A stretch of 64,000 bases of DNA from an uncultured Acholeplasmatales bacterium (GCA_944324805.1 CALUXS010000005.1:25157-89156), one strand, 5' to 3'. Shown: positions 1 through 64,000, counted from the first letter of the stretch. The notes: generated by a model not told the origin, from the sequence alone. Translations and numbers: made by a program.

Positions 1-211
1 GAACTAATTCTATATCTGCCCCGTTCAAAAAGTAATTTGCCAATTTGAAAACTTGGGTACTCATCAAGATACCAACTATTGATGCAGTTAAAATCGCACC
101 CATTAAAAAAACTAGACCAATAGTAATAAATCCACCAAACATTAACCAAAATACATAGGTCCATGTTGTTGATTTTTCTCTTTTAATATTTATGTTTGTC
201 TTATTACTCAT
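1..211 (-). CDS. YccF-like small membrane protein, N-terminal part (gene runs off the left edge)
   Basis: Absent from the ORF track because it is truncated. Minus-strand ATG at 209-211 is preceded by GGTGGA (215-220). Translation MSNKTNINIKREKSTTWTYVFWLMFGGFITIGLVFLMGAILTASIVGILMSTQVFKLANYFLNGADIELV is hydrophobic and recalls the YccF/DUF307 pattern. Confidence 0.45.
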   Translation of the reverse strand, partial: MSNKTNINIKREKSTTWTYVFWLMFGGFITIGLVFLMGAILTASIVGILMSTQVFKLANYFLNGADIELV

Positions 212-539
212 AAATCCACCTATAAATCGACTTTCTAAACCATGAATATTATAGCATAAAAAACATAAAATGAAAGCCCTTTTTCTTCTTATAATTTTCA
301 ATTTTACATATATTTATTTTATTAGTATAGAAATTAAGTACTTATTATTACATGCTTTTTACTAATTATTGAATTAAATTTTATTTTCTTACCAAACATC
401 GAATTTGAAAACGTTTTATGAAAACCTTTTCATCTCTATTTTTTCGAATTTTTTTTTATTGTTTTTTCTTTTATTATTAAAAATATAGATATTAACTTTG
501 TAAATTGATCAAATATAGTAGTATTTTCTCATACATATA

Positions 540-548
540 TGATATAAT
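540..548 (+). promoter_or_regulatory. Candidate extended -10 element (TGaTATAAT) for the HAD phosphatase gene
   Basis: tgatataat lies ~36 nt upstream of the ATG at 584. RBS AGAGGGA follows at 573-579. Confidence 0.35.
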
Positions 549-583
549 TTTTTTGCTTTATACTACTTAAAAAGAGGGATATT

Positions 584-1333
584 ATGTTATTAATAATGGA
601 TTTAGACGATACTTTGCTTCCTAAAAACAATATATTATCTTTGTATACAATAAATACACTAAAGGAAGCACAACTAAGAGGTCATTTAATAGTTTTTAAT
701 ACTGCACGTGGTCTTAAACCTACCTTACCAATTTATAATCAATTTTGTCCTGATTATTTAATATTAAATGGTGGTAGTTCAATTTATGATAAAAATTTAA
801 ATCTTTTATATGAAAAAAGAATTTCTTTAAATCATACGATTGAGATTCTTAATTTTCTAAAGAAAAAAAAGTTAAATCATATTTTAGTAGAATGTGGAGA
901 TGGTTTTATAAGTGATGATGATTATACGATTGATAAATATGGAGATGTTACGAAAATAAACTTTTCTAACATAACAAAAGGAGCATTAAAAATCGTATTT
1001 GAGGATGAAAAAGATGAAAATGCAAATTATTTAAAAAATAAATATAATCTCGATATTGTTAATTATGTTGGCGGAAAATTACATAAAATAAGTATTAATA
1101 CAAAGGCTGTTGGAAATAAGATTCTATTAGAAATTTTAGGAAATGACATTAAAACTGTTTGTTTTGGAGATGATTTAGGAGATATCGATATGCTTCTTGA
1201 GGCGAACATTGGCGTTCGGATGAAAAATTCACAGCCTTTATTAAAAAAATACAATTTTCTTGAGACAAAAGAAACATGTGATAATGATGGTGTTGCTATT
1301 TTCATAAAGGAAAAAATACTAAAAGAAGGCTAA
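584..1333 (+). CDS. Cof-type HAD-superfamily phosphatase
   Basis: N-terminal DxDxT motif (MDLDDTLL). Has NTARG (motif II-like), NGGS and C-terminal GDDLGDIDML (motif IV). Confidence 0.8.
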   Translation: MLLIMDLDDTLLPKNNILSLYTINTLKEAQLRGHLIVFNTARGLKPTLPIYNQFCPDYLILNGGSSIYDKNLNLLYEKRISLNHTIEILNFLKKKKLNHILVECGDGFISDDDYTIDKYGDVTKINFSNITKGALKIVFEDEKDENANYLKNKYNLDIVNYVGGKLHKISINTKAVGNKILLEILGNDIKTVCFGDDLGDIDMLLEANIGVRMKNSQPLLKKYNFLETKETCDNDGVAIFIKEKILKEG

Positions 1334-1334
1334 A

Positions 1335-1673
1335 TTAGCCTTCAACCTTAGTACTTAAATTTGAGAAAAATACAATTCTTTCACCGACAAGCTCACAGGT
1401 ATCTATTACTATACCACCCTCTATTGTCTGTTTTTTTAGAGTTAATCTGCCTTTAACTCCTACTTGTGCACCTTTTCGTATATTGTCACTTGCTACTTCT
1501 GCCATCACTTCCCACAATGTAACATTGAAAAAGTCAGTATCATAGTTTCCTTCTGAATTTTTGAATGGTCGTTGACATGCAATAGTAAGGTTCAATACTT
1601 TTCTGCCATCATCTATCGTTCTTACTACTACATCTTTAGCCACTCTTCCTATAAGCATAAAATAATTATACAT
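1335..1673 (-). CDS. ssb: Single-stranded DNA-binding protein, short form without acidic C-terminal tail
   Basis: OB-fold SSB pattern (MLIGRVAKDVVVRT..G..V.NLTIA..RPFKN..G...TDFFNVTLW...AE.....RKGAQVGVKGRL). Strong RBS AAGGAGGAAAA. Only 112 aa and ends ..STKVEG. Confidence 0.75.
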   Translation of the reverse strand: MYNYFMLIGRVAKDVVVRTIDDGRKVLNLTIACQRPFKNSEGNYDTDFFNVTLWEVMAEVASDNIRKGAQVGVKGRLTLKKQTIEGGIVIDTCELVGERIVFFSNLSTKVEG

Positions 1674-1804
1674 TTTTCCTCCTTTCTTCAGGGCACTATA
1701 TTTATATCATTTTTTTCTTTTATGACAAAATTCAAATAATTGTATTTTTTTACAAAAAATATTTACAATTGGAAAAAAATGCACTTTATTCTAACTTTAT
1801 AAAT

Positions 1805-1852
1805 TAAAAAAACAAGATTTTTTTAAATTTTAGGAAAAAATCTTGTTTTTTT
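1805..1852 (-). terminator. Rho-independent terminator after the M16 peptidase pair
   Basis: 12-bp stem acaagatttttt/aaaaaatcttgt (1812-1823 / 1835-1846) flanked by A/T runs, immediately after the stop at 1856. Confidence 0.7.
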
Positions 1853-1855
1853 ATG

Positions 1856-3061
1856 TTATTTTAACTTTTTTAAAATTCCTACAGAAATTGTACTATTTTT
1901 TAATAAATCATATGCCAAATCATAATCAACACTATTTTGCTTAAATATTTCTTCAATAATTTTTTCTAAATCATTCCCTTTAGCCCATTCATTGATATAT
2001 TCTTCTGCGTATTTTTCCGGATTACCTTCTAAATTTATTATACTAGCTTTAGTTCTTTTTAGATATAATTCTTCTAGCTCACTATCTGGGGAAATCTTAT
2101 TTTTTATAAATTTTTTTAGTTTTTTTAGAGAAAGCCTAGCATCATTTGTTTCACTTGCAATTGAGTAACCAAATACTTCATTATCATAGAATGTATTAAT
2201 TGTATAGCTAGAATTTATAATTTTTTCCGAAATCAATTTCTCATATAAACTAGAGTATGAATTGAAAATTTGATCAATGTAGCCATTTAATGAAAAAATT
2301 TCACTTTGACTTAAATTATTTTTATTTATTCTTATTGTAAAAACATAGAAGTCTTTAGTTAATTTCCCCTGTAAGAAAACTTTTTTCTCTTGTTTTTCTT
2401 CATATGTTCTTTTTTCGTTGAAAATTATCTTATTATTTCTTTTAGGAATATATTGCTTTAAAATGCTATTAATCCTTTTAATATCTATATCTCCAACAAT
2501 TATTAAATGAGAATTATCATTTGTATAAAATGAGTTATATGCATCATATAAATCTTTTAGCGTAGTTTTTCTTAATTCCTTTAAATCACCTGCAATTGGA
2601 TAACCTATCGGTTTATTAGAATAAAAAATTTTACGCATTTTTTGAAATATTTTTTCATAAGGATTATCATTAACCATTTTTATTTCGTTTGCAATTATCT
2701 TTTTTTCTTTCTTTATGTCTTCCTCTGTAAAACATGGAGAAAAGTATTTTTGTAGTAAAAAGATTAATGGTTGTTCTATTTTTAAGCCTGAAAAGAAATA
2801 TACAGTTCTATTAACCGTAGTATATGCATTAGCTTCAACACCATATGAATTTAGTGTATCAAAACCATCTGTACCATCTATATTCATTAATAGCTTATGT
2901 TCTAAAAAATGCGCTGTACCATACGGAATTTGTTCTCCATTTGGTAAAATAACATCCTTTGAACCAAATTTACAACACAAAAAAACATGCTTAGTCTCAT
3001 AACCAGGCGTTAGAAAAATAGTCACTTTTAAACCATTATAAGACATTTCGATTTTGTTCAT
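1856..3061 (-). CDS. M16 (pitrilysin/insulinase) family zinc peptidase, catalytic subunit
   Basis: HxxEH zinc motif (AHFLEHKLL) and downstream EANAYT motif. The track ORF begins with GTG at 3079. ATGs at 3073 and 3061 (GGTGGA just upstream) are alternatives, so the start is uncertain. Confidence 0.8.
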   Translation of the reverse strand: MNKIEMSYNGLKVTIFLTPGYETKHVFLCCKFGSKDVILPNGEQIPYGTAHFLEHKLLMNIDGTDGFDTLNSYGVEANAYTTVNRTVYFFSGLKIEQPLIFLLQKYFSPCFTEEDIKKEKKIIANEIKMVNDNPYEKIFQKMRKIFYSNKPIGYPIAGDLKELRKTTLKDLYDAYNSFYTNDNSHLIIVGDIDIKRINSILKQYIPKRNNKIIFNEKRTYEEKQEKKVFLQGKLTKDFYVFTIRINKNNLSQSEIFSLNGYIDQIFNSYSSLYEKLISEKIINSSYTINTFYDNEVFGYSIASETNDARLSLKKLKKFIKNKISPDSELEELYLKRTKASIINLEGNPEKYAEEYINEWAKGNDLEKIIEEIFKQNSVDYDLAYDLLKNSTISVGILKKLK

Positions 3062-4232
3062 TATTTCCACCATATACACATAAAAATTCTAGTTTTAATT
3101 TTATATTTAAACAAGATTCATAGTCAACTTCTTCTATACTAGCGATTCTCTTTTCATCACTTAAATAATTCGAATCATAAATCTTAAATATACCATTTGT
3201 AAAATAGTGTCCTAAGTGATCATTAGACCTACAAATACTATTTTTTATATTTTCTTTAGCAAGAAGAAATTGTTCTTTTGTAAATTTATTTGTTAAAATT
3301 TCTTCAATATATTTTTTAATTAAAGATATATCTCTTGAGTGACTTATTAAGTGGCCCTTTAACATGCCAAAAGTTCCTATTCTAATTCCTTCAATCGTAT
3401 AGCATAACCCATACTCTTCTCTTAATTTTTTGAAAAAAATTCCATAATTTCCAAAAAATATTTCTTCTAAAATCATTAATTTAGAAATATCAGTTTCATT
3501 ACGATTAAGGCTAGTTTCAATGAAAAAATCATAATACATTTCTGATGTTCTTGAATTAATAAATTTTGTATTTACGGTATTCAATTTTCTTGTAAATGCA
3601 AACGGAAAATACTTTACCTTATTATCGAATAAATCTAATATTTTCGTTTCAAAATTTGCTAAACATCTATATTCAAAATTAACAATTTTAGTTTTATAAA
3701 AGTTATTTAGTTCCTCAATTGTTATTTTATCTAATATTTTAAGATTTCCAACACAATTGTATGAATATTTTGTTCCTTCAAAAAAGGACTCAAAAGCTAA
3801 TTCATCAGAAACAATATCAAAATCTTGATTTCTAATATATAAATCATCTTTATATTCTCTTTTTGCCCTTGCAAATAACTTTTTTTGTAAACCATTTTTA
3901 CCAAGTAAAGGGTTAAATGCTGCATTGTAGGCTAATATTGCCATAGTCTCATTTGTATAATTAGAATCGTTAAAATACTTGTCGTCAAGAAATGAAATTC
4001 CGATTGAAAACAATTTATATGGACCGTAGCTTTCTACATCAGCGAAAAATTTTGCTCCATACATAGATGCTAGTTTTTTATCCCAAGTTATAGGTGTCCT
4101 ATAATATTTATTAGCTAATGTTAAATAATAAGAATATAAATTTAAAAGTGTTACTTCATATATAGATAAATCTAATAGAGTAACAAACTCTATTCTTTTA
4201 GTTCTATAGTCAATTTTTGTCTTAATTAACAT
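3036..4232 (-). CDS. M16-family peptidase-like protein lacking HxxEH (non-catalytic partner)
   Basis: Same size as the adjacent M16 gene and overlaps it. No HxxEH motif visible. Preferred start is ATG at 4230-4232 (MLIKTK) with GGAG 6 nt upstream. Confidence 0.6.
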   Translation of the reverse strand: MLIKTKIDYRTKRIEFVTLLDLSIYEVTLLNLYSYYLTLANKYYRTPITWDKKLASMYGAKFFADVESYGPYKLFSIGISFLDDKYFNDSNYTNETMAILAYNAAFNPLLGKNGLQKKLFARAKREYKDDLYIRNQDFDIVSDELAFESFFEGTKYSYNCVGNLKILDKITIEELNNFYKTKIVNFEYRCLANFETKILDLFDNKVKYFPFAFTRKLNTVNTKFINSRTSEMYYDFFIETSLNRNETDISKLMILEEIFFGNYGIFFKKLREEYGLCYTIEGIRIGTFGMLKGHLISHSRDISLIKKYIEEILTNKFTKEQFLLAKENIKNSICRSNDHLGHYFTNGIFKIYDSNYLSDEKRIASIEEVDYESCLNIKLKLEFLCVYGGNNEQNRNVL

Positions 4233-4242
4233 TTTTAACTCC

Positions 4243-4267
4243 AAAAAAAGAAGCGACATACGTCGCT
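4243..4267 (-). terminator. Terminator hairpin overlapping the deoD stop
   Basis: agcgac-atac-gtcgct hairpin (4252-4267) followed on the minus strand by TTCTTTTTTT. Confidence 0.55.
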
Positions 4268-4997
4268 ATCTTATATTTTTTGTTGCCATATTTAAGGCTA
4301 TTTCCATCATATTTCTAAATGATGTTTGTCTTTCTTCTGCAGATGTAACTTCATGAGTTATAAATGAATCAGAAATTGTAAGTAAGCAAGAAGCCTTTTT
4401 ACCTAGAGCTTTGGCATTAGCAAATAAAGCAAATGACTCCATCTCAACACATTCACATCCAAATTCATCGCGAACTTTTTCCCAACGAGTTGGATCAGTT
4501 GAATAAAATACATCTGATGAATGACAAATTGCAGGTTTTAGATTAATATTTAATTCTTCCGCAATTTTCATCAATTTTGTATTAACACTTTTTGAACTCT
4601 TTAATTTTTTACCACGCATACCAAATGCAGTCTTTGCAAAAGTTGATTCACTATATGCTTCAGTAACTAAAACAGTATCATAAACATTTAAACGTTTAGC
4701 ATAACTTCCTGCTGAACCAATTCTAATAATTGTATCAACATCATAAAATTTGAAAAGCTCATACGAATAAATACCAATAGATGGCATACCCATACCAGAG
4801 CCCATAACAGATATCCATTTTCCTTTATATTTTCCTGTAAAACCATACATATTTCTTACAGTGTTGAAAGTTCTAACATCTGTTAAAAAATTATCTGCAA
4901 TATATTTTGCACGAAGTGGATCGCCAGGCATTAAAACAACCTTAGCAATTTCATTTTGATCATTACAACTATTGTGCGGTGTTGGAATTTGACTCAT
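4266..4997 (-). CDS. deoD: Purine nucleoside phosphorylase, DeoD type
   Basis: [17 protein letters not shown] and GMGMPS motifs typical of hexameric PNP. Lies adjacent to deoC. Confidence 0.9.
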
Positions 4998-5643
4998 TAT
5001 TATATTCCTCCATTATCTTAACTCCTGCAGAGCAACCAATTCTATTTGCTCCTGCATTAATCATTTTTTCCATATCATCCTTAGTTCTAATACCACCTGA
5101 AGCCTTTACACCCATATCAGGTCCTACAGTTTCACGCATTAATTTAACAGCCTCAACTGTAGCGCCTTCAGTACCAAAACCTGTCGATGTCTTAACAAAA
5201 TCTGCACCTGCTTCTTTAGCTAATAAAGAGGCTTTAACAATTTCTTCATTTGTTAAATAGCAAGTCTCTAAAATAACTTTTACTAAAACTCCATCCGCTG
5301 CTTTTACAACTGCTTTAATATCTTCTAATACAACATCATATTCCTGTGCCTTTAAAGCTCCTATGTTTATAACCATATCAACTTCATCTGCACCATTTGC
5401 TATAGCCTCAGTAGTCTCATATGCTTTTACACTACTTGTATTTGCTCCTAAAGGGAATCCGATAACTGTACAAATTAAAACATCTGAACCCTTAAGAAGT
5501 TCTTTAGCAAAACTAACGTAACAAGGATTAATACATACACTCTTAAAATGATATGTATTAGCTTCAGCACATAGCTTGAAAACATCCTTCTTAGTAGCAG
5601 TAGCCTTCAATATTGTGTGATCAATATATTTAGCTTTATCCAT
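4969..5643 (-). CDS. deoC: Deoxyribose-phosphate aldolase
   Basis: [20 protein letters not shown] (Schiff-base Lys) and KASGGIR motifs. Confidence 0.9.
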
Positions 5644-5652
5644 AAAATCCTC

Positions 5653-6513
5653 CTATACATCTAATACTTTTTTAAAATCCACCGGTTTTAATTCAAGAAT
5701 TAATGGTGAAAAATTAACTTTTGTTAATACTTTATTGATTTTTTTCATTTCCTTATAGCTAACATAAAATAAATTACTTACGCTAGATTCTATTTGATGG
5801 AAAAATTTTTTAGTTTTCATTTGAAATTCTTCAGCAGATATAAACATATCCATTTTGGGATCTGTAACATGTATCATATCAACAAATGCAGGAAAAACAA
5901 ATGGTTCAAATCTACTTACTTCAATTGCTGTATAAACTTTTCTTTTTCCTTCTACTGCATAATATGAAATAGTAGGAACTTTAATTTCTTCTTCTTTAAG
6001 TGAATCTTTTAACAAACTAACTTGCTGAAGATAATCGTAAACTTGATTTAAACTTTCTTCCTCAAGTTTATAATAATTACTTATTTCCTCAGGATATTTT
6101 TTCTTATATGCTTGCTTAACAATTTGAAAAGCCTTAATCATCATATTACGTTTGAAAGGAGAAACATCCTCATATATTTCATTATATACATAAAAATCAA
6201 ACATTTTAGTAATGTCTTCGCATATATTTATAATTAATGAAACATCATAAGTAGGTAATAATACTGAGAGTTCAACACGTAAGTTAACGTCAATAAAACG
6301 AGGATTTAAACGCTCAATCCCTGGAACAATCGATTTATTAGAGATAATAAACTCAGCTTTAAACCCTAAAGTTGGATTATAATATCTAGCAATTTTTTCA
6401 TTTTCGTTTTTTGTCACAACGTCAATATAAGGATTTGTAGAAAAATAACTCAATAAATCAGCAACCTCATAATTACGTGTACCCTCTTTAAAAAAATAAT
6501 ACCTAAATAACAT
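5653..6513 (-). CDS. Hypothetical protein (286 aa), no recognisable motif
   Basis: Long ORF co-directional with its neighbours, with a compact 9-nt spacing to deoC. No family recognised. Confidence 0.5.
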   Translation of the reverse strand: MLFRYYFFKEGTRNYEVADLLSYFSTNPYIDVVTKNENEKIARYYNPTLGFKAEFIISNKSIVPGIERLNPRFIDVNLRVELSVLLPTYDVSLIINICEDITKMFDFYVYNEIYEDVSPFKRNMMIKAFQIVKQAYKKKYPEEISNYYKLEEESLNQVYDYLQQVSLLKDSLKEEEIKVPTISYYAVEGKRKVYTAIEVSRFEPFVFPAFVDMIHVTDPKMDMFISAEEFQMKTKKFFHQIESSVSNLFYVSYKEMKKINKVLTKVNFSPLILELKPVDFKKVLDV

Positions 6514-6571
6514 GTAATCGACCTCTCCTCTTATTATACCATTTTAAAGGTCTAAAGTATAGTTTTATTTT

Positions 6572-6760
6572 TTAAGCCCTAAACCGCAAATAAAAATGCT
6601 TAGTAACCATACACAAAACAATAAGCAAAATCAACATAAAAGGAATGATAAGCCATAAATAATCGATAAAAATAAGTGCATTTATTGATAAAACTAAAAA
6701 ACCGGAAATTGATAGTAACCCAATTGAAAGTGCTAAAACAAATGATCTAAACTTAGACAT
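6572..6760 (-). CDS. Small two-TM membrane protein (62 aa)
   Basis: Two hydrophobic segments. Overlaps the upstream protease gene stop by 8 nt. Confidence 0.4.
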   Translation of the reverse strand: MSKFRSFVLALSIGLLSISGFLVLSINALIFIDYLWLIIPFMLILLIVLCMVTKHFYLRFRA

Positions 6761-7778
6761 TCTTCAAAACCTCCAATGCATCTTGCAAACTATCTACTTT
6801 AAATAGTAACATATTTTTCTTACTAGGTAAAGAGTTATATGCCTCTAAAGCTTCTTCATAATTACCACTAGGACATAAAAAAACATTGACACCATCATCA
6901 TATGCTGTATAAATTTTTTGTTTAATACCACCAATAACACCTACATTACCAAAAGCATCAATTGTTCCCGTACCAGAGATATGTAATCCTCTAGAATAAT
7001 CAAAACTAGTTAGAGAGTTATAAAGAGATAGACTTCGCATTAGTCCACCTGAAGGTCCTGAAGTAAAACTACGTCCAATTTCTAGTTTTGGATATATTTC
7101 ATCGTAATTAATGTCGTAATAAGGATAAAATGCAAATGATTTAATATTTTCATTTGTTAAAGTTAACTCTATATTTTTGCCATCTCTATTAACTATAAGC
7201 TTATCCCCAATTTTTCGATTATTAAAGGCATTTTTGAAATCATCATAGTCGTTACTTCCGTATATAGAATTAATTGCTAATATTTTATCACCTATAAAAA
7301 AATTTGAACCTTCCGCATAGTAACTAACCACTAAACTATTAAAATTATAACTTATTTTTATACTATTATTCTCTGCTTTTGCTAGTTCATAACTAGAAAT
7401 TATCGTTGTCATTAATGCAGAATTATATTGTATTTTTCCCATTTCTGAAAGTTCATCTAATGAAAAATGAAGATAATTATCAGGTAAATCTGAAACTTCA
7501 CTAGTTTTAGAGAAAGAACATAAAAAATTTTGTAAAACGGTTGAATGTTCAAAATCTATTACATAAATCGTAGAAAATGTTCCTTTTGAGTCATAGCCAT
7601 CAATAACCTTTATTACATCATCAACAAAGGTAGTATCCCCCTTTAATGTAACACTTTTATCTGTAAACCATAACCCAGTAATAAGTAGAGGTAAATTTAA
7701 TACTAAGATTAATATTAAAAATATTATTTCCTTTTTATTTAATTTACCTCTTTTTACTGTATTTTTACTCATTTCCAA
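6753..7778 (-). CDS. Membrane-anchored S16 Lon-like serine protease (YlbL/SepM-like)
   Basis: N-terminal TM helix. C-terminal Lon protease-domain motifs SGPSGGLM (Ser) and GGIKQKIYTA (Lys). Confidence 0.7.
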   Translation of the reverse strand: MEMSKNTVKRGKLNKKEIIFLILILVLNLPLLITGLWFTDKSVTLKGDTTFVDDVIKVIDGYDSKGTFSTIYVIDFEHSTVLQNFLCSFSKTSEVSDLPDNYLHFSLDELSEMGKIQYNSALMTTIISSYELAKAENNSIKISYNFNSLVVSYYAEGSNFFIGDKILAINSIYGSNDYDDFKNAFNNRKIGDKLIVNRDGKNIELTLTNENIKSFAFYPYYDINYDEIYPKLEIGRSFTSGPSGGLMRSLSLYNSLTSFDYSRGLHISGTGTIDAFGNVGVIGGIKQKIYTAYDDGVNVFLCPSGNYEEALEAYNSLPSKKNMLLFKVDSLQDALEVLKNV

Positions 7779-10467
7779 GTTTTTTTACGATTTCACGACA
7801 ACGAGGACATAATTCATCTTCATCAATCTCATCTACAACCATCCAGCAACGACTGCAAATATGACCTTTTGCCTCCTCAACCTTAAATTCCAATTTTTCT
7901 GATGGTACTATCTCTAATTTTGAAACAATCAAAATTTGGGCTAAATCAGAATCAAGGCGCTTAAATAAATCAAGATATTTTTGTGGAGCCATAATTGTTA
8001 ACTTGGCACTAAAACTTTTACCGATTACTTTATTAGCACGTGCTTCTTCTAATGCTTTTAATACATCTTGACGAAGTAACATAAAATTATCAAAATCTGC
8101 TTCTAATTCTGCATTATAAACTAAATTAGCTTCAGGCATATCCTCTAAATAAACATCTTCTAATTTCTCTCCTGGTAAATTTTTGTATGCTTCAGTAGCA
8201 GTATGAGGAATAATTGGAGAAAGCAATTTGATCAAGCTTGATTCAATTTGATAGAAAACAGTTTGACAAGATAATCTACGTTTACTATTTGGATCTAAAA
8301 TATATAATACATCTTTTGTAAAATCTAAATAAAATGAACTTAATGTATTGTTAATATAACTATTTACTAAACGATATACATCTCCGAATCTAAATGTATC
8401 ATAAGCATCTTTTACATCCTTAATGAAACTATTCAATTTAATTAACATATATTTATCAACATTTTCTAATTCTTCGAAGCTTAGAGATTTTTTAGGATCA
8501 AAATCACTAGTATTAGCAAGCATAAAACGAATTGTATTACGTATTTTACGATAAGATTCACTAACTTGCTTTAATAATTCTTGACTAATTGGCATGTCAC
8601 TTTGGTAATCGATTGAAGCTACCCATAAACGTAAAATATCTGCACCATTTTCCTTACATACTTTATTTGGATCTATGACATTACCTAATGATTTTGACAT
8701 TTTTCTTCCTTCACCATCTAATGTAAATCCATGTGTTACAACTGTCTTATAAGGAGCTTTTCCAAACATTGATACTCCTGTGATTAGTGATGAATTAAAC
8801 CAACCACGATATTGATCCGCACCCTCTAAATATAAGTCAGCTGGATACTTTAGTCCTCTTCTTTGTAATAGCATATAACTTGAACCACTATCAAACCATA
8901 CATCCATAATATCCTTTTCTTTTGTGAAAATGCCATTTGGAGAATGTTCATTTGTATATCCTTCTGGTAGTAAATCCTTAGCTTCTCTTTCAAACCATAC
9001 ATTTGAGCCAAATTCACCAAATAAATCTGAAATATGACTTAATACCTCTTGGTCTAATACTGGTGTTCCATCTTCGCAATAAAAAATTGGAATTGGCACT
9101 CCCCAAGCTCTTTGACGGCTGATACACCAATCATGACGTTCCTTAATCATATTAGTCATTCTAATGTCTCCCCATTTTGGGTACCATGTAACATTTTTAA
9201 TATTTTCTAAAAGCTCAGGTTTAATTTTATCTATTGAAGCAAACCATTGTGGAGTAGCTCTAAAAATAACAGGTTTTTTTGTACGCCAATCATGTGGATA
9301 GCTATGAGTAATTTTTATTACCTTCAATAAGGCATTACATGCATCCATATCAGCAATTACAGCTTCATTACAATCTTGATAGAACATTCCCTCGTATTTT
9401 CCAGCTTCTTTTGTCATATATCCTTTTGAATCAACAGGACATAGTATATCTAATCCATATTGTTTACCTACTAAATAGTCATCCTCACCATGACCAGGAG
9501 CAATATGTACTAAACCAGAACCATCTGTTGTAGATACATAATCTCCTAAAATACATGGTGAAACTCTATCATACAAAGGATGTTTGTAGTGTAATCCTTC
9601 AAGATCAGAACCTTTGAATTGTTTTAAAATTTCAACATTTCCCAATTCTAACAAGTCTTTCAAAGTATTCAAAAGATCTAAACCAAAAATTAGTTTTCCC
9701 TTTTCTGTGTTTGCTAAAACATAATCGATATTAGGTCCAGCACAAACTGCTAAGTTAGCAGGAAGAGTCCAAGGAGTAGTAGTCCATACTAAAAATGATG
9801 CACCTAAATATTCTTCTTCAACAATTGGAAGTTTAAAATATATAGATGAATCTTGCTTATCATGATACTCTATTTCAGCCTCAGCTAATGCTGATTCACT
9901 AGATGGTGACCAATAAACAGGCTTTAAACCTTTATATATTAGACCTTTTTCAACCATCTTTGCAAATACTTTTACTTGATCACGTTCAAAATCACGTTGT
10001 AATGTGATATATGGATTGTCAAAATCACCAAGCACACCTAATCTTTTGAAACCTTCTTTTTGTTTTAAAACTTGCTCATAAGCAAATTTCTCACATAATT
10101 TTCTAAATTCGATTGTAGAAATTTCTTTTCTATTAATACCCTTCTTTGTAACTGCAAGTTCTGTTGGTAAACCATGTGTATCCCAACCAGGTATATATAA
10201 TGAATAAAAGCCATTCATATTCTTATAACGAACTACAAAGTCCTTTAATATTTTATTTAATGCATGGCCTAAATGAATTGCTCCGTTAGCATATGGTGGA
10301 CCATCATGCAATGTATATTCTCTTTTAGTTTTATTTTTTTCTAATACTTTTTGATATAATTTAATATCTTCCCAATTTTGTTCAATCAATGGTTCTTTTT
10401 GGCCTAAATTACCACGCATTTCAAAACTGGTTTTACCCATAAATAATGTGTCTTTGTAATCTTTCAT
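7765..10467 (-). CDS. ileS: Isoleucine--tRNA ligase
   Basis: HLGH (class I HIGH), KMSKS, editing domain and C-terminal CxxC...CxxC zinc knuckle. Ile-specific T-box lies upstream. Confidence 0.97.
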   Translation of the reverse strand: MKDYKDTLFMGKTSFEMRGNLGQKEPLIEQNWEDIKLYQKVLEKNKTKREYTLHDGPPYANGAIHLGHALNKILKDFVVRYKNMNGFYSLYIPGWDTHGLPTELAVTKKGINRKEISTIEFRKLCEKFAYEQVLKQKEGFKRLGVLGDFDNPYITLQRDFERDQVKVFAKMVEKGLIYKGLKPVYWSPSSESALAEAEIEYHDKQDSSIYFKLPIVEEEYLGASFLVWTTTPWTLPANLAVCAGPNIDYVLANTEKGKLIFGLDLLNTLKDLLELGNVEILKQFKGSDLEGLHYKHPLYDRVSPCILGDYVSTTDGSGLVHIAPGHGEDDYLVGKQYGLDILCPVDSKGYMTKEAGKYEGMFYQDCNEAVIADMDACNALLKVIKITHSYPHDWRTKKPVIFRATPQWFASIDKIKPELLENIKNVTWYPKWGDIRMTNMIKERHDWCISRQRAWGVPIPIFYCEDGTPVLDQEVLSHISDLFGEFGSNVWFEREAKDLLPEGYTNEHSPNGIFTKEKDIMDVWFDSGSSYMLLQRRGLKYPADLYLEGADQYRGWFNSSLITGVSMFGKAPYKTVVTHGFTLDGEGRKMSKSLGNVIDPNKVCKENGADILRLWVASIDYQSDMPISQELLKQVSESYRKIRNTIRFMLANTSDFDPKKSLSFEELENVDKYMLIKLNSFIKDVKDAYDTFRFGDVYRLVNSYINNTLSSFYLDFTKDVLYILDPNSKRRLSCQTVFYQIESSLIKLLSPIIPHTATEAYKNLPGEKLEDVYLEDMPEANLVYNAELEADFDNFMLLRQDVLKALEEARANKVIGKSFSAKLTIMAPQKYLDLFKRLDSDLAQILIVSKLEIVPSEKLEFKVEEAKGHICSRCWMVVDEIDEDELCPRCREIVKKLGNE

Positions 10468-10478
10468 AATATTCCTCC

Positions 10479-10692
10479 AAAAAAAAATCGCCCTTAAAAA
10501 GGGCGAATGACAATCCGTGGTACCACCTTATTTCTAGCATAGCTAGCACTCAACACCGTAACGTGGCAAAACGGAAATTCTTTGCAAATTTCTTCTTCAA
10601 CAGTGATTTAAAAATAGTGTTCATCCTACCTTTCACCAACGTAGGTCGCTTTTCAATAAACCATCTATTTTACGTCTGTTATCATCAAAATT
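10479..10692 (-). promoter_or_regulatory. T-box riboswitch leader, Ile specifier AUC
   Basis: Read on the minus strand. Stem I has a GA/K-turn (UGAUGA...GAAGA). The specifier loop ..AAAUCA abuts helix AACAG/CUGUU, with AUC at 10605-10607. AGCGA bulge and distal loop UUGGUGAAAG are present. T-box sequence is AAGGUGGUACCACGG (10515-10530). Terminator is tcgccctt-aaaa-agggcga (10488-10506) plus a U9 run. Confidence 0.9.
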
Positions 10693-10698
10693 CACCAT

Positions 10699-10727
10699 AT
10701 TATAGCAAATTTTTTTATTATTATCAA
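10699..10727 (-). promoter_or_regulatory. Promoter of the ileS leader (TTGATA-17-TGcTATAAT)
   Basis: -35 TTGATA at 10722-10727 and -10 TATAAT at 10699-10704 with a TG extension. Sits directly after the sepF stop. Confidence 0.7.
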
Positions 10728-10729
10728 TA

Positions 10730-11041
10730 TTATAGTTGATTTAAAAACTCTTGTAATGAACCATCTTCAAAATCTTCATTACGTGCAAATAAATACGTTG
10801 CTTCATTTATCTTAACTGTTCTTCCATCAAGCGCATAAGCTGCACCAGTGAAAAATGCCAACAGTTTATTAGCAGACATTAAATCTAACTTTTCAAAATT
10901 AATAACTAATGGTGTACCATTTCGCAATTTATCAACTAAATCAGCTGCATACTCATCATCATCACTGATTTGTTCCATAATTATTTGGTCACTCTTTTTT
11001 ACATCAGAATTTGAATCCTTTTTTCGACTAAATAATCCCAT
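10730..11041 (-). CDS. sepF: Cell division protein SepF (short, 103 aa)
   Basis: SepF/DUF552 core pattern: ..DDEYAADLVDKLRNGTPLVINFEKLDLMSANKLLAFFTGAAYALDGRTVKINEATYLFA. N-terminal MGLFSRKK is a candidate amphipathic membrane anchor. Position upstream of ileS matches the Bacillus dcw-cluster end. Confidence 0.75.
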   Translation of the reverse strand: MGLFSRKKDSNSDVKKSDQIIMEQISDDDEYAADLVDKLRNGTPLVINFEKLDLMSANKLLAFFTGAAYALDGRTVKINEATYLFARNEDFEDGSLQEFLNQL

Positions 11042-11045
11042 TTAA

Positions 11046-14000
11046 TTATTCACCTCTTGTTTTCAAAACTGGTAAAACTTGTGCCTTAGAACCTTGACGG
11101 GCCATAATTAAAATAGTATCGGCATAGTCTTGTAGTAAACTCATACGTTGAGGAGGACATGCAATTAATGTTTGTAAAGGCATTGAGGTAATGAAATCCA
11201 TCATTGCTCTCATTCTATTACTATCCATCTTATCGAAAACCTCATCGAACATAATTATACCTATTGGATCTCCACCAAAGGCACTAGTCTTAGTATAAAT
11301 TCTAACAAATGATGCTATCATAGCAACATAGAATGGAACTTGTGTTTCACCACCGGATTTTTCCTTAAAGACCTTAGAATATGACATAGTTTCTCCATCC
11401 TTATTAGTGATTTTTATATCATAATCCATATATGTTCTATAATCTGTAAATTTATTAATAGCACCATGAGAATTTATTTCATCAACTGATAAGCTATCAA
11501 ATAATTCTTTAATTTGATTTTCATATTTTGCTTCAAAATTTGATGTAAATAAACCTGATGCATTTTCACTTAAATCACTAGTTACCATTTCATAGAAAGC
11601 ACCATATTCACTACTCTTAGGGAAAACAAATTCATATGTATCATTACCAAAATGAATATTAGCAAGAGTATCATTAATTTTGCCAATTTCAACCTCAGCT
11701 TGTTCGATATTTGCTCTTAATTTAGCAATGAAATCTTCTTTAAATATTAATTCTGCTTCCTCACGAGCTGTCCTTACCTTTTGCTCATACTTAACTAGTT
11801 CTGTTTTTTCTAATTTATTTAACTCATTGAAGTAAGAAGGCATCTCATTATATCCAATTGAGAAACTAGAGTCATAATCATTTATGTATTTGAATTGCTT
11901 ATCAACTAATGCTTTTGATAAAGAATCAAATGAACTATCTTCTTTCTCATATCTATTTTTATATTCATTATAAGCTTCATTGAATGTTTTTTCCTCTGTA
12001 AGCTCATTAAATTCTCTAATTGCTCTTTCTTTTAATTCAATATTATCTTGCTCTGCAGATTCTAAATTTTTTTGTTCATTTAAAAGCTTATTCTTTTCTT
12101 CATTAATTCGATTATTAATGTTATCAATATTTTGTTCAATACGTCCTATATCTAAAACAACACTATTTTTTCTTTGCTCAGAATTTTTAATTGTATTAAG
12201 AACAAATTCATAGTCTTGTTCTAACTCTTTTACTGATAAAGTGTTTAAATGTTCTTTTTGTAAATATAAACCCTTTACAGTATCTTTTTCATGTTCTAGA
12301 CGTAACGCACCATCAATTCCAATTAATATATTTTGGAAGTCAAGAGAGTCAAAAGACCTTAATTCGTCTTCGATAGTTTGAATATTTTCATTAACGACTA
12401 AATATTGTTTCTTAGCCTCAAGAGCTCTAGATTCCCATAATTTTTGTTGAGATTGATAAGCATTTTTACCACAGAAAGGCTTTTCAATATTTGGATTCAT
12501 TGATCTAACAGTATAACCACTATATAGTAAATAATCATTAGTAATGGATGTATTGTATTTTTCTAATTCCAATTCATTATCACACATAATTACATTTCCG
12601 CAAGTCATATTAATATATGCTCTTGCATCTGCATTCTCACTATCCATAATACTTGCCAAACTATGTGGTTCATATGTCTTATATTTTGCAATTTGTTTTG
12701 TATTAACTAAACCTATTCCATAAAGGCTATAACGATTTTTTATTCTTGCAAATATTTGTAATGCTTGATCGAAATATCGTGGCTCAACAATCATATTAAA
12801 TCTTCTATTGCCTAAGAAAACCTCAATTGTATCAGCCCAATTAGGGTCTTTTATCTCAACAAGCTCTGCAAAAATGAAAACAGGAATATCATAGTTGTAT
12901 ATACGTTTTAAACCTTCTGTTATCTCATTACGCATATTTACAAGTCTAACATCAAAGTTAACTTTATTTTGACTTAATCCCTTTAATGCTGTAGATATTT
13001 CGTTAACATTTTTCAATATTTCTGTTTTTTGTAATTGTAAAGCACCTAAATCTTGATTTGCTTTTTGCTTATATTGCTCTACTAAAGTTCTTGCTTCTGT
13101 TAATTTTAGTCTAGTAAACTCAACTTCGTTTTGATTTAAATTAACAAGACTCATATTAGCTAAATCATTAAATATTTTACGGTCTTTTTTCTTTCTCAAA
13201 TTATTGATAATCTCTTTGAATATTGTAACTTGCTTAAGAAATTTAGAATTATCTTCCTCTAATTCTCTTATATTACGTTCTCTTTCATTAATCTCACGTG
13301 TTAGATTTTCGTTATTTTTAAAAGATTCATCATTACTTAAAGCGTTATATAATTCTTTACTTCTTTGATTTAATCCTGCTAACTCTCTTTCAATTGAACG
13401 TAAGTCTGACTCTTTATTAGCCTTTCTAAGCTCCTCTTTTTCAATATCCTTTTTTAAATCTTCAATCAAAAATTTGATTTTTTCAACACTAAATAAGTTA
13501 CCTAAATATTCAGCATATGTTTTATTTTCAACAATTTTTTCCAATTCTTGATAAATACTTGCCATTTCTTTCAAATCATTAATCTTTGTTTTAATCAATT
13601 TTAATGTTGTTTCTAATTCTTTGTAAGAACGAATAGTATCTTTTATTGCTGAAACATCTATTTCTTTTTCTTCAAGTACATTTTGATAAATAAATTCTTT
13701 AACATCAGAAATTGGCTTAAATGCTAGGGCTTTAGGAATTAGTTTAAAGAAATCCTCATTAATTGAACCAAATGCATTTCTAAAACCACGTTTAGCATCC
13801 TTTTTAGTTAAGAAAAATTCGAAATCAGGATGATTCTTTCTAAATATTACTGTACTATAAATCATTCCATCTTGTGAAACAAACCAAGAATCATCTATAG
13901 GTAAATCAACTTTATAGAATAAAGTTTTTACTGGCATTAATTCACCAAAAGCGTCAATTACAACACCAACAGTAAAATCTTTATTTAATTTCTCATCATG

Positions 14001-14285
14001 AAATTGAAGAGCTATATGTCCTGTTACATCGCCATCACGTAAATACTCTTTATCATCTAAGCCTAACTTACATTTTACATAGCCACGTAAATCACGCTTA
14101 CTTTTTTCATTTGCTGCCATATTGAAATTAGTTTCTCCAGCTGTTATTACATACATAATAGCATCCATTATTGTAGATTTACCAGAAGCGTTAGGTCCTG
14201 TTAGTAAGACATGATTATTAACTTCAATTGTTTCATTTGTTAAGTAATGCCAGTTTATTAAACGAATTTTAGTTAGCTTTTTCAT
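11046..14285 (-). CDS. SMC-like ATPase of JetC/MksB type
   Basis: N-terminal IRLINWHY..LLTGPNASGKSTIMDAI (Walker A). C-terminal SGGETQVPFYVAMIASF (signature) and IIMFDEVFDKMD (Walker B). About 800 aa of E/K/L-rich coiled-coil-like sequence lies between them, with a central non-coil segment as a putative hinge. Preferred start is ATG 14283-14285 (MKKLTK) behind GGAGGTGA. Confidence 0.75.
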   Translation of the reverse strand: MKKLTKIRLINWHYLTNETIEVNNHVLLTGPNASGKSTIMDAIMYVITAGETNFNMAANEKSKRDLRGYVKCKLGLDDKEYLRDGDVTGHIALQFHDEKLNKDFTVGVVIDAFGELMPVKTLFYKVDLPIDDSWFVSQDGMIYSTVIFRKNHPDFEFFLTKKDAKRGFRNAFGSINEDFFKLIPKALAFKPISDVKEFIYQNVLEEKEIDVSAIKDTIRSYKELETTLKLIKTKINDLKEMASIYQELEKIVENKTYAEYLGNLFSVEKIKFLIEDLKKDIEKEELRKANKESDLRSIERELAGLNQRSKELYNALSNDESFKNNENLTREINERERNIRELEEDNSKFLKQVTIFKEIINNLRKKKDRKIFNDLANMSLVNLNQNEVEFTRLKLTEARTLVEQYKQKANQDLGALQLQKTEILKNVNEISTALKGLSQNKVNFDVRLVNMRNEITEGLKRIYNYDIPVFIFAELVEIKDPNWADTIEVFLGNRRFNMIVEPRYFDQALQIFARIKNRYSLYGIGLVNTKQIAKYKTYEPHSLASIMDSENADARAYINMTCGNVIMCDNELELEKYNTSITNDYLLYSGYTVRSMNPNIEKPFCGKNAYQSQQKLWESRALEAKKQYLVVNENIQTIEDELRSFDSLDFQNILIGIDGALRLEHEKDTVKGLYLQKEHLNTLSVKELEQDYEFVLNTIKNSEQRKNSVVLDIGRIEQNIDNINNRINEEKNKLLNEQKNLESAEQDNIELKERAIREFNELTEEKTFNEAYNEYKNRYEKEDSSFDSLSKALVDKQFKYINDYDSSFSIGYNEMPSYFNELNKLEKTELVKYEQKVRTAREEAELIFKEDFIAKLRANIEQAEVEIGKINDTLANIHFGNDTYEFVFPKSSEYGAFYEMVTSDLSENASGLFTSNFEAKYENQIKELFDSLSVDEINSHGAINKFTDYRTYMDYDIKITNKDGETMSYSKVFKEKSGGETQVPFYVAMIASFVRIYTKTSAFGGDPIGIIMFDEVFDKMDSNRMRAMMDFITSMPLQTLIACPPQRMSLLQDYADTILIMARQGSKAQVLPVLKTRGE

Positions 14286-14874
14286 TGTCTTCACCTCCAT
14301 CACTAATTCTCAATATAGTTTGATATATTGTATTAATATCCTCGCTTGGAATAGCCATTAATATTGTAGGTAATATAACTATTCTACAAGCAGATGTAGT
14401 CAAATCACCAGTTGCTTCTATTAAGTTATATCTTCTAAATAATCTAAGCGCTGATACTAAATCAGTCTTATTCAACTTTCTTTTAATTTCAAGATAATCA
14501 TATTTTTCATGTATGTCAGACACTTGACAAACTATATTATCATTAAGTGAAGCTTCTTTTAACTTCTCATGATAAAGAAGTCTTAAAATTAATAATATAA
14601 CCGATTCATCACGTTTAAGGTGCAATGTAGCAGCTTCCTTTGAACCCGATAACATAACGGCACCTTTTTGTTGGTCTAAATTTATTTCTAAACCAAGAAT
14701 CTTAAAAAACTCATCAAATATATCCTTGTAACTCATTAAGAAATAATAGGCCTCTTTGTTATCCTTCTTATCTTTAGCAAGAAAATTATAACTTAAAAGT
14801 CTATTTGCTACATCACGAAACAAATTTTGCTGAGTTGTAGTCATTTTTTCTAAATTTTCAAGCATATTATTCAT
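14269..14874 (-). CDS. JetB/MksE-like (KITE, DUF4194-like) subunit candidate
   Basis: 201 aa, the typical size. Has the pattern ..LL...FL......Y..L......F...F..LGLEI..D...G...L......[15 protein letters not shown] common to DUF4194/MksE proteins. Overlaps both neighbours. Confidence 0.6.
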   Translation of the reverse strand: MNNMLENLEKMTTTQQNLFRDVANRLLSYNFLAKDKKDNKEAYYFLMSYKDIFDEFFKILGLEINLDQQKGAVMLSGSKEAATLHLKRDESVILLILRLLYHEKLKEASLNDNIVCQVSDIHEKYDYLEIKRKLNKTDLVSALRLFRRYNLIEATGDLTTSACRIVILPTILMAIPSEDINTIYQTILRISDGGEDNEKAN

Positions 14875-16279
14875 CTCTCTTTCTTATAATAAAATCACGC
14901 ATTTTCAAATGATTATTATAAATACGTCCATTTGTGATTAGAACCTCAAAATTATCTTCATTTTCTAGCGCATATAATATTGCATATATAGCAAGCATAG
15001 AGAGAGATAATTCAGTATCCTTCTTTATTACATCGCTTCCATATAACTTTCCATCAATCATAAAGTCATGCAAAAAGATTTTTATATCACTCTCTTTGTA
15101 TGGAGCACTATATGCAGCAATAAAGTCTGCTTCTATATCAAAGCCATCTAATCTAGAATCATCTAAAAGCATATTAAAATTCCTTTTATATGCTCCACGT
15201 GGAACATACAGTGAATTTTCATCAATACGCTTATTTTCCGTTAACTTAATTCCGCCATTTACTAATTTAAGAGCCTTTTCAATGTGATCTTTTTTATGTT
15301 CATCTCTTATATGCTTCAAAATTCTATTTAATTTGCCGATAATATTATCGTCTTCTGATAATAAAAATTTAATTTTTGAAATAGTTGAATTAATATAATT
15401 ACGATTTTTCTCATCAATTTCCGTAATAAAATCATCAAGAGCATTAAATACATCAATAATTTCATCAATATCACGATTTGCTCTATTAATTGCGTCATCA
15501 TGATTCAATTTAGGATAATTTAGTGTTAAAACTCCCATAATATCTGGATTATTTTGATACTCTTCAAGTTTAGTAACAATTCTCAGCCTATATCTATTGA
15601 TATTATCTGACATTTTTAATTTTGCATATCCATTTTCTACAAAATCTTGACGATAATTAACTAGGTTTTCCATTAATTCTTTTACATCTGTATTTGAAAA
15701 TACTGAACTAATATAATCTTTTAATCTAGAATCTAGGCGTCTTATTGAACGTAATAAAAGTTTTGTATTACGATAGACTTCTTGCATTATTACGCTATAT
15801 TCAATATTATCCTCATTAGTTAATAAAGAGTATATTGTATATATATATCCTTGATATTCAGCCTTGTTATATTCATAAGTATTATCATCGTCACTATTAT
15901 ATAACATCGGTGCAATTTGCATCATAGCCTCACAAAGAGTAATACCAGCATCACTAAAATTTAAAATTTCTTCATAATCATTAGTAACGTCAATATATAT
16001 CCAACCACACTCTTCCATCTTTCTTAATACATAATTTGCTAATTCACGACTAGAATTTGGATTAGCCTCTTCATCATCCTCATCTTCTTGAGTATAATTA
16101 TAATTATTTGTATCAAGATAATGAACAAGTTCATCAACAACAATTTTCTTTTCTATTCCTAAAATAGAACCAGATTCATACACCTTAAAAGCTTCAATTA
16201 TTAAGGATGAATAAATACGTTTGTTCTTTGACGTCAAAATAGAAAAGAAGTTTTCTGGAACAAATTGAAATAAATCCAT
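14867..16279 (-). CDS. JetA/MksF-like (kleisin) subunit candidate
   Basis: 470 aa and first gene of the operon, in the kleisin position of jetABC/mksFEB. Has an acidic central patch QEDEDDEEAN. The call rests mainly on size, order and 8-nt overlap coupling, not on a recognised motif. Confidence 0.45.
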   Translation of the reverse strand: MDLFQFVPENFFSILTSKNKRIYSSLIIEAFKVYESGSILGIEKKIVVDELVHYLDTNNYNYTQEDEDDEEANPNSSRELANYVLRKMEECGWIYIDVTNDYEEILNFSDAGITLCEAMMQIAPMLYNSDDDNTYEYNKAEYQGYIYTIYSLLTNEDNIEYSVIMQEVYRNTKLLLRSIRRLDSRLKDYISSVFSNTDVKELMENLVNYRQDFVENGYAKLKMSDNINRYRLRIVTKLEEYQNNPDIMGVLTLNYPKLNHDDAINRANRDIDEIIDVFNALDDFITEIDEKNRNYINSTISKIKFLLSEDDNIIGKLNRILKHIRDEHKKDHIEKALKLVNGGIKLTENKRIDENSLYVPRGAYKRNFNMLLDDSRLDGFDIEADFIAAYSAPYKESDIKIFLHDFMIDGKLYGSDVIKKDTELSLSMLAIYAILYALENEDNFEVLITNGRIYNNHLKMRDFIIRKRDE

Positions 16280-16305
16280 TTTTTATCACCACTCACTTAA
16301 TATAG

Positions 16306-16335
16306 ATTATAGCATATATTCACGCTATGAGACAA
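16306..16335 (-). promoter_or_regulatory. Promoter of the SMC-like operon (TTGTCT-18-TGcTATAAT)
   Basis: -35 at 16330-16335 and extended -10 at 16306-16311. RBS GGTGA precedes the ATG at 16279. Confidence 0.55.
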
Positions 16336-16341
16336 CAATTT

Positions 16342-18075
16342 TTAATTATTTATATTTGCATACTGAGCCTCATAAATAGTCTTATAAAAACCATTTTTTT
16401 CTAACAATTCAGCATGCTTACCTACCTCAACTATATTACCATCTTTTAAAACTAAAATCAAATCTGCGTTTTTTATAGTAGATAATCTATGTGCAATAAT
16501 AAAAGCTGTCTTATTTTCCATAAGCTTTAAAAATGCCTTTTGAACTAATTGTTCAGTTCTTGTATCAATATTCGATGTAGCCTCATCTAATATTAGTATC
16601 TTAGGTCTTCTTAACATTAATCTACTAATACATAGTAATTGTTTTTCCCCAATCGAAAGTCCAGAATCATCACTTACAATAGTATCATATCCACAAGGCA
16701 TTCTAGTAATAAATTCATCAGCATATGCTAGCTTAGCAGCTTTTTCTATTTCATTAAATGATGCATTTGAACCATAATTGATATTATCTTTTATTGAAGC
16801 TTTATAAAGCCATGTGTCTTGTAAAACCATACCAATATTATTTCTCAATGAAGAACGCTTAAATTTACTTATATCATTACCATCTATTAATATTTTACCT
16901 TCGTTTAAATTATAAAACCTCATCAATAAATTAATAATTGTAGTTTTACCTGCTCCTGTAGGACCAACAATCGCAACCTTTGTTCCATGTTTAACATCAA
17001 GCGAAAAATTATTTATTAGTGGTTTATCTTTAACATAACTAAACGAAACATTTTGAAAACTTACATTACCTTCAACTTCAGGTAAATCTAACAAATTATC
17101 ATCATTTAAAATCTCTAAATCAATTATTTCAAATATTCTTCTCGCACTAGCAAAGCTATTTTGTAATTCAGAAGCAACACTACTTATGTCATTAAAAGGT
17201 TTAGTATAGGATGATGCATAATTTAGAAAAACTGTCAAATCTCCAACTGTTATTAATCCACCAACAGCTCTTATAGCACCAAATACACCAACTGCAGCAT
17301 ATACTAATGAGTTAACAAATCTAGTACTAGGGTTAACAAGTGAAGAATAGAATTGAGCTTTTACTCCAACCTTATATAGTCTATCATTAATTTCCTTAGT
17401 TTTTCTAGATGCTTTATCTTTATAATCATATGCAATTACTACTTTTCCCATATCAAACATCTCATTAATATGTCCACTTAATTCACCTTTTATTTTAGCT
17501 TGGGCTTGAATTGTTTTGTATGATGCCCTAGCAATTAATGATGCTGTTAGTAATGAAATAGGAGTAAGACATATTACTATTAATGCTACTTGATAGGAAA
17601 CAACTAGCATAAATACTAATGTAGTTATTATCGTAATAATACCACTAATCAACTGATTAAGTGCCTGTAGTAATCCATCACCTAGTTGATCAACATCACC
17701 AATAAGCCTCATTACTAAATCTCCTTGCGATGAAGAATCAAGATATGATATAGGCATAAATAGCAATTTAATAAAAGCCTTTTCTCTTAACTCCTTAAGT
17801 AATGAATTAGTTATTACATTCATTAAATATTGCATTAAAAAACCAAATAGACCATTTATAAATATTACAACTATTAGAACAAATATTATCTTGAATAAAA
17901 AAGAAAAATTTACATTATTGATTCCTTGTATTTGATCAACTGCCTTACCTATAATAATAGGTAAAACCAAAGATGCTGAGACCTGAATAATTGTTGCTAA
18001 AAGTGCAAAAATAAATAAAAACTTTTGCTTTGCTATAAGCTTTACTATTCTACGCTTTACCTTCATAGATTTCAT
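16342..18075 (-). CDS. ABC exporter, fused permease/ATPase (heterodimer partner B)
   Basis: Six-TM N-terminal domain. Walker A GPTGAGKTT, signature LSIGEKQ and Walker B ILILDEATS. Confidence 0.9.
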   Translation of the reverse strand: MKSMKVKRRIVKLIAKQKFLFIFALLATIIQVSASLVLPIIIGKAVDQIQGINNVNFSFLFKIIFVLIVVIFINGLFGFLMQYLMNVITNSLLKELREKAFIKLLFMPISYLDSSSQGDLVMRLIGDVDQLGDGLLQALNQLISGIITIITTLVFMLVVSYQVALIVICLTPISLLTASLIARASYKTIQAQAKIKGELSGHINEMFDMGKVVIAYDYKDKASRKTKEINDRLYKVGVKAQFYSSLVNPSTRFVNSLVYAAVGVFGAIRAVGGLITVGDLTVFLNYASSYTKPFNDISSVASELQNSFASARRIFEIIDLEILNDDNLLDLPEVEGNVSFQNVSFSYVKDKPLINNFSLDVKHGTKVAIVGPTGAGKTTIINLLMRFYNLNEGKILIDGNDISKFKRSSLRNNIGMVLQDTWLYKASIKDNINYGSNASFNEIEKAAKLAYADEFITRMPCGYDTIVSDDSGLSIGEKQLLCISRLMLRRPKILILDEATSNIDTRTEQLVQKAFLKLMENKTAFIIAHRLSTIKNADLILVLKDGNIVEVGKHAELLEKNGFYKTIYEAQYANINN

Positions 18076-18076
18076 A

Positions 18077-19789
18077 CTAATCTTCCCTCACTTGTGATTC
18101 ATAAATTTCTTTATAAATCAAATTATTTTCCAAAAGCCAATCATTTGTTCCGACTCCACTAATTTTTCCATTATCTAAAACAATAATTTTATCAGCATTT
18201 TTTATTGAGCTAAGTCTCTCAGTAACCATAATTATAGTAATATTTAATTTTGATAAAGCTTTTCTAAGTTCAAAATCAGTTTTAAAATCCAATGCAGATA
18301 ATGAATCATCAAGCATTAAAACATTAGGCTTTTTGACCAAAGCTCTAGCGATAGATAGACGCTGTCTTTCACCACCTGAAAGATTTTTTCCACCTTGCAT
18401 TATTAATCTATCTAGTCCTTCTTCTTTTTTCATAACAAAATCATACGCTTGACTTATTTTTAATGCTTCCTCTAAATCTGCATCGGAAGCTGATTGATTA
18501 CCCCAACTCAAATTGTCACGAATCGTTTGATTTGCTAATAATGCCTTTTGCAATACTATACCAATTTCATTATTAAAATACTTACTATCATAATTTTTAA
18601 TATCATTTCCTGCATATTTGATTTCGCCATTAGTACAATCATAGAAATGAGCTAACAAACTTAATAATGTCGATTTACCAGAACCAGTGCCCCCAACAAT
18701 TCCAATAAATTCTCCTTCGTTTATTGAAAAATTTAAATTACTTAGCGCATTTTTACTTGATGAAGGATATTTAAAATCAACATTTTGAAACTCAAACAAT
18801 GGAACATTTTGCTTTTTCTCAACAATAGTTCCTGTATTAAGACTTGGCTTTGTATCTAGTATCTCTAAGACTCTTGACCCTGATGTAATTGCCTTTCCAA
18901 AAATAACAATCAAATTACAAACTACCATCGTTGCTACTAATATTTGATTCAAGTAATTAATTAAAGCTGTTATATCTCCTTGACTAATACTACCCGAATT
19001 AACAAAATTACCACCTAAGTATAAAACTAAAATAATACATGCATTTATTACAATTGTAGATACGGGATTCAAAAGTGCACTTATTCTACCAACTCTTATT
19101 GCGTCTTTTTGTAAAACTTTTACTTCATTTTCAAATCTCTTATCCTCATTATTTTGCATATTAAATGCTCTAACTACTCTAGCACCACTAAGATTTTCTT
19201 TAGCAACAGTAGTTACATTTTCTAAATCTTTTTGAACCTTCTTATTATAAGGTATTGTCCTTTTCATAATTAGTAAAACTACTGTTAGTACTATTATTGC
19301 ACCTGCTATAAAAATTAATGCAAAGATTGGTGAAATAAAAAAAGACATTATTGAAGCACCAACTACTAAAAAAGGTGCTCTAATTACCAATCTAATCAAC
19401 ATTGCAACACTTAGTTGTAACTGATTGATATCATTATTCATGCGTGTTAATAGAGTAGATACGCCATATTTATCTAATTCAGCAAAGCCAAATGTTTCGA
19501 TATGATTAAATGTTGCTTCTCTTATCCTCGTTCCAAAACCTTGACTTGCTTTAGCAGCCAAATATTGGCAAACCAATGTAGTTGATAAACCAATTACTGC
19601 AACTAATATTAAAACCCCACCCATTTTATATATATATTGTTTATCGGCACCATTTATTCCATAATCAATTATTTTTGCCATAATTAAAGGAACAATTAAT
19701 TCAAAAACAGCCTCTAACAATTTAAAGAGAGGTCCGATAATGACCTCTTTCTTGTAAAATCTTAAATATCTTTTATATAACTCAATCAT
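18077..19789 (-). CDS. ABC exporter, fused permease/ATPase (heterodimer partner A)
   Basis: TM domain plus GGTGSGKST, LSGGERQR and VLMLDDSLSALD. The paired arrangement is typical of LmrCD/YheIH-type exporters. Confidence 0.9.
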   Translation of the reverse strand: MIELYKRYLRFYKKEVIIGPLFKLLEAVFELIVPLIMAKIIDYGINGADKQYIYKMGGVLILVAVIGLSTTLVCQYLAAKASQGFGTRIREATFNHIETFGFAELDKYGVSTLLTRMNNDINQLQLSVAMLIRLVIRAPFLVVGASIMSFFISPIFALIFIAGAIIVLTVVLLIMKRTIPYNKKVQKDLENVTTVAKENLSGARVVRAFNMQNNEDKRFENEVKVLQKDAIRVGRISALLNPVSTIVINACIILVLYLGGNFVNSGSISQGDITALINYLNQILVATMVVCNLIVIFGKAITSGSRVLEILDTKPSLNTGTIVEKKQNVPLFEFQNVDFKYPSSSKNALSNLNFSINEGEFIGIVGGTGSGKSTLLSLLAHFYDCTNGEIKYAGNDIKNYDSKYFNNEIGIVLQKALLANQTIRDNLSWGNQSASDADLEEALKISQAYDFVMKKEEGLDRLIMQGGKNLSGGERQRLSIARALVKKPNVLMLDDSLSALDFKTDFELRKALSKLNITIIMVTERLSSIKNADKIIVLDNGKISGVGTNDWLLENNLIYKEIYESQVRED

Positions 19790-19795
19790 GCTAAA

Positions 19796-20659
19796 CTACT
19801 CCCCATCAAATCTATTTTGAAAAGCTTGCAATTGTTTAGTTTCTTTTTGTCTTAATTTCTCATAACTAGCCATATTTTCAATAGAAAGCATTACAAATTT
19901 TTCTAAAGATGAATTTTGACTATAATCTGCAACACAAACATAGTTTAGCCTATCATCTGCAACTAAAGGTAGAACCTTATTTTTTTCGTCGCTTCTATAG
20001 ACAGCAATTGATTTTCCACCCTTATCCTTTACAACTTGCATACAAGGTATATCAGTCATTCCATCTCCGATATAAATCATATTTCTATAAAAAACGTGAC
20101 GCATGCTATCAGGTGTATCACTATTTAATTTCTTTTCATCTAGTATATCAAATGTTCCTTTAGAAATTCTAAAAATAAATTGCGTTTTGTTAGTATAATT
20201 AATTGCAACTTTTGGCCATTTAGCCTCTTTTGTAACATCATCAAATAAGAATTCACAGCCATATATATGCTTAAATTCTTTAGCAATAGAACATCCCTCT
20301 ATTATTTCTCTTGTTCCTGAGGAAATTATATAGTGTTCTATTTCAACTCCTTGGCTTTCACCAAACCTATTTATTCTATCAAACCAAGAAGTAACACCAT
20401 TAAAATACTTTATACCCTTTCCTAAAGAATTTAAATATTCTTTGGTTAAGGCAATATTTTTTTCCTTTGCTTCTTGTTGCATAACATACATATAAGCTAA
20501 AATTTTATCCATATGGTATTTATTTCCAACTTCAGAGGTTTTTGCCCAAAACTCACTTGGTGTTAATCCTAAGTTAGGAATAAAATTATAATTTTGCATA
20601 TCTTCAGTGCATAATGTTTTATCAAAATCATAAAGTATAGCAATTATTGGTTTTGCCAT
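19796..20659 (-). CDS. HAD-superfamily hydrolase (subfamily IB-like)
   Basis: Motif I YDFDKTL and motif IV YIGDGMTDIPCM. Confidence 0.7.
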   Translation of the reverse strand: MAKPIIAILYDFDKTLCTEDMQNYNFIPNLGLTPSEFWAKTSEVGNKYHMDKILAYMYVMQQEAKEKNIALTKEYLNSLGKGIKYFNGVTSWFDRINRFGESQGVEIEHYIISSGTREIIEGCSIAKEFKHIYGCEFLFDDVTKEAKWPKVAINYTNKTQFIFRISKGTFDILDEKKLNSDTPDSMRHVFYRNMIYIGDGMTDIPCMQVVKDKGGKSIAVYRSDEKNKVLPLVADDRLNYVCVADYSQNSSLEKFVMLSIENMASYEKLRQKETKQLQAFQNRFDGE

Positions 20660-20708
20660 ATAATCATCATCCTTTCTATAGCATTTAATTATAACACTTT
20701 TACTGCAT

Positions 20709-20748
20709 AAAAAAAAGCCATTTTGCTTTCTTTATAAAAGCAATGGCT
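20709..20748 (-). terminator. Terminator after rluD
   Basis: Imperfect stem agccattttgcttt/aaagcaatggct overlapping the TAG stop, followed by a T8 run on the minus strand. Confidence 0.6.
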
Positions 20749-21655
20749 ATTTTTTTTCATTTCTTAAGTCATTTAAGATATCTTCAAAATATTGTGGAAG
20801 CTTTGTCTCGAAATGCATATATTTTTTTGTTGTAGGATGAATAAATCCTATTTCTTTAGCATGCAAATATTGTCCAATTGTTCCATAAACTTTACGAGGG
20901 CCATATAATGGATCTCCTAAAATTGGGTGTTTTATATACGCCATATGGACTCTAATTTGATGAGTACGTCCTGTCTCTAAACGACATTCAACTAATGTAT
21001 ACCCACTAAATCTTTCTAGAACCTTAAAATTTGTTGTTGCAGGTTTTCCGTCAGCTACAACTGCTTGTTTTATTCTATCCTTTGGGTCTCTACCTATTGG
21101 CGCATTAATTCTGCCATATTCCTCTGTTATTTCCCCTATTACTAATGCATAGTATATTCTAGATAGACTATGATCTTTTAATTGTAATTGTAACTGTTCA
21201 TGTGCATAATCATTTTTAGCAACTACTAAAAGTCCCGAAGTATCCTTATCAATTCTATGAACAATTCCTGGTCTTATAACTCCATTAATAGAACTCAAAT
21301 TTTTTAAGCTATGTAATAAACCCGAAACTAGAGTATCGTCATAATGACCATTTGATGGATGCACAACCATACCCTTTGGCTTATTAATAATTGCTAAATC
21401 ATCATCTTCGTATATAATATCTAAATCCATATTCTTTGGTTCAAGAGTTAATTTTTTTTCTTCTGGAACTTCAAATACAATTTCATCATTTAGTTCTAAT
21501 TTATATGATGGCTTAACTATTTTTCCATTAACAGTGATATTGTTATTTTCTAGATTAGTTTGAATAAAACTTCTACTATATTCATCAACTAAACTTAATG
21601 CTTTATCTAAACGAATTCCAACTAATTTTTCATTAACTTGATACTTTTTTTGCAT
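20747..21655 (-). CDS. rluD: 23S rRNA pseudouridine synthase, RluD family
   Basis: N-terminal S4 domain. HRIDKDTSGLL catalytic Asp motif and GRTHQIRVH. Confidence 0.9.
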   Translation of the reverse strand: MQKKYQVNEKLVGIRLDKALSLVDEYSRSFIQTNLENNNITVNGKIVKPSYKLELNDEIVFEVPEEKKLTLEPKNMDLDIIYEDDDLAIINKPKGMVVHPSNGHYDDTLVSGLLHSLKNLSSINGVIRPGIVHRIDKDTSGLLVVAKNDYAHEQLQLQLKDHSLSRIYYALVIGEITEEYGRINAPIGRDPKDRIKQAVVADGKPATTNFKVLERFSGYTLVECRLETGRTHQIRVHMAYIKHPILGDPLYGPRKVYGTIGQYLHAKEIGFIHPTTKKYMHFETKLPQYFEDILNDLRNEKK

Positions 21656-22145
21656 TTTTTCTCTTATCCTCTAAAAAAATTATATCAATAGCTAACATAA
21701 TAACTCCAATTACTAATGACATATCAGCAATGTTGAAAACAGGAAAATGATAATTTCCAAAAATGAACTCAAAAAAATCAACAACTCCACTTTTTAAACC
21801 AAAAACAGTATATAATCTATCATACAAATTACCATAAGCACCTGCAATTATTAAACATAAAGCAAATGAATACATTTTTTTGCTTTTGAAGTCATTTTTT
21901 GTAGCAAATACTAATGCTATTATAGTTGCAATTATACTGATAAATGATAATAAAAGTGTACTGTTATCTCCAATTCCCCATGCTGCCCCTTTATTATATA
22001 CTAAAGTTATATTAAAAAAATTAGCAATTACAGGAATTTCCTCTCCAACACGTAAATTTTCTTCAACTATTACTTTTGTTACTTGATCCAAAATAATTAT
22101 TAATGCAACTACTAAAAAAGTTAGAATAAAATTTTTTTTAGTCAT
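21633..22145 (-). CDS. lspA: Lipoprotein signal peptidase (signal peptidase II)
   Basis: DQ.TK, NKGAAWG and FNIADMSL motifs. Start chosen at ATG 22143-22145 behind GGAGG. Confidence 0.9.
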   Translation of the reverse strand: MTKKNFILTFLVVALIIILDQVTKVIVEENLRVGEEIPVIANFFNITLVYNKGAAWGIGDNSTLLLSFISIIATIIALVFATKNDFKSKKMYSFALCLIIAGAYGNLYDRLYTVFGLKSGVVDFFEFIFGNYHFPVFNIADMSLVIGVIMLAIDIIFLEDKRKNAKKVSS

Positions 22146-22614
22146 TATATCCTCCAAATTTTATCGAAATAGGTTTAATTTGTTCATACTTGACTCCAGC
22201 TGCATCAAACATTCTTCTTGAGGCTTCATTTGAGCAAGTATGATGATATTTGTCTTCAATATATACAACCCTTTTAATTCCACTTTGAATGATTAATTTT
22301 GCACATTCATTACAAGGAAATAATGTAACATACATAGTAGCATTCTTAAGTGATGAGGTAGAATTTAAGATTGCATTTGGTTCAGCATGTACTACGTATG
22401 GATATTTATTATCTAATTCGTTTGGATTTCCCTTCTCCCAAGGAAATTCTTCATCAGAACATCCTTGAGGAAATCCATTATACCCTATCCCAATTATTCT
22501 TTTGTCTTCATTTACAATACAAGCACCAACTTTAGTATTTGGATCTTTACTTCTATAACTTGAAAGTAAAGCTACTCCCATAAAATATTCATCCCATGAA
22601 ATGTGTTTAGTCAT
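22138..22614 (-). CDS. Deoxycytidylate (dCMP) deaminase
   Basis: Zinc motifs HAEPNA and PCNECAK. Has the WDEYFM N-terminus typical of dCMP deaminases. Confidence 0.85.
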   Translation of the reverse strand: MTKHISWDEYFMGVALLSSYRSKDPNTKVGACIVNEDKRIIGIGYNGFPQGCSDEEFPWEKGNPNELDNKYPYVVHAEPNAILNSTSSLKNATMYVTLFPCNECAKLIIQSGIKRVVYIEDKYHHTCSNEASRRMFDAAGVKYEQIKPISIKFGGYND

Positions 22615-22624
22615 ATTTTCACCA

Positions 22625-23926
22625 CTATGGATTCAAGCGATCAGGTCCACGGAATATGAACATAGCATCTTTAATACCTTCATTGAACAATATCATAGTA
22701 ATACGGTCTACACCTATACCAAAACCACCATGAGGAGGACAACCATATTTAAAGAAATCTAAATAGAATTCAACATCTTTAGCTAAACCTTTTTCTTCAG
22801 CTTGTTTTTTCAAGATATCATATCTATGTTCACGTTGAGCGCCTGTAGTTATTTCACAACCCTTCCAAATTAGGTCATATCCACATGGTACTCCTTTCTC
22901 ATCACGCATATGGTAAAAAGCGCGTTTTTCTGCTGAGTATCCTGTTACAAATAAAAATTCATGACCATATTTTTCCTTAGAGAATTTTTCACACATTCTC
23001 TCTCCTTCAGTAGTTAAATCACCCTTTTCAGATTCAGGAACCTTGTATCCATAACGTTTTTCTAATTCATCATACAAATCATGTAAATCTATTCTTGGGA
23101 AAGGAAGAGTTGGAACTACAACATCTATATCAAAAACTCTTTTTATTTCATCACCATACTTTTCCTTTACACCTTTAAGCGCATAAGTTAGCATCTCTTC
23201 TTCCATTTTCATTACATCTTCATATGAATTAATGTATGAGAACTCTAAATCAAAACCAGTAAATTCAGTAGCATGCTTACGAGAAGCAAATTTTTCTGCA
23301 CGGAAGACAGGACCTGATTCAAAAATTCTTTCAAATCCAGCTGCCATTGCCATTTGCTTATAAAATTGAGGTGATTGTGCTAAATAAGCATTACGATCAA
23401 AGTATTCAACTTTAAAAACACCAGCGCCAGATTCAGATTCTGCCCCTATTAACTTAGGCGTATGAATTTCTATGAAATCTCTATCAATTAAAAATTCTCT
23501 ACATTTAGAAATAAAATATGATTGTGTTTTAAACATTAAAGTATTCTTCTCTGTTCTTAAGTCAATCCATCTATAGTCAATACGTAAATCGATATTTGTC
23601 TCTTCACCTTTAGGAGCAACAATTGGATTTGGTGCAGCTATTGAATCTATAACAATTGTATCAGGATACATTTCCATATGATTCAATTTTACATATTCAC
23701 TTTCAAGAACTAAACCTGTAGCTTCAATTACACTATCTACAGTAATTTTATCTAGAATATCATTTAATTCAGGATGCTTTTCTTTTTCAATAGTTAATTG
23801 AAGTTTACCAGAAACATCACGTAAAACAATAAAGCACATTGTTTTTTTGTTTCTAATATTTTCAACAAAACCAGCAACCTTATTTACATTGCCTAAATTT
23901 AAATTTTTAATTTGTACTCTCTCCAT
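22625..23926 (-). CDS. aspS: Aspartate--tRNA ligase, short archaeal/eukaryal-type (433 aa)
   Basis: Class IIb motifs FRAE.., EITTGAQREHRYD and PPHGGFGIGVDRI, with the FRGPDRLNP end. Lacks the GAD insertion of ~590-aa bacterial AspRS. Second gene of the hisS-aspS operon behind an Asp T-box. Confidence 0.85.
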   Translation of the reverse strand: MERVQIKNLNLGNVNKVAGFVENIRNKKTMCFIVLRDVSGKLQLTIEKEKHPELNDILDKITVDSVIEATGLVLESEYVKLNHMEMYPDTIVIDSIAAPNPIVAPKGEETNIDLRIDYRWIDLRTEKNTLMFKTQSYFISKCREFLIDRDFIEIHTPKLIGAESESGAGVFKVEYFDRNAYLAQSPQFYKQMAMAAGFERIFESGPVFRAEKFASRKHATEFTGFDLEFSYINSYEDVMKMEEEMLTYALKGVKEKYGDEIKRVFDIDVVVPTLPFPRIDLHDLYDELEKRYGYKVPESEKGDLTTEGERMCEKFSKEKYGHEFLFVTGYSAEKRAFYHMRDEKGVPCGYDLIWKGCEITTGAQREHRYDILKKQAEEKGLAKDVEFYLDFFKYGCPPHGGFGIGVDRITMILFNEGIKDAMFIFRGPDRLNP

Positions 23927-25227
23927 TATTCTTTTCCTTCCTTACAAACATTACATTTTTTACTTGGTAGATGAGTTAGTAGATAACCGTATAATTGTTC
24001 TAGTTCAATAGTTGTCTTAGAATCATCATCGTTATTTTTTAGATTAATTAATCCTTTTGTTAACTCATCATCACCTAGAATTAAAGTGAACTTAGCATTA
24101 TTCTTGTCAGCTTCTTTGAATTGTGCCTTAAGAGATTTTTGGTTGTAATCCATATCAACCATTATTCCACCCTTACGTAATTCACTCACAAGAGAAACAC
24201 CTTTCAAAAAGGCATTTTCACCTAAAGTAATCAAATACGCATGTAGACGTTTTGGCTTAACTATTTCAATTCCTTCATGCTCTAAAGCAAGTAAAAGACG
24301 GTCCATTCCGAAAGCAAGTCCAACTGCACTTGTTTTAGGTCCACCAAGATCACTTACTAAATCATTATATCTACCACCAGCACATATTACATTTTGTGCT
24401 CCAAAGTCTGTAGATGTATATTCAATTTCAAATACTGTATTTGAATAATAGTCTAAACCTCTCACAAGTTTTTCATCAACTGTGTAACTAATATTTAGAT
24501 TATCAAGTGCTTTCTTAACCATTTCAAAGTGTTTTTTTGAAGATTCGTTTAGATAATCACTAATTTTTGGAGCTTCTAAAAGTGCTTTTGAATCTTTATC
24601 AACCTTACAGTCTAAAATTCTTAACGGATTTTTAGCTAATCTAATATGGCAATCCTCACATAATTCATCCTTATGTTTTGTAAAATAATCTACTAATACT
24701 TTTCGATAAGCATCACGTGACTCTTTATCCCCTAAAGTATTAATTCTAACCTTAATTCCTTTTAATCCTAAAGCCTCTAATAAATTTATTGCTGTAGTAA
24801 TAATATCAACATCTAATAAAGGTGAATCAGATCCGAAGGCCTCTAAGCCAAATTGAGAAAACTGACGATATCTTCCTTTTTGTTGTCTTTCATATCTAAA
24901 CATAGGCCCTAAATAGTATAGTTTTGTTATCCCATTGTTTGTATAAAGTTTATTTTCTACAAATGCTCTTACTACACCAGCTGTACCCTCAGGTCTTAAA
25001 GTCATTTCACGACCGCCACGATCTAAAAAATCATAAGTTTCTTTATTTACCATATCAGAAGCATCAGATTCATCACGATGGAATGTACCTGCCTGCTCAA
25101 AAATTGGTGTTCTGATTTCCTCATAATTTGATAGTGCACATATTTTTCTAATCACTTCTTCAAGTTTTACCCATCTTCTTGTTTCACCAGGTAAAACATC
25201 ATATGTACCTTTTGGTTTTGTAATCAT
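23926..25227 (-). CDS. hisS: Histidine--tRNA ligase
   Basis: KGTYD, LRPEGTA, FRYERPQ-like (FRYERQQKGRYRQF) and GGRYD motifs. C-terminal anticodon-binding domain. Confidence 0.95.
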   Translation of the reverse strand: MITKPKGTYDVLPGETRRWVKLEEVIRKICALSNYEEIRTPIFEQAGTFHRDESDASDMVNKETYDFLDRGGREMTLRPEGTAGVVRAFVENKLYTNNGITKLYYLGPMFRYERQQKGRYRQFSQFGLEAFGSDSPLLDVDIITTAINLLEALGLKGIKVRINTLGDKESRDAYRKVLVDYFTKHKDELCEDCHIRLAKNPLRILDCKVDKDSKALLEAPKISDYLNESSKKHFEMVKKALDNLNISYTVDEKLVRGLDYYSNTVFEIEYTSTDFGAQNVICAGGRYNDLVSDLGGPKTSAVGLAFGMDRLLLALEHEGIEIVKPKRLHAYLITLGENAFLKGVSLVSELRKGGIMVDMDYNQKSLKAQFKEADKNNAKFTLILGDDELTKGLINLKNNDDDSKTTIELEQLYGYLLTHLPSKKCNVCKEGKE

Positions 25228-25246
25228 ATTATCGCCTCCTAATAAA

Positions 25247-25445
25247 TAAAAAAATCCTTAGATAAATCTAAGGACGTATATCATACGCGGTGCCACCTTA
25301 GTTCTAGAATAAATCTAGCCCTTAAATCGTTAACGCCTGCTACGGCCATAAGGCAATAAAAAGCTGTCTCATATAGGTATTATGTCAATGCTTCCACCAT
25401 CCATTGTCGCTAGAAAATAATTTTCCTATACCCTCTGCTTCTTTC
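25247..25445 (-). promoter_or_regulatory. T-box riboswitch leader with Asp specifier GAC
   Basis: Read on the minus strand. Lower helix is AAGAAGC/GCUUUUU. The specifier loop 3' side is UGAGACA, with GAC at 25366-25368 followed by a purine. AGCGA bulge and distal loop GAUGGUGGAAG are present. T-box sequence is AAGGUGGCACCGCG (25282-25300). Terminator is tccttagataaatctaagga (25255-25274) plus a U7 run. Confidence 0.85.
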
Positions 25446-25451
25446 TTGTAA

Positions 25452-25480
25452 ATTATACCATACCTTACATCATGAAACAA
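25452..25480 (-). promoter_or_regulatory. Promoter of the hisS-aspS leader (TTGTTT-17-TGgTATAAT)
   Basis: -10 at 25452-25457 with a TG extension. The -35 at 25475-25480 overlaps the end of the upstream ORF. Confidence 0.55.
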
Positions 25481-26660
25481 GGTTAAAATTGTTAGAATCC
25501 GCTATAATAGTCTCATTTTTATGATAATCCATTATTAAGCCATACAACTCCTTAATATCATCGACTAGTCTCTCTTTTATAGGATTATAACCATTTTTTA
25601 CCGCAAAATCCAAATATTCATTAGCTTTTTTTACAAAAGAATTTACATCAGTAATTTTGATTTCTTGTCCACCTTCATTTAATGCATATGATGCAATAGA
25701 TAAATAAATATTAATTGCATAATTTGAAGAAAATGACAAAGCTCTTTCGTAAACCACATTGATATTAGCAGCTTCTAAAGTATTTTTGATGATAAAATAT
25801 ATTTGTGCGTCATTTACAATTAATTTTTCAGGTAATCCATTTTTTTCCAAAAAATTGATAAGATTTCCCCACAAATATTCTATATAATTATTTTCAACAA
25901 ATTCAAAGCACTCTACGCATTTAAATGGTTTTTCATATTCACCATAACCAACAAAATAAAGAAAACCATTTTTAGAGCTTGGGGCAGCAAAGTAGCTAGT
26001 ATAAAGGGAATACTCACCTGCAACTCTTTTTAAATTTGATAATTCTAAAACAATATTATCATTTTTTCTTTTTTGTTTGTAAGTAAAGGCAGGAATGAAT
26101 TCATCTTTATTAGTAACTCTTAAGTTATAATAATACTTATCTGGGTTTATATCTAATAAAAACAATACATCTTTATTAAGTTCTTGATAATCTTTCGTTC
26201 TAAAAATTTCTTTTAAAACAAATATAATTTGTTCGTACTCAAAAATTTGCTTTTCGGAGATTTTTGCGTTTTTTGTTCCTTTATTAAAACACTCAATTAT
26301 TACATTGATGTTTTTTGAAATTCTTTTCTGAACTGTTTTCAAAATATACTTATCCATGAAGTCTAATTCATCACTTTTTACATATCTTACACATAAATAT
26401 TCTAAATTAGCATCATCGAATGATGTATCATTGTTAGTATTGTTAATATCATAAAATGTTTGAATTCCATCATTTCCTGGATATAGCCTAATACCAACAC
26501 TTTTTTCATCCTTATATATATCTAATAAATAAAAATTTCTTTTTTTGTCATTAAATTGAATAGATAATCTAATGCTATGTTCAAGTTTTTCTACAAGTTG
26601 ATTATAAATAGTTTTAAATAGCTTTTCTAATCTTTTGTATTTATCTAAATCTAACATCAT
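25470..26660 (-). CDS. Hypothetical protein (396 aa), translationally coupled to rsmD
   Basis: Long ORF whose ATG overlaps the rsmD stop (ATGA). No motif recognised. Confidence 0.5.
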   Translation of the reverse strand: MMLDLDKYKRLEKLFKTIYNQLVEKLEHSIRLSIQFNDKKRNFYLLDIYKDEKSVGIRLYPGNDGIQTFYDINNTNNDTSFDDANLEYLCVRYVKSDELDFMDKYILKTVQKRISKNINVIIECFNKGTKNAKISEKQIFEYEQIIFVLKEIFRTKDYQELNKDVLFLLDINPDKYYYNLRVTNKDEFIPAFTYKQKRKNDNIVLELSNLKRVAGEYSLYTSYFAAPSSKNGFLYFVGYGEYEKPFKCVECFEFVENNYIEYLWGNLINFLEKNGLPEKLIVNDAQIYFIIKNTLEAANINVVYERALSFSSNYAINIYLSIASYALNEGGQEIKITDVNSFVKKANEYLDFAVKNGYNPIKERLVDDIKELYGLIMDYHKNETIIADSNNFNLVS

Positions 26661-27193
26661 AAAACCTCATAAAATACAACTTTCTTTTTACCATAGTTTT
26701 TTTCTTTTATTATTTTTATATTTGTAATTTCACATGCTAAAGTTTCTCTAGCCATTTCAAAAACTATGATTGTACCACTTTTTTTTATTTTACTTTCGCT
26801 AATTTGCTTAAGTAATAGTTCAACATCATTCATTTTATATGGTGGATCTACAAAAATATAATCAAAGGCTTCATTTTGGTCTTGAAGAAATTTTGTATAA
26901 TCTAAATTGTAAAGTTTATATCTTTTTATATCTAATGAAACTAAATTATTCCTTGCAACATTTAAAGCTTCAGAATTTAAATCATTTAGCACAATTTCAT
27001 CAATGCCACGAGAATATGCTTCAATTGCCATAGCTCCACTTCCACAAAAAAGATCTAAGGCTTTTCCACCCTTAAAATACGGCCCTATACTATTAAAAAT
27101 AGCCTCTCTAACCCTATCTTGAGTTTCTCTAGTTGTAGGCAAATTAGTCTCATTAATAATTCTATGTCTCAAGCTTCCCGCAATTATACGCAT
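26657..27193 (-). CDS. rsmD: 16S rRNA (guanine966-N2)-methyltransferase RsmD
   Basis: MRIIAG...R...T.P...TRPT-like (TRETQDRVREAIFN), SAM motif LDLFCGSGA and DPPY motif (VDPPYK). Start set to ATG 27191-27193 behind GGAGGAAAT. The track's 23-aa extension is rejected. Confidence 0.85.
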   Translation of the reverse strand: MRIIAGSLRHRIINETNLPTTRETQDRVREAIFNSIGPYFKGGKALDLFCGSGAMAIEAYSRGIDEIVLNDLNSEALNVARNNLVSLDIKRYKLYNLDYTKFLQDQNEAFDYIFVDPPYKMNDVELLLKQISESKIKKSGTIIVFEMARETLACEITNIKIIKEKNYGKKKVVFYEVL

Positions 27194-27202
27194 ATTTCCT
27201 CC

Positions 27203-27385
27203 AAAAATAAAGGGCATTAAGCCCTTAATAAACAAAAAAGCTAGGAAGTCCATGAAGAACATAAAGTCTCCAGAGCTGGGACCTCTTTAGTTAATAATTA
27301 GGGTTCCCAAATTAAGGGCATCCGCACATATAAACTCTCAGTCCCATTAAAATATAATTTGGGTTCCACGGGCTTCTTCCTAGCA
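27203..27385 (-). ncRNA. Candidate structured small RNA (6S-like topology) or cis-leader of rsmD
   Basis: Has its own promoter (see next feature). 9-bp terminal stem GCUAGGAAG/CUUCCUAGC (27376-27384 / 27240-27248). Internal pairings are CCGUG/CAUGG, GAAC/GUUC and UGGGAC/GUCCCA, placed symmetrically on both arms around unpaired bubbles. Terminator aagggc-attaa-gccctt (27210-27226) plus a U-run lies just before the rsmD RBS. Confidence 0.5.
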
Positions 27386-27390
27386 ATTTA

Positions 27391-27419
27391 AATATAGCAC
27401 AATTTTATTATCTTGTAAA
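27391..27419 (-). promoter_or_regulatory. Promoter of the small RNA (TTTACA-17-TGcTATATT)
   Basis: -35 at 27414-27419, 17-nt spacer, extended -10 at 27391-27396. The predicted start falls at the first base of the terminal stem. Confidence 0.6.
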
Positions 27420-27423
27420 GTAT

Positions 27424-27747
27424 CTAGCTTATACAACTAAAGATGATTGTTCCTATTCCGATAACAATTAATATCAGGCCAATAATCTTCATCATCGTAT
27501 CGCCACGATCACCACTATTTACATCCATTTTGTTCAAAACTGGTAATAATGCCGCAATAATTCCAACTAGCATTATAGCTAAACCAGGTCCGATTTCATT
27601 TAATATTCCTGGCATTGGCTTTCCCATAAATACATATGAAGCCATAAATATCGCAAATGCACATGTAATAATAACTAAAATTCTTAAAATTAATTGTAGA
27701 GTTTTAAAATTTTTAGACTTTACTTGATTTCCCCTATAGTTTGCCAT
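27424..27747 (-). CDS. Small membrane protein (107 aa, ~3 TM)
   Basis: Hydrophobic segments. RBS GAGGT lies 7 nt before the ATG. The nearly co-extensive plus-strand ORF has no RBS. Confidence 0.5.
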   Translation of the reverse strand: MANYRGNQVKSKNFKTLQLILRILVIITCAFAIFMASYVFMGKPMPGILNEIGPGLAIMLVGIIAALLPVLNKMDVNSGDRGDTMMKIIGLILIVIGIGTIIFSCIS

Positions 27748-27781
27748 TTATTATACCTCATTTCTTTTTGCATTATATCAT

Positions 27782-27840
27782 AAAAAAAGCAAAAGAAAAA
27801 GACTGTAATTAATTCAATGTTTTGAATTTACTACAGTCTT
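27782..27840 (-). terminator. Terminator after rplT
   Basis: Long hairpin aagactgta...tacagtctt (27799-27840) followed on the minus strand by a T-rich run. Confidence 0.65.
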
Positions 27841-27852
27841 AATAGTAATTAA

Positions 27853-28461
27853 TTACTTAGATAAAGCAGCAACTAATTCATCTTTCTTTAAAGTTGAATA
27901 ACCTTTAATACCTTTTTCTTTGCACATTGCTTTTAATTCAGCAACGCTTAATGAATTTAAATCAACATCATTCTTTGCAGGAGCAGCTTCAACTTCTTTT
28001 TCTGCCTTTGGAGCAGCTTTTAAATCATTTGCATGATTTGCACTACGTAATGCTTTTGGAGCTGGTTTCATAAATACATATTCAACCTTTTCAGCTTGAA
28101 CTTTGTTTGCTAAACCATTCTTTGCAACTGCTACTAAATCAGCAAATGCTTTAGCATCATTAACTGCTAATTCAGCTAACATCTTGCGGTTAACTTCTAC
28201 ATTTGCGCAAGCTAATCCGTTGATGAATTGAGAATATTTAATATCATTTAATTTACAAGCTGCATTAATACGTTGAATCCATAATCTACGGAATTCACGT
28301 TTTCTATTTTTACGATCACGATATGCATATGCTAATGAACGCATAACTTGCTCATGAGCTGTTCTATATAATGCATGTTTTGAACCATAATAACCTTTTG
28401 CTAATTTTAAGACTGCTTTACGTCTTCTACGTGTTGTATATCCACCTTTTACTCTTGGCAT
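27853..28461 (-). CDS. rplT: 50S ribosomal protein L20 with ~85-aa C-terminal extension
   Basis: Residues 1-118 are canonical L20 (MPRVKGG...[18 protein letters not shown]...[11 protein letters not shown]...). They are followed by an A/K/P/E-rich linker and a terminal [35 protein letters not shown]. Confidence 0.9.
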
Positions 28462-28481
28462 ATTCCTTACCTCCTATAAAA

Positions 28482-28682
28482 TTAACGCATATTACTGATT
28501 AAGCTATTAATACGCTTCTCATCAGTTGCATGTACAAGTCCAGATTTGTGTAAATTACGATTTTGCTTATGTGTTTTGTTTGTTTTTAAGTGGCCTGTAT
28601 AAGCATGACCGCGTTTAATTTTACCAGTACCAGTAATTTTAATTCTTTTCTTTAAACCACTATGTGTCTTTTGTTTTGGCAT
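28482..28682 (-). CDS. rpmI: 50S ribosomal protein L35
   Basis: MPKQKTHSGLKKR...TG.GK..R..A...H pattern, positioned between infC and rplT. Confidence 0.95.
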   Translation of the reverse strand: MPKQKTHSGLKKRIKITGTGKIKRGHAYTGHLKTNKTHKQNRNLHKSGLVHATDEKRINSLISNMR

Positions 28683-28688
28683 TTTTAT

Positions 28689-29222
28689 TTACTCCTTTGT
28701 TTGTTTTTTAGGTGCGATGGTTGCAAACAACAATTTACCATCCAATTTGATTTCACTTTCTAAAGTCGAACATTCATCTAAAGCTTGAACGAATTTCTCC
28801 ATTACCTCTTTAGCTAACTCTTGATGCATAATCATACGACCTTTTAATCTTAGCGTAATTTTAACCTTATTACCCTTTTCAATGATTGTTTGGGCCTTAC
28901 GAGCCTTAGTTTCAAAATCATGCTTCTCAATCGTTGGACTAAGTTGAATTTCTTGAACGACTACGACCTTTTGCTTCTTTTTCATTTCCTTTAACTTCTT
29001 TTGTTGTTCGAAGCGGAAACGAGAATAATCCATCATTTTAGCTACTGCAGGATTACTATCAGGAGAAACAACAACTAAATCTAAACCACGATTATAAGCC
29101 TCTTCAAGAGCTTTATTGCGGCTTAATAAACCTAGCTTTTCTCCGGTGTCAGTTATTACTAACATCTCTTTTAAACGAATACTTTCATTAACCATTTCTT
29201 CTGGTTTCTTTAAATTGCTAAT
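28689..29222 (-). CDS. infC: Translation initiation factor IF-3 (ATT start)
   Basis: IF-3 N- and C-domain sequence. The frame stays open 9 codons upstream of the track ATG, reaching an ATT preceded by GGAGGTG with 6-nt spacing (GGAGGTGTAAACATT). Non-AUG initiation is the known infC autoregulatory feature. End coordinate is good to +/-1 nt. Confidence 0.9.
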   Translation of the reverse strand: MSNLKKPEEMVNESIRLKEMLVITDTGEKLGLLSRNKALEEAYNRGLDLVVVSPDSNPAVAKMMDYSRFRFEQQKKLKEMKKKQKVVVVQEIQLSPTIEKHDFETKARKAQTIIEKGNKVKITLRLKGRMIMHQELAKEVMEKFVQALDECSTLESEIKLDGKLLFATIAPKKQTKE

Positions 29223-29381
29223 GTTTACACCTCCATCACTATTTCATTAGCAAATAAAAAGGGACACAAAAGCGCCCCTGTAAATATCATAAACAAATAA
29301 TATTTAACGTGACCTTTTTGCCTACCAACGTACTTATCGATCAGGCGAGAACGGGGTTCTGCTTTTCACCTTTTTATTAAC
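29223..29381 (-). promoter_or_regulatory. infC-rpmI-rplT leader RNA (L20-type attenuator candidate)
   Basis: ~160-nt untranslated leader between a consensus promoter and the infC RBS. Contains hairpin AGAAC-CCC-GUUCU and an intrinsic terminator. An upstream CCCC tract could sequester the GGGG arm of the terminator. Confidence 0.55.
29252..29280 (-). terminator. Leader (attenuator) terminator upstream of infC
   Basis: AGGGGCGC-UUUU-GUGUCCCU hairpin (29261-29280) followed by UUUUUAUUU. Confidence 0.6.
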
Positions 29382-29387
29382 ACGTCT

Positions 29388-29415
29388 ATTATACTCATTT
29401 TTTCAACATTGTCAA
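29388..29415 (-). promoter_or_regulatory. infC operon promoter (TTGACA-16-TATAAT)
   Basis: Consensus hexamers at 29410-29415 and 29388-29393. Confidence 0.7.
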
Positions 29416-29443
29416 TAACATTTTTTAATTTTTCTATTATTAC

Positions 29444-29471
29444 TTTACATTTTTCTATTATTAGTTATAAT
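29444..29471 (+). promoter_or_regulatory. rqcH promoter (TTTACA-16-TATAAT)
   Basis: Hexamers at 29444-29449 and 29466-29471. RBS GAGGGA precedes the ATG at 29495. Confidence 0.6.
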
Positions 29472-29494
29472 AAAATAGAATGTGAGGGATTTAA

Positions 29495-31141
29495 ATGAGT
29501 TTCGATGGTATTTTTTTACATAAATTATCTAATGAGTTATCAATATTAAAAACTGGTAGAATTTCAAAAATAAATGAACTTTCAGATACTAATTTTCTTT
29601 TTACTATTAGAGCACAAAAAGAAAATTATAATTTGTTTCTAGGCTTCAATAGTGATACAAGTAGAGTTCACTTAACAAATAGAAATTTTGAGCATACTCA
29701 AAGTAGTAAGGCTTTTACACTTTTTTTAAAAAAACATCTAGAAGGCTATTTCATTAGTGATATTTCTCAATATGAAACTGATAGAATCCTTATTTTTACA
29801 TGTGAAGGTTATAATGAAATGAAAGACCGTAATCTAAAATACCTTATTTGTGAAATAATGGGTAGATATAGTAATTTAATTATAACTGATAATAATTACA
29901 CTATATTAGAATCATTACATCATGATGGTGTTGGTGAATTTAATCGTATTATTATGCCTAATGTTAAATATTCCTTTCCTAAAACAGAAAAGATAAATCC
30001 CTATAAAATAAATAAGGAAGAACTTGAAAATCTTATTAAAAATGGAACATTAAACTCACCAAAGTCTTTTGTTAACTACTTTCTAGGTATTTCTTATAGT
30101 TTTGCCAATCAGTTGTTTGTTAATGATGATATAGTGAATAATTTCTTTAGTTTACTTTACGACAAATACCAACCTTCTATTTTTAATAATTTAAATAATA
30201 AAAATGACTTTTATTTTTTTCATAATACACCATTATCAACATATTATTCATTATCTGATTTACTAGATGAAATTTTCTATGAACGTGATAAAAAAGAACA
30301 AATTAGGAAAGAAACTAATGATTTAATGAAATTTGTCGAAAGACAAATAGATAAAAATAAGAAAAAAATTGATAAACTAATTGAAGAAAAAAATCTTGCA
30401 ATGGATTGTGAAGACCAAAAATTATATGGTGAACTTCTTCTTTCTGCCCCTAACTTAAAAGAAAAAGCTAAATCTATATTAGTCTTCAATTATTACAATA
30501 ATAAAGAGATAAATATCAAATTAGATGAGAAATTAACTATCCTTGAAAATAGTCAAAAATATTATAAAAAATACCAAAAATTAAAGAAATCAATCAGTTT
30601 TATTGATGAGCAAACTAAAATTGCTAATGATGAGATAGAATATTTTAATTTATTAAAAAATCAAATTTTAAATGCTAACTTGCTTGATGTAATCGAAATA
30701 TATGATGAATTGGTAAAAAACAAATATTTAATGCCAAAGAATTCTCAAAATAAAAAGAAAAAGAAACCAAATATAACAACCTATTTAATCGATGATACTA
30801 TAATATATGTTGGAAAAAACAATATTCAAAATGAATATATTACGCATACACTTGCAAAACCACAAAATCTTTGGTTTCATGTGAAAGACGGAAGTGGTTC
30901 CCATGTTGTTATTGCCAAAAATGACGATTATACAGAAAAGGAAATACGTACTGCTGCTAATATAGCTGCATACTATTCATATGCAAAAGATTCTAGTAGC
31001 GTTGCAGTTGACTATACTAAAGTCCGTTATATTAAAAAGATTCCAGGAAAACGAGCATGTTTTGTTAGCTATACTAATCAAAACACAATATATATTGATC
31101 CAAACTATGAACTAATTAAAGAATTGAAGGTGAAAAAATAA
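29495..31141 (+). CDS. rqcH: Ribosome quality-control factor RqcH (NFACT / FbpA family)
   Basis: NFACT-N start MSFDGIFL..L..EL, central K/E coiled coil, and C-terminal NFACT-R/DUF814 motif WFHVKDGSGSHVVI. Confidence 0.85.
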   Translation: MSFDGIFLHKLSNELSILKTGRISKINELSDTNFLFTIRAQKENYNLFLGFNSDTSRVHLTNRNFEHTQSSKAFTLFLKKHLEGYFISDISQYETDRILIFTCEGYNEMKDRNLKYLICEIMGRYSNLIITDNNYTILESLHHDGVGEFNRIIMPNVKYSFPKTEKINPYKINKEELENLIKNGTLNSPKSFVNYFLGISYSFANQLFVNDDIVNNFFSLLYDKYQPSIFNNLNNKNDFYFFHNTPLSTYYSLSDLLDEIFYERDKKEQIRKETNDLMKFVERQIDKNKKKIDKLIEEKNLAMDCEDQKLYGELLLSAPNLKEKAKSILVFNYYNNKEINIKLDEKLTILENSQKYYKKYQKLKKSISFIDEQTKIANDEIEYFNLLKNQILNANLLDVIEIYDELVKNKYLMPKNSQNKKKKKPNITTYLIDDTIIYVGKNNIQNEYITHTLAKPQNLWFHVKDGSGSHVVIAKNDDYTEKEIRTAANIAAYYSYAKDSSSVAVDYTKVRYIKKIPGKRACFVSYTNQNTIYIDPNYELIKELKVKK

Positions 31142-31839
31142 TGAATGCTTATAAAAAATTTTCATATTTTTATGATGAAGTAATGCAAGATTTAGATTAT
31201 TACCTTTGGAGTGAATTCACTGAAAAATTTACAAAACCTGATGATAGTATTTTAGATTTAGCTTGCGGAAGTGGTACTTTTTTAACAATTATGAATTTAC
31301 ATGGTTACAAAACAACTGGTTTAGACTTGTCTGAATCTATTATTGAAATAGCTAAAGAAAAAGCCAAATTAAATCGCCTAGATATTCCGTTTTATGTAAT
31401 GGATATGACTTGCTTTCAACTACCTGAAAGTTTTGATGTAATTACATGTTTCTTTGATTCAATTAATTTTATTGAAAATAAAGATGACCTTAAAAAAATG
31501 TTCAATTCGGTTTACAAGCATCTTAAGAAAGGTGGTTATTTTCTTTTTGACACTTTCTCAAAATTTATGCTTAATGAGTATAAAGACAATTTAATAGATG
31601 AAGATTATCAAACTTTTAAAATCAAATGGAAAACTAAAGCCATAAGTAACAAAAAAATTATGCATGATATAAAAATTGATGATTTCGACCAAATATACAA
31701 TGAAAAATATTACGAATATTACTATGATTTAAATGATTTTGATTTAACTGGTTTTGATATTGTAAAAATAATCGGTGATTTTAACGATGATTTAGAACAA
31801 GACGATGAAAGAATTTTATATGCACTTAGAAAAAAATAA
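31141..31839 (+). CDS. Class I SAM-dependent methyltransferase
   Basis: Motif I ILDLACGSG, followed by D-L-S and motif post-I/II spacing. Confidence 0.75.
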   Translation: MNAYKKFSYFYDEVMQDLDYYLWSEFTEKFTKPDDSILDLACGSGTFLTIMNLHGYKTTGLDLSESIIEIAKEKAKLNRLDIPFYVMDMTCFQLPESFDVITCFFDSINFIENKDDLKKMFNSVYKHLKKGGYFLFDTFSKFMLNEYKDNLIDEDYQTFKIKWKTKAISNKKIMHDIKIDDFDQIYNEKYYEYYYDLNDFDLTGFDIVKIIGDFNDDLEQDDERILYALRKK

Positions 31840-31889
31840 AAGTATAATGCCTTCTAGGATTAATCCTAAAAGTGCATTATACTTTTTTT
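31838..31889. terminator. Bidirectional terminator between convergent genes
   Basis: 10-bp stem agtataatgc/gcattatact enclosing the inner palindrome taggattaatccta. An A-run lies before it and a T-run after. Confidence 0.7.
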
Positions 31890-31890
31890 A

Positions 31891-33186
31891 TTAATTAAAC
31901 TTTAGAACATTATCATTTTCAATAACAATAGAATGATTATAAAAAGCAGTTAATAATCTAATCATCATATCTAAATCTAAAACTCCACAAACCTCATTAC
32001 TTGAATGCATTGCAAGTTGAGGTAATCCAATATCGGCAGAGTGAATACTTACCTGACTTGAAGATATTGCTCCTAAAGTAGAACCTCCACGTACGTCAGA
32101 TCTATTCGCAAATTTTTGAAGTTTTATCTTAGCTTCTTTAGCTAAAATTTGAACATATGATGCGGAAAAACCATCAGTAGTATAACTTTGGTTTGCATTA
32201 TATTTTAATACTACACCTTGATTTAGATATGCCTTATTTAATGAATCTGTTACATTTGGCTGATTTGGATTTACTGCATGTGCATTATCAACCGAAATTA
32301 AGAATGAATTTGCAAAAATTGAATTAATCTCTTCCTTTTTATAATTCAAACTCGATAAAGCACGCTCTAATACGTCAAACAAAAATCTACTTCCTGCTCC
32401 TTGACGTGTTCTACTACCAACCTCTTCATTATCAAAGCAAGTAAATACATTAAAAGTATTACGATTATTACTATTTACAAACGCCTTTAATGACGTATAA
32501 GCAGATGCCAAATCATCTAATTGGGGGCTAATAACTAAATCATTATTATATCCTAATAATCTTGCTCTTTGACGATTTACCAAAACTAAATCAAAGTCAA
32601 GAATATCATCTTCCCTTATATTTAACTCCTTAGAAATAATTGTTTCTATACTTAAATTACTACTTGCATCACCTAAGAATGGAAGCATATCAATTTGCGC
32701 ATTATAGGTAGTTCCTTTAGAAACCTCAGGTTTCATATGAGGAGCCAAGTTAGGTATAACTAAAATATCTTTATCAACATATAAAAGTTTTGTCTCAATT
32801 GTATTGTTATTTTGAACTAATACTCGACCTGCAACAGTAAGTGGCTTATCTAACCAAGTTGGGAAAATTGGTCCACCATAAACTTCTGTATTTAAACGTA
32901 GATATTTTCCATCATTTATTAATGAATTTGGTTTAATCTTAAAAGTTGGCGAATCGCTATGACTAGCAGTAATATTTATACCATAATTACTGTGTGATTT
33001 AGGAGTTGTAAAAGCTATTACTGAAGAGTTATTTCTTACTACAAAATATCCCTTATTTGCTTCTAAATGCCAACTTTTATTTTCTTCTAATTGACTAAAA
33101 CCAGAATTTACTAGAATTTCAACTATATTTTTTGTAGCATGAAAACATGATACACTATCCCTCATAAAATTCAAAAAATTATTCAT
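31891..33186 (-). CDS. M18-family aminopeptidase
   Basis: Length plus motifs SHSDSP, FDNEEVGS and AHAVNPN typical of aspartyl/M18 aminopeptidases. Confidence 0.8.
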   Translation of the reverse strand: MNNFLNFMRDSVSCFHATKNIVEILVNSGFSQLEENKSWHLEANKGYFVVRNNSSVIAFTTPKSHSNYGINITASHSDSPTFKIKPNSLINDGKYLRLNTEVYGGPIFPTWLDKPLTVAGRVLVQNNNTIETKLLYVDKDILVIPNLAPHMKPEVSKGTTYNAQIDMLPFLGDASSNLSIETIISKELNIREDDILDFDLVLVNRQRARLLGYNNDLVISPQLDDLASAYTSLKAFVNSNNRNTFNVFTCFDNEEVGSRTRQGAGSRFLFDVLERALSSLNYKKEEINSIFANSFLISVDNAHAVNPNQPNVTDSLNKAYLNQGVVLKYNANQSYTTDGFSASYVQILAKEAKIKLQKFANRSDVRGGSTLGAISSSQVSIHSADIGLPQLAMHSSNEVCGVLDLDMMIRLLTAFYNHSIVIENDNVLKFN

Positions 33187-33898
33187 TTTCTATCCTCATT
33201 TCTGCCCTTATGCAAAGTTTATCGTCATTATATGCCTCAAAATAATAGACATTGTCAACTTGTTTATATTTAAAATTTAAGTTATCTAAATACCTAGCTT
33301 CATTGATAAAATCAATTTGAAGTTCTTTAATTACAACATTGCTATTAAATTGACAACTATTCATCATTACATCAACATACTTTGAATTATTCATATGTTT
33401 ATTATGATCTAGATCAGTATAACCTACTTGATGTATATAATTTTTTTCTAGTTCTTCATACTTAGGTAACTTATTTAACTTATCATAATTTTTATCTTGT
33501 ACAAATTCACCAACATAATTAATTTCCTCTGCACGAGATAAACGTCTAGTAGTTGTTGATATTAGGACCCAAACAGAGCTTCCTATTGCAATAATATTTC
33601 CATTTTCATCTTCCATTTTATAATTTCTTACAAATTCTAATCGTCCTTTTGGTTCAGGCCATGTTGAAACAACTACAGATTCACCAGGCTTTGGACTTTT
33701 AAATATTGTTATCTTTTCTCTTACTACAACCCAGTAGTATCCTTTTTTGACCATATCACTAAAACCCATACCTATTAACTCAGCATGAGTTCCAGCTATA
33801 TCTTGAAATGAATCTAAAATTGATGTTGGTGTCAATTTATCGTAGCAATCAAAATCATTAGTGCGCATACGATACGTAGTTTTATAAAATAACTCCAT
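33179..33898 (-). CDS. Acyl-ACP thioesterase (FatA/B-like hotdog pair)
   Basis: Size and the pattern YRMRTNDFD......SILDSFQDIAG.H...LG....... followed by a second hotdog with DLDHNKHMNNSKY. Confidence 0.7.
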   Translation of the reverse strand: MELFYKTTYRMRTNDFDCYDKLTPTSILDSFQDIAGTHAELIGMGFSDMVKKGYYWVVVREKITIFKSPKPGESVVVSTWPEPKGRLEFVRNYKMEDENGNIIAIGSSVWVLISTTTRRLSRAEEINYVGEFVQDKNYDKLNKLPKYEELEKNYIHQVGYTDLDHNKHMNNSKYVDVMMNSCQFNSNVVIKELQIDFINEARYLDNLNFKYKQVDNVYYFEAYNDDKLCIRAEMRIENE

Positions 33899-33920
33899 TT
33901 GTATTCTCCTTTTGCATAAA

Positions 33921-33950
33921 TAGTTTAAAAGGAATAGCTAAGCTATCCCT
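33921..33950 (-). terminator. Terminator after sufB
   Basis: ggaatagc-taa-gctatcc hairpin followed by UUUUAAA on the minus strand. Confidence 0.5.
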
Positions 33951-33953
33951 ATT

Positions 33954-35357
33954 TTATCCTATTGAATCTTTCATTTCTACTTTAATTAGACGATTTAATT
34001 CAACAGCATACTCCATTGGTAATTCTTTAGAGAATGGCTCTATAAATCCCATAATGATCATTTCTGTTGCTTCATCTTCTGTTAATCCTCTACTCATTAA
34101 GTAAAATAATTGCTCTTCATTAACCTTACTAACTGTAGCCTCGTGCTCAATATACATATCTGAATTCATTCCTCTATTTAAAGGGATTGTATCAGAACTT
34201 GAAATTCCATCTAAAATTAATGTATCACATTCAACATGGCTTCTTGCACCAGTAGCATTTTTACCATGGCTAACCATACCACGATAGTTAACCTTTCCTC
34301 CACCACGACAAATTGATTTTGATATGATTGTTGATGTGGTATTTTTACCTAGATGAATCATTTTGGCTCCCGTATCTTGATATTGACCTTTGCTTGCAAA
34401 AGCTATTGAAACTGTAGTTCCTTTAGCATAATCACCTTTTAAAATACACGCAGGATATTTCATATTTAATCCTGAACCAACATTACCATCAATCCACTCC
34501 ATATGGCCATTTTCTTCAACTAAAGCACGTTTAGTAACAAGATTAACTATATTATTAGACCAGTTTTGAACAGTAGAATATCTACATTTTGCATTTTTAC
34601 CAACATATATTTCAACTACAGCAGCATGCAAACTATCCTTCGAATATTGAGGAGCTGTACAACCTTCGACATAATGAATATCGGCATCATCATCTACAAT
34701 TATCAATGTTCTTTCAAATTGTCCTACACGTTCACTATTGATTCTAAAATATGATTGGACCGGTTTAGTTACTTTAACACCTTTTGGAACATATATAAAT
34801 GAACCACCAGACCAAACAGCACTATTTAATGCAGCATATTTATTGTCAGATGCAGGAATTATCTTTCCAAAGTACTTTTTCAATAAATCTGGATATAACT
34901 TAAGAGCTGTATCAGTGTCACAAAAAATAACTCCTTGTTCATCTAATTCAACTAAATTTTTATGATAAACAACTTCGCTTTCAAATTGAGTTGATGTTCC
35001 TGACAAGTACTTAGCTTCTGCTTCTGGTATTCCTAGTTTTTCAAAAGTATCCTTTATTTCTGTAGGCACATCATCCCAACTATGCTCAGTTTTCTCTGTA
35101 GATTTAACATAATATGTGTATTCCTGAAAATCAATATTTGATAAATCAGGGCCCCATTTCGGATTAGATAACTCACAAAACTTCTTGTATGCATCTAATC
35201 TAAAATCAGTCATAAATTGAGGTTCATTTTTAGCCTTACTTATGAATCTAATAACATTTTCATTTAAACCTTTACCAGATGTTAAAACTGATTTTGTATC
35301 CGTGTGGAAGCCATACTTATAGTCATCATTACCTTTTATTAAATCTTCATTATTCAT
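33954..35357 (-). CDS. sufB: Fe-S cluster assembly scaffold SufB
   Basis: Typical 467-aa SufB, with FYLMSRGL near the C-terminus. Last gene of sufCDSUB. Confidence 0.93.
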
Positions 35358-35796
35358 TATTTTCTTCCACCTCTTTCAAAGCTTGTTCACAAGCCTTCCA
35401 AGCAAGAGTAGCACATTTTATACGAGCTGGGAATTGACTAACACCTTTATAAGCAATAGCCTCCCCTAATGCTTCTTCCTTATCTTCATCAAGCTTATTC
35501 CCTTGAATCATTTGATAAAAATAGTTAATTAATTTGTTAGCTTCTTCAACTGTTTTTCCCTTTAAAGCCTCACTCATTACTGATGCACTTGAACAGCAAA
35601 TAGAGCAACCTGTACCATCCTGTCTAACATCAGTAATAATTCCTGACTCTACCTTTACGATAACACGCATATCATCTCCACATGAAGGATTATGAAGATG
35701 AACTAATCTATATCCGTCAACATCACTTATTCCCTTATTACGTGGATTTTTATAGTGATCCATAATAACTTGTCGATATAATTCTTCTAAATTCAT
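35350..35796 (-). CDS. sufU: Sulfur-transfer protein SufU (IscU-like)
   Basis: [16 protein letters not shown] and C-terminal CATLAW motifs. Confidence 0.9.
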
Positions 35797-35806
35797 ATTA
35801 TACCTC

Positions 35807-37018
35807 CTAAATAAACATACTGAAGAAATCAGCTGCTTCCTTTACAGAAGCAATAAATTTTTTTACATCTTCCTCATCATTGTATATGTAAAATGATGCC
35901 CTCAAAGTACCTACAGTTTTTAACCAATGTATAATTAATTCAGCACAATGATGTCCTGCTCTTATACATACATTATTTTTATCAAAAACTGAAGCAGCAT
36001 CATGAGGATGTACACCTTTTATATTAAATGAGATTACACCAGTATCCGTATTTGGATTATAAATCTCTACATTAGGGATTTTTTTCAATTCTTCTATAGC
36101 AATTTTTTTCAATTTTTCCTCATGCTCTAAAATTTCATCCATACCAATTTCTTGAAGGAATTCACAAGCTCTACCAAGCCCTATAACCTCAGCTATCATC
36201 GGGGTACCTGTCTCAAATTTATATGGTGTATCCTTAAATGTCATATGGTCTAAATAAACATCTTCGGCCATATCGCCACCAAACTCTATAGGTGGCATTT
36301 TATCTAGTAATTTCTTTTTACCATATAAAACCCCAACACCTGTAGGCCCAACCATCTTATGTCCTGAAAATGCCAAAAAATCACAATCTAATTCTTTAAC
36401 ATCTATTTTCATATGTGGAACACTTTGAGCACCATCAACAATAACAATAGCTCCAACTTCGTGAGCCAATTCAATTATTTCTTTTATTGGCGTAATATAT
36501 CCCATTACATTAGAAACGTGAGTTAAAGCTACAACTTTAGTATTCTTTGTCAATACCTTTTTAAATTCTTCAATTGTAACTCTTCCCTCATCATTTAGTT
36601 GAATATATTTAATGGTTGCACCAGTTTTATTTGCCACATTTAACCATGGCATTTGATTAGAATGATGCTCTAATTCACTTGATATTATCTCATCACCAGG
36701 TTTTAAAAAACTTAAGCCATAAGAACTTGCTACTAAATTTAATGCGCTTGATGCCCCTCGCGTAAAAACAATTTCTTCAAAATTAGCATTAATAAATTTT
36801 GCAATTTTTTCTCTTGCCTCTTCGTACTTTGTAGTTGCATCATAACTTAGCTTATATACCCCACGATGAACATTTACACCAGATTTATATAAATATTCAT
36901 CCATTACCTCAATAACTTCTTTTGCCTTTAATGCAGATGCGGCGCTATCTAAATATACTAAATCTGGATGTGCCTCATATGCTAAAAAATGCTTTCTCAT
37001 TTCTTTAACATCGATCAT
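35807..37018 (-). CDS. sufS: Cysteine desulfurase SufS
   Basis: PLP Lys motif SGHKM and active-site RAGHHCA. Confidence 0.93.
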   Translation of the reverse strand: MIDVKEMRKHFLAYEAHPDLVYLDSAASALKAKEVIEVMDEYLYKSGVNVHRGVYKLSYDATTKYEEAREKIAKFINANFEEIVFTRGASSALNLVASSYGLSFLKPGDEIISSELEHHSNQMPWLNVANKTGATIKYIQLNDEGRVTIEEFKKVLTKNTKVVALTHVSNVMGYITPIKEIIELAHEVGAIVIVDGAQSVPHMKIDVKELDCDFLAFSGHKMVGPTGVGVLYGKKKLLDKMPPIEFGGDMAEDVYLDHMTFKDTPYKFETGTPMIAEVIGLGRACEFLQEIGMDEILEHEEKLKKIAIEELKKIPNVEIYNPNTDTGVISFNIKGVHPHDAASVFDKNNVCIRAGHHCAELIIHWLKTVGTLRASFYIYNDEEDVKKFIASVKEAADFFSMFI

Positions 37019-37022
37019 AATA

Positions 37023-37691
37023 TCAGTCCTTTATTTTGTTATGAATTAAATCCATAAAATTATTTTTATCTTCTTCTGAAAGACGTTCTAAAAAAGGGTT
37101 AATTAAACCACCAACTATTAGCTTTAAAGCTTCATCCTTAGATAAACCTCTACTCATTAAATAGAATAATTCATCATCTGACATTTTACCAATTGATGCA
37201 CCATGTGAAGCAAAAACATCATATTCATCGATTAATAAAATTGGTTCACTTGTTATCGAAGATTCATCAGAAATAATGATTCCTTTACTTAATTGTCTAC
37301 AATTACTATTTGACATCTTGTTTTTAATATTTCCGATAGTCTTAAATGTAATATTACTTTTACCTAAACTAATTGCAAAGTTTGTAATATTAGAGGTTGT
37401 ATTTTTAGCATTATGGTATACTGCTTGATAATAATTGAATATTCCTTCATCACCAACTGTTAGAGTAGAGGCATTAAAAGTAGCTCCCTCTTCATCTAAA
37501 TACACTTCTAACTTTCTATCATTAGCCTTTGTATTTAATTCTAATAATTCTAAACTTGCATTAGCAGCAATATGAAAAACACGCTTTTTTCCAGGTAAAT
37601 CTAGTGCCTGATATACTACATTCTTATCTTTAGGAATATAAATATCAGAAACTTCATCATCAAGGCTTTCTTTTATAATTTCTTTATTCAT
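37023..37691 (-). CDS. sufD: SufD, unusually short (~222 aa)
   Basis: C-terminal SufBD core with FYLMSRGL. Start set at the ATG overlapping the sufC end, behind AGGTGG. About half the length of Bacillus-type SufD. Confidence 0.75.
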   Translation of the reverse strand: MNKEIIKESLDDEVSDIYIPKDKNVVYQALDLPGKKRVFHIAANASLELLELNTKANDRKLEVYLDEEGATFNASTLTVGDEGIFNYYQAVYHNAKNTTSNITNFAISLGKSNITFKTIGNIKNKMSNSNCRQLSKGIIISDESSITSEPILLIDEYDVFASHGASIGKMSDDELFYLMSRGLSKDEALKLIVGGLINPFLERLSEEDKNNFMDLIHNKIKD

Positions 37692-38508
37692 TTTTGCCAC
37701 CTGCATGTGCACAAGAGCCTAGTAATACATGATTTACCTTTGTTTCTTCTTCAATATCAGAGATTCCTAATTCTTCTTTAACCCAATCATAGCCTTGTTG
37801 GTCAATTTTTTCTATTAATTCATGACCACCTGTCATTACAATCTTACCACCAATCATAATATGAACAAAATCAGGCTTTACGTAATCAAGTAATCTTTCG
37901 TAATGCGTAATTAAAATACATCCAAAATTTTCGCTTACCATGTTTTGAACATTTTCACCAACTATTCTTAATGCATCAACATCTAATCCTGAGTCAATTT
38001 CATCTAAAATAGCAAATTTTGGTTTCAACATTTTCATTTGAAGAATTTCATTACGTTTCTTCTCGCCACCACTAAAACCTTCGTTTAAATAACGATGTGG
38101 CAAATCTTCTGGCATCTTTAAATCTGCACAGGCTTTATCATATTGTCTAATAAATTGAAATAATGATACATCTTTTCCTGTAGTTGCCTTCATAGCACTT
38201 CTAACAAAATCACTATTTGTTACACCGCTTACCTCAGCAGGATATTGATAAGCCAAAAATATTCCTTTTCTAGCTCTTTCATCTACAGCTAAAGGTAAAA
38301 TAGATTCACCATCTAGTAAAATATCACCACTTGTAACCTTATAATTATTTTTCCCCATAATTATAGAGGCTAATGTTGATTTTCCTGTTCCATTAGGTCC
38401 CATAATAGCATGAACCTCACCTGTTTTTACTGTTAAGTTCAAGCCTTTTAGGATGTCCTTTTCTGGTACACTTGCATACAACTCTTTTATTTCTAAAATA
38501 TTACTCAT
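37684..38508 (-). CDS. sufC: Fe-S assembly ATPase SufC
   Basis: GPNGTGKST, FSGGEKKRNEILQ and ILDEIDSGLD motifs. The track ORF starts at TTG 38532; ATG 38506-38508 (MSNILEIK) is preferred. Confidence 0.93.
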   Translation of the reverse strand: MSNILEIKELYASVPEKDILKGLNLTVKTGEVHAIMGPNGTGKSTLASIIMGKNNYKVTSGDILLDGESILPLAVDERARKGIFLAYQYPAEVSGVTNSDFVRSAMKATTGKDVSLFQFIRQYDKACADLKMPEDLPHRYLNEGFSGGEKKRNEILQMKMLKPKFAILDEIDSGLDVDALRIVGENVQNMVSENFGCILITHYERLLDYVKPDFVHIMIGGKIVMTGGHELIEKIDQQGYDWVKEELGISDIEEETKVNHVLLGSCAHAGGKNE

Positions 38509-38559
38509 ATTTTCACACTTCTTTCCGGACAAAATTATACAATAAACAAAATAAAAAAT

Positions 38560-39951
38560 CTAGTAAGATGACTTGTGATAATAAAGTCGCTTCAAAATTC
38601 TAATTAATGCATGACTTCTTTTGCTCTTTATAACAATATTTGCTTTATTTCTAACATCTATATCAGCCTTCATAGAAGTAACTATCAAATCAGAATTATC
38701 ATACAATATTTTATCGTTTTTAGTTGTAGAAATGGCAACCTTTTTCTTTTTAGAATCTAGTTCATCTAAAACACTTAACTTAACAATATCTTTACTAAAT
38801 ATTTTTAAATAGCTATAACCTTCAACTTCTCCCATTTTTTCGTAATAACTATATTCTTGACACAATAATTGAGAATAAAATGGTGTTTTTTGAAGTAAAT
38901 AGATAATATCTCTCACCTTGTTTTTAGGAGCAACAACCATAAAATATAAAACATCACGACTAGGTGCCTTAGCAACTAAAAAGTTTGAATATGCTGAATT
39001 TCTTCTAGTATCTGCATAAATAAGTTCACCTATATTTGAAACAGATTCTGTATAGATATGCTGTAAATTATCTTCAATTATATTTATAAATGGAACTATT
39101 CCGTTTTCTGCTAAAAATATTCTTACCTCATTTGCCACTTTTTCCTTTATCGGATAAGTTTTCAAATAATGTTTAGTAGAAGTATCATACAAGGCGGCAC
39201 CATTCATACATATAATCGGTAATTTAAGCTTCATATTATCTATAAGAGGTAAAAATGTTGCAGGTGTTCTTGTAGTAAAGAACGTAATACTAGCATCATT
39301 TTCAATTAACTCACTTAATTCATACTTTACATAATCATCAAAAACGTCATTATCATTTGCATATATACCATCTGGTCCATAAATAAACAAATATTCTTTT
39401 TGTTTTTTTCTTGGCAAATGAAAACTATTGACAAAATAAGCTAAAAAAACACCAGATACAATTGAAATAAAACTTGCAATGAACGCTTGACGAAAATCCA
39501 TATCAAAAAATCTTATTGATATCAAAATTAAATAAATTGTTATTCCTTGAATTATTTCACTTTTCTTTTTCAAAAGTACAAAAAAATAAACGATCAATAT
39601 TACACCTATACATGTAAATACTGAAGGAACTATTAAAATAACTGGATCTAAAATAGAAAGTTCTGGCCAACTTTTTTTGGTAATAAGCATATAAAGTAGC
39701 ATTAACAAAAAAGAAAAAATTAGAATAGCCGTATAAATATATAATTTTTCAAACGTCTCTTTTTTTTGCTTCGATTTAGAATTTGCTATCGAAATAAAGG
39801 CAATCAAACCTGCTAAAAAAGGGATATACCAATCAGAAATAATTCGGTCCTTGAAAGCAAATTTATCAATCGTTATAAGCAAAATATAAATTAGATAAGC
39901 TAAAATTATTACAATTGCAGACTTTATTGCTCGCATACCAATTCTATTCAT
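38560..39951 (-). CDS. Membrane protein (~5-6 TM) fused to a Cof/HAD-like domain lacking the nucleophile Asp
   Basis: The N-terminal 180 aa are hydrophobic. The following domain aligns to the Cof-type HAD fold (TTRTP, ICMNGAALYD). Motif I reads FIYGPDGIY (G192 at 39376-39378) instead of DxDGT. Confidence 0.6.
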   Translation of the reverse strand: MNRIGMRAIKSAIVIILAYLIYILLITIDKFAFKDRIISDWYIPFLAGLIAFISIANSKSKQKKETFEKLYIYTAILIFSFLLMLLYMLITKKSWPELSILDPVILIVPSVFTCIGVILIVYFFVLLKKKSEIIQGITIYLILISIRFFDMDFRQAFIASFISIVSGVFLAYFVNSFHLPRKKQKEYLFIYGPDGIYANDNDVFDDYVKYELSELIENDASITFFTTRTPATFLPLIDNMKLKLPIICMNGAALYDTSTKHYLKTYPIKEKVANEVRIFLAENGIVPFINIIEDNLQHIYTESVSNIGELIYADTRRNSAYSNFLVAKAPSRDVLYFMVVAPKNKVRDIIYLLQKTPFYSQLLCQEYSYYEKMGEVEGYSYLKIFSKDIVKLSVLDELDSKKKKVAISTTKNDKILYDNSDLIVTSMKADIDVRNKANIVIKSKRSHALIRILKRLYYHKSSY

Positions 39952-39952
39952 A

Positions 39953-40771
39953 TCATTTTCCTCCTAGTTCAGGTAAAAAGGTTTCAAACAAAACACCAAA
40001 CTTTGAATCAGATTTTTCATTATATGTTTTCAAAATAGATTTATAACAAAAACTACTTGCAGCTACTAAAGCACCATAAATATCATAATTAGTTTCTAGT
40101 TTTCCAATAATAACACTAGCAAAAATGTCACCAGTACCATAATAATTACCATCTACCCTTAAGTTGTTAACGCAATAAAAATCTTCATTTTCTGCATTAT
40201 AAGCATAAGAATACATATAATTTTCATCTTTGACTCCTGTAAGAAAAATTAACTTTGGGCCAAAACTAGAAAGCTTTTTAACAATTGAGTGAATATCATC
40301 CTTAGAAAAATACTCTTTATATTCTAAACCTAATAATAAGCATGCTTCTGTTAGATTAGGAAAAATTACATCTGCCTTTTCAATAACTTTTCTCATGCCA
40401 CTTATATATTCAATAGAAAAATTCTTGTATAACTTACCATTATCTCCCATAACAGGATCTATATAAACCTTAGACTTTGGAAAATTAGAGATTAAATCAC
40501 AAATTTTTTCTACTAAAAAAATGGTTCCTAAATATCCTACATATATAGCATCAAATTTAAAATTTTGATGTCTAAACTTTTCTAAAATCAAATCTAGACT
40601 ACTACTTAAATCTGTAAAACTATACTCATTAAACGCTGTATGATTAGATAATAAGGCAGTAGGAAGAGGACATACCTCTACTCCACAAGAACTTATTACA
40701 GGCATAATAACTGATAAAGAGCATTTCCCAACTACTGAAATATCATGGATAGCTAATACTTTTTTTGTCAT
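39953..40771 (-). CDS. pdxK: Pyridoxal/pyridoxamine kinase
   Basis: Ribokinase-like PdxK pattern (VLAIHD.SVVGKCSL....P......G.EVCPLPTALLSNHT, C-terminal GTGD). Confidence 0.8.
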   Translation of the reverse strand: MTKKVLAIHDISVVGKCSLSVIMPVISSCGVEVCPLPTALLSNHTAFNEYSFTDLSSSLDLILEKFRHQNFKFDAIYVGYLGTIFLVEKICDLISNFPKSKVYIDPVMGDNGKLYKNFSIEYISGMRKVIEKADVIFPNLTEACLLLGLEYKEYFSKDDIHSIVKKLSSFGPKLIFLTGVKDENYMYSYAYNAENEDFYCVNNLRVDGNYYGTGDIFASVIIGKLETNYDIYGALVAASSFCYKSILKTYNEKSDSKFGVLFETFLPELGGK

Positions 40772-40801
40772 TTAATACCTCAAAAAGTAGTCTCAGAGAG
40801 A

Positions 40802-43207
40802 CTACTTTACTACAATGTTTACAATCTTCTTTGGAACAACAATAATTTTTACAATCGTTAATCCAGATGTAAATTTCTTAACTTTTTCACTTTCTAAAGC
40901 TAATTTTTCAATATTTTCTTTAGTTTGATCTACGCTAACAACAATTTGATCTCTAAGCTTGCCATTTACTTGAACCATCATTGTAAATGTATCACTTTGA
41001 AGTTTACTTTCATCACATTCAGGCCACTTTTCATAAGTAATTGTATTATCATGACCTAAAATTGACCATAATTCTTCACCAATATGAGGAGCAATACAAG
41101 ATAGCATTTTTATCAATCCCTCTAAATATGGCTTATAAACTTCATCTACTTTATAGCATTCATTAATAAACACCATCATTTGAGCAATAGCTGTGTTAAA
41201 ACGTAAATTTTCGAAATCCTCAGTTACCTTTTTTACTGTTTGATTATATATTTTATCTAATGAACCATTATTGTTATCTTTTAATTTAATATTAAATGTT
41301 TCATCATTTACTAATCTCCATACACGGTCTAGGAATTTCTTTGCACCATCAACATTTTTACTAACCCATGGCAATGAAGCTTCAAGTGGTCCCATAAACA
41401 TTTCATATAGACGTAATGAATCTGCACCATAATCTCTAACTATGTCATCAGGATTTACTACATTTCCACGTGATTTAGACATTTTTTCATTATTTTCACC
41501 CAAAATTAATCCTTGGTGGAATAATTTTTTAAATGGTTCATCTACTGGACATAATCCCTCATCATGTAAAAATTTTGTAAAGAAACGAGAATACAATAAA
41601 TGTCCAACAGCATGTTCTGAACCACCAATATATAAATCAACAGGTAACCAGTGCTTTAGCAATTCATAATTTGCAAACTCATTATCATTATTAGGATCAA
41701 TATAACGCATAAAATACCATGATGAAGCTGCTGAACCAGGCATAGTATTTGTTTCTCTTTTACCTTTTTCACCATTATTTATAACATTTACCCAATCTAC
41801 TGCATTAGCTAAAGGACTTTGACCAGCAAATTTTGGCTTATAGTCATCAACATTTGGTAAAATTAAAGGCAATTCATCATCTGAAAGCGCAGCATCATGA
41901 TCTTCATAGTGAATAATAGGAATAGGTTCTCCCCAATATCTTTGACGAGCAAATATCCATTCTCTAAGACGATATTGAATTCTTTTTTCTCCAATTCCTT
42001 TTTCTTCTAAGAATTCAATCATCTTATTAATAGCATCTTCTTTATTTAAACCATCTAAGAAACCAGAATTAATATGAATTCCGTCTTCTGTGTATGCTTC
42101 TTTTGAAATATCTCCACCTGCTAAAACTTGAATTATAGGTAAGTTAAATTTTTTAGCAAAATCATAGTCCCTAGTATCATGAGCAGGAACTGCCATAATT
42201 GCTCCTGTCCCATAGCTCATAAGAACATAATCAGAAATATAAATTGGTAATAAAGAGTCATTTGCAGGATTAATAGCATAGGCACCAACAAATACTCCTG
42301 TTTTATCTTTATTAAGATCAGTACGCTCTAAATCAGATTTTTTGGCACATTCATTTATATAATTAAGTACATCCTTTTCATTTTCTTTAGACATAATTTC
42401 TTTAATCAAAGGATGTTCAGGGCTTAAAACACAGTAAGTAGCACCGAATAATGTATCAGCTCTAGTTGTAAATACATCAAATGTTTTTTCAGAATCTTTA
42501 ACCTTAAATGTTATTCTAGCCCCAGTAGATTTTCCAATCCAATTGCGTTGCATATCTTTTGTAGACTCAGGCCAATCTATCTTGTCTAGACCATCTAAAA
42601 GTTTTTCAGCATATGCAGGAATATCCATTACCCATTGCTTCATATTTTTACGAGTTACAGGATATCCTCCACGTTCACTTTTTCCATCAACAATTTCATC
42701 ATTAGCCAAAACTGTTCCAAGTTCCTCGCACCAATTTACTGGCATATCTACTTGTCTAGCTAAGCCTTTTTTATAGAATTGTTTAAAAATCCATTGTGTC
42801 CACTTATAATATTTAGGATCACATGTAGCAATTTCTTTAGACCAATCAAAAGAAAAGCCTAACATTTTAAGTTGACGTTTGAATGTTTCTATATTTTTAT
42901 ATGTAAAAGTACTTGGATGGTTACCAGTCTTTATTGCAAATTGTTCTGCTGGTAAACCAAATGCATCCCATCCCATTGGATGTAAAACATTATATCCTTG
43001 CATTCTCTTCATTCTTGATATTATATCAGTTGCAGTATATCCTTCAGGATGTCCAACATGAAGTCCTTGACCAGATGGATATGGAAACATATCTAGTGCA
43101 TAGTATTTTGGTTTTGAAAAATCCCAAACATCAGTTTTAAATGTTTCATTTTTATCCCAATATTCTTGCCACTTTTTTTCTATTTCCGCGTAGTTATATT
43201 CTTTCAT
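40802..43207 (-). CDS. leuS: Leucine--tRNA ligase
   Basis: [12 protein letters not shown] (HIGH) and KMSKSRGN. 801 aa with a CP1 editing domain. Confidence 0.97.
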
Positions 43208-43243
43208 AAAATCAACTCCTATTTTTTAATTATAACATATTTT

Positions 43244-43651
43244 TTATTTATTAGCGATAAATTTTGGACCATTTACATCTTTATTTTTAATAAACTTAGA
43301 AAAGAAATAGTAAACTATCATAGAAATTATATATACAACAGTTGAAATTAGAAGCCAAATAATTATATTAATGTCTAAGTCAATTTTTGAAAATAAATAC
43401 ATTTGTAAAGTTCCTGCAATAATTAAAATAGCTAAATAGACTTCTAAAAAAGCATTCCTCTTCCATTCTATCTTCTTCACTTCACAAACTAAAATTGTTA
43501 TTAAAATCAAAAATGGAAATATTATATACAAAGATGAGGTATATAAATAATAAAAACCATTCCCAATCCCTTTCATAAATCCAAAAACAACATTTAATAA
43601 GATCAAATCTATTATATAACTTATAATTATCAATTTAACTTCTTTCTTCAC
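43244..43651 (-). CDS. Small multi-TM membrane protein
   Basis: Four hydrophobic segments. Preferred start is GTG 43649-43651 behind AAGGAG (43658-43663). The track's TTG start at 43699 has no RBS. Confidence 0.45.
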   Translation of the reverse strand: MKKEVKLIIISYIIDLILLNVVFGFMKGIGNGFYYLYTSSLYIIFPFLILITILVCEVKKIEWKRNAFLEVYLAILIIAGTLQMYLFSKIDLDINIIIWLLISTVVYIISMIVYYFFSKFIKNKDVNGPKFIANK

Positions 43652-43730
43652 AATATACTCCTTATGTAAGATATCTTTATTATTATATCTTATTTTCAAG
43701 TTAAAAAAAAGTATAAATTACCTCTATAAA

Positions 43731-43772
43731 ATAAAAAAAGATTCCAAGACTACTAAGTAGTCTAAGAATCTT
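43731..43772 (-). terminator. Terminator after uxaC
   Basis: ~15-bp stem aagattccaagactac/gtagtctaagaatctt followed by a T-run on the minus strand. Confidence 0.7.
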
Positions 43773-43782
43773 CTATATTAAT

Positions 43783-45195
43783 TTAGAAACCAAAGAATTC
43801 CTTTGCATTATTGTAGCAGATATCTTCTACAATTTTTCCTAATGTGTCTAATTCATCAGCAGGATATTGACCACTTTCAACTAAATTACCCAACATTTCA
43901 CATAATAAACGTCTGTAATATTCATGACGTGGATATGCTAAGAATGAACGAGAATCAGTAAGCATACCTACAGATTGTGCAACTAAACCAACTTGCATTA
44001 ATGTTTCTAGATTTTGTTTCATACCATCTAATTGATCTAAGAACCACCATGCTGTACCAACTTGAACTCTTCCCTTTACACCTTCTTTTTGGAAGCATCC
44101 AGCTAAAACAGTTAAAGCGTAATTATCACGAGGATTTAAGCAATATAAAATTGTCTTAGGAAGCTCGTCAGTTGCATCTTGTTCTCCAAGCAATTGAGAA
44201 AGTTTTTCCATATATACTTGATCTTCAATTGCATCAAAACCAGTATCAGGACCAATTTCTTTTAACATCTTTTGACTATTATTTCTTAGAGCACCAATAT
44301 GATATTGTTGTACCCAACCATACTTATTGTATACCTTAGCTAGTTGAACAAGAACATATCCTTTATATATATCTTGCTCATGATCTGAAATTTCTTCCTG
44401 ACGCATTGCTTTTACAAATACTTCATTTGCTTCATCATAAGAAGCTTTTACATAGTGAACAACATCTAATGCGTGATCAGATAATTTAGACCCCATTGAA
44501 TCAAAGAACGCAATTCTTTCTTCTAAAGCTTTTAATAAGTCTGCTAAACTATTAATTTCATAACCAACAACACTAGCTAGTTTTAAAACCCAATCCTTAT
44601 ACCAACTTAATTCACAATTAATTGCCTTATCAGGACGGAAAGCAGGACGAACACGTGTTTTCAAACTACTATCAGCATTCATAAGCTTATGCCATTCTAG
44701 ACTATCAATAGGATCATCAGTAGTACAAACAGTTTTTACATTAAATTTATACATCATTTCGCGTGCAGTCAATGTCTCTAACTTCTTGTTAGCTTCATTC
44801 CAAATTTTGTCTGCATTTTTTGGAGTAATAACATCATATATATCAAAATAACGTTGCATCTCTAAGTGAGACCAATGATATAATGGATTACCAACAAAGT
44901 AAGGCATTGATTCAACAAATTGATCAAATTTTTTACGATCATCATCTGGTCCTGAAATAGAATCTTCATTATATCCACGTGCTCTTAATGCTCTCCATTT
45001 ATAATGATCTCCATATCTATCACCAGCGCCTAACCAAACTTCAGTTAAATTACGAAATTTTTTGTTCTCATAAATTTCTTTTGGTTGTAAATGACAATGA
45101 TAATCAATTATAGGCATTTTTTCAGCATGTTCATGAAACAATTTTTTTGCTGTTTCAGTAGACAACAAAAAATCTTTATCCATAAAATTTTTCAT
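43783..45195 (-). CDS. uxaC: Glucuronate (uronate) isomerase
   Basis: N-terminal FLL....A..L......PIIDYHCHL motif, 470 aa. Confidence 0.9.
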   Translation of the reverse strand: MKNFMDKDFLLSTETAKKLFHEHAEKMPIIDYHCHLQPKEIYENKKFRNLTEVWLGAGDRYGDHYKWRALRARGYNEDSISGPDDDRKKFDQFVESMPYFVGNPLYHWSHLEMQRYFDIYDVITPKNADKIWNEANKKLETLTAREMMYKFNVKTVCTTDDPIDSLEWHKLMNADSSLKTRVRPAFRPDKAINCELSWYKDWVLKLASVVGYEINSLADLLKALEERIAFFDSMGSKLSDHALDVVHYVKASYDEANEVFVKAMRQEEISDHEQDIYKGYVLVQLAKVYNKYGWVQQYHIGALRNNSQKMLKEIGPDTGFDAIEDQVYMEKLSQLLGEQDATDELPKTILYCLNPRDNYALTVLAGCFQKEGVKGRVQVGTAWWFLDQLDGMKQNLETLMQVGLVAQSVGMLTDSRSFLAYPRHEYYRRLLCEMLGNLVESGQYPADELDTLGKIVEDICYNNAKEFFGF

Positions 45196-45212
45196 TTTTT
45201 ATCTCCTTATGT

Positions 45213-46691
45213 TTATAGCATTACGCCATCTTTAAATATTGAAATTTCTCTAAAATTATTTTTTTCATTGCATGTTTCTTTTCTTCCACTTGCAATATCA
45301 CAAATCAAATCTATAAAATCAGATAATAACTCAGTCATAGTTTTTTCACCAACTAATGCGCCTGCATTAAAATCAATCCAATTTGGCTTATAGTTAGCTA
45401 AGTTAGAGTTAGTTGCAACTTTAACTGTAGGTACAAAACCACCAAAAGGTGTTCCTCTACCAGTTGTAAATAGAACCATTTGACATCCAGCTGCACCTAA
45501 AGTAGTTGTAGCTACTAAATCATTACCAGGTGTTGAAAGTAAATTCAATCCATTCTTCTTTATTCTTTCACCCATCTTTAAGACATCGCAAACTTTTGAG
45601 TGACCAGACTTTTGAGTACATCCAAGTGATTTATCTTCTAATGTTGTTATACCACCTTTTTTATTACCTGGTGATGGATTTTCGTAAATTACTTGATCAT
45701 GATTTTTAAAATATTGTTTAAAATCATTTACTAAATGAACTGTTTTTTCAAAGACTTCCTTATTCTCAGCACGTGCCATTAAAATTTGCTCAGCACCAAA
45801 CATTTCAGGTACTTCACCTAGAACAGTAGTTCCACCATTTATGCTTAAGTAATCACTAAATTCACCAAGCAAAGGATTAGCTGTGATACCAGACATACCA
45901 TCACTACCACCGCACTTTAAACCAATTCTTAGAACAGATAATGGCTTAGTTACCCTCTTATCCTCACGCATCTTGTCATAAAGTTCTTTCAGTAACTTTA
46001 CGCCTTCTTCAATTTCATCAGAAACTTCTTGAATAATTAAGAACTTAGTTCTTTGTTCATCATAATCTCCTAGAGTTTCTTTGAATGTAGAAACTTGATT
46101 ATTTTCACAGCCTAATCCGAGAACTAAAACACCACCTGCATTAGGATGCTTGACAATATCTTGAAGAATCGTTCTTGTCATTATATGATCATTTCCCATT
46201 TGTGAGCAACCAAAAGGATGATTAAAAGTGAAAACACCATCAATATCTACTGGATTATATCTTCTTTTAAATTCATCAATTATTAAATGTGCTTGACCGC
46301 TAACACAACCAACAGTTTGAACAATCCACAATTCATTTCTAATACCACATTCTCCATTTTTTCTTTCATACACATCAACTGTTGCTTCTTTTTTGATTGT
46401 ATGTATTTCATTAAAATGTGGATTATATTCATAATTGAAAAGATCATTTAGATTAGTTTTTGTATTATGCACATGCACATGTTCACCCTTAAGTATGTCT
46501 TTTGTAGCATGACCAATAGGATAACCATATTTTATAATATTCTCATCTTTTTTTATGTCTTTTAATGCTGCTTTATGAGCTCTAGGTAAATCATCAACTA
46601 ATACTACATTAGCAATTTTTTCACCTTTTTTAAAATCTCTTAGAGCTACAACAACATTATCCTTTTCATTTATGATAATGTAATCGTTCAT
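45213..46691 (-). CDS. uxaA: Altronate dehydratase
   Basis: SAF N-domain (V.V....GE) plus the UxaA/GarD C-domain with GCENN and CGGSD motifs. ATG 46689-46691 is preferred over the TTG at 46703. Confidence 0.88.
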   Translation of the reverse strand: MNDYIIINEKDNVVVALRDFKKGEKIANVVLVDDLPRAHKAALKDIKKDENIIKYGYPIGHATKDILKGEHVHVHNTKTNLNDLFNYEYNPHFNEIHTIKKEATVDVYERKNGECGIRNELWIVQTVGCVSGQAHLIIDEFKRRYNPVDIDGVFTFNHPFGCSQMGNDHIMTRTILQDIVKHPNAGGVLVLGLGCENNQVSTFKETLGDYDEQRTKFLIIQEVSDEIEEGVKLLKELYDKMREDKRVTKPLSVLRIGLKCGGSDGMSGITANPLLGEFSDYLSINGGTTVLGEVPEMFGAEQILMARAENKEVFEKTVHLVNDFKQYFKNHDQVIYENPSPGNKKGGITTLEDKSLGCTQKSGHSKVCDVLKMGERIKKNGLNLLSTPGNDLVATTTLGAAGCQMVLFTTGRGTPFGGFVPTVKVATNSNLANYKPNWIDFNAGALVGEKTMTELLSDFIDLICDIASGRKETCNEKNNFREISIFKDGVML

Positions 46692-46692
46692 A

Positions 46693-48144
46693 CTAGCACC
46701 CAATTTTCTTTAATGCTTCACGCATTGGCTTAGTTTCAATTTCATATAAACATTCAGAAACAAAAGTTGTAACACCTGGTAAAGTATTTAAATCTAAATC
46801 CCAATGTTCCTTTAATCCTAGTACTGTTTTTACTATTTTTTCACAACCAGCATATGTTCCGTCATATTCATTCCATAAATTTTTGAATAATTCAAGGAAT
46901 TCTGGATTATCTTGTAAAGCGATAGTTTCTTCACCACGTTTACCACGATAGAATGCAATTAATGCTGCTAAACTAAATAATGCATGGTTAGGGAAATTAT
47001 GTAAATCATTAATTTGTTGTAAAACAGTTGGTAAAATTCTTGTCTTATATTTAGTTACTGAGTTTAGTGCTATGCTCATTAATTCATGACGTACAAATGG
47101 ATTAGCATAACGTTCTAATACACTATTTGAATATGCAACCATTTGTTCTTTTGGAATATTAATTGTTGGAACTACTTCATTGAAAATAAATTCATGAACA
47201 AAACGATTCAATTGTTCATCTTCAATAGTTTCACGAACTGTATCAATTCCACATAAATAGCTAACTGGTACTAAACATGTATGTGAACCATTAAGAATCT
47301 TAACTTTACGTTCTTTATATGGCTTAATTGAATCAACAAATAATACATTTAGACCAGCCTTTGGAGCAGGAAGCTTATCTTCAAGACCCTTAGGACCGTC
47401 AATTACCCATAAGTGGAATATTTCACCAACTACCATTGAAGTATCTTGATATCCTAATTCTTCCCATAACTTTTTATCTTCTCCACGTGGATATCCAGGA
47501 ACAATTCTATCTACTAAAGTATTATAGTAACGGTTAGAATTTTCAACCCAATCGATAAATTTTGGATCCATATTTAAATGTTTTGCTAATTGAACTAAAA
47601 CACTTTTTAAAGTATCACCATTATAATCAATTAATTCACAAGGAATTATGTCTAAACCCTTATTTTTATCCCCATTAAAAAATTCATAACGTGATTTAAG
47701 TAATGCTAACAATTTACCTGGATAGCTCTTTGGAGTAACTGTTAGATCAGTATCTGTTGGGTCAAAAGCTATACCAGCTTCAGTTGTATTACTTACAATG
47801 AATTCTAAATCCTCACTCTTACCATAATCTAAAAATTTTTGATAATCTGTAAAAGGATTAATAAAATCTTCTAGGCAATCAATTACTTGATGTTGTTTTA
47901 CAACTTTACCATCTTGTAATCCTTGTAAATATAAAGTATACAATCCATCTTGATTTGCCAAATCTGCAACCCTACCAAAAGGCATTGGTTGAACTACACA
48001 AACTCCACCATCAAATACCTTTTTATTGTTCATTTCTTGCAAAATCCAATCGACAAAGGCACGTAAAAAATTGCCTTCACCAAATTGTAAAACTTTTACT
48101 TTACGACTAGGCTTGTCGTAAATTTCTTTGTTTAATGTTTTCAC
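46693..48144 (-). CDS. uxaB: Tagaturonate reductase (altronate oxidoreductase)
   Basis: Mannitol-dehydrogenase-family N-terminus (VLQFGEGNFLRAF) and 483 aa. GTG start behind GGAGGAAAAGG. Confidence 0.85.
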   Translation of the reverse strand: MKTLNKEIYDKPSRKVKVLQFGEGNFLRAFVDWILQEMNNKKVFDGGVCVVQPMPFGRVADLANQDGLYTLYLQGLQDGKVVKQHQVIDCLEDFINPFTDYQKFLDYGKSEDLEFIVSNTTEAGIAFDPTDTDLTVTPKSYPGKLLALLKSRYEFFNGDKNKGLDIIPCELIDYNGDTLKSVLVQLAKHLNMDPKFIDWVENSNRYYNTLVDRIVPGYPRGEDKKLWEELGYQDTSMVVGEIFHLWVIDGPKGLEDKLPAPKAGLNVLFVDSIKPYKERKVKILNGSHTCLVPVSYLCGIDTVRETIEDEQLNRFVHEFIFNEVVPTINIPKEQMVAYSNSVLERYANPFVRHELMSIALNSVTKYKTRILPTVLQQINDLHNFPNHALFSLAALIAFYRGKRGEETIALQDNPEFLELFKNLWNEYDGTYAGCEKIVKTVLGLKEHWDLDLNTLPGVTTFVSECLYEIETKPMREALKKIGC

Positions 48145-48167
48145 TTTTCCTTTTCCTCCAATTCGTT

Positions 48168-48221
48168 AATTCTTTCAAGAATTACTAGTATAATTTTAAC
48201 ACGCTTTCATAACTCAGTCAA
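48168..48221 (-). promoter_or_regulatory. uxaBAC promoter (TTGACT-17-TAAAAT) with downstream inverted repeat
   Basis: -35 at 48216-48221 and -10 at 48193-48198. Inverted repeat AATTCTT-nn-AAGAATT at 48168-48183 lies between the predicted start and the RBS. Confidence 0.5.
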
Positions 48222-48290
48222 TTAGTTTAAAATGATAAAAACCTTTTTAGTTACAATATTTTTTTACATTTTTAAATAAAAGCCTTTTTA

Positions 48291-48328
48291 AAATAAAAAT
48301 AAAAATAAGTGAAAAAATTTTCACTTAT
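48291..48328 (-). terminator. Terminator after rlmH
   Basis: ataagtgaaaa/ttttcacttat hairpin (48305-48328) overlapping the TAA stop, followed by TTTTTATTTTT. Confidence 0.7.
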
Positions 48329-48789
48329 TTGTGATATGTTTCATTGTTGTTAATTTTGAACGCTCGGTATATTTGTTCAAGTAATATTACGCGCATTAAT
48401 TGGTGTGGAAAAGTCATTTTAGAAAAACAAAGCAAAAAATCAGCCTGATCAATAACACACTTAGATAGTCCTAGAGAACCTCCAATTATAAAAGTTATAT
48501 TAGAACTTTTGTAATTGTATATTTCATCAATCTCTTTTGCCAATTCTATACTATCAAGCATTTTCCCTTTCAAATCACAGCATATGACATAACTAGAATT
48601 TGGGATTTTTTTTATTATTCTTTCTCCTTCAATTTGCTTAACACTTTTTTCATCACGATTATTACTTTCATCTTGTACTTCAATAATATCCAAAGTTGCA
48701 AATCTACTTATTCGCTTTGCATATTCCTTTATTGCGTCTAAAAAGAATTTCTCTTTTATTGAGCCAACAGTAATTATAGTTATTTTCAT
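48325..48789 (-). CDS. rlmH: 23S rRNA (pseudouridine1915-N3)-methyltransferase RlmH
   Basis: SPOUT fold pattern MKI.I..VG.K........EY.KR, FIIGGSLG and HQL.RV.L.EQIYRA. Confidence 0.9.
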   Translation of the reverse strand: MKITIITVGSIKEKFFLDAIKEYAKRISRFATLDIIEVQDESNNRDEKSVKQIEGERIIKKIPNSSYVICCDLKGKMLDSIELAKEIDEIYNYKSSNITFIIGGSLGLSKCVIDQADFLLCFSKMTFPHQLMRVILLEQIYRAFKINNNETYHK

Positions 48790-49595
48790 ATTTCTACCTC
48801 TTCAATTTCAAAAGGCATCGTAAAAATAAATTTAATATTCTCACAATATACACCTAATTTGTTAAAAATTTTTTTACGAGTCAAATCAATCAATTCGCGT
48901 AAATTACATTCTGCAGATATATGAGCATAAAAGACATACTTAGTATGTTCTCCAACTAAATTTGCTAATGCATAAATAGCATCAGCATTTGAAAGATGCC
49001 CATGGTCAGATAATATTCGTTGCTTTAACGAAAATGGTCTAGAACTATTCATCAGTATTTCAGGATCGTGGTTCGTTTCAAAAATGTAGCACGATGCATC
49101 ATAAATAAGTTTCATAACCTCTTGATGTATATATCCAGTATCTGTCAAATAAACTAATTTTTTTTCATTTTCTTTAATTAAGTAACCTACAGGTTCAACA
49201 GCATCGTGAAAAGTAGGAAGAGGAGTTATTTCTAAATTTCCCAAAGAAAATTTCTCATATTTAAAATCATTCCTACGTAAAACTAAGAATCTATCTTTGT
49301 ATTCTTTTAAAAATGCCATATACCTATTATTATTAGCAAGAAATTTAAGAGTACCAAGAGTTAAAATGACTTTTGCATTTGTATTCTTAACAAAAACCAT
49401 CAAGCCAGCAATATGGTCAATATGTTCATGTGTTATCAAAACATAATCTATTTTTTTAAAGTCAACATCTATTTTTTTTAAGGCATTATCAATTCTTTTT
49501 TTAGTGATTCCAACATCAATTAAAAGTCTTATGTTATCACTTTCAACATATGTTGAGTTTCCATCAGAACCACTTGCAAGTACTTTCACTATCAT
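48786..49595 (-). CDS. MBL-fold metallo-hydrolase (YycJ/WalJ-like)
   Basis: HEHIDH (HxHxDH) motif. The position upstream of rlmH matches Bacillus yycJ-rlmH. ATG 49593-49595 behind GGTGA is preferred over the TTG at 49619. Confidence 0.8.
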   Translation of the reverse strand: MIVKVLASGSDGNSTYVESDNIRLLIDVGITKKRIDNALKKIDVDFKKIDYVLITHEHIDHIAGLMVFVKNTNAKVILTLGTLKFLANNNRYMAFLKEYKDRFLVLRRNDFKYEKFSLGNLEITPLPTFHDAVEPVGYLIKENEKKLVYLTDTGYIHQEVMKLIYDASCYIFETNHDPEILMNSSRPFSLKQRILSDHGHLSNADAIYALANLVGEHTKYVFYAHISAECNLRELIDLTRKKIFNKLGVYCENIKFIFTMPFEIEEVEI

Positions 49596-49684
49596 ATTAA
49601 TCACCATTTTCCACGACAATTATACCATTCTTTGTTCATTTTGCAATAAAGCAAATTAAATGCGTTTATAATTATCATAATATA

Positions 49685-49713
49685 TTGATTTTAATCAATA
49701 AAAATGGTATCAT
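49685..49713 (+). promoter_or_regulatory. Promoter of the lipoprotein pair (TTGATT-17-TGgTATCAT)
   Basis: -35 at 49685-49690 lies inside the palindrome ATTGAT-TTTA-ATCAAT (49684-49699). Extended -10 at 49708-49713. RBS AAGGAG precedes the ATG at 49751. Confidence 0.55.
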
Positions 49714-49750
49714 ATTAAACGCTAGAGTTTTAAAAAAAGGAGTTTTTTAA

Positions 49751-52700
49751 ATGTTAAAAATTGATATTTTTTCAACGAAAATGCGTAGAATTTTATCTAT
49801 TTTGATTCTCGCAATTCTTACAATAACAATTACAGGATGTAAATCAAAGGTAGTTGACACTTTGCCTTATGATGAAAACTATCTAACTGTAGGTAATTAT
49901 TCTGTTACTAAAGGTGAGGTATGGAATGAATTAAAATGGAATGCTGCTGATTTATTTGATACTAAAGCACAAGAGGCAGTTCTTAATAAATACATTGAAG
50001 ACATTAAAAATGTAATGTCTAATCCATCTGATTCTAAGTATACAGAATATAAAACACGTCTTCAAAGTTATCTTGTTGAAGATGTATATGATTTGACATT
50101 CTCACTTGAAAGTCATGATGAAGAAATTGAAGACTTAAAAGCGGATGCAAAAACAAAAAGTATTAAAAAATATGCTGATGAAGTATATCAAAATTATAAG
50201 GTTGACATTAAAACCGAAGAAATCATTAATGCACTTGAAGCAAATGATTATGACAAATTAAGCCCTCTATATGAAAATTATTATTTAAATTATGCAAAAG
50301 AACTTCTAGCAATTGACAAATTAAATGAAGAAATAGAGGAAAAAAATAAAGAAGCTTTAGAAGATGATGATGAAGATACAGTTGGTTACTTCACTAAATC
50401 TGAAATTGTTTCTAAATACAAGGATAAATATTTACATCAAGGATATGTAGATGTCATAATGATTAAATTTGCTTCTGAAACTGAAGCTAAAGAAACTCTA
50501 AGAGCATTTGGTTTGATAGTTAATGATGAAAATCAATTATGCTATCTAACTAATACACCTTCTAATTTTAATGATTATAAAAAATATTATGATGAATTTG
50601 ACTTTGATGAAAAAACTGAAAGTGATTATTTACCATTAGACTCATATTATGGTAGTTCTATTATTTTACAATTATATATTGCAATGTATAACTATATTTA
50701 CACTTATCGTGATGCAATAGAAAACATAGATGTAAACATGCAAAATATTATTGATCAACGTAGTACTACTGCTGCTTTAATTGAGACATATAATGATTTA
50801 GAAATCAAAAATAAAGATGAAGAAGATAAACGTATTGATGATATAATGAAACAAGTTAATTCTGATGGTCCAAATGAATTCGTTCGTTATACTGCAGAAG
50901 AAATTAACGATATTGATTCAAGTTTATACGATTACATCTATGAGACACTTCAAACACCTGAAGAAACTATTAAAGATGGTGAAGAACAATCAGATAAAAT
51001 TAATCGTTATACTACTTCTCCAAAATCTATTAATAGCAACTACTATATGATTTATAAAGTTGATTACGAAGAAAATGTTGCAGATGATAAATTATATGAT
51101 AGTGAAGATGATACTGATGAACTATACAATAAAATAGTTAAAGATGAAAATTTATATTCTAGAATCATAAAAGATTTAACTAATGAAGATTTAACTTCTT
51201 CTTATATTGATGAAAAATTAAATGCTGAAATGGAAAACGTTAAAGTTAAGATTTTCGATAAGAGTATCGAAATTGCTTATAGTGTAGACCACTCAGATTA
51301 TAATAAAACATTATCTAAAGCTCCTGATACAAATACAATTGCTACATTTGAATATGATGGCACTACTATTTCATATTATTTAACTACTGAAGATGGAAAA
51401 GGATTATGGGATATTCTAGAGTATCGCAATGGTACTTCTGTTGCTTCTAATTTAATATCTACAAAAATGATTAAAGACTCAGAAGAGTATAAATCAATTC
51501 CTCAGGAAGATATTGATTCTTACTACAAATCAATAGAGTACGTTTTAGCATCATTTGCAAACGATGCTTTAGCTTCAAATGGATATCCTGCTTCAATTGG
51601 TAAGTATAATTTCTTGATGTTATATTATCATACAGCAGATGTTGATCAAATTGTTGATGATGTTTTCAAAGTAAGTAACGCAAGTTCTCAAATCTTAACT
51701 AACTATATTGCTGATGATACTCTTGAATTCTTTAACTATTATAATGAAATTGCATATAAAAATTTCTTTTCAGTAAACGCAACTGATTTAAAAATATATT
51801 TAGATAAAGACGAAGATGGCGAAGCAGATGAAATCGATTGGAATACTGAAGTTGTTACAATAGATGGTGAATTTAAAGGAATGCTTCTAAAGGATGTTGC
51901 AAAGGAACTTGTAGAAACTATTTACACAAAAGTTGCTGCTACTTCTGGAGATCATAAAACTGCCTTAACAGATATTGTATCTACTTACAATTCAACTAGT
52001 CGTTTTAATCCTAAAGAAGGCGGCCAATTTGATGATGATGAATATGATCCAATTGGTTCAGAATGGGATTATGCAAAATTCAAAAGAACAGGTCTTGTTA
52101 TTTCAACAGAAGATTTAACTGTTACTAACTCTTCAACTGATATTGATATTAACATTATGAATAAACTTCGTGATGTATATATGGATAATAATTTGGCTGA
52201 AAAAGAATATTCAGAAGTTATTTTAGAAAATCCTAATGATGAAAATGCTTTGGTTGAAGCTAATAATTGTCTAAATTATTTCTTAATTACTGGTTATGAA
52301 AAACCAGCAAGTGCTAAGTTTGAAGCATATAAGGATGTTGATGGAATTTATCAAAATATTGTATACAAATACAATGAAGATTATATTACAGTTGAAAATG
52401 TTTATAATGATGGAGATATGCTTAATAAGAATCAAATAGAAGCTTACATACTTGAATATTTAGCATCTTCTACTTCTAACTTACTTCCAACTGATATATC
52501 TACTAGTCTTACAAATTTCTTAAGTCCAATTTTAACTCGTTACCAAGATACTGCTACTCAAATAGAAATCATTTATAACTATGTATCAAATGGAGACAAC
52601 TCTGCATATCAATTTGCTGATTCAAATAATAATGAACGTTTTGAAACATTAAGAGAAATTAACATTAGAGTTGCAGACGATTATAAAACTTATGAAAATG

Positions 52701-52780
52701 AAGAAGATGAAGCAAAATTCAATAATTTTGCTGGTTGGTGGGACAAATTAAAAGAATTGTCAAATGGAGGTAATAAATAA
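49751..52780 (+). CDS. Giant acidic lipoprotein, PrsA/SurA-like with degenerate parvulin-like modules
   Basis: Signal peptide plus lipobox LTITITG|C. N-terminal YLTVGNYSVTKGEVWNELK resembles the PrsA/SurA N-domain. The parvulin-equivalent segments read ATDLKIYL ... NYFLITGY, so both His are absent. D/E/N/Y-rich. Confidence 0.6.
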   Translation: MLKIDIFSTKMRRILSILILAILTITITGCKSKVVDTLPYDENYLTVGNYSVTKGEVWNELKWNAADLFDTKAQEAVLNKYIEDIKNVMSNPSDSKYTEYKTRLQSYLVEDVYDLTFSLESHDEEIEDLKADAKTKSIKKYADEVYQNYKVDIKTEEIINALEANDYDKLSPLYENYYLNYAKELLAIDKLNEEIEEKNKEALEDDDEDTVGYFTKSEIVSKYKDKYLHQGYVDVIMIKFASETEAKETLRAFGLIVNDENQLCYLTNTPSNFNDYKKYYDEFDFDEKTESDYLPLDSYYGSSIILQLYIAMYNYIYTYRDAIENIDVNMQNIIDQRSTTAALIETYNDLEIKNKDEEDKRIDDIMKQVNSDGPNEFVRYTAEEINDIDSSLYDYIYETLQTPEETIKDGEEQSDKINRYTTSPKSINSNYYMIYKVDYEENVADDKLYDSEDDTDELYNKIVKDENLYSRIIKDLTNEDLTSSYIDEKLNAEMENVKVKIFDKSIEIAYSVDHSDYNKTLSKAPDTNTIATFEYDGTTISYYLTTEDGKGLWDILEYRNGTSVASNLISTKMIKDSEEYKSIPQEDIDSYYKSIEYVLASFANDALASNGYPASIGKYNFLMLYYHTADVDQIVDDVFKVSNASSQILTNYIADDTLEFFNYYNEIAYKNFFSVNATDLKIYLDKDEDGEADEIDWNTEVVTIDGEFKGMLLKDVAKELVETIYTKVAATSGDHKTALTDIVSTYNSTSRFNPKEGGQFDDDEYDPIGSEWDYAKFKRTGLVISTEDLTVTNSSTDIDINIMNKLRDVYMDNNLAEKEYSEVILENPNDENALVEANNCLNYFLITGYEKPASAKFEAYKDVDGIYQNIVYKYNEDYITVENVYNDGDMLNKNQIEAYILEYLASSTSNLLPTDISTSLTNFLSPILTRYQDTATQIEIIYNYVSNGDNSAYQFADSNNNERFETLREINIRVADDYKTYENEEDEAKFNNFAGWWDKLKELSNGGNK

Positions 52781-55503
52781 TGAAGTTAATTAAAAAAATT
52801 GGCTCTTTTGCATTAGCTATTGCTTTGATTGGTACTCTTTCTTCTTGTAAGAAAGAATACCGTAATCAAAACATTCCATATGGTACTATTAGTTCATCTA
52901 AAGTTGTACTTAGCTCAAATGATGGTAAGTATAGCGTTTCAGAAAAAGAACTATACAATAGACTTCGTTATAACAATGGTTACTCAGTCTTTGAAAGAAA
53001 ATTAAATGAGTTCGTTTATAAAAATGAAATCGATAGTTTCAAATATGAAGGCGAAGATAAAATAACTATTGATGAAAAAGTTGCTGAAGCCGTTTATGGA
53101 ACTTCTGATCCAGAAGCATTGTTGGCTAAGCAAAAACTTGACGAATCTAAAGAAGATAGCGAAAAAGAACTTGTTATTTCAAGAAAAAAATATGTTGATT
53201 CAATGTCTCAACAAGGAATTAAATTAACTGAAGAACAGTTAGTTTTTGATACAATTAACAAAGATACAAAACATGTTTCATTCTCTAATTTGCCTGATTC
53301 TTTAATTAAATATTTAGCTATGGATTTAATTAAGGAAGATGCTGGAATCACATATTTGAAAAGCATTGTTGATAAAGAAGAAATTCCTGATGAAGATGAT
53401 TCAAATATTTTGAATAAAAATACTTACTACTTCGATGATGCTGCTTTTGAAAACCAATATAATTCATATTATAAAACTTATAATACCGCTCATGGTATTA
53501 TTCTACCTTTCTCAACATTAAAGAGTGCGAAGGATGCTTTAAATAACGCTTTAAATACATTAGGTTACTCACAACTTGACGAGAGTAATTCACTTGAAGT
53601 ATATGTACAAATGTTCAATAATTACTATAATTATGAAGATGAAAAGTTAACTACTTCTACTATAGATAAAAATGATAAAACCACATTCGTTACAGATGAA
53701 GAAAATGATGATTTAAAGGATTTCTCAGATAATGTAAAAAATTTATTCTTAAAGTCACTTTCTGATGACAACAAATACTTAACTTCTCCTGTTAATATTG
53801 ATGGTAAATACTACTTAATCTATAGAAATGATGTAGAATACTTAACAGGTGGTTCTGAAGAGTTACCTTTCGAAAAGATTCCTGAGGACAAATTAGAAAG
53901 TATTAAAGCACAATGTAAAGAAGATTATATTGAATCTCAAGCTTCTTCAGTTCAAAGTAAAGTATATAGTGATAGATTAAAAGATTTAGAAATTAAAATT
54001 TATGACCCATTCATTGAAAATACATTTGCAAATAGTAATGATTTCTATGAATATGTTACTGATTCAAATAATGACTATATCTTAACTTCAAACAATGAAG
54101 ATTTAAAATATAGTGTTTCTGAATATTTTACTGATTTACAAAATTATAATATTAATTCTATTGCAACTGATTTATTAATTAACAAAATGCTATATAGTAC
54201 TCAGTATAGTTACTTAGATGAAGATGCAGAAAAGGAATTTAGAGATACTCTTAAAGATAAAGTAAAAAGCTTTAAAAAGGGTAAGGAAAACCTAAATAAA
54301 AACTATGGTGAAACTAATTTCTTATTCTATAGCTATGGATATACAACTACTGAAGAAGTTGTATTAAACAATATGGCATCTACAATTAAAGAATCTTATA
54401 TAAATGATTTCCTTTATACATCTTTAGTAACAGATAATCATGAAATAAATATGGATAATGTAGGATTCCTAAATAATATTTTAGATACTGCATTAGAACA
54501 ATTAAATGATACATTATTATTTGATATAAATATTGATCACATTCTAATTTCTATTGATAATAATGCCGATGGCGAAGCTGATGATATGGATGTATTCTTA
54601 GCTTCTATATCACCTGAAGAAAAGGCAAAATTTGAAGCAGCTGTAAAAGAATTAAATGATGCTATTATTAGAGAAGTTAATTCTATCAATGGTAGAACAA
54701 CAATAGAAAAATTAACTTACATTGTTGAAGCATTTAACAATGGTTATAGAACTCATGATGGAAAGAGCTGGGATGATTATAAAACTTATAATTTCATTTT
54801 AACTGCTGAATCTCTTGGTGATGTTGATGAATCTAATGTAACAAGTTATGTAGAACCATTTAGAGATTATGTTGAAGCAATGTTTAAAAAAGCAGTTGAA
54901 GAAAACCTTGAAATTCCTGAAGATGAAGAGGATCAAGGAAGATTATATTTTGCAACAGCTGGTGTTGATACTACTAATTATACGATTAATGATTTATGTC
55001 AAACTGTGTATGGTTACCATATGTTAAGTTTAAATTCTTATGAGAAAAATGAAGATGAATTAAATTTCAAATTTGAAGCTTCTTCTGATTCTGATGGCGA
55101 CTATAGAGATTTAAAAATCATCTTAGATGAAAATGATGTAGATGATGAAAATGATGATGTATACTATATAACTGATGTCTACAATAGTGACTCAGCAAAA
55201 CCTAGCATGAATCAAGTTGTTACATATTATGTAGAATATGTTAAGAATGATGTAACTTCTTTCACAACATCTCTTAAGAATGATTTAGCCACTCTTTTGA
55301 ATACTTCTATTGATAAATATAAATCAAGCACATTCCAAAATTATTTACTTGTTAAGAGTTTAGGTAAAGTTGAAGTTGATGAAAATTTAAGCAAATATTA
55401 TAGTTATGAAGGATACTTAACATATCTACAAAATCAAGCTGAAAGTTATGATTCTACTTCAGATTACAATAAATGGTATACTGAATATACTTGGAATAGA
55501 TAA
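52780..55503 (+). CDS. Giant acidic lipoprotein, PrsA/SurA-like with a His-retaining parvulin-like module
   Basis: Signal peptide plus lipobox GTLSS|C. Its ATG overlaps the upstream stop (TAATG), behind GGAGG. Parvulin-type motifs are NIDHILIS (His codon 54538-54540) and VYGYHMLSL (GYH at 55012-55020). A degenerate upstream module reads TAHGIILPF ... GKYYLIYR. Confidence 0.65.
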   Translation: MKLIKKIGSFALAIALIGTLSSCKKEYRNQNIPYGTISSSKVVLSSNDGKYSVSEKELYNRLRYNNGYSVFERKLNEFVYKNEIDSFKYEGEDKITIDEKVAEAVYGTSDPEALLAKQKLDESKEDSEKELVISRKKYVDSMSQQGIKLTEEQLVFDTINKDTKHVSFSNLPDSLIKYLAMDLIKEDAGITYLKSIVDKEEIPDEDDSNILNKNTYYFDDAAFENQYNSYYKTYNTAHGIILPFSTLKSAKDALNNALNTLGYSQLDESNSLEVYVQMFNNYYNYEDEKLTTSTIDKNDKTTFVTDEENDDLKDFSDNVKNLFLKSLSDDNKYLTSPVNIDGKYYLIYRNDVEYLTGGSEELPFEKIPEDKLESIKAQCKEDYIESQASSVQSKVYSDRLKDLEIKIYDPFIENTFANSNDFYEYVTDSNNDYILTSNNEDLKYSVSEYFTDLQNYNINSIATDLLINKMLYSTQYSYLDEDAEKEFRDTLKDKVKSFKKGKENLNKNYGETNFLFYSYGYTTTEEVVLNNMASTIKESYINDFLYTSLVTDNHEINMDNVGFLNNILDTALEQLNDTLLFDINIDHILISIDNNADGEADDMDVFLASISPEEKAKFEAAVKELNDAIIREVNSINGRTTIEKLTYIVEAFNNGYRTHDGKSWDDYKTYNFILTAESLGDVDESNVTSYVEPFRDYVEAMFKKAVEENLEIPEDEEDQGRLYFATAGVDTTNYTINDLCQTVYGYHMLSLNSYEKNEDELNFKFEASSDSDGDYRDLKIILDENDVDDENDDVYYITDVYNSDSAKPSMNQVVTYYVEYVKNDVTSFTTSLKNDLATLLNTSIDKYKSSTFQNYLLVKSLGKVEVDENLSKYYSYEGYLTYLQNQAESYDSTSDYNKWYTEYTWNR

Positions 55504-55507
55504 TTTA

Positions 55508-55547
55508 AAAAGAGATTGATTATATAAAAATCAATCTCTTTTTTTTA
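55508..55547 (+). terminator. Terminator after the lipoprotein operon
   Basis: agagattgatt-atataaa-aatcaatctct followed by a T8 run. Confidence 0.8.
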
Positions 55548-55550
55548 TCT

Positions 55551-55585
55551 AAAAATTAAAAAAGTTCTATTTAGATAGAACTTTT
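55551..55585 (-). terminator. Terminator after yhaM
   Basis: aaaagttctat-ttag-atagaactttt hairpin with a T-run on the minus strand. Confidence 0.7.
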
Positions 55586-55590
55586 AAAAA

Positions 55591-56481
55591 CTATTTTTTT
55601 GGCTTGTAAAATTTCATTTTCTCTAAAACAGGTATAGAATCCGTGAATGAACCTGAATCTGTTTGCGCAAGTATATCTCCTAAAACAGAAAACTTTGAAT
55701 CAATATTATCTAAAAAGTATATCATTAATGCTTCAGCTGTAATTGGTCTTTTAGCAGAACCATATTGCAATTGACCATGATGAGAAATAATAATATGCTC
55801 TAGAATCATCACTTCTTCTGTATTAGAATATCCTAATTCAAGAGCAATTTTTTCTATTTCCATTGTCCCTATTACAAGATGTCCTAATAATTGACCTGGT
55901 AAATCAAACTCTGTATTTTGAACATCATTATATTCAAAAATCTTTCCTAAATCGTGAAGGATAATTCCAGAAAATAGATAGTTTTTATCCAAAAAAGGAT
56001 AAATTTGAATCAAACTTTTCGCTAATTTTAACATACCAATTGTATGACTTATTAACCCTCCTAAATAGGAATGATGAATCTTTGTTCCACCAGGATATGT
56101 TAAGAAATCAACTAAATATTTATCAACTAATTTTACTGTTATGTTTTTTAAAATAGTATTATCAATTTCCTCAATATATTCATATAATATTTTCTTATTC
56201 TCATCAAAATTATTATGACTATGTGGAACAAATAAACGTAATATTTCTTCTCTTTCATGCGAATTTATCTTACTAACATCAACATAACTTTCTAATTTCA
56301 AACTATTTCTTACACCATTTTTTTCTGTTACATTGAATTGATAAACATGATTTTTTATTAATTCATCAGCTATTTCATTAGATGTTTTAACATTATATAA
56401 AATTCCATTTTCATTTTTAATTACTAAATTTATATAATTATCATTACTATTTTTAGTTAAAACAAAACCATTAATTATCAT
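55591..56481 (-). CDS. yhaM: 3'-5' exoribonuclease YhaM (OB fold + HD domain)
   Basis: N-terminal OB-like domain, then HHSYLGGLISHT and ILHDLGK HD motifs. Confidence 0.8.
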   Translation of the reverse strand: MIINGFVLTKNSNDNYINLVIKNENGILYNVKTSNEIADELIKNHVYQFNVTEKNGVRNSLKLESYVDVSKINSHEREEILRLFVPHSHNNFDENKKILYEYIEEIDNTILKNITVKLVDKYLVDFLTYPGGTKIHHSYLGGLISHTIGMLKLAKSLIQIYPFLDKNYLFSGIILHDLGKIFEYNDVQNTEFDLPGQLLGHLVIGTMEIEKIALELGYSNTEEVMILEHIIISHHGQLQYGSAKRPITAEALMIYFLDNIDSKFSVLGDILAQTDSGSFTDSIPVLEKMKFYKPKK

Positions 56482-58553
56482 TAATAATTCTCCTTTCTAA
56501 CAATATATAGACCTTTGTTCTTCAAAACGAGACGTTTGGCTGATGACTCTGTTAATTTAGAACCATCAAATATTAAAGTAGCATCACCAAAACGATATTC
56601 TGTCTTTTCTCTTTTTGCCTTAATTATTACATAAAGTTCCTCAGAATCACTTACAAGTTTATAAACAAAGCTACTATTATTAGAGTATTCATTTACTAAC
56701 GATATTTTTTCCATAATTTCTTTAACTGATGAAGTTCTAAAGATTCGATATTGTTTTCTTATTCTAATAAGATCTCTAGTCGTTTGAACTAGATTACGAT
56801 ATGTATCTTTTTGTTCCCAATCAATTCCATTAATTAAATCACCGCTATTATATGAATTTTCAACGCCATTTTTAGAACGCAAAAACTCTTGCCCAGAATG
56901 GATAAAAGGTATACCTATGCTTAATATTACAATAGCTAATCCAAGTTTGCAAGCATCATAAAAATCTCTTTCTTTCCCTTTTTTATTTATTTCTTTAAAA
57001 TAATCATAAACAGTATAATTGTCATGGCATTCAATATAATTAATAGTTCTAACAGGCGAGTCAAAACAAAAATAATCAAGAGAACTTCCGGTTAATAAAT
57101 GATATAAATCGTATGTCGACATATACGGATTGAATAGATAGCCAAGTGTCTTATTCCATTGTGAACCTTTAAAGAAATCCCTAAATCTATCATTAAAGAA
57201 TGCATAATCAGGCAAATATCTATAGTTTAAACTATGAGGCCTCATATTATCAGGCAATGTATTAGGCATATTCCAACCTTCACCATATAACATAATTGTA
57301 GGATCATTAGCTTTTAAGGCATTAGCTGCATTATTCATGGTTTGAATGTCTAAAAGTCCCATTAAGTCAAATCTAAAACCACTAAAATGATAAATATTTT
57401 GCATGTAAACTAAGTTATCAACTACGAATTTAGAACACATTCTACGTTCAGTTGCCAAATCATTTCCACAACCAGAAACATTGGTAGGATACCCATTAGA
57501 AGTTCTAAAAAAATAACCAGGAACTAAAGAATCAAAAGGGAATTTTTTCATATCATTAACATGGTTGAATACAACATCCATATTAACTAATAATCCATAT
57601 GCATGGCACATATCTACAAGTTCAATCAATTCATTAATTCTAGCATATGGATCATCAGGATTAGATGAATATGCCCCCTTAGGCACAAAATATTGAATTG
57701 GATTATACCCCCAATTATAATATCTTTCTGGATTTTTATCACTAATACCATAAAAATCAAATATTGGCATTAATTGTAAATGTGAAACTCCAAGAGTAGC
57801 AATGTAATCAAGTCCTGCAGAATGTCCATGATTAGTCAAAATTTTTTGACATAATCCCTTAAATTGCATTTTATTAGGTATATCAAGTTTAGATGTTAAA
57901 TCACGTACTGAAGCTTCATATATAATTGCATCAGTATATACCCCACTAAAACTCGGTTTAGTATATTTGAATTTACGAAATTTTGATGTGTCAACTACAT
58001 AGTTAAAATTTCCGTTTGCATCACTACTTATTCCGTATGGATCATTAACAACTTTAAATTCATCAAAAACTCGCACACGATACCTATACTTTGAACCTTC
58101 GTAATCACCTTTTAATGTTGTAAGCCATAACCCTCTGCCTTTATGACTTAGATTAATACTAACCAGTTTATCTTTTTTATCAATTAATTCTAATACGATT
58201 TCCTTTGCTACAGGAGACCAGATTCTAAATGTAGTTTCTTCCTTTGTATAAAAAATCCCTAAATTTCCATCATATGAATAAATGTCATCAAATCTAGGAT
58301 CTCTAATAAAGCTACCTGAATATAATAAGGTTTTATATTCACCATTTTTAACATAAATATCCCTTGTCATATCTAGTATTTCCGGATTATATAAAGAATA
58401 TTTAAACCAAGAATCTTCTTCACACTTATTGACTACATTTAATTTAATATTTTTATCATTTAAGAATAGAAAAAAATCTTCCTTTAAAATGATTTTTTTA
58501 TCTACTAAAATTGTTATATGATCGATAGCATCTAAAAATGCTAAGAAAACCAT
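56481..58553 (-). CDS. pulA: Type I pullulanase (GH13), cytoplasmic
   Basis: YNWGYNP signature, DVVFNH, GFRFDLMG, YGEGW and ECHDN GH13 regions. No signal peptide. Confidence 0.88.
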   Translation of the reverse strand: MVFLAFLDAIDHITILVDKKIILKEDFFLFLNDKNIKLNVVNKCEEDSWFKYSLYNPEILDMTRDIYVKNGEYKTLLYSGSFIRDPRFDDIYSYDGNLGIFYTKEETTFRIWSPVAKEIVLELIDKKDKLVSINLSHKGRGLWLTTLKGDYEGSKYRYRVRVFDEFKVVNDPYGISSDANGNFNYVVDTSKFRKFKYTKPSFSGVYTDAIIYEASVRDLTSKLDIPNKMQFKGLCQKILTNHGHSAGLDYIATLGVSHLQLMPIFDFYGISDKNPERYYNWGYNPIQYFVPKGAYSSNPDDPYARINELIELVDMCHAYGLLVNMDVVFNHVNDMKKFPFDSLVPGYFFRTSNGYPTNVSGCGNDLATERRMCSKFVVDNLVYMQNIYHFSGFRFDLMGLLDIQTMNNAANALKANDPTIMLYGEGWNMPNTLPDNMRPHSLNYRYLPDYAFFNDRFRDFFKGSQWNKTLGYLFNPYMSTYDLYHLLTGSSLDYFCFDSPVRTINYIECHDNYTVYDYFKEINKKGKERDFYDACKLGLAIVILSIGIPFIHSGQEFLRSKNGVENSYNSGDLINGIDWEQKDTYRNLVQTTRDLIRIRKQYRIFRTSSVKEIMEKISLVNEYSNNSSFVYKLVSDSEELYVIIKAKREKTEYRFGDATLIFDGSKLTESSAKRLVLKNKGLYIVRKENY

Positions 58554-58661
58554 ATGGATACACTCCTCTCAAATGTAATATTATATAATTCAAAAATTTA
58601 CTTAAATTTAACTCCAATCTATGTAATTATAGCACATTTTATGATATTTTTCCTTATTTTC

Positions 58662-58689
58662 TTGCTAAAAAATAGATAAATGATATAAT
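58662..58689 (+). promoter_or_regulatory. yigZ promoter (TTGCTA-16-TGaTATAAT)
   Basis: Hexamers at 58662-58667 and 58684-58689. RBS GGTGA precedes the ATG at 58705. Confidence 0.5.
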
Positions 58690-58704
58690 TTTTATGGTGA
58701 TATT

Positions 58705-59310
58705 ATGTTTTATGTAGCTAATTACTCTGAACACACAATAATTATAAATAAATCTAGGTTTATTGGACAAGTTTATCCTGTAAATTCAATAGATGATGTT
58801 GAAAATATTTTACAAAAAGTAAGAAAAAAATTCTATGATGCAAATCATAATTGTTTTGCATATATAATAGGTGATAACCAAGAAATACAAAAATGTAGCG
58901 ATGATGGAGAGCCACAAAAAACAGCTGGATTTCCAATTTTGGAAGTTATAAAAAAACAAGGTTTTACAAATATCCTTGTAATAGTGACAAGATACTTTGG
59001 CGGTATACTTTTAGGCGCTGGTGGATTGGTTAGAGCTTATACAGATTCTACTGTTAAAGCATTAGAGCAAGTTAATAAATTAATTAAAGTTAATTTTTTA
59101 GAAACAACACTAGCGGTGGATTATAGTGTTTATAATCAAATATTAAAGCTTCCATATTTAAAAATTAAAAATGCAAACTTTCTAACTGATGTAACAATTA
59201 CTGTATTAGTTAGTTATGATAATAAAGAAAAACTCTTAAAAGATTTACAAAATCTTTTAAGAGTTAATAATCTCGAATTATCATTTAATTCAATAACAGA
59301 ATTTACCAAA

Positions 59311-59316
<6 letters not shown>
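58705..59316 (+). CDS. yigZ: YigZ/IMPACT-family protein (UPF0029)
   Basis: I.KSRFI......V........L........DA.H.C.AY and DDGEP..TAG.P.L motifs. Confidence 0.85.
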
Positions 59317-62004
<2,688 letters not shown>

Positions 62005-62016
62005 ATATACACCATA

Positions 62017-63525
62017 TTAACTAAGGCGTTTAATTATATCATTAATATATGAAGCGATTTTATCTTCATTTATTATATCCTTAGTAGTTCTTATTTGGTC
62101 AGCCAGTTCTTTTCCTAATGAATTTGTCTTTAAACCCATTTGTAAATTTTTTTCTGTTTCTTTAATTTTAGATAAAGGAACTTCATCTAAAAATCCTCTT
62201 GTTAATGCATATAAAATAATAAACTCTTCTTCCATACTTATAGTCTCATGTAATCCTTGTTTCAATACCTCAATAGTTCTTGCTCCTCTATCTAGACGAC
62301 GCTTTGTATCCTCATCTAAATCTGAACCAAATTGAGTAAAAGATTCAAGTTCTCTATATGATGCTAAATCTAAACGCAATGTTCCAGATACCTTTTTTAT
62401 TGCCTTCGTTTGTGCTGAACCACCGACTCTTGAAACAGATAGACCCGCATTAATTGCTGGTCTTATGCCTTTGTAAAAATAATCAGATTGTAAAAATATT
62501 TGACCATCAGTTATTGAAATAACATTAGTAGGAATATAAGCAGATATATCTCCTGCTTGAGTTTCAATTATTGGCAACGCTGTTATACTTCCGCCACCAT
62601 TTTCCTTATTCAATTTTACCGCTCTTTCTAATAATCTTGAATGTAAATAAAAAACATCACCTGGATATGCTTCTCTACCTGGTGGTCTATGAAGCAACAA
62701 TGATAATTCACGATAACTAACAGCATGTTTAGATAAATCATCATAGACTATTAAAACATCCATACCTTTTTCCATAAAATATTCAGCTAAAGTAACACCT
62801 GAATAAGGAGCTAAATATTGCATCGGAGCAGGGCTTGAAGCACTCGCATTAACTATTATTGTATGTTTCATAGCATCGTGTAATTTTAACGTCTCATAAA
62901 CACTTCTTACTGTAGATTCTTTTTGACCTATAGCAACATAAATACAAATAACATTCTTATTTTTTTGATTAATTATGGAATCTATTGCTATAGATGTTTT
63001 TCCTGTTTGTCTATCACCAATAATTAATTCGCGTTGACCTCTGCCAATAGGAACAAGAGCATCAATTACTTTTATACCAGTTTCAAGTGGGGTATTAACA
63101 CTAGAACGTGCCATTACTCCTGCAGCCTTACGTTCAATAGGTAGATATTTTTCAAAATTAATTAAACCATTACCATCGATTGGTTCAGCTAAAGGATTTA
63201 CAATTCTACCAATAAATTCTTCTCCTACTGGAATTTCTAAAATTCTACCTGTAGCATTTACTATATCTCCTTCTTTAATTAAAGAAGATTCACCTAATAG
63301 TGTAACACCAACATAATCTTCCTCTAAACTTTGTGCTATACCATAAACGTTATTAGGAAACTCTAATAATTCATTTAGCATTACCTTATCTAGTCCGGTA
63401 ACTAATGCAATTGAATCTCCTACTTCTATTACTTTTCCTACAGAATCAGTAGTAATAACCTGATGATAGTTTTTTATCTTTTCTTTTAATAAAGCGGAAA
63501 TTTCTGATAAATTAATGTTTGCCAT
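62017..63525 (-). CDS. atpA: F0F1 ATP synthase subunit alpha
   Basis: GDRQTGKT Walker A, 500+ aa. Start set to ATG 63523-63525 just after the atpH stop. Confidence 0.97.
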
Positions 63526-63527
63526 TT

Positions 63528-64000
63528 TTATCCTTTCCATAATGAATTTTTTAAATCATTTAATTGTTTAATAACACTTATATCTAGTTCTTCATTTTGA
63601 CATAATATCTTAATACCACCAATTAATGATTCATCAATTCTATTATCAATTATAATATTTTTTAATGGATATCTCATTTCCATAGCTTTTTTTATTTTTA
63701 TTAATTGCTTTTTAGTTAAAGATGTTGGACTTTGGACAATAACATTCAAAACATTATTTTTTATATCTAATAACTTATAGTATGAATTAGAAATATCAAG
63801 AAATAATGAAAACCTATTATTATCAATTAGTATAAATAAAAAATTATAAAAAAATTCATCTATATCGCCTAATACGTCCTTCAAAATTTGTTTTTTTTCA
63901 TCATTAGAAATCATAAATGATGTCATTAGAGGAATTAATTCACTATTTGTACCTATTAATCCATTTAAAACCTTGAGAGCATAATCAAATTCTTTTTCTT
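63528..64000 (-). CDS. atpH: F0F1 ATP synthase subunit delta (OSCP), C-terminal part; runs off the right edge
   Basis: The frame stays open upstream of the track Met to the window end (..[28 protein letters not shown]..). Position is immediately before atpA. Confidence 0.8.

What the first reader, a model, noticed from the sequence alone, without database searches (positions are those of the whole stretch)
10730..16335. Nuclease-less Wadjet/MksFEB-type SMC operon directly upstream of sepF-ileS
**Seen in sequence.**
- Three overlapping minus-strand genes sit behind their own promoter (TTGTCT-18-TGcTATAAT, 16306-16335).
- The first is a 470-aa protein with an acidic central patch.
- The second is a 201-aa protein with a DUF4194/MksE-like pattern.
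- The third is a ~1079-aa ATPase. It has an N-terminal Walker A (LLTGPNASGKST) and ~800 aa of coiled-coil-like sequence interrupted by a putative hinge. Its C-terminus carries the signature and Walker B motifs (SGGETQV..., IIMFDEVFDKMD).

**Interpretation.** Order and sizes match kleisin-KITE-SMC of jetABC / mksFEB.

**What is missing.** No Toprim nuclease (JetD/MksG) gene is present.
- Four nt after the ATPase stop comes sepF, whose RBS (GAGGTG) lies inside the ATPase's last codons.
- After sepF comes the ileS T-box promoter.
- Upstream of the operon is an ABC exporter.

**Inference.** Three explanations are possible:
- a chromosome-organising Mks condensin, unusual in this lineage where Smc-ScpAB is the norm;
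- a Wadjet defence module whose effector is encoded elsewhere or replaced;
- a decayed system.

Placement at the end of the division-gene neighbourhood and read-through into sepF hint at a housekeeping or segregation role rather than an island-borne defence role.
Basis: partly seen in the sequence, partly recalled or inferred. Interest (0 to 1): 0.8.

Follow-up and report, generated by a model that had tools for sequence, protein, structure and literature searches.

The report
Nuclease-less Wadjet SMC operon ending in sepF
A plasmid-defence SMC machine (Wadjet JetABC) that has lost its DNA-cutting subunit is inherited as a core chromosomal gene set in Anaeroplasma-like wall-less gut bacteria, always with the cell-division gene sepF joined to its end, which suggests it now serves chromosome management tied to division.

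Summary
Minus-strand genes at 14867-16279, 14269-14874 and 11046-14285 are full-length type I Wadjet JetA, JetB and JetC (PADLOC E = 7e-109, 3e-62, 2e-303). No JetD exists in the 64-kb window, about 20 kb of extra flank, or 100 related loci.

New result: sepF is the conserved fourth gene of the operon, not just the next gene. In 56 of 56 species-level genomes of the clade, and 10 of 10 independent metagenome contigs found from the SepF side, sepF overlaps or abuts the jetC stop. Meanwhile its downstream neighbour changes among 22 gene families and jetA's upstream neighbour among 16.

A sister clade (Izemoplasmatales and others) has jetABC without sepF and also without jetD, in a dnaK-dnaJ…rsmE-mtaB context.

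JetC divergence tracks linked YchF and IleS (r = 0.91, 0.88), and dN/dS is about 0.05-0.2. This indicates vertical inheritance under purifying selection, not an island and not decay.

Best reading: an independent, MksBEF-like domestication of Firmicute type I Wadjet into a nuclease-free SMC complex co-expressed with the FtsZ anchor SepF.

Not testable here: whether Smc-ScpAB or an unlinked JetD exists elsewhere in these genomes, and whether SepF physically binds JetABC.

The parts
16306..16335 (-). Promoter-like site TTGTCT-18-(TG)cTATAAT upstream of jetA
   Evidence: It matches 10 of 12 consensus positions plus an extended -10 TG. It is the second-best site in the region and lies in the 62-nt gap after the ABC exporter gene. 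This is a consensus match only.
14867..16279 (-). jetA, the kleisin subunit (470 aa)
   Evidence: Pfam JetA PF18982 scores 5e-69 over 32-468. PADLOC JetA1 PDLC00442 scores 7e-109 over 1-468 of a 467-position profile. It is present in all related loci long enough to show it.
14269..14874 (-). jetB, the KITE subunit (201 aa; 198 aa in database gene calls)
   Evidence: Pfam DUF4194 scores 1e-29 and MksE 8e-7. PADLOC JetB1 PDLC00479 scores 3e-62. dN/dS is 0.05-0.13.
11046..14285 (-). jetC, the SMC-family ATPase (1079 aa from the ATG; the ORF extends to a GTG at 14303)
   Evidence: PADLOC JetC1 PDLC00519 scores 2e-303 over 7-1078. The best PDB matches are JetC 9QXT/8AS8. Walker A, signature and Walker B residues are invariant. 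The predicted layout is head, helices, central domain, helices, head (low confidence).
11051..11056 (-). GAGGTG ribosome-binding site for sepF, inside the last codons of jetC
   Evidence: Read directly from the sequence. GGAGG-like sequences occupy the same place in relatives.
10730..11041 (-). sepF, the fourth gene of the operon (103 aa): MGLFSRKK N-terminus, short acidic linker, SepF core
   Evidence: Pfam SepF scores 4e-12, above its cut-off, and 28 of 28 clade members hit SepF. The clade profile's top 7 PDB hits are SepF structures, with 3ZIH at 1e-7. It lies directly after jetC in 56 of 56 species loci and 10 of 10 metagenome loci.
10488..10727 (-). Operon boundary: ileS promoter-like site (10699-10727), T-box leader (10496-10694) and its terminator (10488-10506)
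   Evidence: The promoter-like site matches 11 of 12 positions with TG, and this is the only terminator-like site in the region. T-box RF00230 scores 83.4 bits, E = 7e-19.

Best explanation
**Shown.**
- The locus is a four-gene transcription unit, jetA-jetB-jetC-sepF.
- jetABC encode the kleisin, the KITE dimer subunit and the SMC-type ATPase of a Firmicute type I Wadjet complex that has no JetD nuclease.
- The genes are inherited vertically as part of the core chromosome of Anaeroplasmataceae/Acholeplasmatales-like wall-less Bacilli, under purifying selection.
- sepF starts at or within a few bases of the jetC stop in every member of the clade, with its ribosome-binding site inside jetC.
- In the window sepF still sits next to ileS, which marks it as the ancestral division-cluster sepF.

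**Inferred.**
- Without a nuclease, the complex can still load on DNA, hydrolyse ATP and extrude loops, but cannot cut.
- It therefore most likely acts on the chromosome as a folding and segregation motor. This is the same route proposed for P. aeruginosa MksBEF and MukBEF, which are thought to derive from Wadjet by loss of JetD.
- Making SepF, the membrane anchor of the FtsZ ring, from the same mRNA by translational coupling ties the supply of the division anchor to that of the chromosome motor. That would coordinate nucleoid compaction and clearance with Z-ring assembly in cells that have no wall.
For: **Family assignment.**
- Searches place the three proteins in JetA, JetB and JetC.
- JetD-bearing Firmicute plasmid systems and the JetD-less proteins best-match the same PADLOC JetC1 model, PDLC00519.

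**No JetD.**
- None is in the window, in 88 related loci (about 1.4 Mb), or in 13 metagenome loci.
- None is among the genes called in about 20 kb beyond the window ends.

**Linkage.**
- jetC-sepF adjacency holds in 56 of 56 species loci.
- It holds in 10 of 10 loci when anchored on SepF in a different collection.
- sepF's downstream neighbour falls into 22 families in 48 loci, with ileS in only 9. jetA's upstream neighbour falls into 16 families in 45 loci.
- The SepF-linked versus SepF-less split of the JetC tree has 99/100 bootstrap support.

**Vertical, housekeeping-like evolution.**
- Pairwise JetC identity correlates with linked YchF (r = 0.91, 32 loci) and IleS (r = 0.88, 15 loci). Mean identity is 0.62 against 0.76 for YchF, and 0.53 against 0.67 for IleS.
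- dN/dS is 0.05-0.19 for jetABC.
- GC content matches the flanks.
- The nearest plasmid JetC is only 25-32% identical.
- Both clades sit among core genes: ppa-ychF…ileS, and dnaK-dnaJ…rsmE-mtaB.

**Transcription unit.** No terminator lies inside the unit, and 4 nt separate jetC from sepF.

**Published precedent.**
- sepF…ileS is the ancestral Firmicute DCW2 cluster (PMC8136486).
Against: - No functional data exist for any member.
- I could not determine whether these genomes still carry Smc-ScpAB, which would make a second condensin less necessary.
- I could not determine whether a JetD or another nuclease is encoded far from the operon.
- The hydrophobic JetC 'larynx' residue that docks JetD in E. 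coli (F919) is still mostly Phe in the JetD-less clade. That is compatible with a surviving partner interface.
- Conserved adjacency to sepF could be a pure expression dependency with no functional meaning.
- The rooting of the JetC tree on very distant JetD-bearing sequences is weakly supported (12 of 30 replicates). 'Loss of JetD' is therefore inferred from subfamily membership and precedent, not from a resolved tree.
Confidence: 0.6

Rival explanations
1. The sepF linkage is an expression ratchet with no functional connection. jetABC landed upstream of the ancestral sepF, sepF lost its own promoter, and any rearrangement separating the two has been lethal since. JetABC's own job could be anything.
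For: - Only 4 nt, or an overlap, separates jetC from sepF, and there is no convincing separate promoter.
- sepF is the ancestral DCW2 gene next to ileS.
- The sister clade runs jetABC without sepF, so JetABC does not need an adjacent sepF.
- SepF divergence correlates only weakly with JetC divergence (r = 0.45). SepF is short, so this estimate is noisy.
Against: - Across at least 21 downstream and at least 15 upstream rearrangements, no lineage re-equipped sepF with a promoter and moved it.
- Weak promoter-like matches do exist inside the jetC 3' end, so escaping the dependency should not be hard.
- Translational coupling of the TAATG type in about 27 loci is typical of stoichiometrically linked partners.
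Confidence: 0.3
2. SepF has taken JetD's slot as a true partner. It tethers the loop-extruding JetABC complex to the membrane and FtsZ ring, so that DNA is reeled away from, or organised at, the division site.
For: - sepF occupies exactly the position jetD has in Firmicute jetABCD operons.
- Linkage is as tight as among jetA, jetB and jetC themselves and holds in both search directions.
- The JetD-docking hydrophobic residue on JetC is retained.
- A Wadjet-class complex positioned by a division-cluster scaffold is known: C. glutamicum MksBEFG at poles and septa through DivIVA, with MksF/MksG-DivIVA two-hybrid contacts (PMC10123090).
Against: - No interaction evidence exists.
- The SepF core looks canonical, with no added domain.
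- The sister clade lacks the linkage yet keeps the same larynx residue, so that residue is not SepF-specific.
- Multimer prediction could not be run here.
Confidence: 0.2
3. It is still a plasmid or mobile-DNA defence system. JetABC recognises small circular DNA and either works with a nuclease encoded elsewhere, or restricts plasmids without cutting, by compaction, silencing or mis-segregation.
For: - All three proteins are full-length members of the same JetABC subfamily as JetD-bearing systems.
- The larynx Phe is kept.
- Only about ±8-10 kb around the operon was examined in each genome.
Against: - In every characterised or annotated system seen here, jetD directly follows jetC.
- None of about 100 loci has jetD.
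- Distribution is vertical, single-context and core-genome-like rather than patchy or island-borne.
- There are no close plasmid-borne relatives.
Confidence: 0.2
4. It is a decaying remnant of a Wadjet system that lost its effector.
For: JetD is missing.
Against: - ORFs are intact and full-length in 78 species.
- ATPase motifs are invariant.
- dN/dS is 0.05-0.19.
- The three genes co-diverge (r = 0.95-0.96).
Confidence: 0.02

Closest known systems
Type I Wadjet JetABCD (E. coli GF4-3 JET, P. aeruginosa PA14, Firmicute plasmid systems such as Cohnella, Rossellomorea and Butyrivibrio)
   Same: - Same three core proteins, gene order and sizes.
- Same PADLOC JetA1, JetB1 and JetC1 families, and the same JetC1 sub-model PDLC00519 as the Firmicute JetD-bearing systems.
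- The closest solved structures are JetC.
   Different: - No JetD nuclease.
- Core-genome context and vertical inheritance, instead of a sporadic or plasmid-borne distribution.
- sepF sits in the position of jetD.
MksBEF of Pseudomonas aeruginosa, mycobacterial MksB, and MukBEF: nuclease-less Muk-like condensins
   Same: - A kleisin-KITE-SMC complex without a nuclease.
- A proposed origin from Wadjet by loss of JetD, with a role in chromosome organisation (PMC10586767; PMC11329512).
   Different: - Sequence-wise it is JetABC, not Mks or Muk. Pfam MksE scores only 30 bits against 103 for DUF4194, and MukB_N scores 16.8 bits, below its cut-off.
- It therefore looks like an independent domestication, in a different phylum-level lineage.
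- Linkage to sepF is not reported for Mks or Muk.
Corynebacterium glutamicum MksBEFG positioned by DivIVA
   Same: A Wadjet-class complex connected to a protein of the Firmicute/Actinobacteria division cluster. DivIVA and SepF are neighbours in DCW2 (PMC10123090; PMC8136486).
   Different: - There the link is protein localisation, the system keeps its nuclease MksG, and it defends against plasmids.
- Here the link is a conserved operon and translational coupling, with no nuclease.
Canonical SepF of the Firmicute DCW2 cluster (ylmE-sepF-ylmG-ylmH-divIVA-ileS)
   Same: - A SepF domain above the Pfam cut-off in 28 of 28 members.
- Core motifs align to B. subtilis SepF 3ZIH.
- sepF-ileS adjacency is retained in the window.
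   Different: - Short, at 102-118 aa against about 150 aa.
- An 8-residue MGLFGKKK N-terminus instead of the roughly 13-residue amphipathic helix.
- Embedded in an SMC operon instead of next to ylmE/ylmG or ftsZ. The control locus L109 shows the classical ylmE-sepF-proC arrangement.
Smc-ScpAB
   Same: The general SMC architecture and the presumed chromosome-folding role.
   Different: Not a member. TIGR02168 scores 42 bits against a cut-off of 567. The partner proteins are JetA and JetB, not ScpA and ScpB.

Membership tests
Wadjet type I (JetABCD) | JetA kleisin (DUF5716 / PF18982) | tested here: met
   Pfam 5e-69. PADLOC JetA1 7e-109, full length.
Wadjet type I (JetABCD) | JetB KITE protein (DUF4194) | tested here: met
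   Pfam 1e-29. PADLOC JetB1 3e-62.
Wadjet type I (JetABCD) | JetC SMC-like ATPase with intact Walker A, signature and Walker B motifs | tested here: met
   PADLOC JetC1 2e-303. Best PDB hits are JetC 9QXT/8AS8. The motifs are invariant.
Wadjet type I (JetABCD) | JetD Toprim/aCAP nuclease encoded in the operon, directly after jetC | tested here: not met
   A JetD profile finds nothing in the six-frame translations of the window, 88 loci or 13 metagenome loci (best E > 0.2). Controls score 1e-184 to 1e-211 and are confirmed as JetD1. sepF occupies that position.
Wadjet type I (JetABCD) | Restriction of circular plasmid DNA | not testable with these tools
   Needs an experiment.
Nuclease-less Muk-like condensins (MksBEF / MukBEF) | Kleisin + KITE + SMC operon without a nuclease gene | tested here: met
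Nuclease-less Muk-like condensins (MksBEF / MukBEF) | Sequence membership in the MksB/E/F or MukB/E/F families | tested here: not met
   MksE scores 30 bits (cut-off 27) but is far weaker than DUF4194 at 103 bits. MukB_N scores 16.8 bits, below its cut-off of 23. There is no MukF or MksF hit, and JetA is the hit instead.
Nuclease-less Muk-like condensins (MksBEF / MukBEF) | Stable, vertically inherited chromosomal gene set | tested here: met
   Co-divergence with YchF and IleS (r = 0.91 and 0.88), core-gene context, and dN/dS of 0.05-0.19.
Nuclease-less Muk-like condensins (MksBEF / MukBEF) | Role in chromosome organisation or segregation | not testable with these tools
   Needs Hi-C, cytology and genetics.
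SepF (fourth gene) | SepF domain PF04472 above the curated cut-off | tested here: met
   46.5 bits against a cut-off of 27. 28 of 28 clade members hit it. The profile's top 7 PDB hits are SepF.
SepF (fourth gene) | N-terminal membrane-targeting sequence | tested here: inconclusive
   MGLFGKKK is conserved, with F4 invariant and K7 at least 90% conserved. It is only about 8 residues long. The single-sequence AlphaFold model is unreliable there, with pLDDT below 50.
SepF (fourth gene) | Binding of the FtsZ C-terminal peptide | not testable with these tools
   FtsZ of these genomes was not available, and no multimer prediction tool was on hand.
SepF (fourth gene) | DCW2 synteny (sepF…ileS) | tested here: met
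   sepF lies directly upstream of the ileS T-box in the window and in 9 of 48 clade loci. DCW2 is defined in PMC8136486.
   SMC_prok_B scores 42 against 567, RecF 31 against 172, Rad50 14 against 1000. Only the generic SbcC_Walker_B and AAA_29 domains hit in Pfam.

The most novel reading that the evidence does not exclude
Two readings remain open.

**SepF as a partner.** SepF may have functionally replaced JetD as the fourth subunit. That would turn a plasmid-cutting SMC machine into a loop extruder anchored to the membrane or Z-ring, coupling chromosome clearance to division in wall-less bacteria.

**Sole condensin.** This JetABC may have displaced Smc-ScpAB as the only condensin of the lineage. 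That would be a third, independent 'MukBEF-like takeover', caught with a cultured representative (Anaeroplasma bactoclasticum ATCC 27112).
Probability: 0.2. Interest if true: 0.85.

Novelty: new variant of a known kind. Interest (0 to 1): 0.65.

Why it matters
How defence SMC complexes and chromosome-organising SMC complexes convert into one another is an open question. MukBEF and MksBEF are thought to be ex-Wadjet systems, but those events are old and the proteins have diverged a great deal.

Here the proteins are still unmistakably type I JetABC, in the same sub-model as JetD-bearing Firmicute systems. Yet the nuclease is gone, inheritance is vertical, and the operon has been fused to a core division gene across dozens of species.

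That offers a young, sequence-tractable case of domestication, with two natural comparison groups:
- a sister clade without sepF;
- JetD-bearing relatives.

At least one culturable member is available. It also provides a testable link between an SMC motor and the FtsZ anchor in bacteria that lack a wall and, probably, the usual nucleoid-occlusion systems.

For annotation, these loci are currently labelled only 'AAA family ATPase' or 'hypothetical'. Defence finders that require JetD will skip them.

Tried and rejected
**Look-ups that failed**
- Exact-sequence look-ups of JetB (201-aa version) and AtpA failed, probably because of different start-codon calls.
- Hits beyond the 120 listed for JetC could not be retrieved. 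The nearest JetD-bearing relative was therefore not located directly. PADLOC sub-model sharing was used instead.

**Scans that needed adjusting**
It was repeated with 7 sequences.
- Rfam at gathering threshold found no T-box. The relaxed search did.

**Structure predictions**
- The AlphaFold models of JetC (pLDDT 58, pTM 0.33) and SepF (pLDDT 55) were too poor for fold searches. Only the JetC secondary-structure layout was used.

**Unsuccessful searches for smc, scpAB, ftsY, ftsZ or a second sepF**
- Motif greps and profile scans of all fetched loci found none.
- Extending the window by about 10 kb on each side found none.
- Papers on Acholeplasma, Tenericutes, Izemoplasma and Firmicute division gave no statement for this lineage.

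**Inconclusive analyses**
- The JetD-docking residue (E. coli F919) was examined as a possible marker of lost or retained partner binding. It is mostly retained in both JetD-less clades.
- Rooting the JetC tree on the plasmid JetCs gave weak support. Only the unrooted split is relied on.

**Readings considered and rejected**
- RecN/SbcC-type ATPase.
- Recent horizontal acquisition, given flat GC content and co-divergence with housekeeping genes.
- Pseudogenisation.

Full report
**1. Observation.**

The three overlapping minus-strand genes are as described:
- jetA, 14867-16279, 470 aa;
- jetB, 14269-14874, 201 aa;
- jetC, ORF 11046-14303.

That version is identical to database protein P0001 and matches the N-terminus conserved in homologues. 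Their core residues are invariant in a 17-sequence alignment spanning 58-100% identity, with mean column identity 74%.

The jetC stop is followed by 4 nt and then the ATG of a 103-aa SepF-domain gene. GAGGTG sits in the last jetC codons.

On transcription signals:
- The promoter-like site upstream of jetA is one of the two best in the region and has an extended -10 TG. Promoter-like matches overall are no more frequent than in shuffled sequence.
- The only terminator-like site is the attenuator of the ileS leader.
- The leader is a full-length T-box match at 83 bits (E = 7e-19), slightly under Rfam's curated cut-off.

GC content across the operon (0.26-0.30) matches its flanks.

**2. Identity of the proteins.**

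| Protein | Pfam | PADLOC |
|---|---|---|
| JetA | PF18982, 5e-69 | JetA1, 7e-109, full length |
| JetB | DUF4194, 1e-29 | JetB1, 3e-62, full length |
| JetC | generic ATPase domains only | JetC1, 2e-303, full length |

- The only significant solved relatives of the ATPase are JetC chains from E. coli GF4-3 and P. aeruginosa.
- NCBIfam models for SMC, RecF, Rad50 and others are far below their cut-offs.
- An AlphaFold model from the 17-sequence alignment is poor overall (pLDDT 58). Its confident parts are two long helical stretches (218-469 and 613-881) flanking a central mixed alpha/beta domain, between N- and C-terminal head halves. This agrees with an SMC layout.

**3. JetD is absent.**

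- The rest of the window encodes ordinary housekeeping genes. These include aminoacyl-tRNA synthetases, the suf genes, the ATP synthase operon, infC and rplT, and uronate catabolism.
- I took three annotated Firmicute plasmid Wadjet loci in which jetD directly follows jetC and built a JetD profile. One of them was confirmed as PADLOC JetD1, 7e-108.
- I searched six-frame translations with all filters off. Nothing scored better than E = 0.2 in the window or in 88 related loci. The controls scored 1e-184 to 1e-211.
- About 10 kb beyond each end of the window, read from a 167-kb scaffold of the same species, also shows no jetD, smc, scpAB or ftsZ among its called genes.

**4. Relatives and context.**

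JetC homologues are numerous and closely related (58-77% identity in the top 120 clusters). Where named, they come from Anaeroplasmataceae, Anaeroplasma or Acholeplasmatales MAGs.

The first context look-ups already showed the key pattern. A 61%-identical relative has entirely different genes on both sides, yet keeps jetA-jetB-jetC-sepF as a block.

A scan of one genome per GTDB species returned 80 loci at 44-76% JetC identity, including the cultured Anaeroplasma bactoclasticum ATCC 27112. Of the 78 with a complete jetC:
- 56 have a SepF gene immediately after jetC;
- 20 do not, although sequence is available;
- 2 end too early to tell.

The junction is either a TAATG-type one-base overlap (about 27 loci), an ATGGGGCTTTTTAG overlap, or a gap of a few bases. 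A GGAGG-like site lies in the last jetC codons.

Gene turnover around the four-gene core:

| Junction | Loci scored | Gene families seen | Commonest neighbour |
|---|---|---|---|
| downstream of sepF | 48 | 22 | IleS, 9 loci |
| upstream of jetA | 45 | 16 | YchF, 24 loci |

No rearrangement has ever separated jetC from sepF, nor jetA, jetB and jetC from each other.

A reverse test anchored on SepF in JGI metagenomes found 12 SepF genes of this type:
- All 10 with upstream sequence follow jetC.
- The other 2 are at contig edges and cannot be scored.
- One distant canonical SepF, from a high-GC organism, sits in the classical ylmE-sepF-proC arrangement. The scan can therefore detect SepF genes that are not jet-linked.

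**5. The sister clade.**

The 20 SepF-less loci come from Izemoplasmatales, 'UBA' Bacillales, one Acholeplasmataceae MAG and one Erysipelotrichales MAG.
- They also lack JetD.
- jetABC there is mostly preceded by dnaK, dnaJ and a PadR-like gene, and followed by rsmE and mtaB.
- In a JetC neighbour-joining tree, the SepF-linked and SepF-less sequences form one split with 99/100 bootstrap support.
- Rooted on the JetD-bearing plasmid JetCs they are reciprocally monophyletic, with no JetD-bearing sequence inside. That rooting is weakly supported (12 of 30 replicates).
- JetD-bearing Firmicute JetCs and JetD-less JetCs from both clades all best-match the same PADLOC sub-model, PDLC00519, at 558-1183 bits.

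The simplest history is a Firmicute type I Wadjet that lost jetD before the two clades split, followed by one fusion with sepF. The order and direction of these events are inferred.

**6. Mode of evolution.**

- Pairwise JetC identity tracks that of the linked universal genes YchF (r = 0.91, 32 loci) and IleS (r = 0.88, 15 loci).
- JetC is only moderately less conserved than they are: 0.62 against 0.76 for YchF, and 0.53 against 0.67 for IleS.
- JetA and JetB co-diverge with JetC (r = 0.96 and 0.95).
- dN/dS between the closest genome pairs is 0.05-0.19 for jetABC and 0.16-0.25 for sepF. dS is near saturation, so these values are rough.
- The nearest plasmid-borne JetC is 25-32% identical.

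This is the behaviour of a vertically inherited, constrained core gene set. It is not that of a mobile defence island or a decaying remnant.

**7. The fourth gene.**

- All 28 sampled clade members pass Pfam SepF.
- The clade profile's seven best PDB hits are SepF structures, with B. subtilis 3ZIH at 1e-7. The core motifs align residue for residue with B. subtilis SepF.
- The proteins are short (102-118 aa). They have a conserved MGLFGKKK N-terminus (F4 invariant), a variable acidic linker and a conserved C-terminal DGSL motif.
- In the window sepF still lies directly upstream of ileS. This is the ancestral Firmicute DCW2 arrangement: ylmE, sepF, ylmG, ylmH, divIVA, ileS (PMC8136486). It therefore looks like the organism's ancestral division sepF rather than a novel paralogue.
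- No second SepF was seen in any fetched locus. Whole genomes could not be checked.

**8. Mechanism.**

Shown:
- the anatomy;
- the absence of JetD near the operon;
- the invariant operon fusion with sepF;
- vertical inheritance under purifying selection.

Inferred:
- A JetABC complex without its nuclease can still entrap and extrude DNA but cannot cleave it.
- The documented fate of such complexes is chromosome organisation. [quoted passage not shown] Mycobacterial MksB is another example (PMC11329512).
- Translational coupling of sepF to jetC would tie production of the Z-ring membrane anchor to production of the SMC motor.

On a possible physical contact:
- Whether SepF also contacts JetABC is open.
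- C. glutamicum MksBEFG is positioned at poles and septa by DivIVA, another DCW2 protein (PMC10123090). A physical link is therefore not far-fetched.
- In E. coli, JetD docks on JetC through F919 of the 'larynx' (bioRxiv 10.1101/2023.11.03.565488). The aligned residue is still Phe (Leu or Met in some sublineages) in both JetD-less clades. That neither supports nor excludes a replacement partner.

**9. Comparison and novelty.**

- By membership this is JetABC of type I Wadjet lacking the defining fourth subunit. It should not be filed as a complete Wadjet system.
- By behaviour it resembles the MksBEF/MukBEF class, but by sequence it is not a member of those families.
- Full-text searches found no paper that mentions SepF together with Wadjet, JetD, JetC, JetABC, MksB or MksBEF(G).
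- I rate it a new variant of a known kind: an independent, recent-looking domestication of Wadjet in Mollicute-like Bacilli, with a conserved operon fusion to a division gene.

**10. Limits.**

- The presence or absence of Smc-ScpAB, FtsZ, FtsA, a second SepF or an unlinked JetD in these genomes could not be determined with the collections and caps available.
- No protein-complex prediction was possible.
- Function is entirely inferential.

Noticed in passing
window 49751-52780 (+) and 52780-55503 (+): Two adjacent large ORFs (1009 and 907 aa) with touching stop and start. Neither has a Pfam hit even at E <= 1, nor a PDB sequence match at E <= 0.01. The same pair, also unannotated, is present on related contigs.
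   Followed up: partly
window 27853-28461 (-): Ribosomal protein L20 (residues 1-109) carries a C-terminal extension ending in a Rho_N domain (167-201). The protein is 202 aa, about 80 aa longer than a usual L20.
   Followed up: no
L062, L064, L065, L070-L077, L079, L080, L082-L085, L087, L088 (about 150-480 nt upstream of jetA, e.g. L071:5536-6012): In the SepF-less sister clade, a small PadR-like regulator gene (cluster c8, 18 loci) sits immediately upstream of jetA, inside an otherwise conserved dnaK-dnaJ…rsmE-mtaB neighbourhood. This suggests regulated expression there.
   Followed up: no
window 11046-11060 and the jetC 3' ends of L013-L022: The last JetC codons are Glu/Gly-rich in many species (…EEDEE*, …EVEEEE*). 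The GGAGG ribosome-binding site of sepF is written into the jetC reading frame there.
   Followed up: partly
window JetC residues 917-920 (about 11527-11538, minus strand): The hydrophobic 'larynx' residue that docks the JetD aCAP domain in E. coli (F919) aligns to a conserved G-L/I-F motif. It is retained in both JetD-less clades, with Leu or Met in some sublineages.
   Followed up: partly
window 10496-10694 (-): The ileS T-box leader matches the whole Rfam model at E = 7e-19 but scores 83.4 bits, under the 93-bit gathering cut-off. Standard Rfam annotation would miss it.
   Followed up: yes
window 6753-7778 (-), 5653-6513 (-), 25470-26660 (-): Three poorly characterised conserved genes. The first is a 341-aa membrane protein with only a weak Lon_C (S16) domain, overlapping the ileS 3' end. 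The second is a 286-aa protein with no Pfam hit. The third is a 396-aa DUF6930/DUF7309 protein.
   Followed up: no

Follow-up and report, generated by a model that had tools for sequence, protein, structure and literature searches.

We describe two neighboring genes in a wall-less Anaeroplasma-like gut bacterium that encode giant predicted surface lipoproteins, here called A and B. The likely interpretation is that A and B are surface lipoproteins anchored in the membrane, co-transcribed and coupled in translation, and that both descend from PrsA, the foldase of Gram-positive bacteria. Each would have arisen by internal duplication of a PrsA unit (a SurA_N-type chaperone domain, then a parvulin domain) that large helical and acidic inserts swelled to 900-1000 aa. 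Direct support comes from the gene structure, the paralogy of the two proteins, their lipoprotein signals, the similarity of fold and profile to PrsA, the conservation of a parvulin His pair, and the phyletic pattern of the family. The closest known system is the set of dome foldases of Mycoplasma pneumoniae, Mdp444, Mdp436 and Mdp489 (Mpn444, Mpn436 and Mpn489; Pfam DUF3713 (PF12506)/IPR022186; PDB 9gn0), in which a duplicated-PrsA architecture has already been described; A and B form a further variant of it.

The two genes lie on one strand of the window, i.e., the whole stretch of 64,000 nucleotides that was analyzed, and the stop codon of ORF A overlaps the start codon of ORF B in TAATG. 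The translational coupling claimed in an earlier note on this DNA is thereby borne out, as are the two lipoboxes, whose Cys30 and Cys23 are invariant in homologs, and the richness in D, E, N and Y: the mature proteins A and B are acidic, with pI of 4.23 and 4.33, D+E of 19-20%, and ~9% each of N and Y. Export and lipid anchoring are predicted from the type II signal peptides and lipobox cysteines, and the genome encodes both Lgt and LspA. The span considered in that note, 49684-55547, takes in a promoter-like site and a terminator hairpin; the former is proposed from its position, because such sites are not more common in this AT-rich region than in shuffled sequences. A and B are full-length paralogs (hhalign probability 100%, E 7.6e-59) and the sole members of the family in the whole genome, which has no repeats or paralog swarms of it. 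The genes adjoining the pair have no link to secretion. The features are as follows.

49685-49713 (+): promoter-like site TTGATT-17-(TG)TATCAT in the sole intergenic gap upstream of the operon.
49751-52780 (+): ORF A, 1009 aa predicted lipoprotein, doubled PrsA-like, without the parvulin His pair (putative pseudo-PPIase paralog).
49751-49840 (+): A, signal peptide and lipobox ITG|C; C30 invariant in 50 homologs.
49877-50362 (+): A unit 1, SurA_N/PrsA-N-like chaperone segment, beta-hairpin YSVTKGEVW and helices; AF2 secondary structure, hhalign to PrsA 33-137 at 71%, E 3.6e-5.
50447-51067 (+): A unit 1, parvulin-like but degenerate module expanded by large inserts of helices (VIMIKF ... YYMIYKV), assigned by AF2 topology only.
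51335-51763 (+): A unit 2, second SurA_N-like segment; hhalign to PrsA 34-138 at 91.2%, E 1e-6.
51770-52297 (+): A unit 2, parvulin-like module with D679 (51785-51787) and N842 (52274-52276) in the His positions; A-class module against the PrsA parvulin domain 87.5%, E 3.6e-6.
51803-51829 (+): A, DKDEDGEAD, acidic loop of DxDxDG type directly after the first parvulin strand; 155 A-class proteins.
52780-55503 (+): ORF B, 907 aa predicted lipoprotein, doubled PrsA-like, His pair kept in the C-terminal module.
52780-52848 (+): B, signal peptide and lipobox LSS|C; C23 invariant in the homolog alignment.
52885-53379 (+): B unit 1, SurA_N-like chaperone segment, YSVSEKELY hairpin and helices; AF2, alignment to double-PrsA proteins, and hhalign of A1 against PrsA 1-83 (76.5%).
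53380-53841 (+): B unit 1, degenerate parvulin-like module (HGIILPF ... GKYYLIYR); AF2 strand/helix order, aligned to ICIITIEF ... YYFVYKL of double-PrsA proteins.
53884-54036 (+): B, long connecting helix (AF2, 369-403) and LEIKIYDPFIEN segment closing unit 1, comparable to the PrsA C-terminal tail.
54067-54507 (+): B unit 2, second SurA_N-like segment (YILTSNNEDLKYSVSEYF ...); hhalign to PrsA 36-122 at 92.0%, E 6.7e-7.
54523-55044 (+): B unit 2, parvulin-like module with H587 (54538-54540), E677-x-L-G, F694, T742 and G745-Y-H747 (55018-55020); 75 relatives, hhalign, AF2.
54556-54582 (+): B, DNNADGEAD, acidic loop of DxDxDG type after the first parvulin strand; 75 B-class proteins.
55111-55500 (+): B, C-terminal beta-hairpin and helical region, common to A; AF2, full-length A/B alignment.
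55507-55543 (+): intrinsic terminator hairpin with T-run at the end of the two-gene operon.

The AF2 models are confident (pLDDT 87.5 for B and 85.4 for A) and have the same order in both proteins, namely, twice over, a beta-hairpin plus helical bundle and then a beta-alpha-alpha-alpha-beta-alpha-beta-beta unit. The parvulin-like order beta-alpha3-beta-alpha-beta2 fits the DSSP assignment of the second unit of B (E582-592, three helices, E672-683, H692-707, E740-742, E745-755), and A is analogous. Structure prediction thus yields the two chaperone plus parvulin-like units with large inserts that had been anticipated, the first parvulin module by topology only. Foldseek searches against PDB used full-length models as queries, and every E-value was at least 3.2e-3 (above 0.001). 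For B, the top 10 matches are all of the PrsA/SurA class (PrsA, YacD, the H. pylori parvulin chaperone, PEB4, SurA), the best being PrsA 5tvl (E 3.2e-3, probability 1.0, TM 0.55 on the target), and Mpn444 stands at rank 11 with E 1.3. For A, the best match is Mpn444 (9gn0), weak at E 0.02, probability 0.20 and TM ~0.12, and the next three are PrsA structures.

Sequence profiles point in the same direction when both sides of the comparison are profiles. Plain searches of Pfam, NCBIfam and PDB sequences with A and B return no Rotamase, SurA_N or DUF3713 match; the Rotamase models (PF00639, PF13616, PF13145) match neither A, nor B, nor the excised C-terminal modules at E<=10, the Pfam SurA_N models are negative on both proteins, and no Rotamase Pfam domain is present anywhere in the host genome. 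The inserts of ~90 and ~45 aa relative to a classical parvulin, as seen in unit 2 of B, are the reason why Pfam Rotamase no longer detects the second module of A and B. The profile comparison proposed in the earlier note was accordingly blank for plain HMM libraries and positive for profile-profile alignment, which matches the chaperone and parvulin regions of PrsA, and parvulin and SurA_N-type similarity is found in both profile and structure searches. Against 750-790 aa Rotamase-bearing double-PrsA proteins the B family aligns at 97.4% (E 1.4e-11), with DHILIS of B opposite ASHILF at the end of the alignment. Against PrsA positions ~34-138, hhalign gives 92.0% for B unit 2, 91.2% for A unit 2, 71.3% for A unit 1 and 28.8% for B unit 1; together with the AF2 helices, these matches support the PrsA/SurA-type N-terminal segment that the earlier note described. 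The N-terminus of the A-family HMM also matches small PrsA-like lipoproteins adjoining canonical prsA genes. Among the C-terminal modules, which align colinearly from beta1 to beta4, the unselected A-class set matches PrsA 158-267 at 87.5% (E 3.6e-6), the His-bearing modules reach 91.7% against PrsA and 93% against the Rotamase-bearing relatives when members are picked by their His-motif pattern, and the B-class module reaches only 43.6% against PrsA without such motif-based selection. The first parvulin-like module gives no significant sequence signal against PrsA (hhalign probability ~1%); its predicted topology and its alignment to the double-PrsA proteins suggest a degenerate parvulin-like domain. 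In the segment that follows it in B, I407 and D409 are invariant among relatives, and LEIKIYDPFIEN aligns to LKIYD of the double-PrsA proteins.

The dual-His feature of parvulins (Pin1 H59/H157, on beta1 and beta4) is present in the C-terminal module of B only and absent from the first modules of both proteins. In B, DHILIS carries H587 and YGYHMLSL carries H747, 160 aa apart with SLGD (678-681) between them, in the places given by the earlier note, which put the distance at ~165 aa. Conservation among relatives is high for H587 (73/75), H747 (72/72), E677 (73 of the 75, i.e., near-invariant), L679 (73), F694 (74) and T742 (65/75), the last of which fits the PrsA pattern TxYGYH and is a candidate for the Ser/Thr partner in the catalytic site (Pin1 S154, PrsA S152). 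Mature B has six His in 885 residues, and since two of these are the near-invariant H587 and H747, the His motifs are beyond chance. Orthologs that occur in single copy keep the His pair as well (SHLL...FGWHLI). The degenerate earlier module of B was also correctly recognized, with TAHGIILPF at 236 and GKYYLIYR at 342. The corresponding motifs of A (GYVDVIMIKF at 231, NYYMIYKV at 430, ATDLKIYL with D679, and NYFLITGY with N842) all align to those of B and lack the His, D679 and N842 occupying the His positions of the C-terminal module. The split into one protein with and one without His motifs is real, and it is conserved in homologs; the A clade and the B clade are each monophyletic within the family (100/99 support). 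Both classes share the acidic loop, with D685 in 155/155, D689 in 148 and D693 in 150 of the A-class proteins (n=155) and D593 in 75/75, D597 in 68, G598 in 72 and D601 in 66 of the B-class proteins (n=75).

In the mechanism that we propose, A and B would stand on the extracellular side of the membrane, where their chaperone arms may bind unfolded polypeptides leaving the Sec translocon. The C-terminal module of B would provide a parvulin prolyl-isomerase or proline-binding site around H587/H747, and A would be its non-catalytic chaperone or scaffold partner, perhaps in a complex with B. The surface foldase/chaperone pair suggested earlier gains support from the fold, the profile-profile matches and the division of the His pair between the paralogs.

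The near-invariance of H587 and H747 in ~75 divergent B-class representatives and in the single-copy orthologs, and the close match of the TxYGYH and E-x-LG motifs of B to PrsA, make it unlikely that A and B are PrsA-derived chaperones (holdases) only, with the His pair of B forming a peptide- or proline-binding groove and the difference between A and B one of client specificity. Such a role would nevertheless fit several observations. B. subtilis PrsA can do without its PPIase activity in vivo, so the conserved site of B need not mean that catalysis matters, and a counterpart in B of the Asp/Cys position (Pin1 C113, PrsA D154) is at most putative. A-class proteins also keep the surroundings of the site (T/S-x-D-G-Y-N/H, E787, N793), many with Arg at the first His position as in Mdp444. 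Furthermore, Mpn436 is still active without the canonical residues and bound unfolded ADH in vitro, whereas mutation of D310 in Mpn444 reduced PPIase activity (10.1101/2025.04.25.650208; 10.1101/2024.09.05.611430), which speaks against holdases only.

The distribution of the family bears on its role. It was found in 61/61 sampled Acholeplasmatales genomes, mostly in single copy, and PF00639 (Rotamase) in 0/61 of the same genomes. Across the class, sampled with 200 genomes, the giant family and Rotamase are almost mutually exclusive: in the nine taxonomic families where the giant protein is common it occurs in 54/67 genomes and Rotamase in 0/67, and taxonomic families with near-universal Rotamase have essentially no giant form. 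The best explanation is that the giant family replaces canonical PrsA in Acholeplasmatales and some neighboring lineages. The phylogenetic check suggested earlier also uncovered further tandem pairs with a His-less copy. In the window's own genome, as in G005, G011 and G029, one copy has lost both His; in G083 one copy is without His and its partner keeps the second His only; in G010 the pair is intact in both copies. Overall, one copy has lost both His in 3/4 other tandem pairs examined, plus the window's own.

Because the family is universal and mostly single-copy in the order (61/61) and complementary in distribution to canonical PrsA, it resembles a housekeeping replacement rather than a variable surface antigen. 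Together with the conserved parvulin site residues and a genome that holds A and B only, free of repeats and paralog swarms, this makes it improbable that a PrsA-like scaffold was co-opted to adhere, to capture nutrients or cations, or to form a shielding or antigenic coat, with no folding role left, even though the proteins are very large, acidic, and N- and Y-rich like many mollicute surface lipoproteins, the best-conserved motif of the superfamily is the calcium-type DxDxDG loop and not a parvulin motif, and the neighboring genes lack a secretion link. That the parvulin/SurA likeness arose by chance from low-complexity AT-rich coding sequence and short motifs, unrelated to PrsA, is most improbable and already largely refuted: searches of standard HMM libraries and of PDB sequences find nothing and the Foldseek E-values are weak, but the Foldseek top 10 for B are all of the PrsA/SurA class, the 97.4% alignment to Rotamase-bearing relatives is colinear in its motifs, two distinct segments fall on identical positions of the PrsA N-domain, and the His pair is conserved.

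Under the preferred reading of descent from PrsA, the A/B family is an architectural counterpart of, and probably distantly homologous to, the Mdp444/436/489 dome foldases, which preprints of 2024-2026 describe and report from Mycoplasmoidaceae only. The Mdp/Mpn444 proteins are internally duplicated PrsA homologs with one catalytic paralog and PPIase activity measured in vitro, and they sit on the Sec translocon (10.1101/2025.04.25.650208; 10.1101/2024.09.05.611430). Both systems consist of giant mollicute surface lipoproteins (predicted in the case of A and B) of ~1000 aa or more that contain twice a SurA-type domain plus a parvulin/PPIC domain with large inserts (compared by the description in 10.1101/2025.04.25.650208), both form paralog sets with catalytic residues in one member and degenerate sites in the others, and standard sequence searches fail on both. 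They differ in that 1) there is no detectable sequence relation, A and B being negative with the DUF3713 HMM and PDB sequence profile and the A1 and A2 profiles having no match to the 9gn0 sequence at E<=10; 2) the conserved site of Mdp444 is in the N-terminal module with Arg for the first His, while in B it is in the C-terminal module with both His kept; 3) there are three Mdp paralogs, compared with two here or one in most Acholeplasmatales; 4) A and B have the conserved DxDxDG loop after the first parvulin strand; and 5) the trimeric dome over SecYEG-SecDF with a thioredoxin-like partner, the MPN523 partner and the Sec association are features of Mdp and, in A and B, conjectural.

A more far-reaching reading, which we put forward tentatively as possible but rather doubtful, is that the A/B pair and the single-copy ortholog form a Sec-associated extracellular folding chamber homologous to the M. 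pneumoniae dome and that the doubled-PrsA dome is ancient. If true, the dome would be older than the divergence of Acholeplasmatales, Mycoplasmatales and several neighboring lineages, including some that still make peptidoglycan, and would have displaced ordinary PrsA, with repeated duplication yielding a catalytic subunit and a scaffold subunit; the conserved DxDxDG calcium site would then be a structural or regulatory element of the dome.

PrsA of Bacillota (references B. subtilis, 1ZK6 parvulin domain; S. pneumoniae 5tvl; L. lactis 6vj2; S. mutans 7l75) and its paralog YacD are lipoprotein-anchored extracytoplasmic foldases, the role predicted for A and B. PrsA shares with them the N-terminal chaperone domain of SurA/trigger-factor type followed by a parvulin domain, and the motifs xHILv, LG, F and TxYGYHii. 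A and B are 3-4 times larger, with two PrsA units per chain and a degenerate first parvulin module. The same two-unit order is found in double-PrsA proteins of 750-795 aa from a neighboring taxonomic family (loci L033, L034, L035, L057), which run from a chaperone through a degenerate parvulin (YYFVYKL) and an LKIYD tail to a second chaperone and second parvulin; one of them is matched directly by the A-family HMM (E 6.5e-11). In contrast to A and B, these proteins carry a transmembrane anchor at the N-terminus in place of a lipobox, have a canonical, Pfam-positive second parvulin (E 4e-15), are shorter and without the DxDxDG loop, and are encoded in genomes that have PBPs. SurA, PEB4 and H. 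pylori HP0175 (CBF2), which are among the Foldseek matches, likewise combine a chaperone and a parvulin domain in ATP-independent foldases outside the cytoplasm, although these are soluble in the periplasm of diderm bacteria, and in SurA one chaperone module is interrupted by two parvulin domains, in place of two full chaperone-plus-parvulin units.

The two adjacent giant acidic lipoproteins of the window, A (1009 aa) and B (907 aa), are best interpreted as surface foldases of the PrsA type, doubled and expanded, with the predicted parvulin site preserved in B and not in A. The earlier note had proposed a foldase/chaperone pair with one potentially catalytic member and one pseudo-PPIase, a reading supported by the doubled PrsA-type architecture of both proteins and by the retention of histidines in B and not in A.

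The window is AT-rich (~28% G+C) and uses the standard code. The two genes lie head to tail, the stop codon of A and the start codon of B overlapping by one base (TAATG), and the sole intergenic gap upstream of A contains an AGGAG ribosome-binding site in addition to a promoter-like site. The unit comprises the following features:

49685-49713, promoter-like site TTGATT-17-TG-TATCAT, in the sole intergenic gap upstream of A
49751..52780 (+), ORF A, 1009 aa
52780..55503 (+), ORF B, 907 aa
55507-55543, 15-bp hairpin with a T-run, downstream of B

Because the genes overlap, the single upstream gap holds a promoter-like site and a hairpin follows B, A and B are predicted to constitute a two-gene operon. 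The surrounding housekeeping genes are oriented divergently and convergently; a beta-lactamase-fold gene and rlmH are located upstream, and downstream of the pair come genes for a YhaM-like nuclease and for a pullulanase. An inverted repeat at 49684-49699 overlaps the -35 hexamer of the promoter-like site. The signal peptides end in lipoboxes (ITG|C30 in A, LSS|C23 in B) whose cysteine is invariant in the homolog alignments, and the genome encodes both Lgt and LspA, the lipoprotein signal peptidase, which is found at 21675-22112 (-) in the window (Peptidase_A8, E 1.8e-37). The mature proteins are acidic (pI 4.2-4.3), with D+E at ~20%, N at ~9% and Y at ~9%. ORF calls and composition thus bear out the coupled genes, signal peptides, lipoboxes and D/E/N/Y-rich sequence first noticed from the sequence alone, and each of the motifs quoted at that time sits at the position given.

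Scans of A and B against Pfam and NCBIfam gave no relevant match, nor did scans of the excised C-terminal modules of B and four orthologs, and sequence searches of the PDB with single proteins and with A1/A2 profiles returned chance matches only. By BLASTP, A and B are only weakly similar (23% identity, E 7e-8); that they are genuine paralogs is shown by their homolog profiles, which hhalign matches from end to end with probability 100% (E 7.6e-59). No third paralog was found in the genome. Word-indexed searches yielded 15 B-like and 102 A-like clusters, all unannotated or labelled "hypothetical", the named ones coming from Anaeroplasmataceae or Acholeplasmatales, and an exhaustive profile search yielded 358 cluster representatives at E<=0.001.

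AlphaFold2, run with family alignments, produced confident models, with pLDDT 87.5 and pTM 0.76 for B and pLDDT 85.4 and pTM 0.77 for A. In both models the order of secondary structure elements is that of one block occurring twice, consisting of a short beta-hairpin (the YSVSEKELY / YSVTKGEVW segment), a helical bundle and a beta-alpha-alpha-alpha-beta-alpha-beta-beta unit. The second such unit of B contains the following elements:

E582-592, strand holding DHILIS, followed by three helices
E672-683, strand holding ESLGD
H692-707, helix holding YVEPFRDYVEAMF
E740-742, strand
E745-755, strand holding YGYHMLSL

As modelled, this unit has the predicted topology of a parvulin with ~90 and ~45 extra residues. 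Chaperone and parvulin-like topology is predicted twice in each protein; the earlier note had anticipated two parvulin folds, and the large insertions that it envisaged are seen in the second unit of B. The best Foldseek match of B in the PDB is PrsA (5tvl; E 3.2e-3, probability 1.0, TM 0.55 on the target), and the rest of its top ten consists of YacD, the H. pylori parvulin chaperone (6bhf, 5ez1), leptospiral LIC12922, PEB4/Cj1289 and SurA; the Mycoplasma pneumoniae foldase Mpn444 is at rank 11. For A, Mpn444 comes first (9gn0, E 0.02), followed by PrsA of L. lactis, S. mutans and S. pneumoniae and then YacD, PEB4 and SurA. None of the E-values is <0.001 for either protein, size and inserts penalising whole-chain searches, a difficulty likewise met by the authors working on Mycoplasma (10.1101/2025.04.25.650208; 10.1101/2024.09.05.611430). 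What these predicted models offer is the agreement across match lists and not any individual score.

A connection to canonical PrsA at the level of sequence profiles is provided by proteins of a neighbouring taxonomic family, which emerged from a class-level Pfam Rotamase scan. These 750-795 aa proteins (hereafter double-PrsA proteins) are encoded at four loci:

L033:1328-3571, double-PrsA protein
L034:1275-3608, double-PrsA protein
L035:367-2691, double-PrsA protein
L057:211-2439, double-PrsA protein

Anchored by an N-terminal transmembrane segment, they contain two PrsA units, and Pfam recognises a canonical parvulin towards the C-terminus (E 4e-15). Landmarks known from A and B precede this domain, namely the degenerate first module, here with YYFVYKL at its end, the LKIYD tail and the second hairpin, TVATYKFDGETIKITADDLY. 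With hhalign, the profile of the B family matches these proteins at probability 97.4% (E 1.4e-11, 458 columns), the alignment ending with DHILISVDNN of B against ASHILFEFDKD, the first strand of their Rotamase domain; BLASTP of B against one of them was not significant, and the link is made through profile-profile comparison only. In evolutionary terms, the double-PrsA proteins seem to stand between PrsA and the giant lipoproteins.

Domain-wise hhalign comparison with an alignment of eight ordinary PrsA proteins.
Segment; PrsA positions; probability; E
B second chaperone segment; 36-122; 92.0%; 6.7e-7
A second chaperone segment; 34-138; 91.2%; 1e-6
A first chaperone segment; 33-137; 71.3%; 3.6e-5
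A-class C-terminal module; 158-267 (parvulin domain); 87.5%; 3.6e-6
B-class C-terminal module; about 248-266; 43.6%; 2.4e-4

The profile similarity to PrsA chaperone and parvulin regions suspected in the earlier note, including the PrsA/SurA-like N-terminal domain, is recovered by hhalign (71.3% for the first segment of A and 91-92% for the second segments) but not by Pfam or NCBIfam. A larger set of His-bearing modules reached 91.7% against PrsA and 93% against Rotamase-positive relatives, with the HIL / LG / F / GYH motifs colinear, scores that are somewhat favoured because the set was picked by its His-motif pattern. The first parvulin-like modules gave no signal against PrsA or against the second modules (hhalign probability <=1.3%); support for the degenerate earlier module described in the note comes from its predicted topology and from the way in which the first module of the double-PrsA proteins aligns with it, and not from sequence similarity to PrsA. 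Internal duplication is supported in sequence by the chaperone segments only, S1 and S2 matching each other at 40-49% (E about 2e-4; hhalign).

Direct matches of the A-family HMM, through its N-terminal part, also include PrsA-like lipoproteins of 284-294 aa (E 5e-7 to 9e-6 per genome), which have sub-threshold Rotamase_2 matches and adjoin canonical prsA genes:

L052:417-1268 (-), small PrsA-like lipoprotein with degenerate, His-less parvulin
L053:498-1379 (+), small PrsA-like lipoprotein with degenerate, His-less parvulin

Since a degenerate copy adjoins canonical prsA at these loci, the pattern of a catalytic protein beside a degenerate one exists at the level of single units too. Intermediates for reconstructing the path from PrsA to the giant proteins are available: a degenerate form of 290 aa, one of 557 aa, and the proteins of 750-795 aa whose parvulin is canonical. 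A further intermediate architecture occurs at L054:250-1779 (-), where a lipoprotein of 510 aa combines two SurA_N-like segments with one canonical parvulin (Rotamase E 4e-20); its N-terminus is matched by the A-family HMM. Another lipoprotein, the 632 aa ORF L032 (G067:C2) of a ~1 Mb genome, has its parvulin motifs HIRHILVKT and YGIHFMIMQR separated by a ~200 aa insert, with Pfam covering the first 60 Rotamase positions only, and may exemplify a third way of enlarging a parvulin lipoprotein.

Residue counts in 75 full-length B-class representatives show a conserved site: H587 (73/75), L589 (74/75), E677 (73/75), L679 (73/75), F694 (74/75), T742 (65/75), and G745 and H747 (both 72/72 aligned). 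B contains 6 His in 885 mature residues, and its TxYGYH(M/L/I)L mirrors TxYGYHII of PrsA. Among 155 A-class proteins the two His positions are occupied by R (72), H (39) or N (16) and by N (102) or H (42), respectively, with D679 and N842 in the A of the window, which confirms the proposed presence of the His pair in B and its loss in A. All eight single-copy orthologs from f2 and f4, other families of the Acholeplasmatales, keep SHLL...FGWHLI; two f3 sequences depart from this, G003 being without either His and G008 having the second only. In tandem pairs from G005, G011, G029 and the window's genome, one copy has the His pair and the other lacks both; in G083 one copy lacks both and its partner has the second only, and in G010 both copies have the pair. 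In a maximum-likelihood tree, whose deeper branching is not well supported, A and B sequences of the window's family form one monophyletic clade each (100/99 support); the G010 pair arose by a separate, recent duplication, and the G083 pair joins as well, with a long-branch caveat. The repeated split into His-retaining and His-less copies is a natural experiment on pseudo-enzyme subunits.

The best-conserved motif of the superfamily is a DxDxDG-type loop that immediately follows the opening strand of the C-terminal parvulin-like module:

51803-51829, D-x-[DN]-x-D-G-x-x-D loop of A
54556-54582, D-x-[DN]-x-D-G-x-x-D loop of B

Its Asp is present in 75/75 B-class (D593) and 155/155 A-class (D685) proteins, being retained even in the His-less paralog, and neither canonical PrsA nor the double-PrsA proteins possess the loop. 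From its sequence, it looks like a calcium-binding loop.

To our knowledge, protein folding on the extracellular side of bacteria is poorly understood. The closest described system is that of M. pneumoniae, in which the large lipoproteins Mdp436, Mdp444 and Mdp489 form an extracellular dome on the Sec translocon, each being an internally duplicated PrsA with SurA and PPIC domains twice; of the three, Mdp444 alone has retained the catalytic residues (R234, D310 and H494, in the N-terminal PPIC domain), and hhblits matches were confined to Mycoplasmoidaceae (Jensen et al., 10.1101/2025.04.25.650208). Cryo-EM structures of Mpn444 and Mpn436, binding of unfolded ADH, and PPIase activity lowered by D310A have been reported (Keles et al., 10.1101/2024.09.05.611430). 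The proteins A and B, known from sequence and models, resemble these dome proteins in predicted architecture, anchoring and catalytic/degenerate split, and many A-class proteins share with Mdp444 an Arg in the first His position (10.1101/2025.04.25.650208). They differ in that 1) they show no sequence similarity to DUF3713 in HMM searches, 2) the conserved site is in the C-terminal and not the N-terminal module, 3) both His are kept, unlike in Mdp444, 4) there are two paralogs or one instead of three, and 5) the DxDxDG loop is present. A scan with PF12506 (DUF3713) gave no match in 201 genomes of the class or in five small genomes, but its control was blank too, and the result does not speak for absence of the family there. 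The kind of system is already known from Mycoplasma, through preprints of 2024-2026 only and thought to be limited to Mycoplasmoidaceae; the A/B family, which lacks annotation and is distinct in sequence, is a variant whose distribution is much wider and older than reported for dome-type proteins. No paper describing proteins of this sort in Acholeplasma or Anaeroplasma came up in our literature search.

The phylogenetic distribution, which the earlier note had listed among its checks, places the family in 61/61 sampled Acholeplasmatales genomes (B profile matches in 58/61) and Pfam Rotamase in 0/61, and the A-then-B tandem recurs in the window's family among genomes with both genes located on one contig. 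No gene with Rotamase, Rotamase_2, Rotamase_3 or SurA_N_3 is present in the window's genome, which is 96% complete; weak SurA_N_3/Rotamase_2 matches at L001 and L002 were rejected as spurious, the proteins being polytopic membrane and cytoplasmic, respectively. In a single class-level sample of 200 genomes, which is partial and contains relatives that are not independent, the giant protein is common in nine taxonomic families (f1, f2, f4, f7, f14, f19, f21, f22, f28), with 54/67 genomes positive for it and 0/67 for Rotamase, while eleven families with near-universal Rotamase (f8-f11, f13, f15, f17, f18, f23, f25, f26) have four A-profile matches only, all of them PrsA-type proteins themselves. 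This distribution, almost mutually exclusive with canonical PrsA, is the pattern of displacement of ordinary PrsA by an expanded descendant, and it would supply the missing extracytoplasmic foldase of carrier genomes. A family without Pfam domain and always called "hypothetical" thus represents a dome-like architecture in every sampled Acholeplasmatales genome and several neighbouring lineages. Its recognition improves the annotation of hundreds of gut metagenome-assembled genomes, and culturable Acholeplasma species, among them A. laidlawii, which probably carries the single-copy ortholog, could serve as non-pathogenic models for dome-type folding machines.

PBP transpeptidase genes are missing in most carrier families, but a strict tie of the giant form to wall loss is rejected, as f21 has PBPs in 12/12 genomes and yet carries the giant protein, as do parts of f7 and f14 with PBPs. 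A taxonomic family with PBP genes also contains tandem members at L055:690-3551 (954 aa, transmembrane anchor, second His only) and L055:3567-6164 (~866 aa, lipobox, no His); therefore, neither giant forms nor tandem pairs are confined to wall-less lineages. Six families of the class-level samples (f6, f16, f24, f27, f29, f30) have neither Pfam Rotamase nor the giant family, and any extracytoplasmic foldase that they possess may be of the DUF3713 type or diverge still further.
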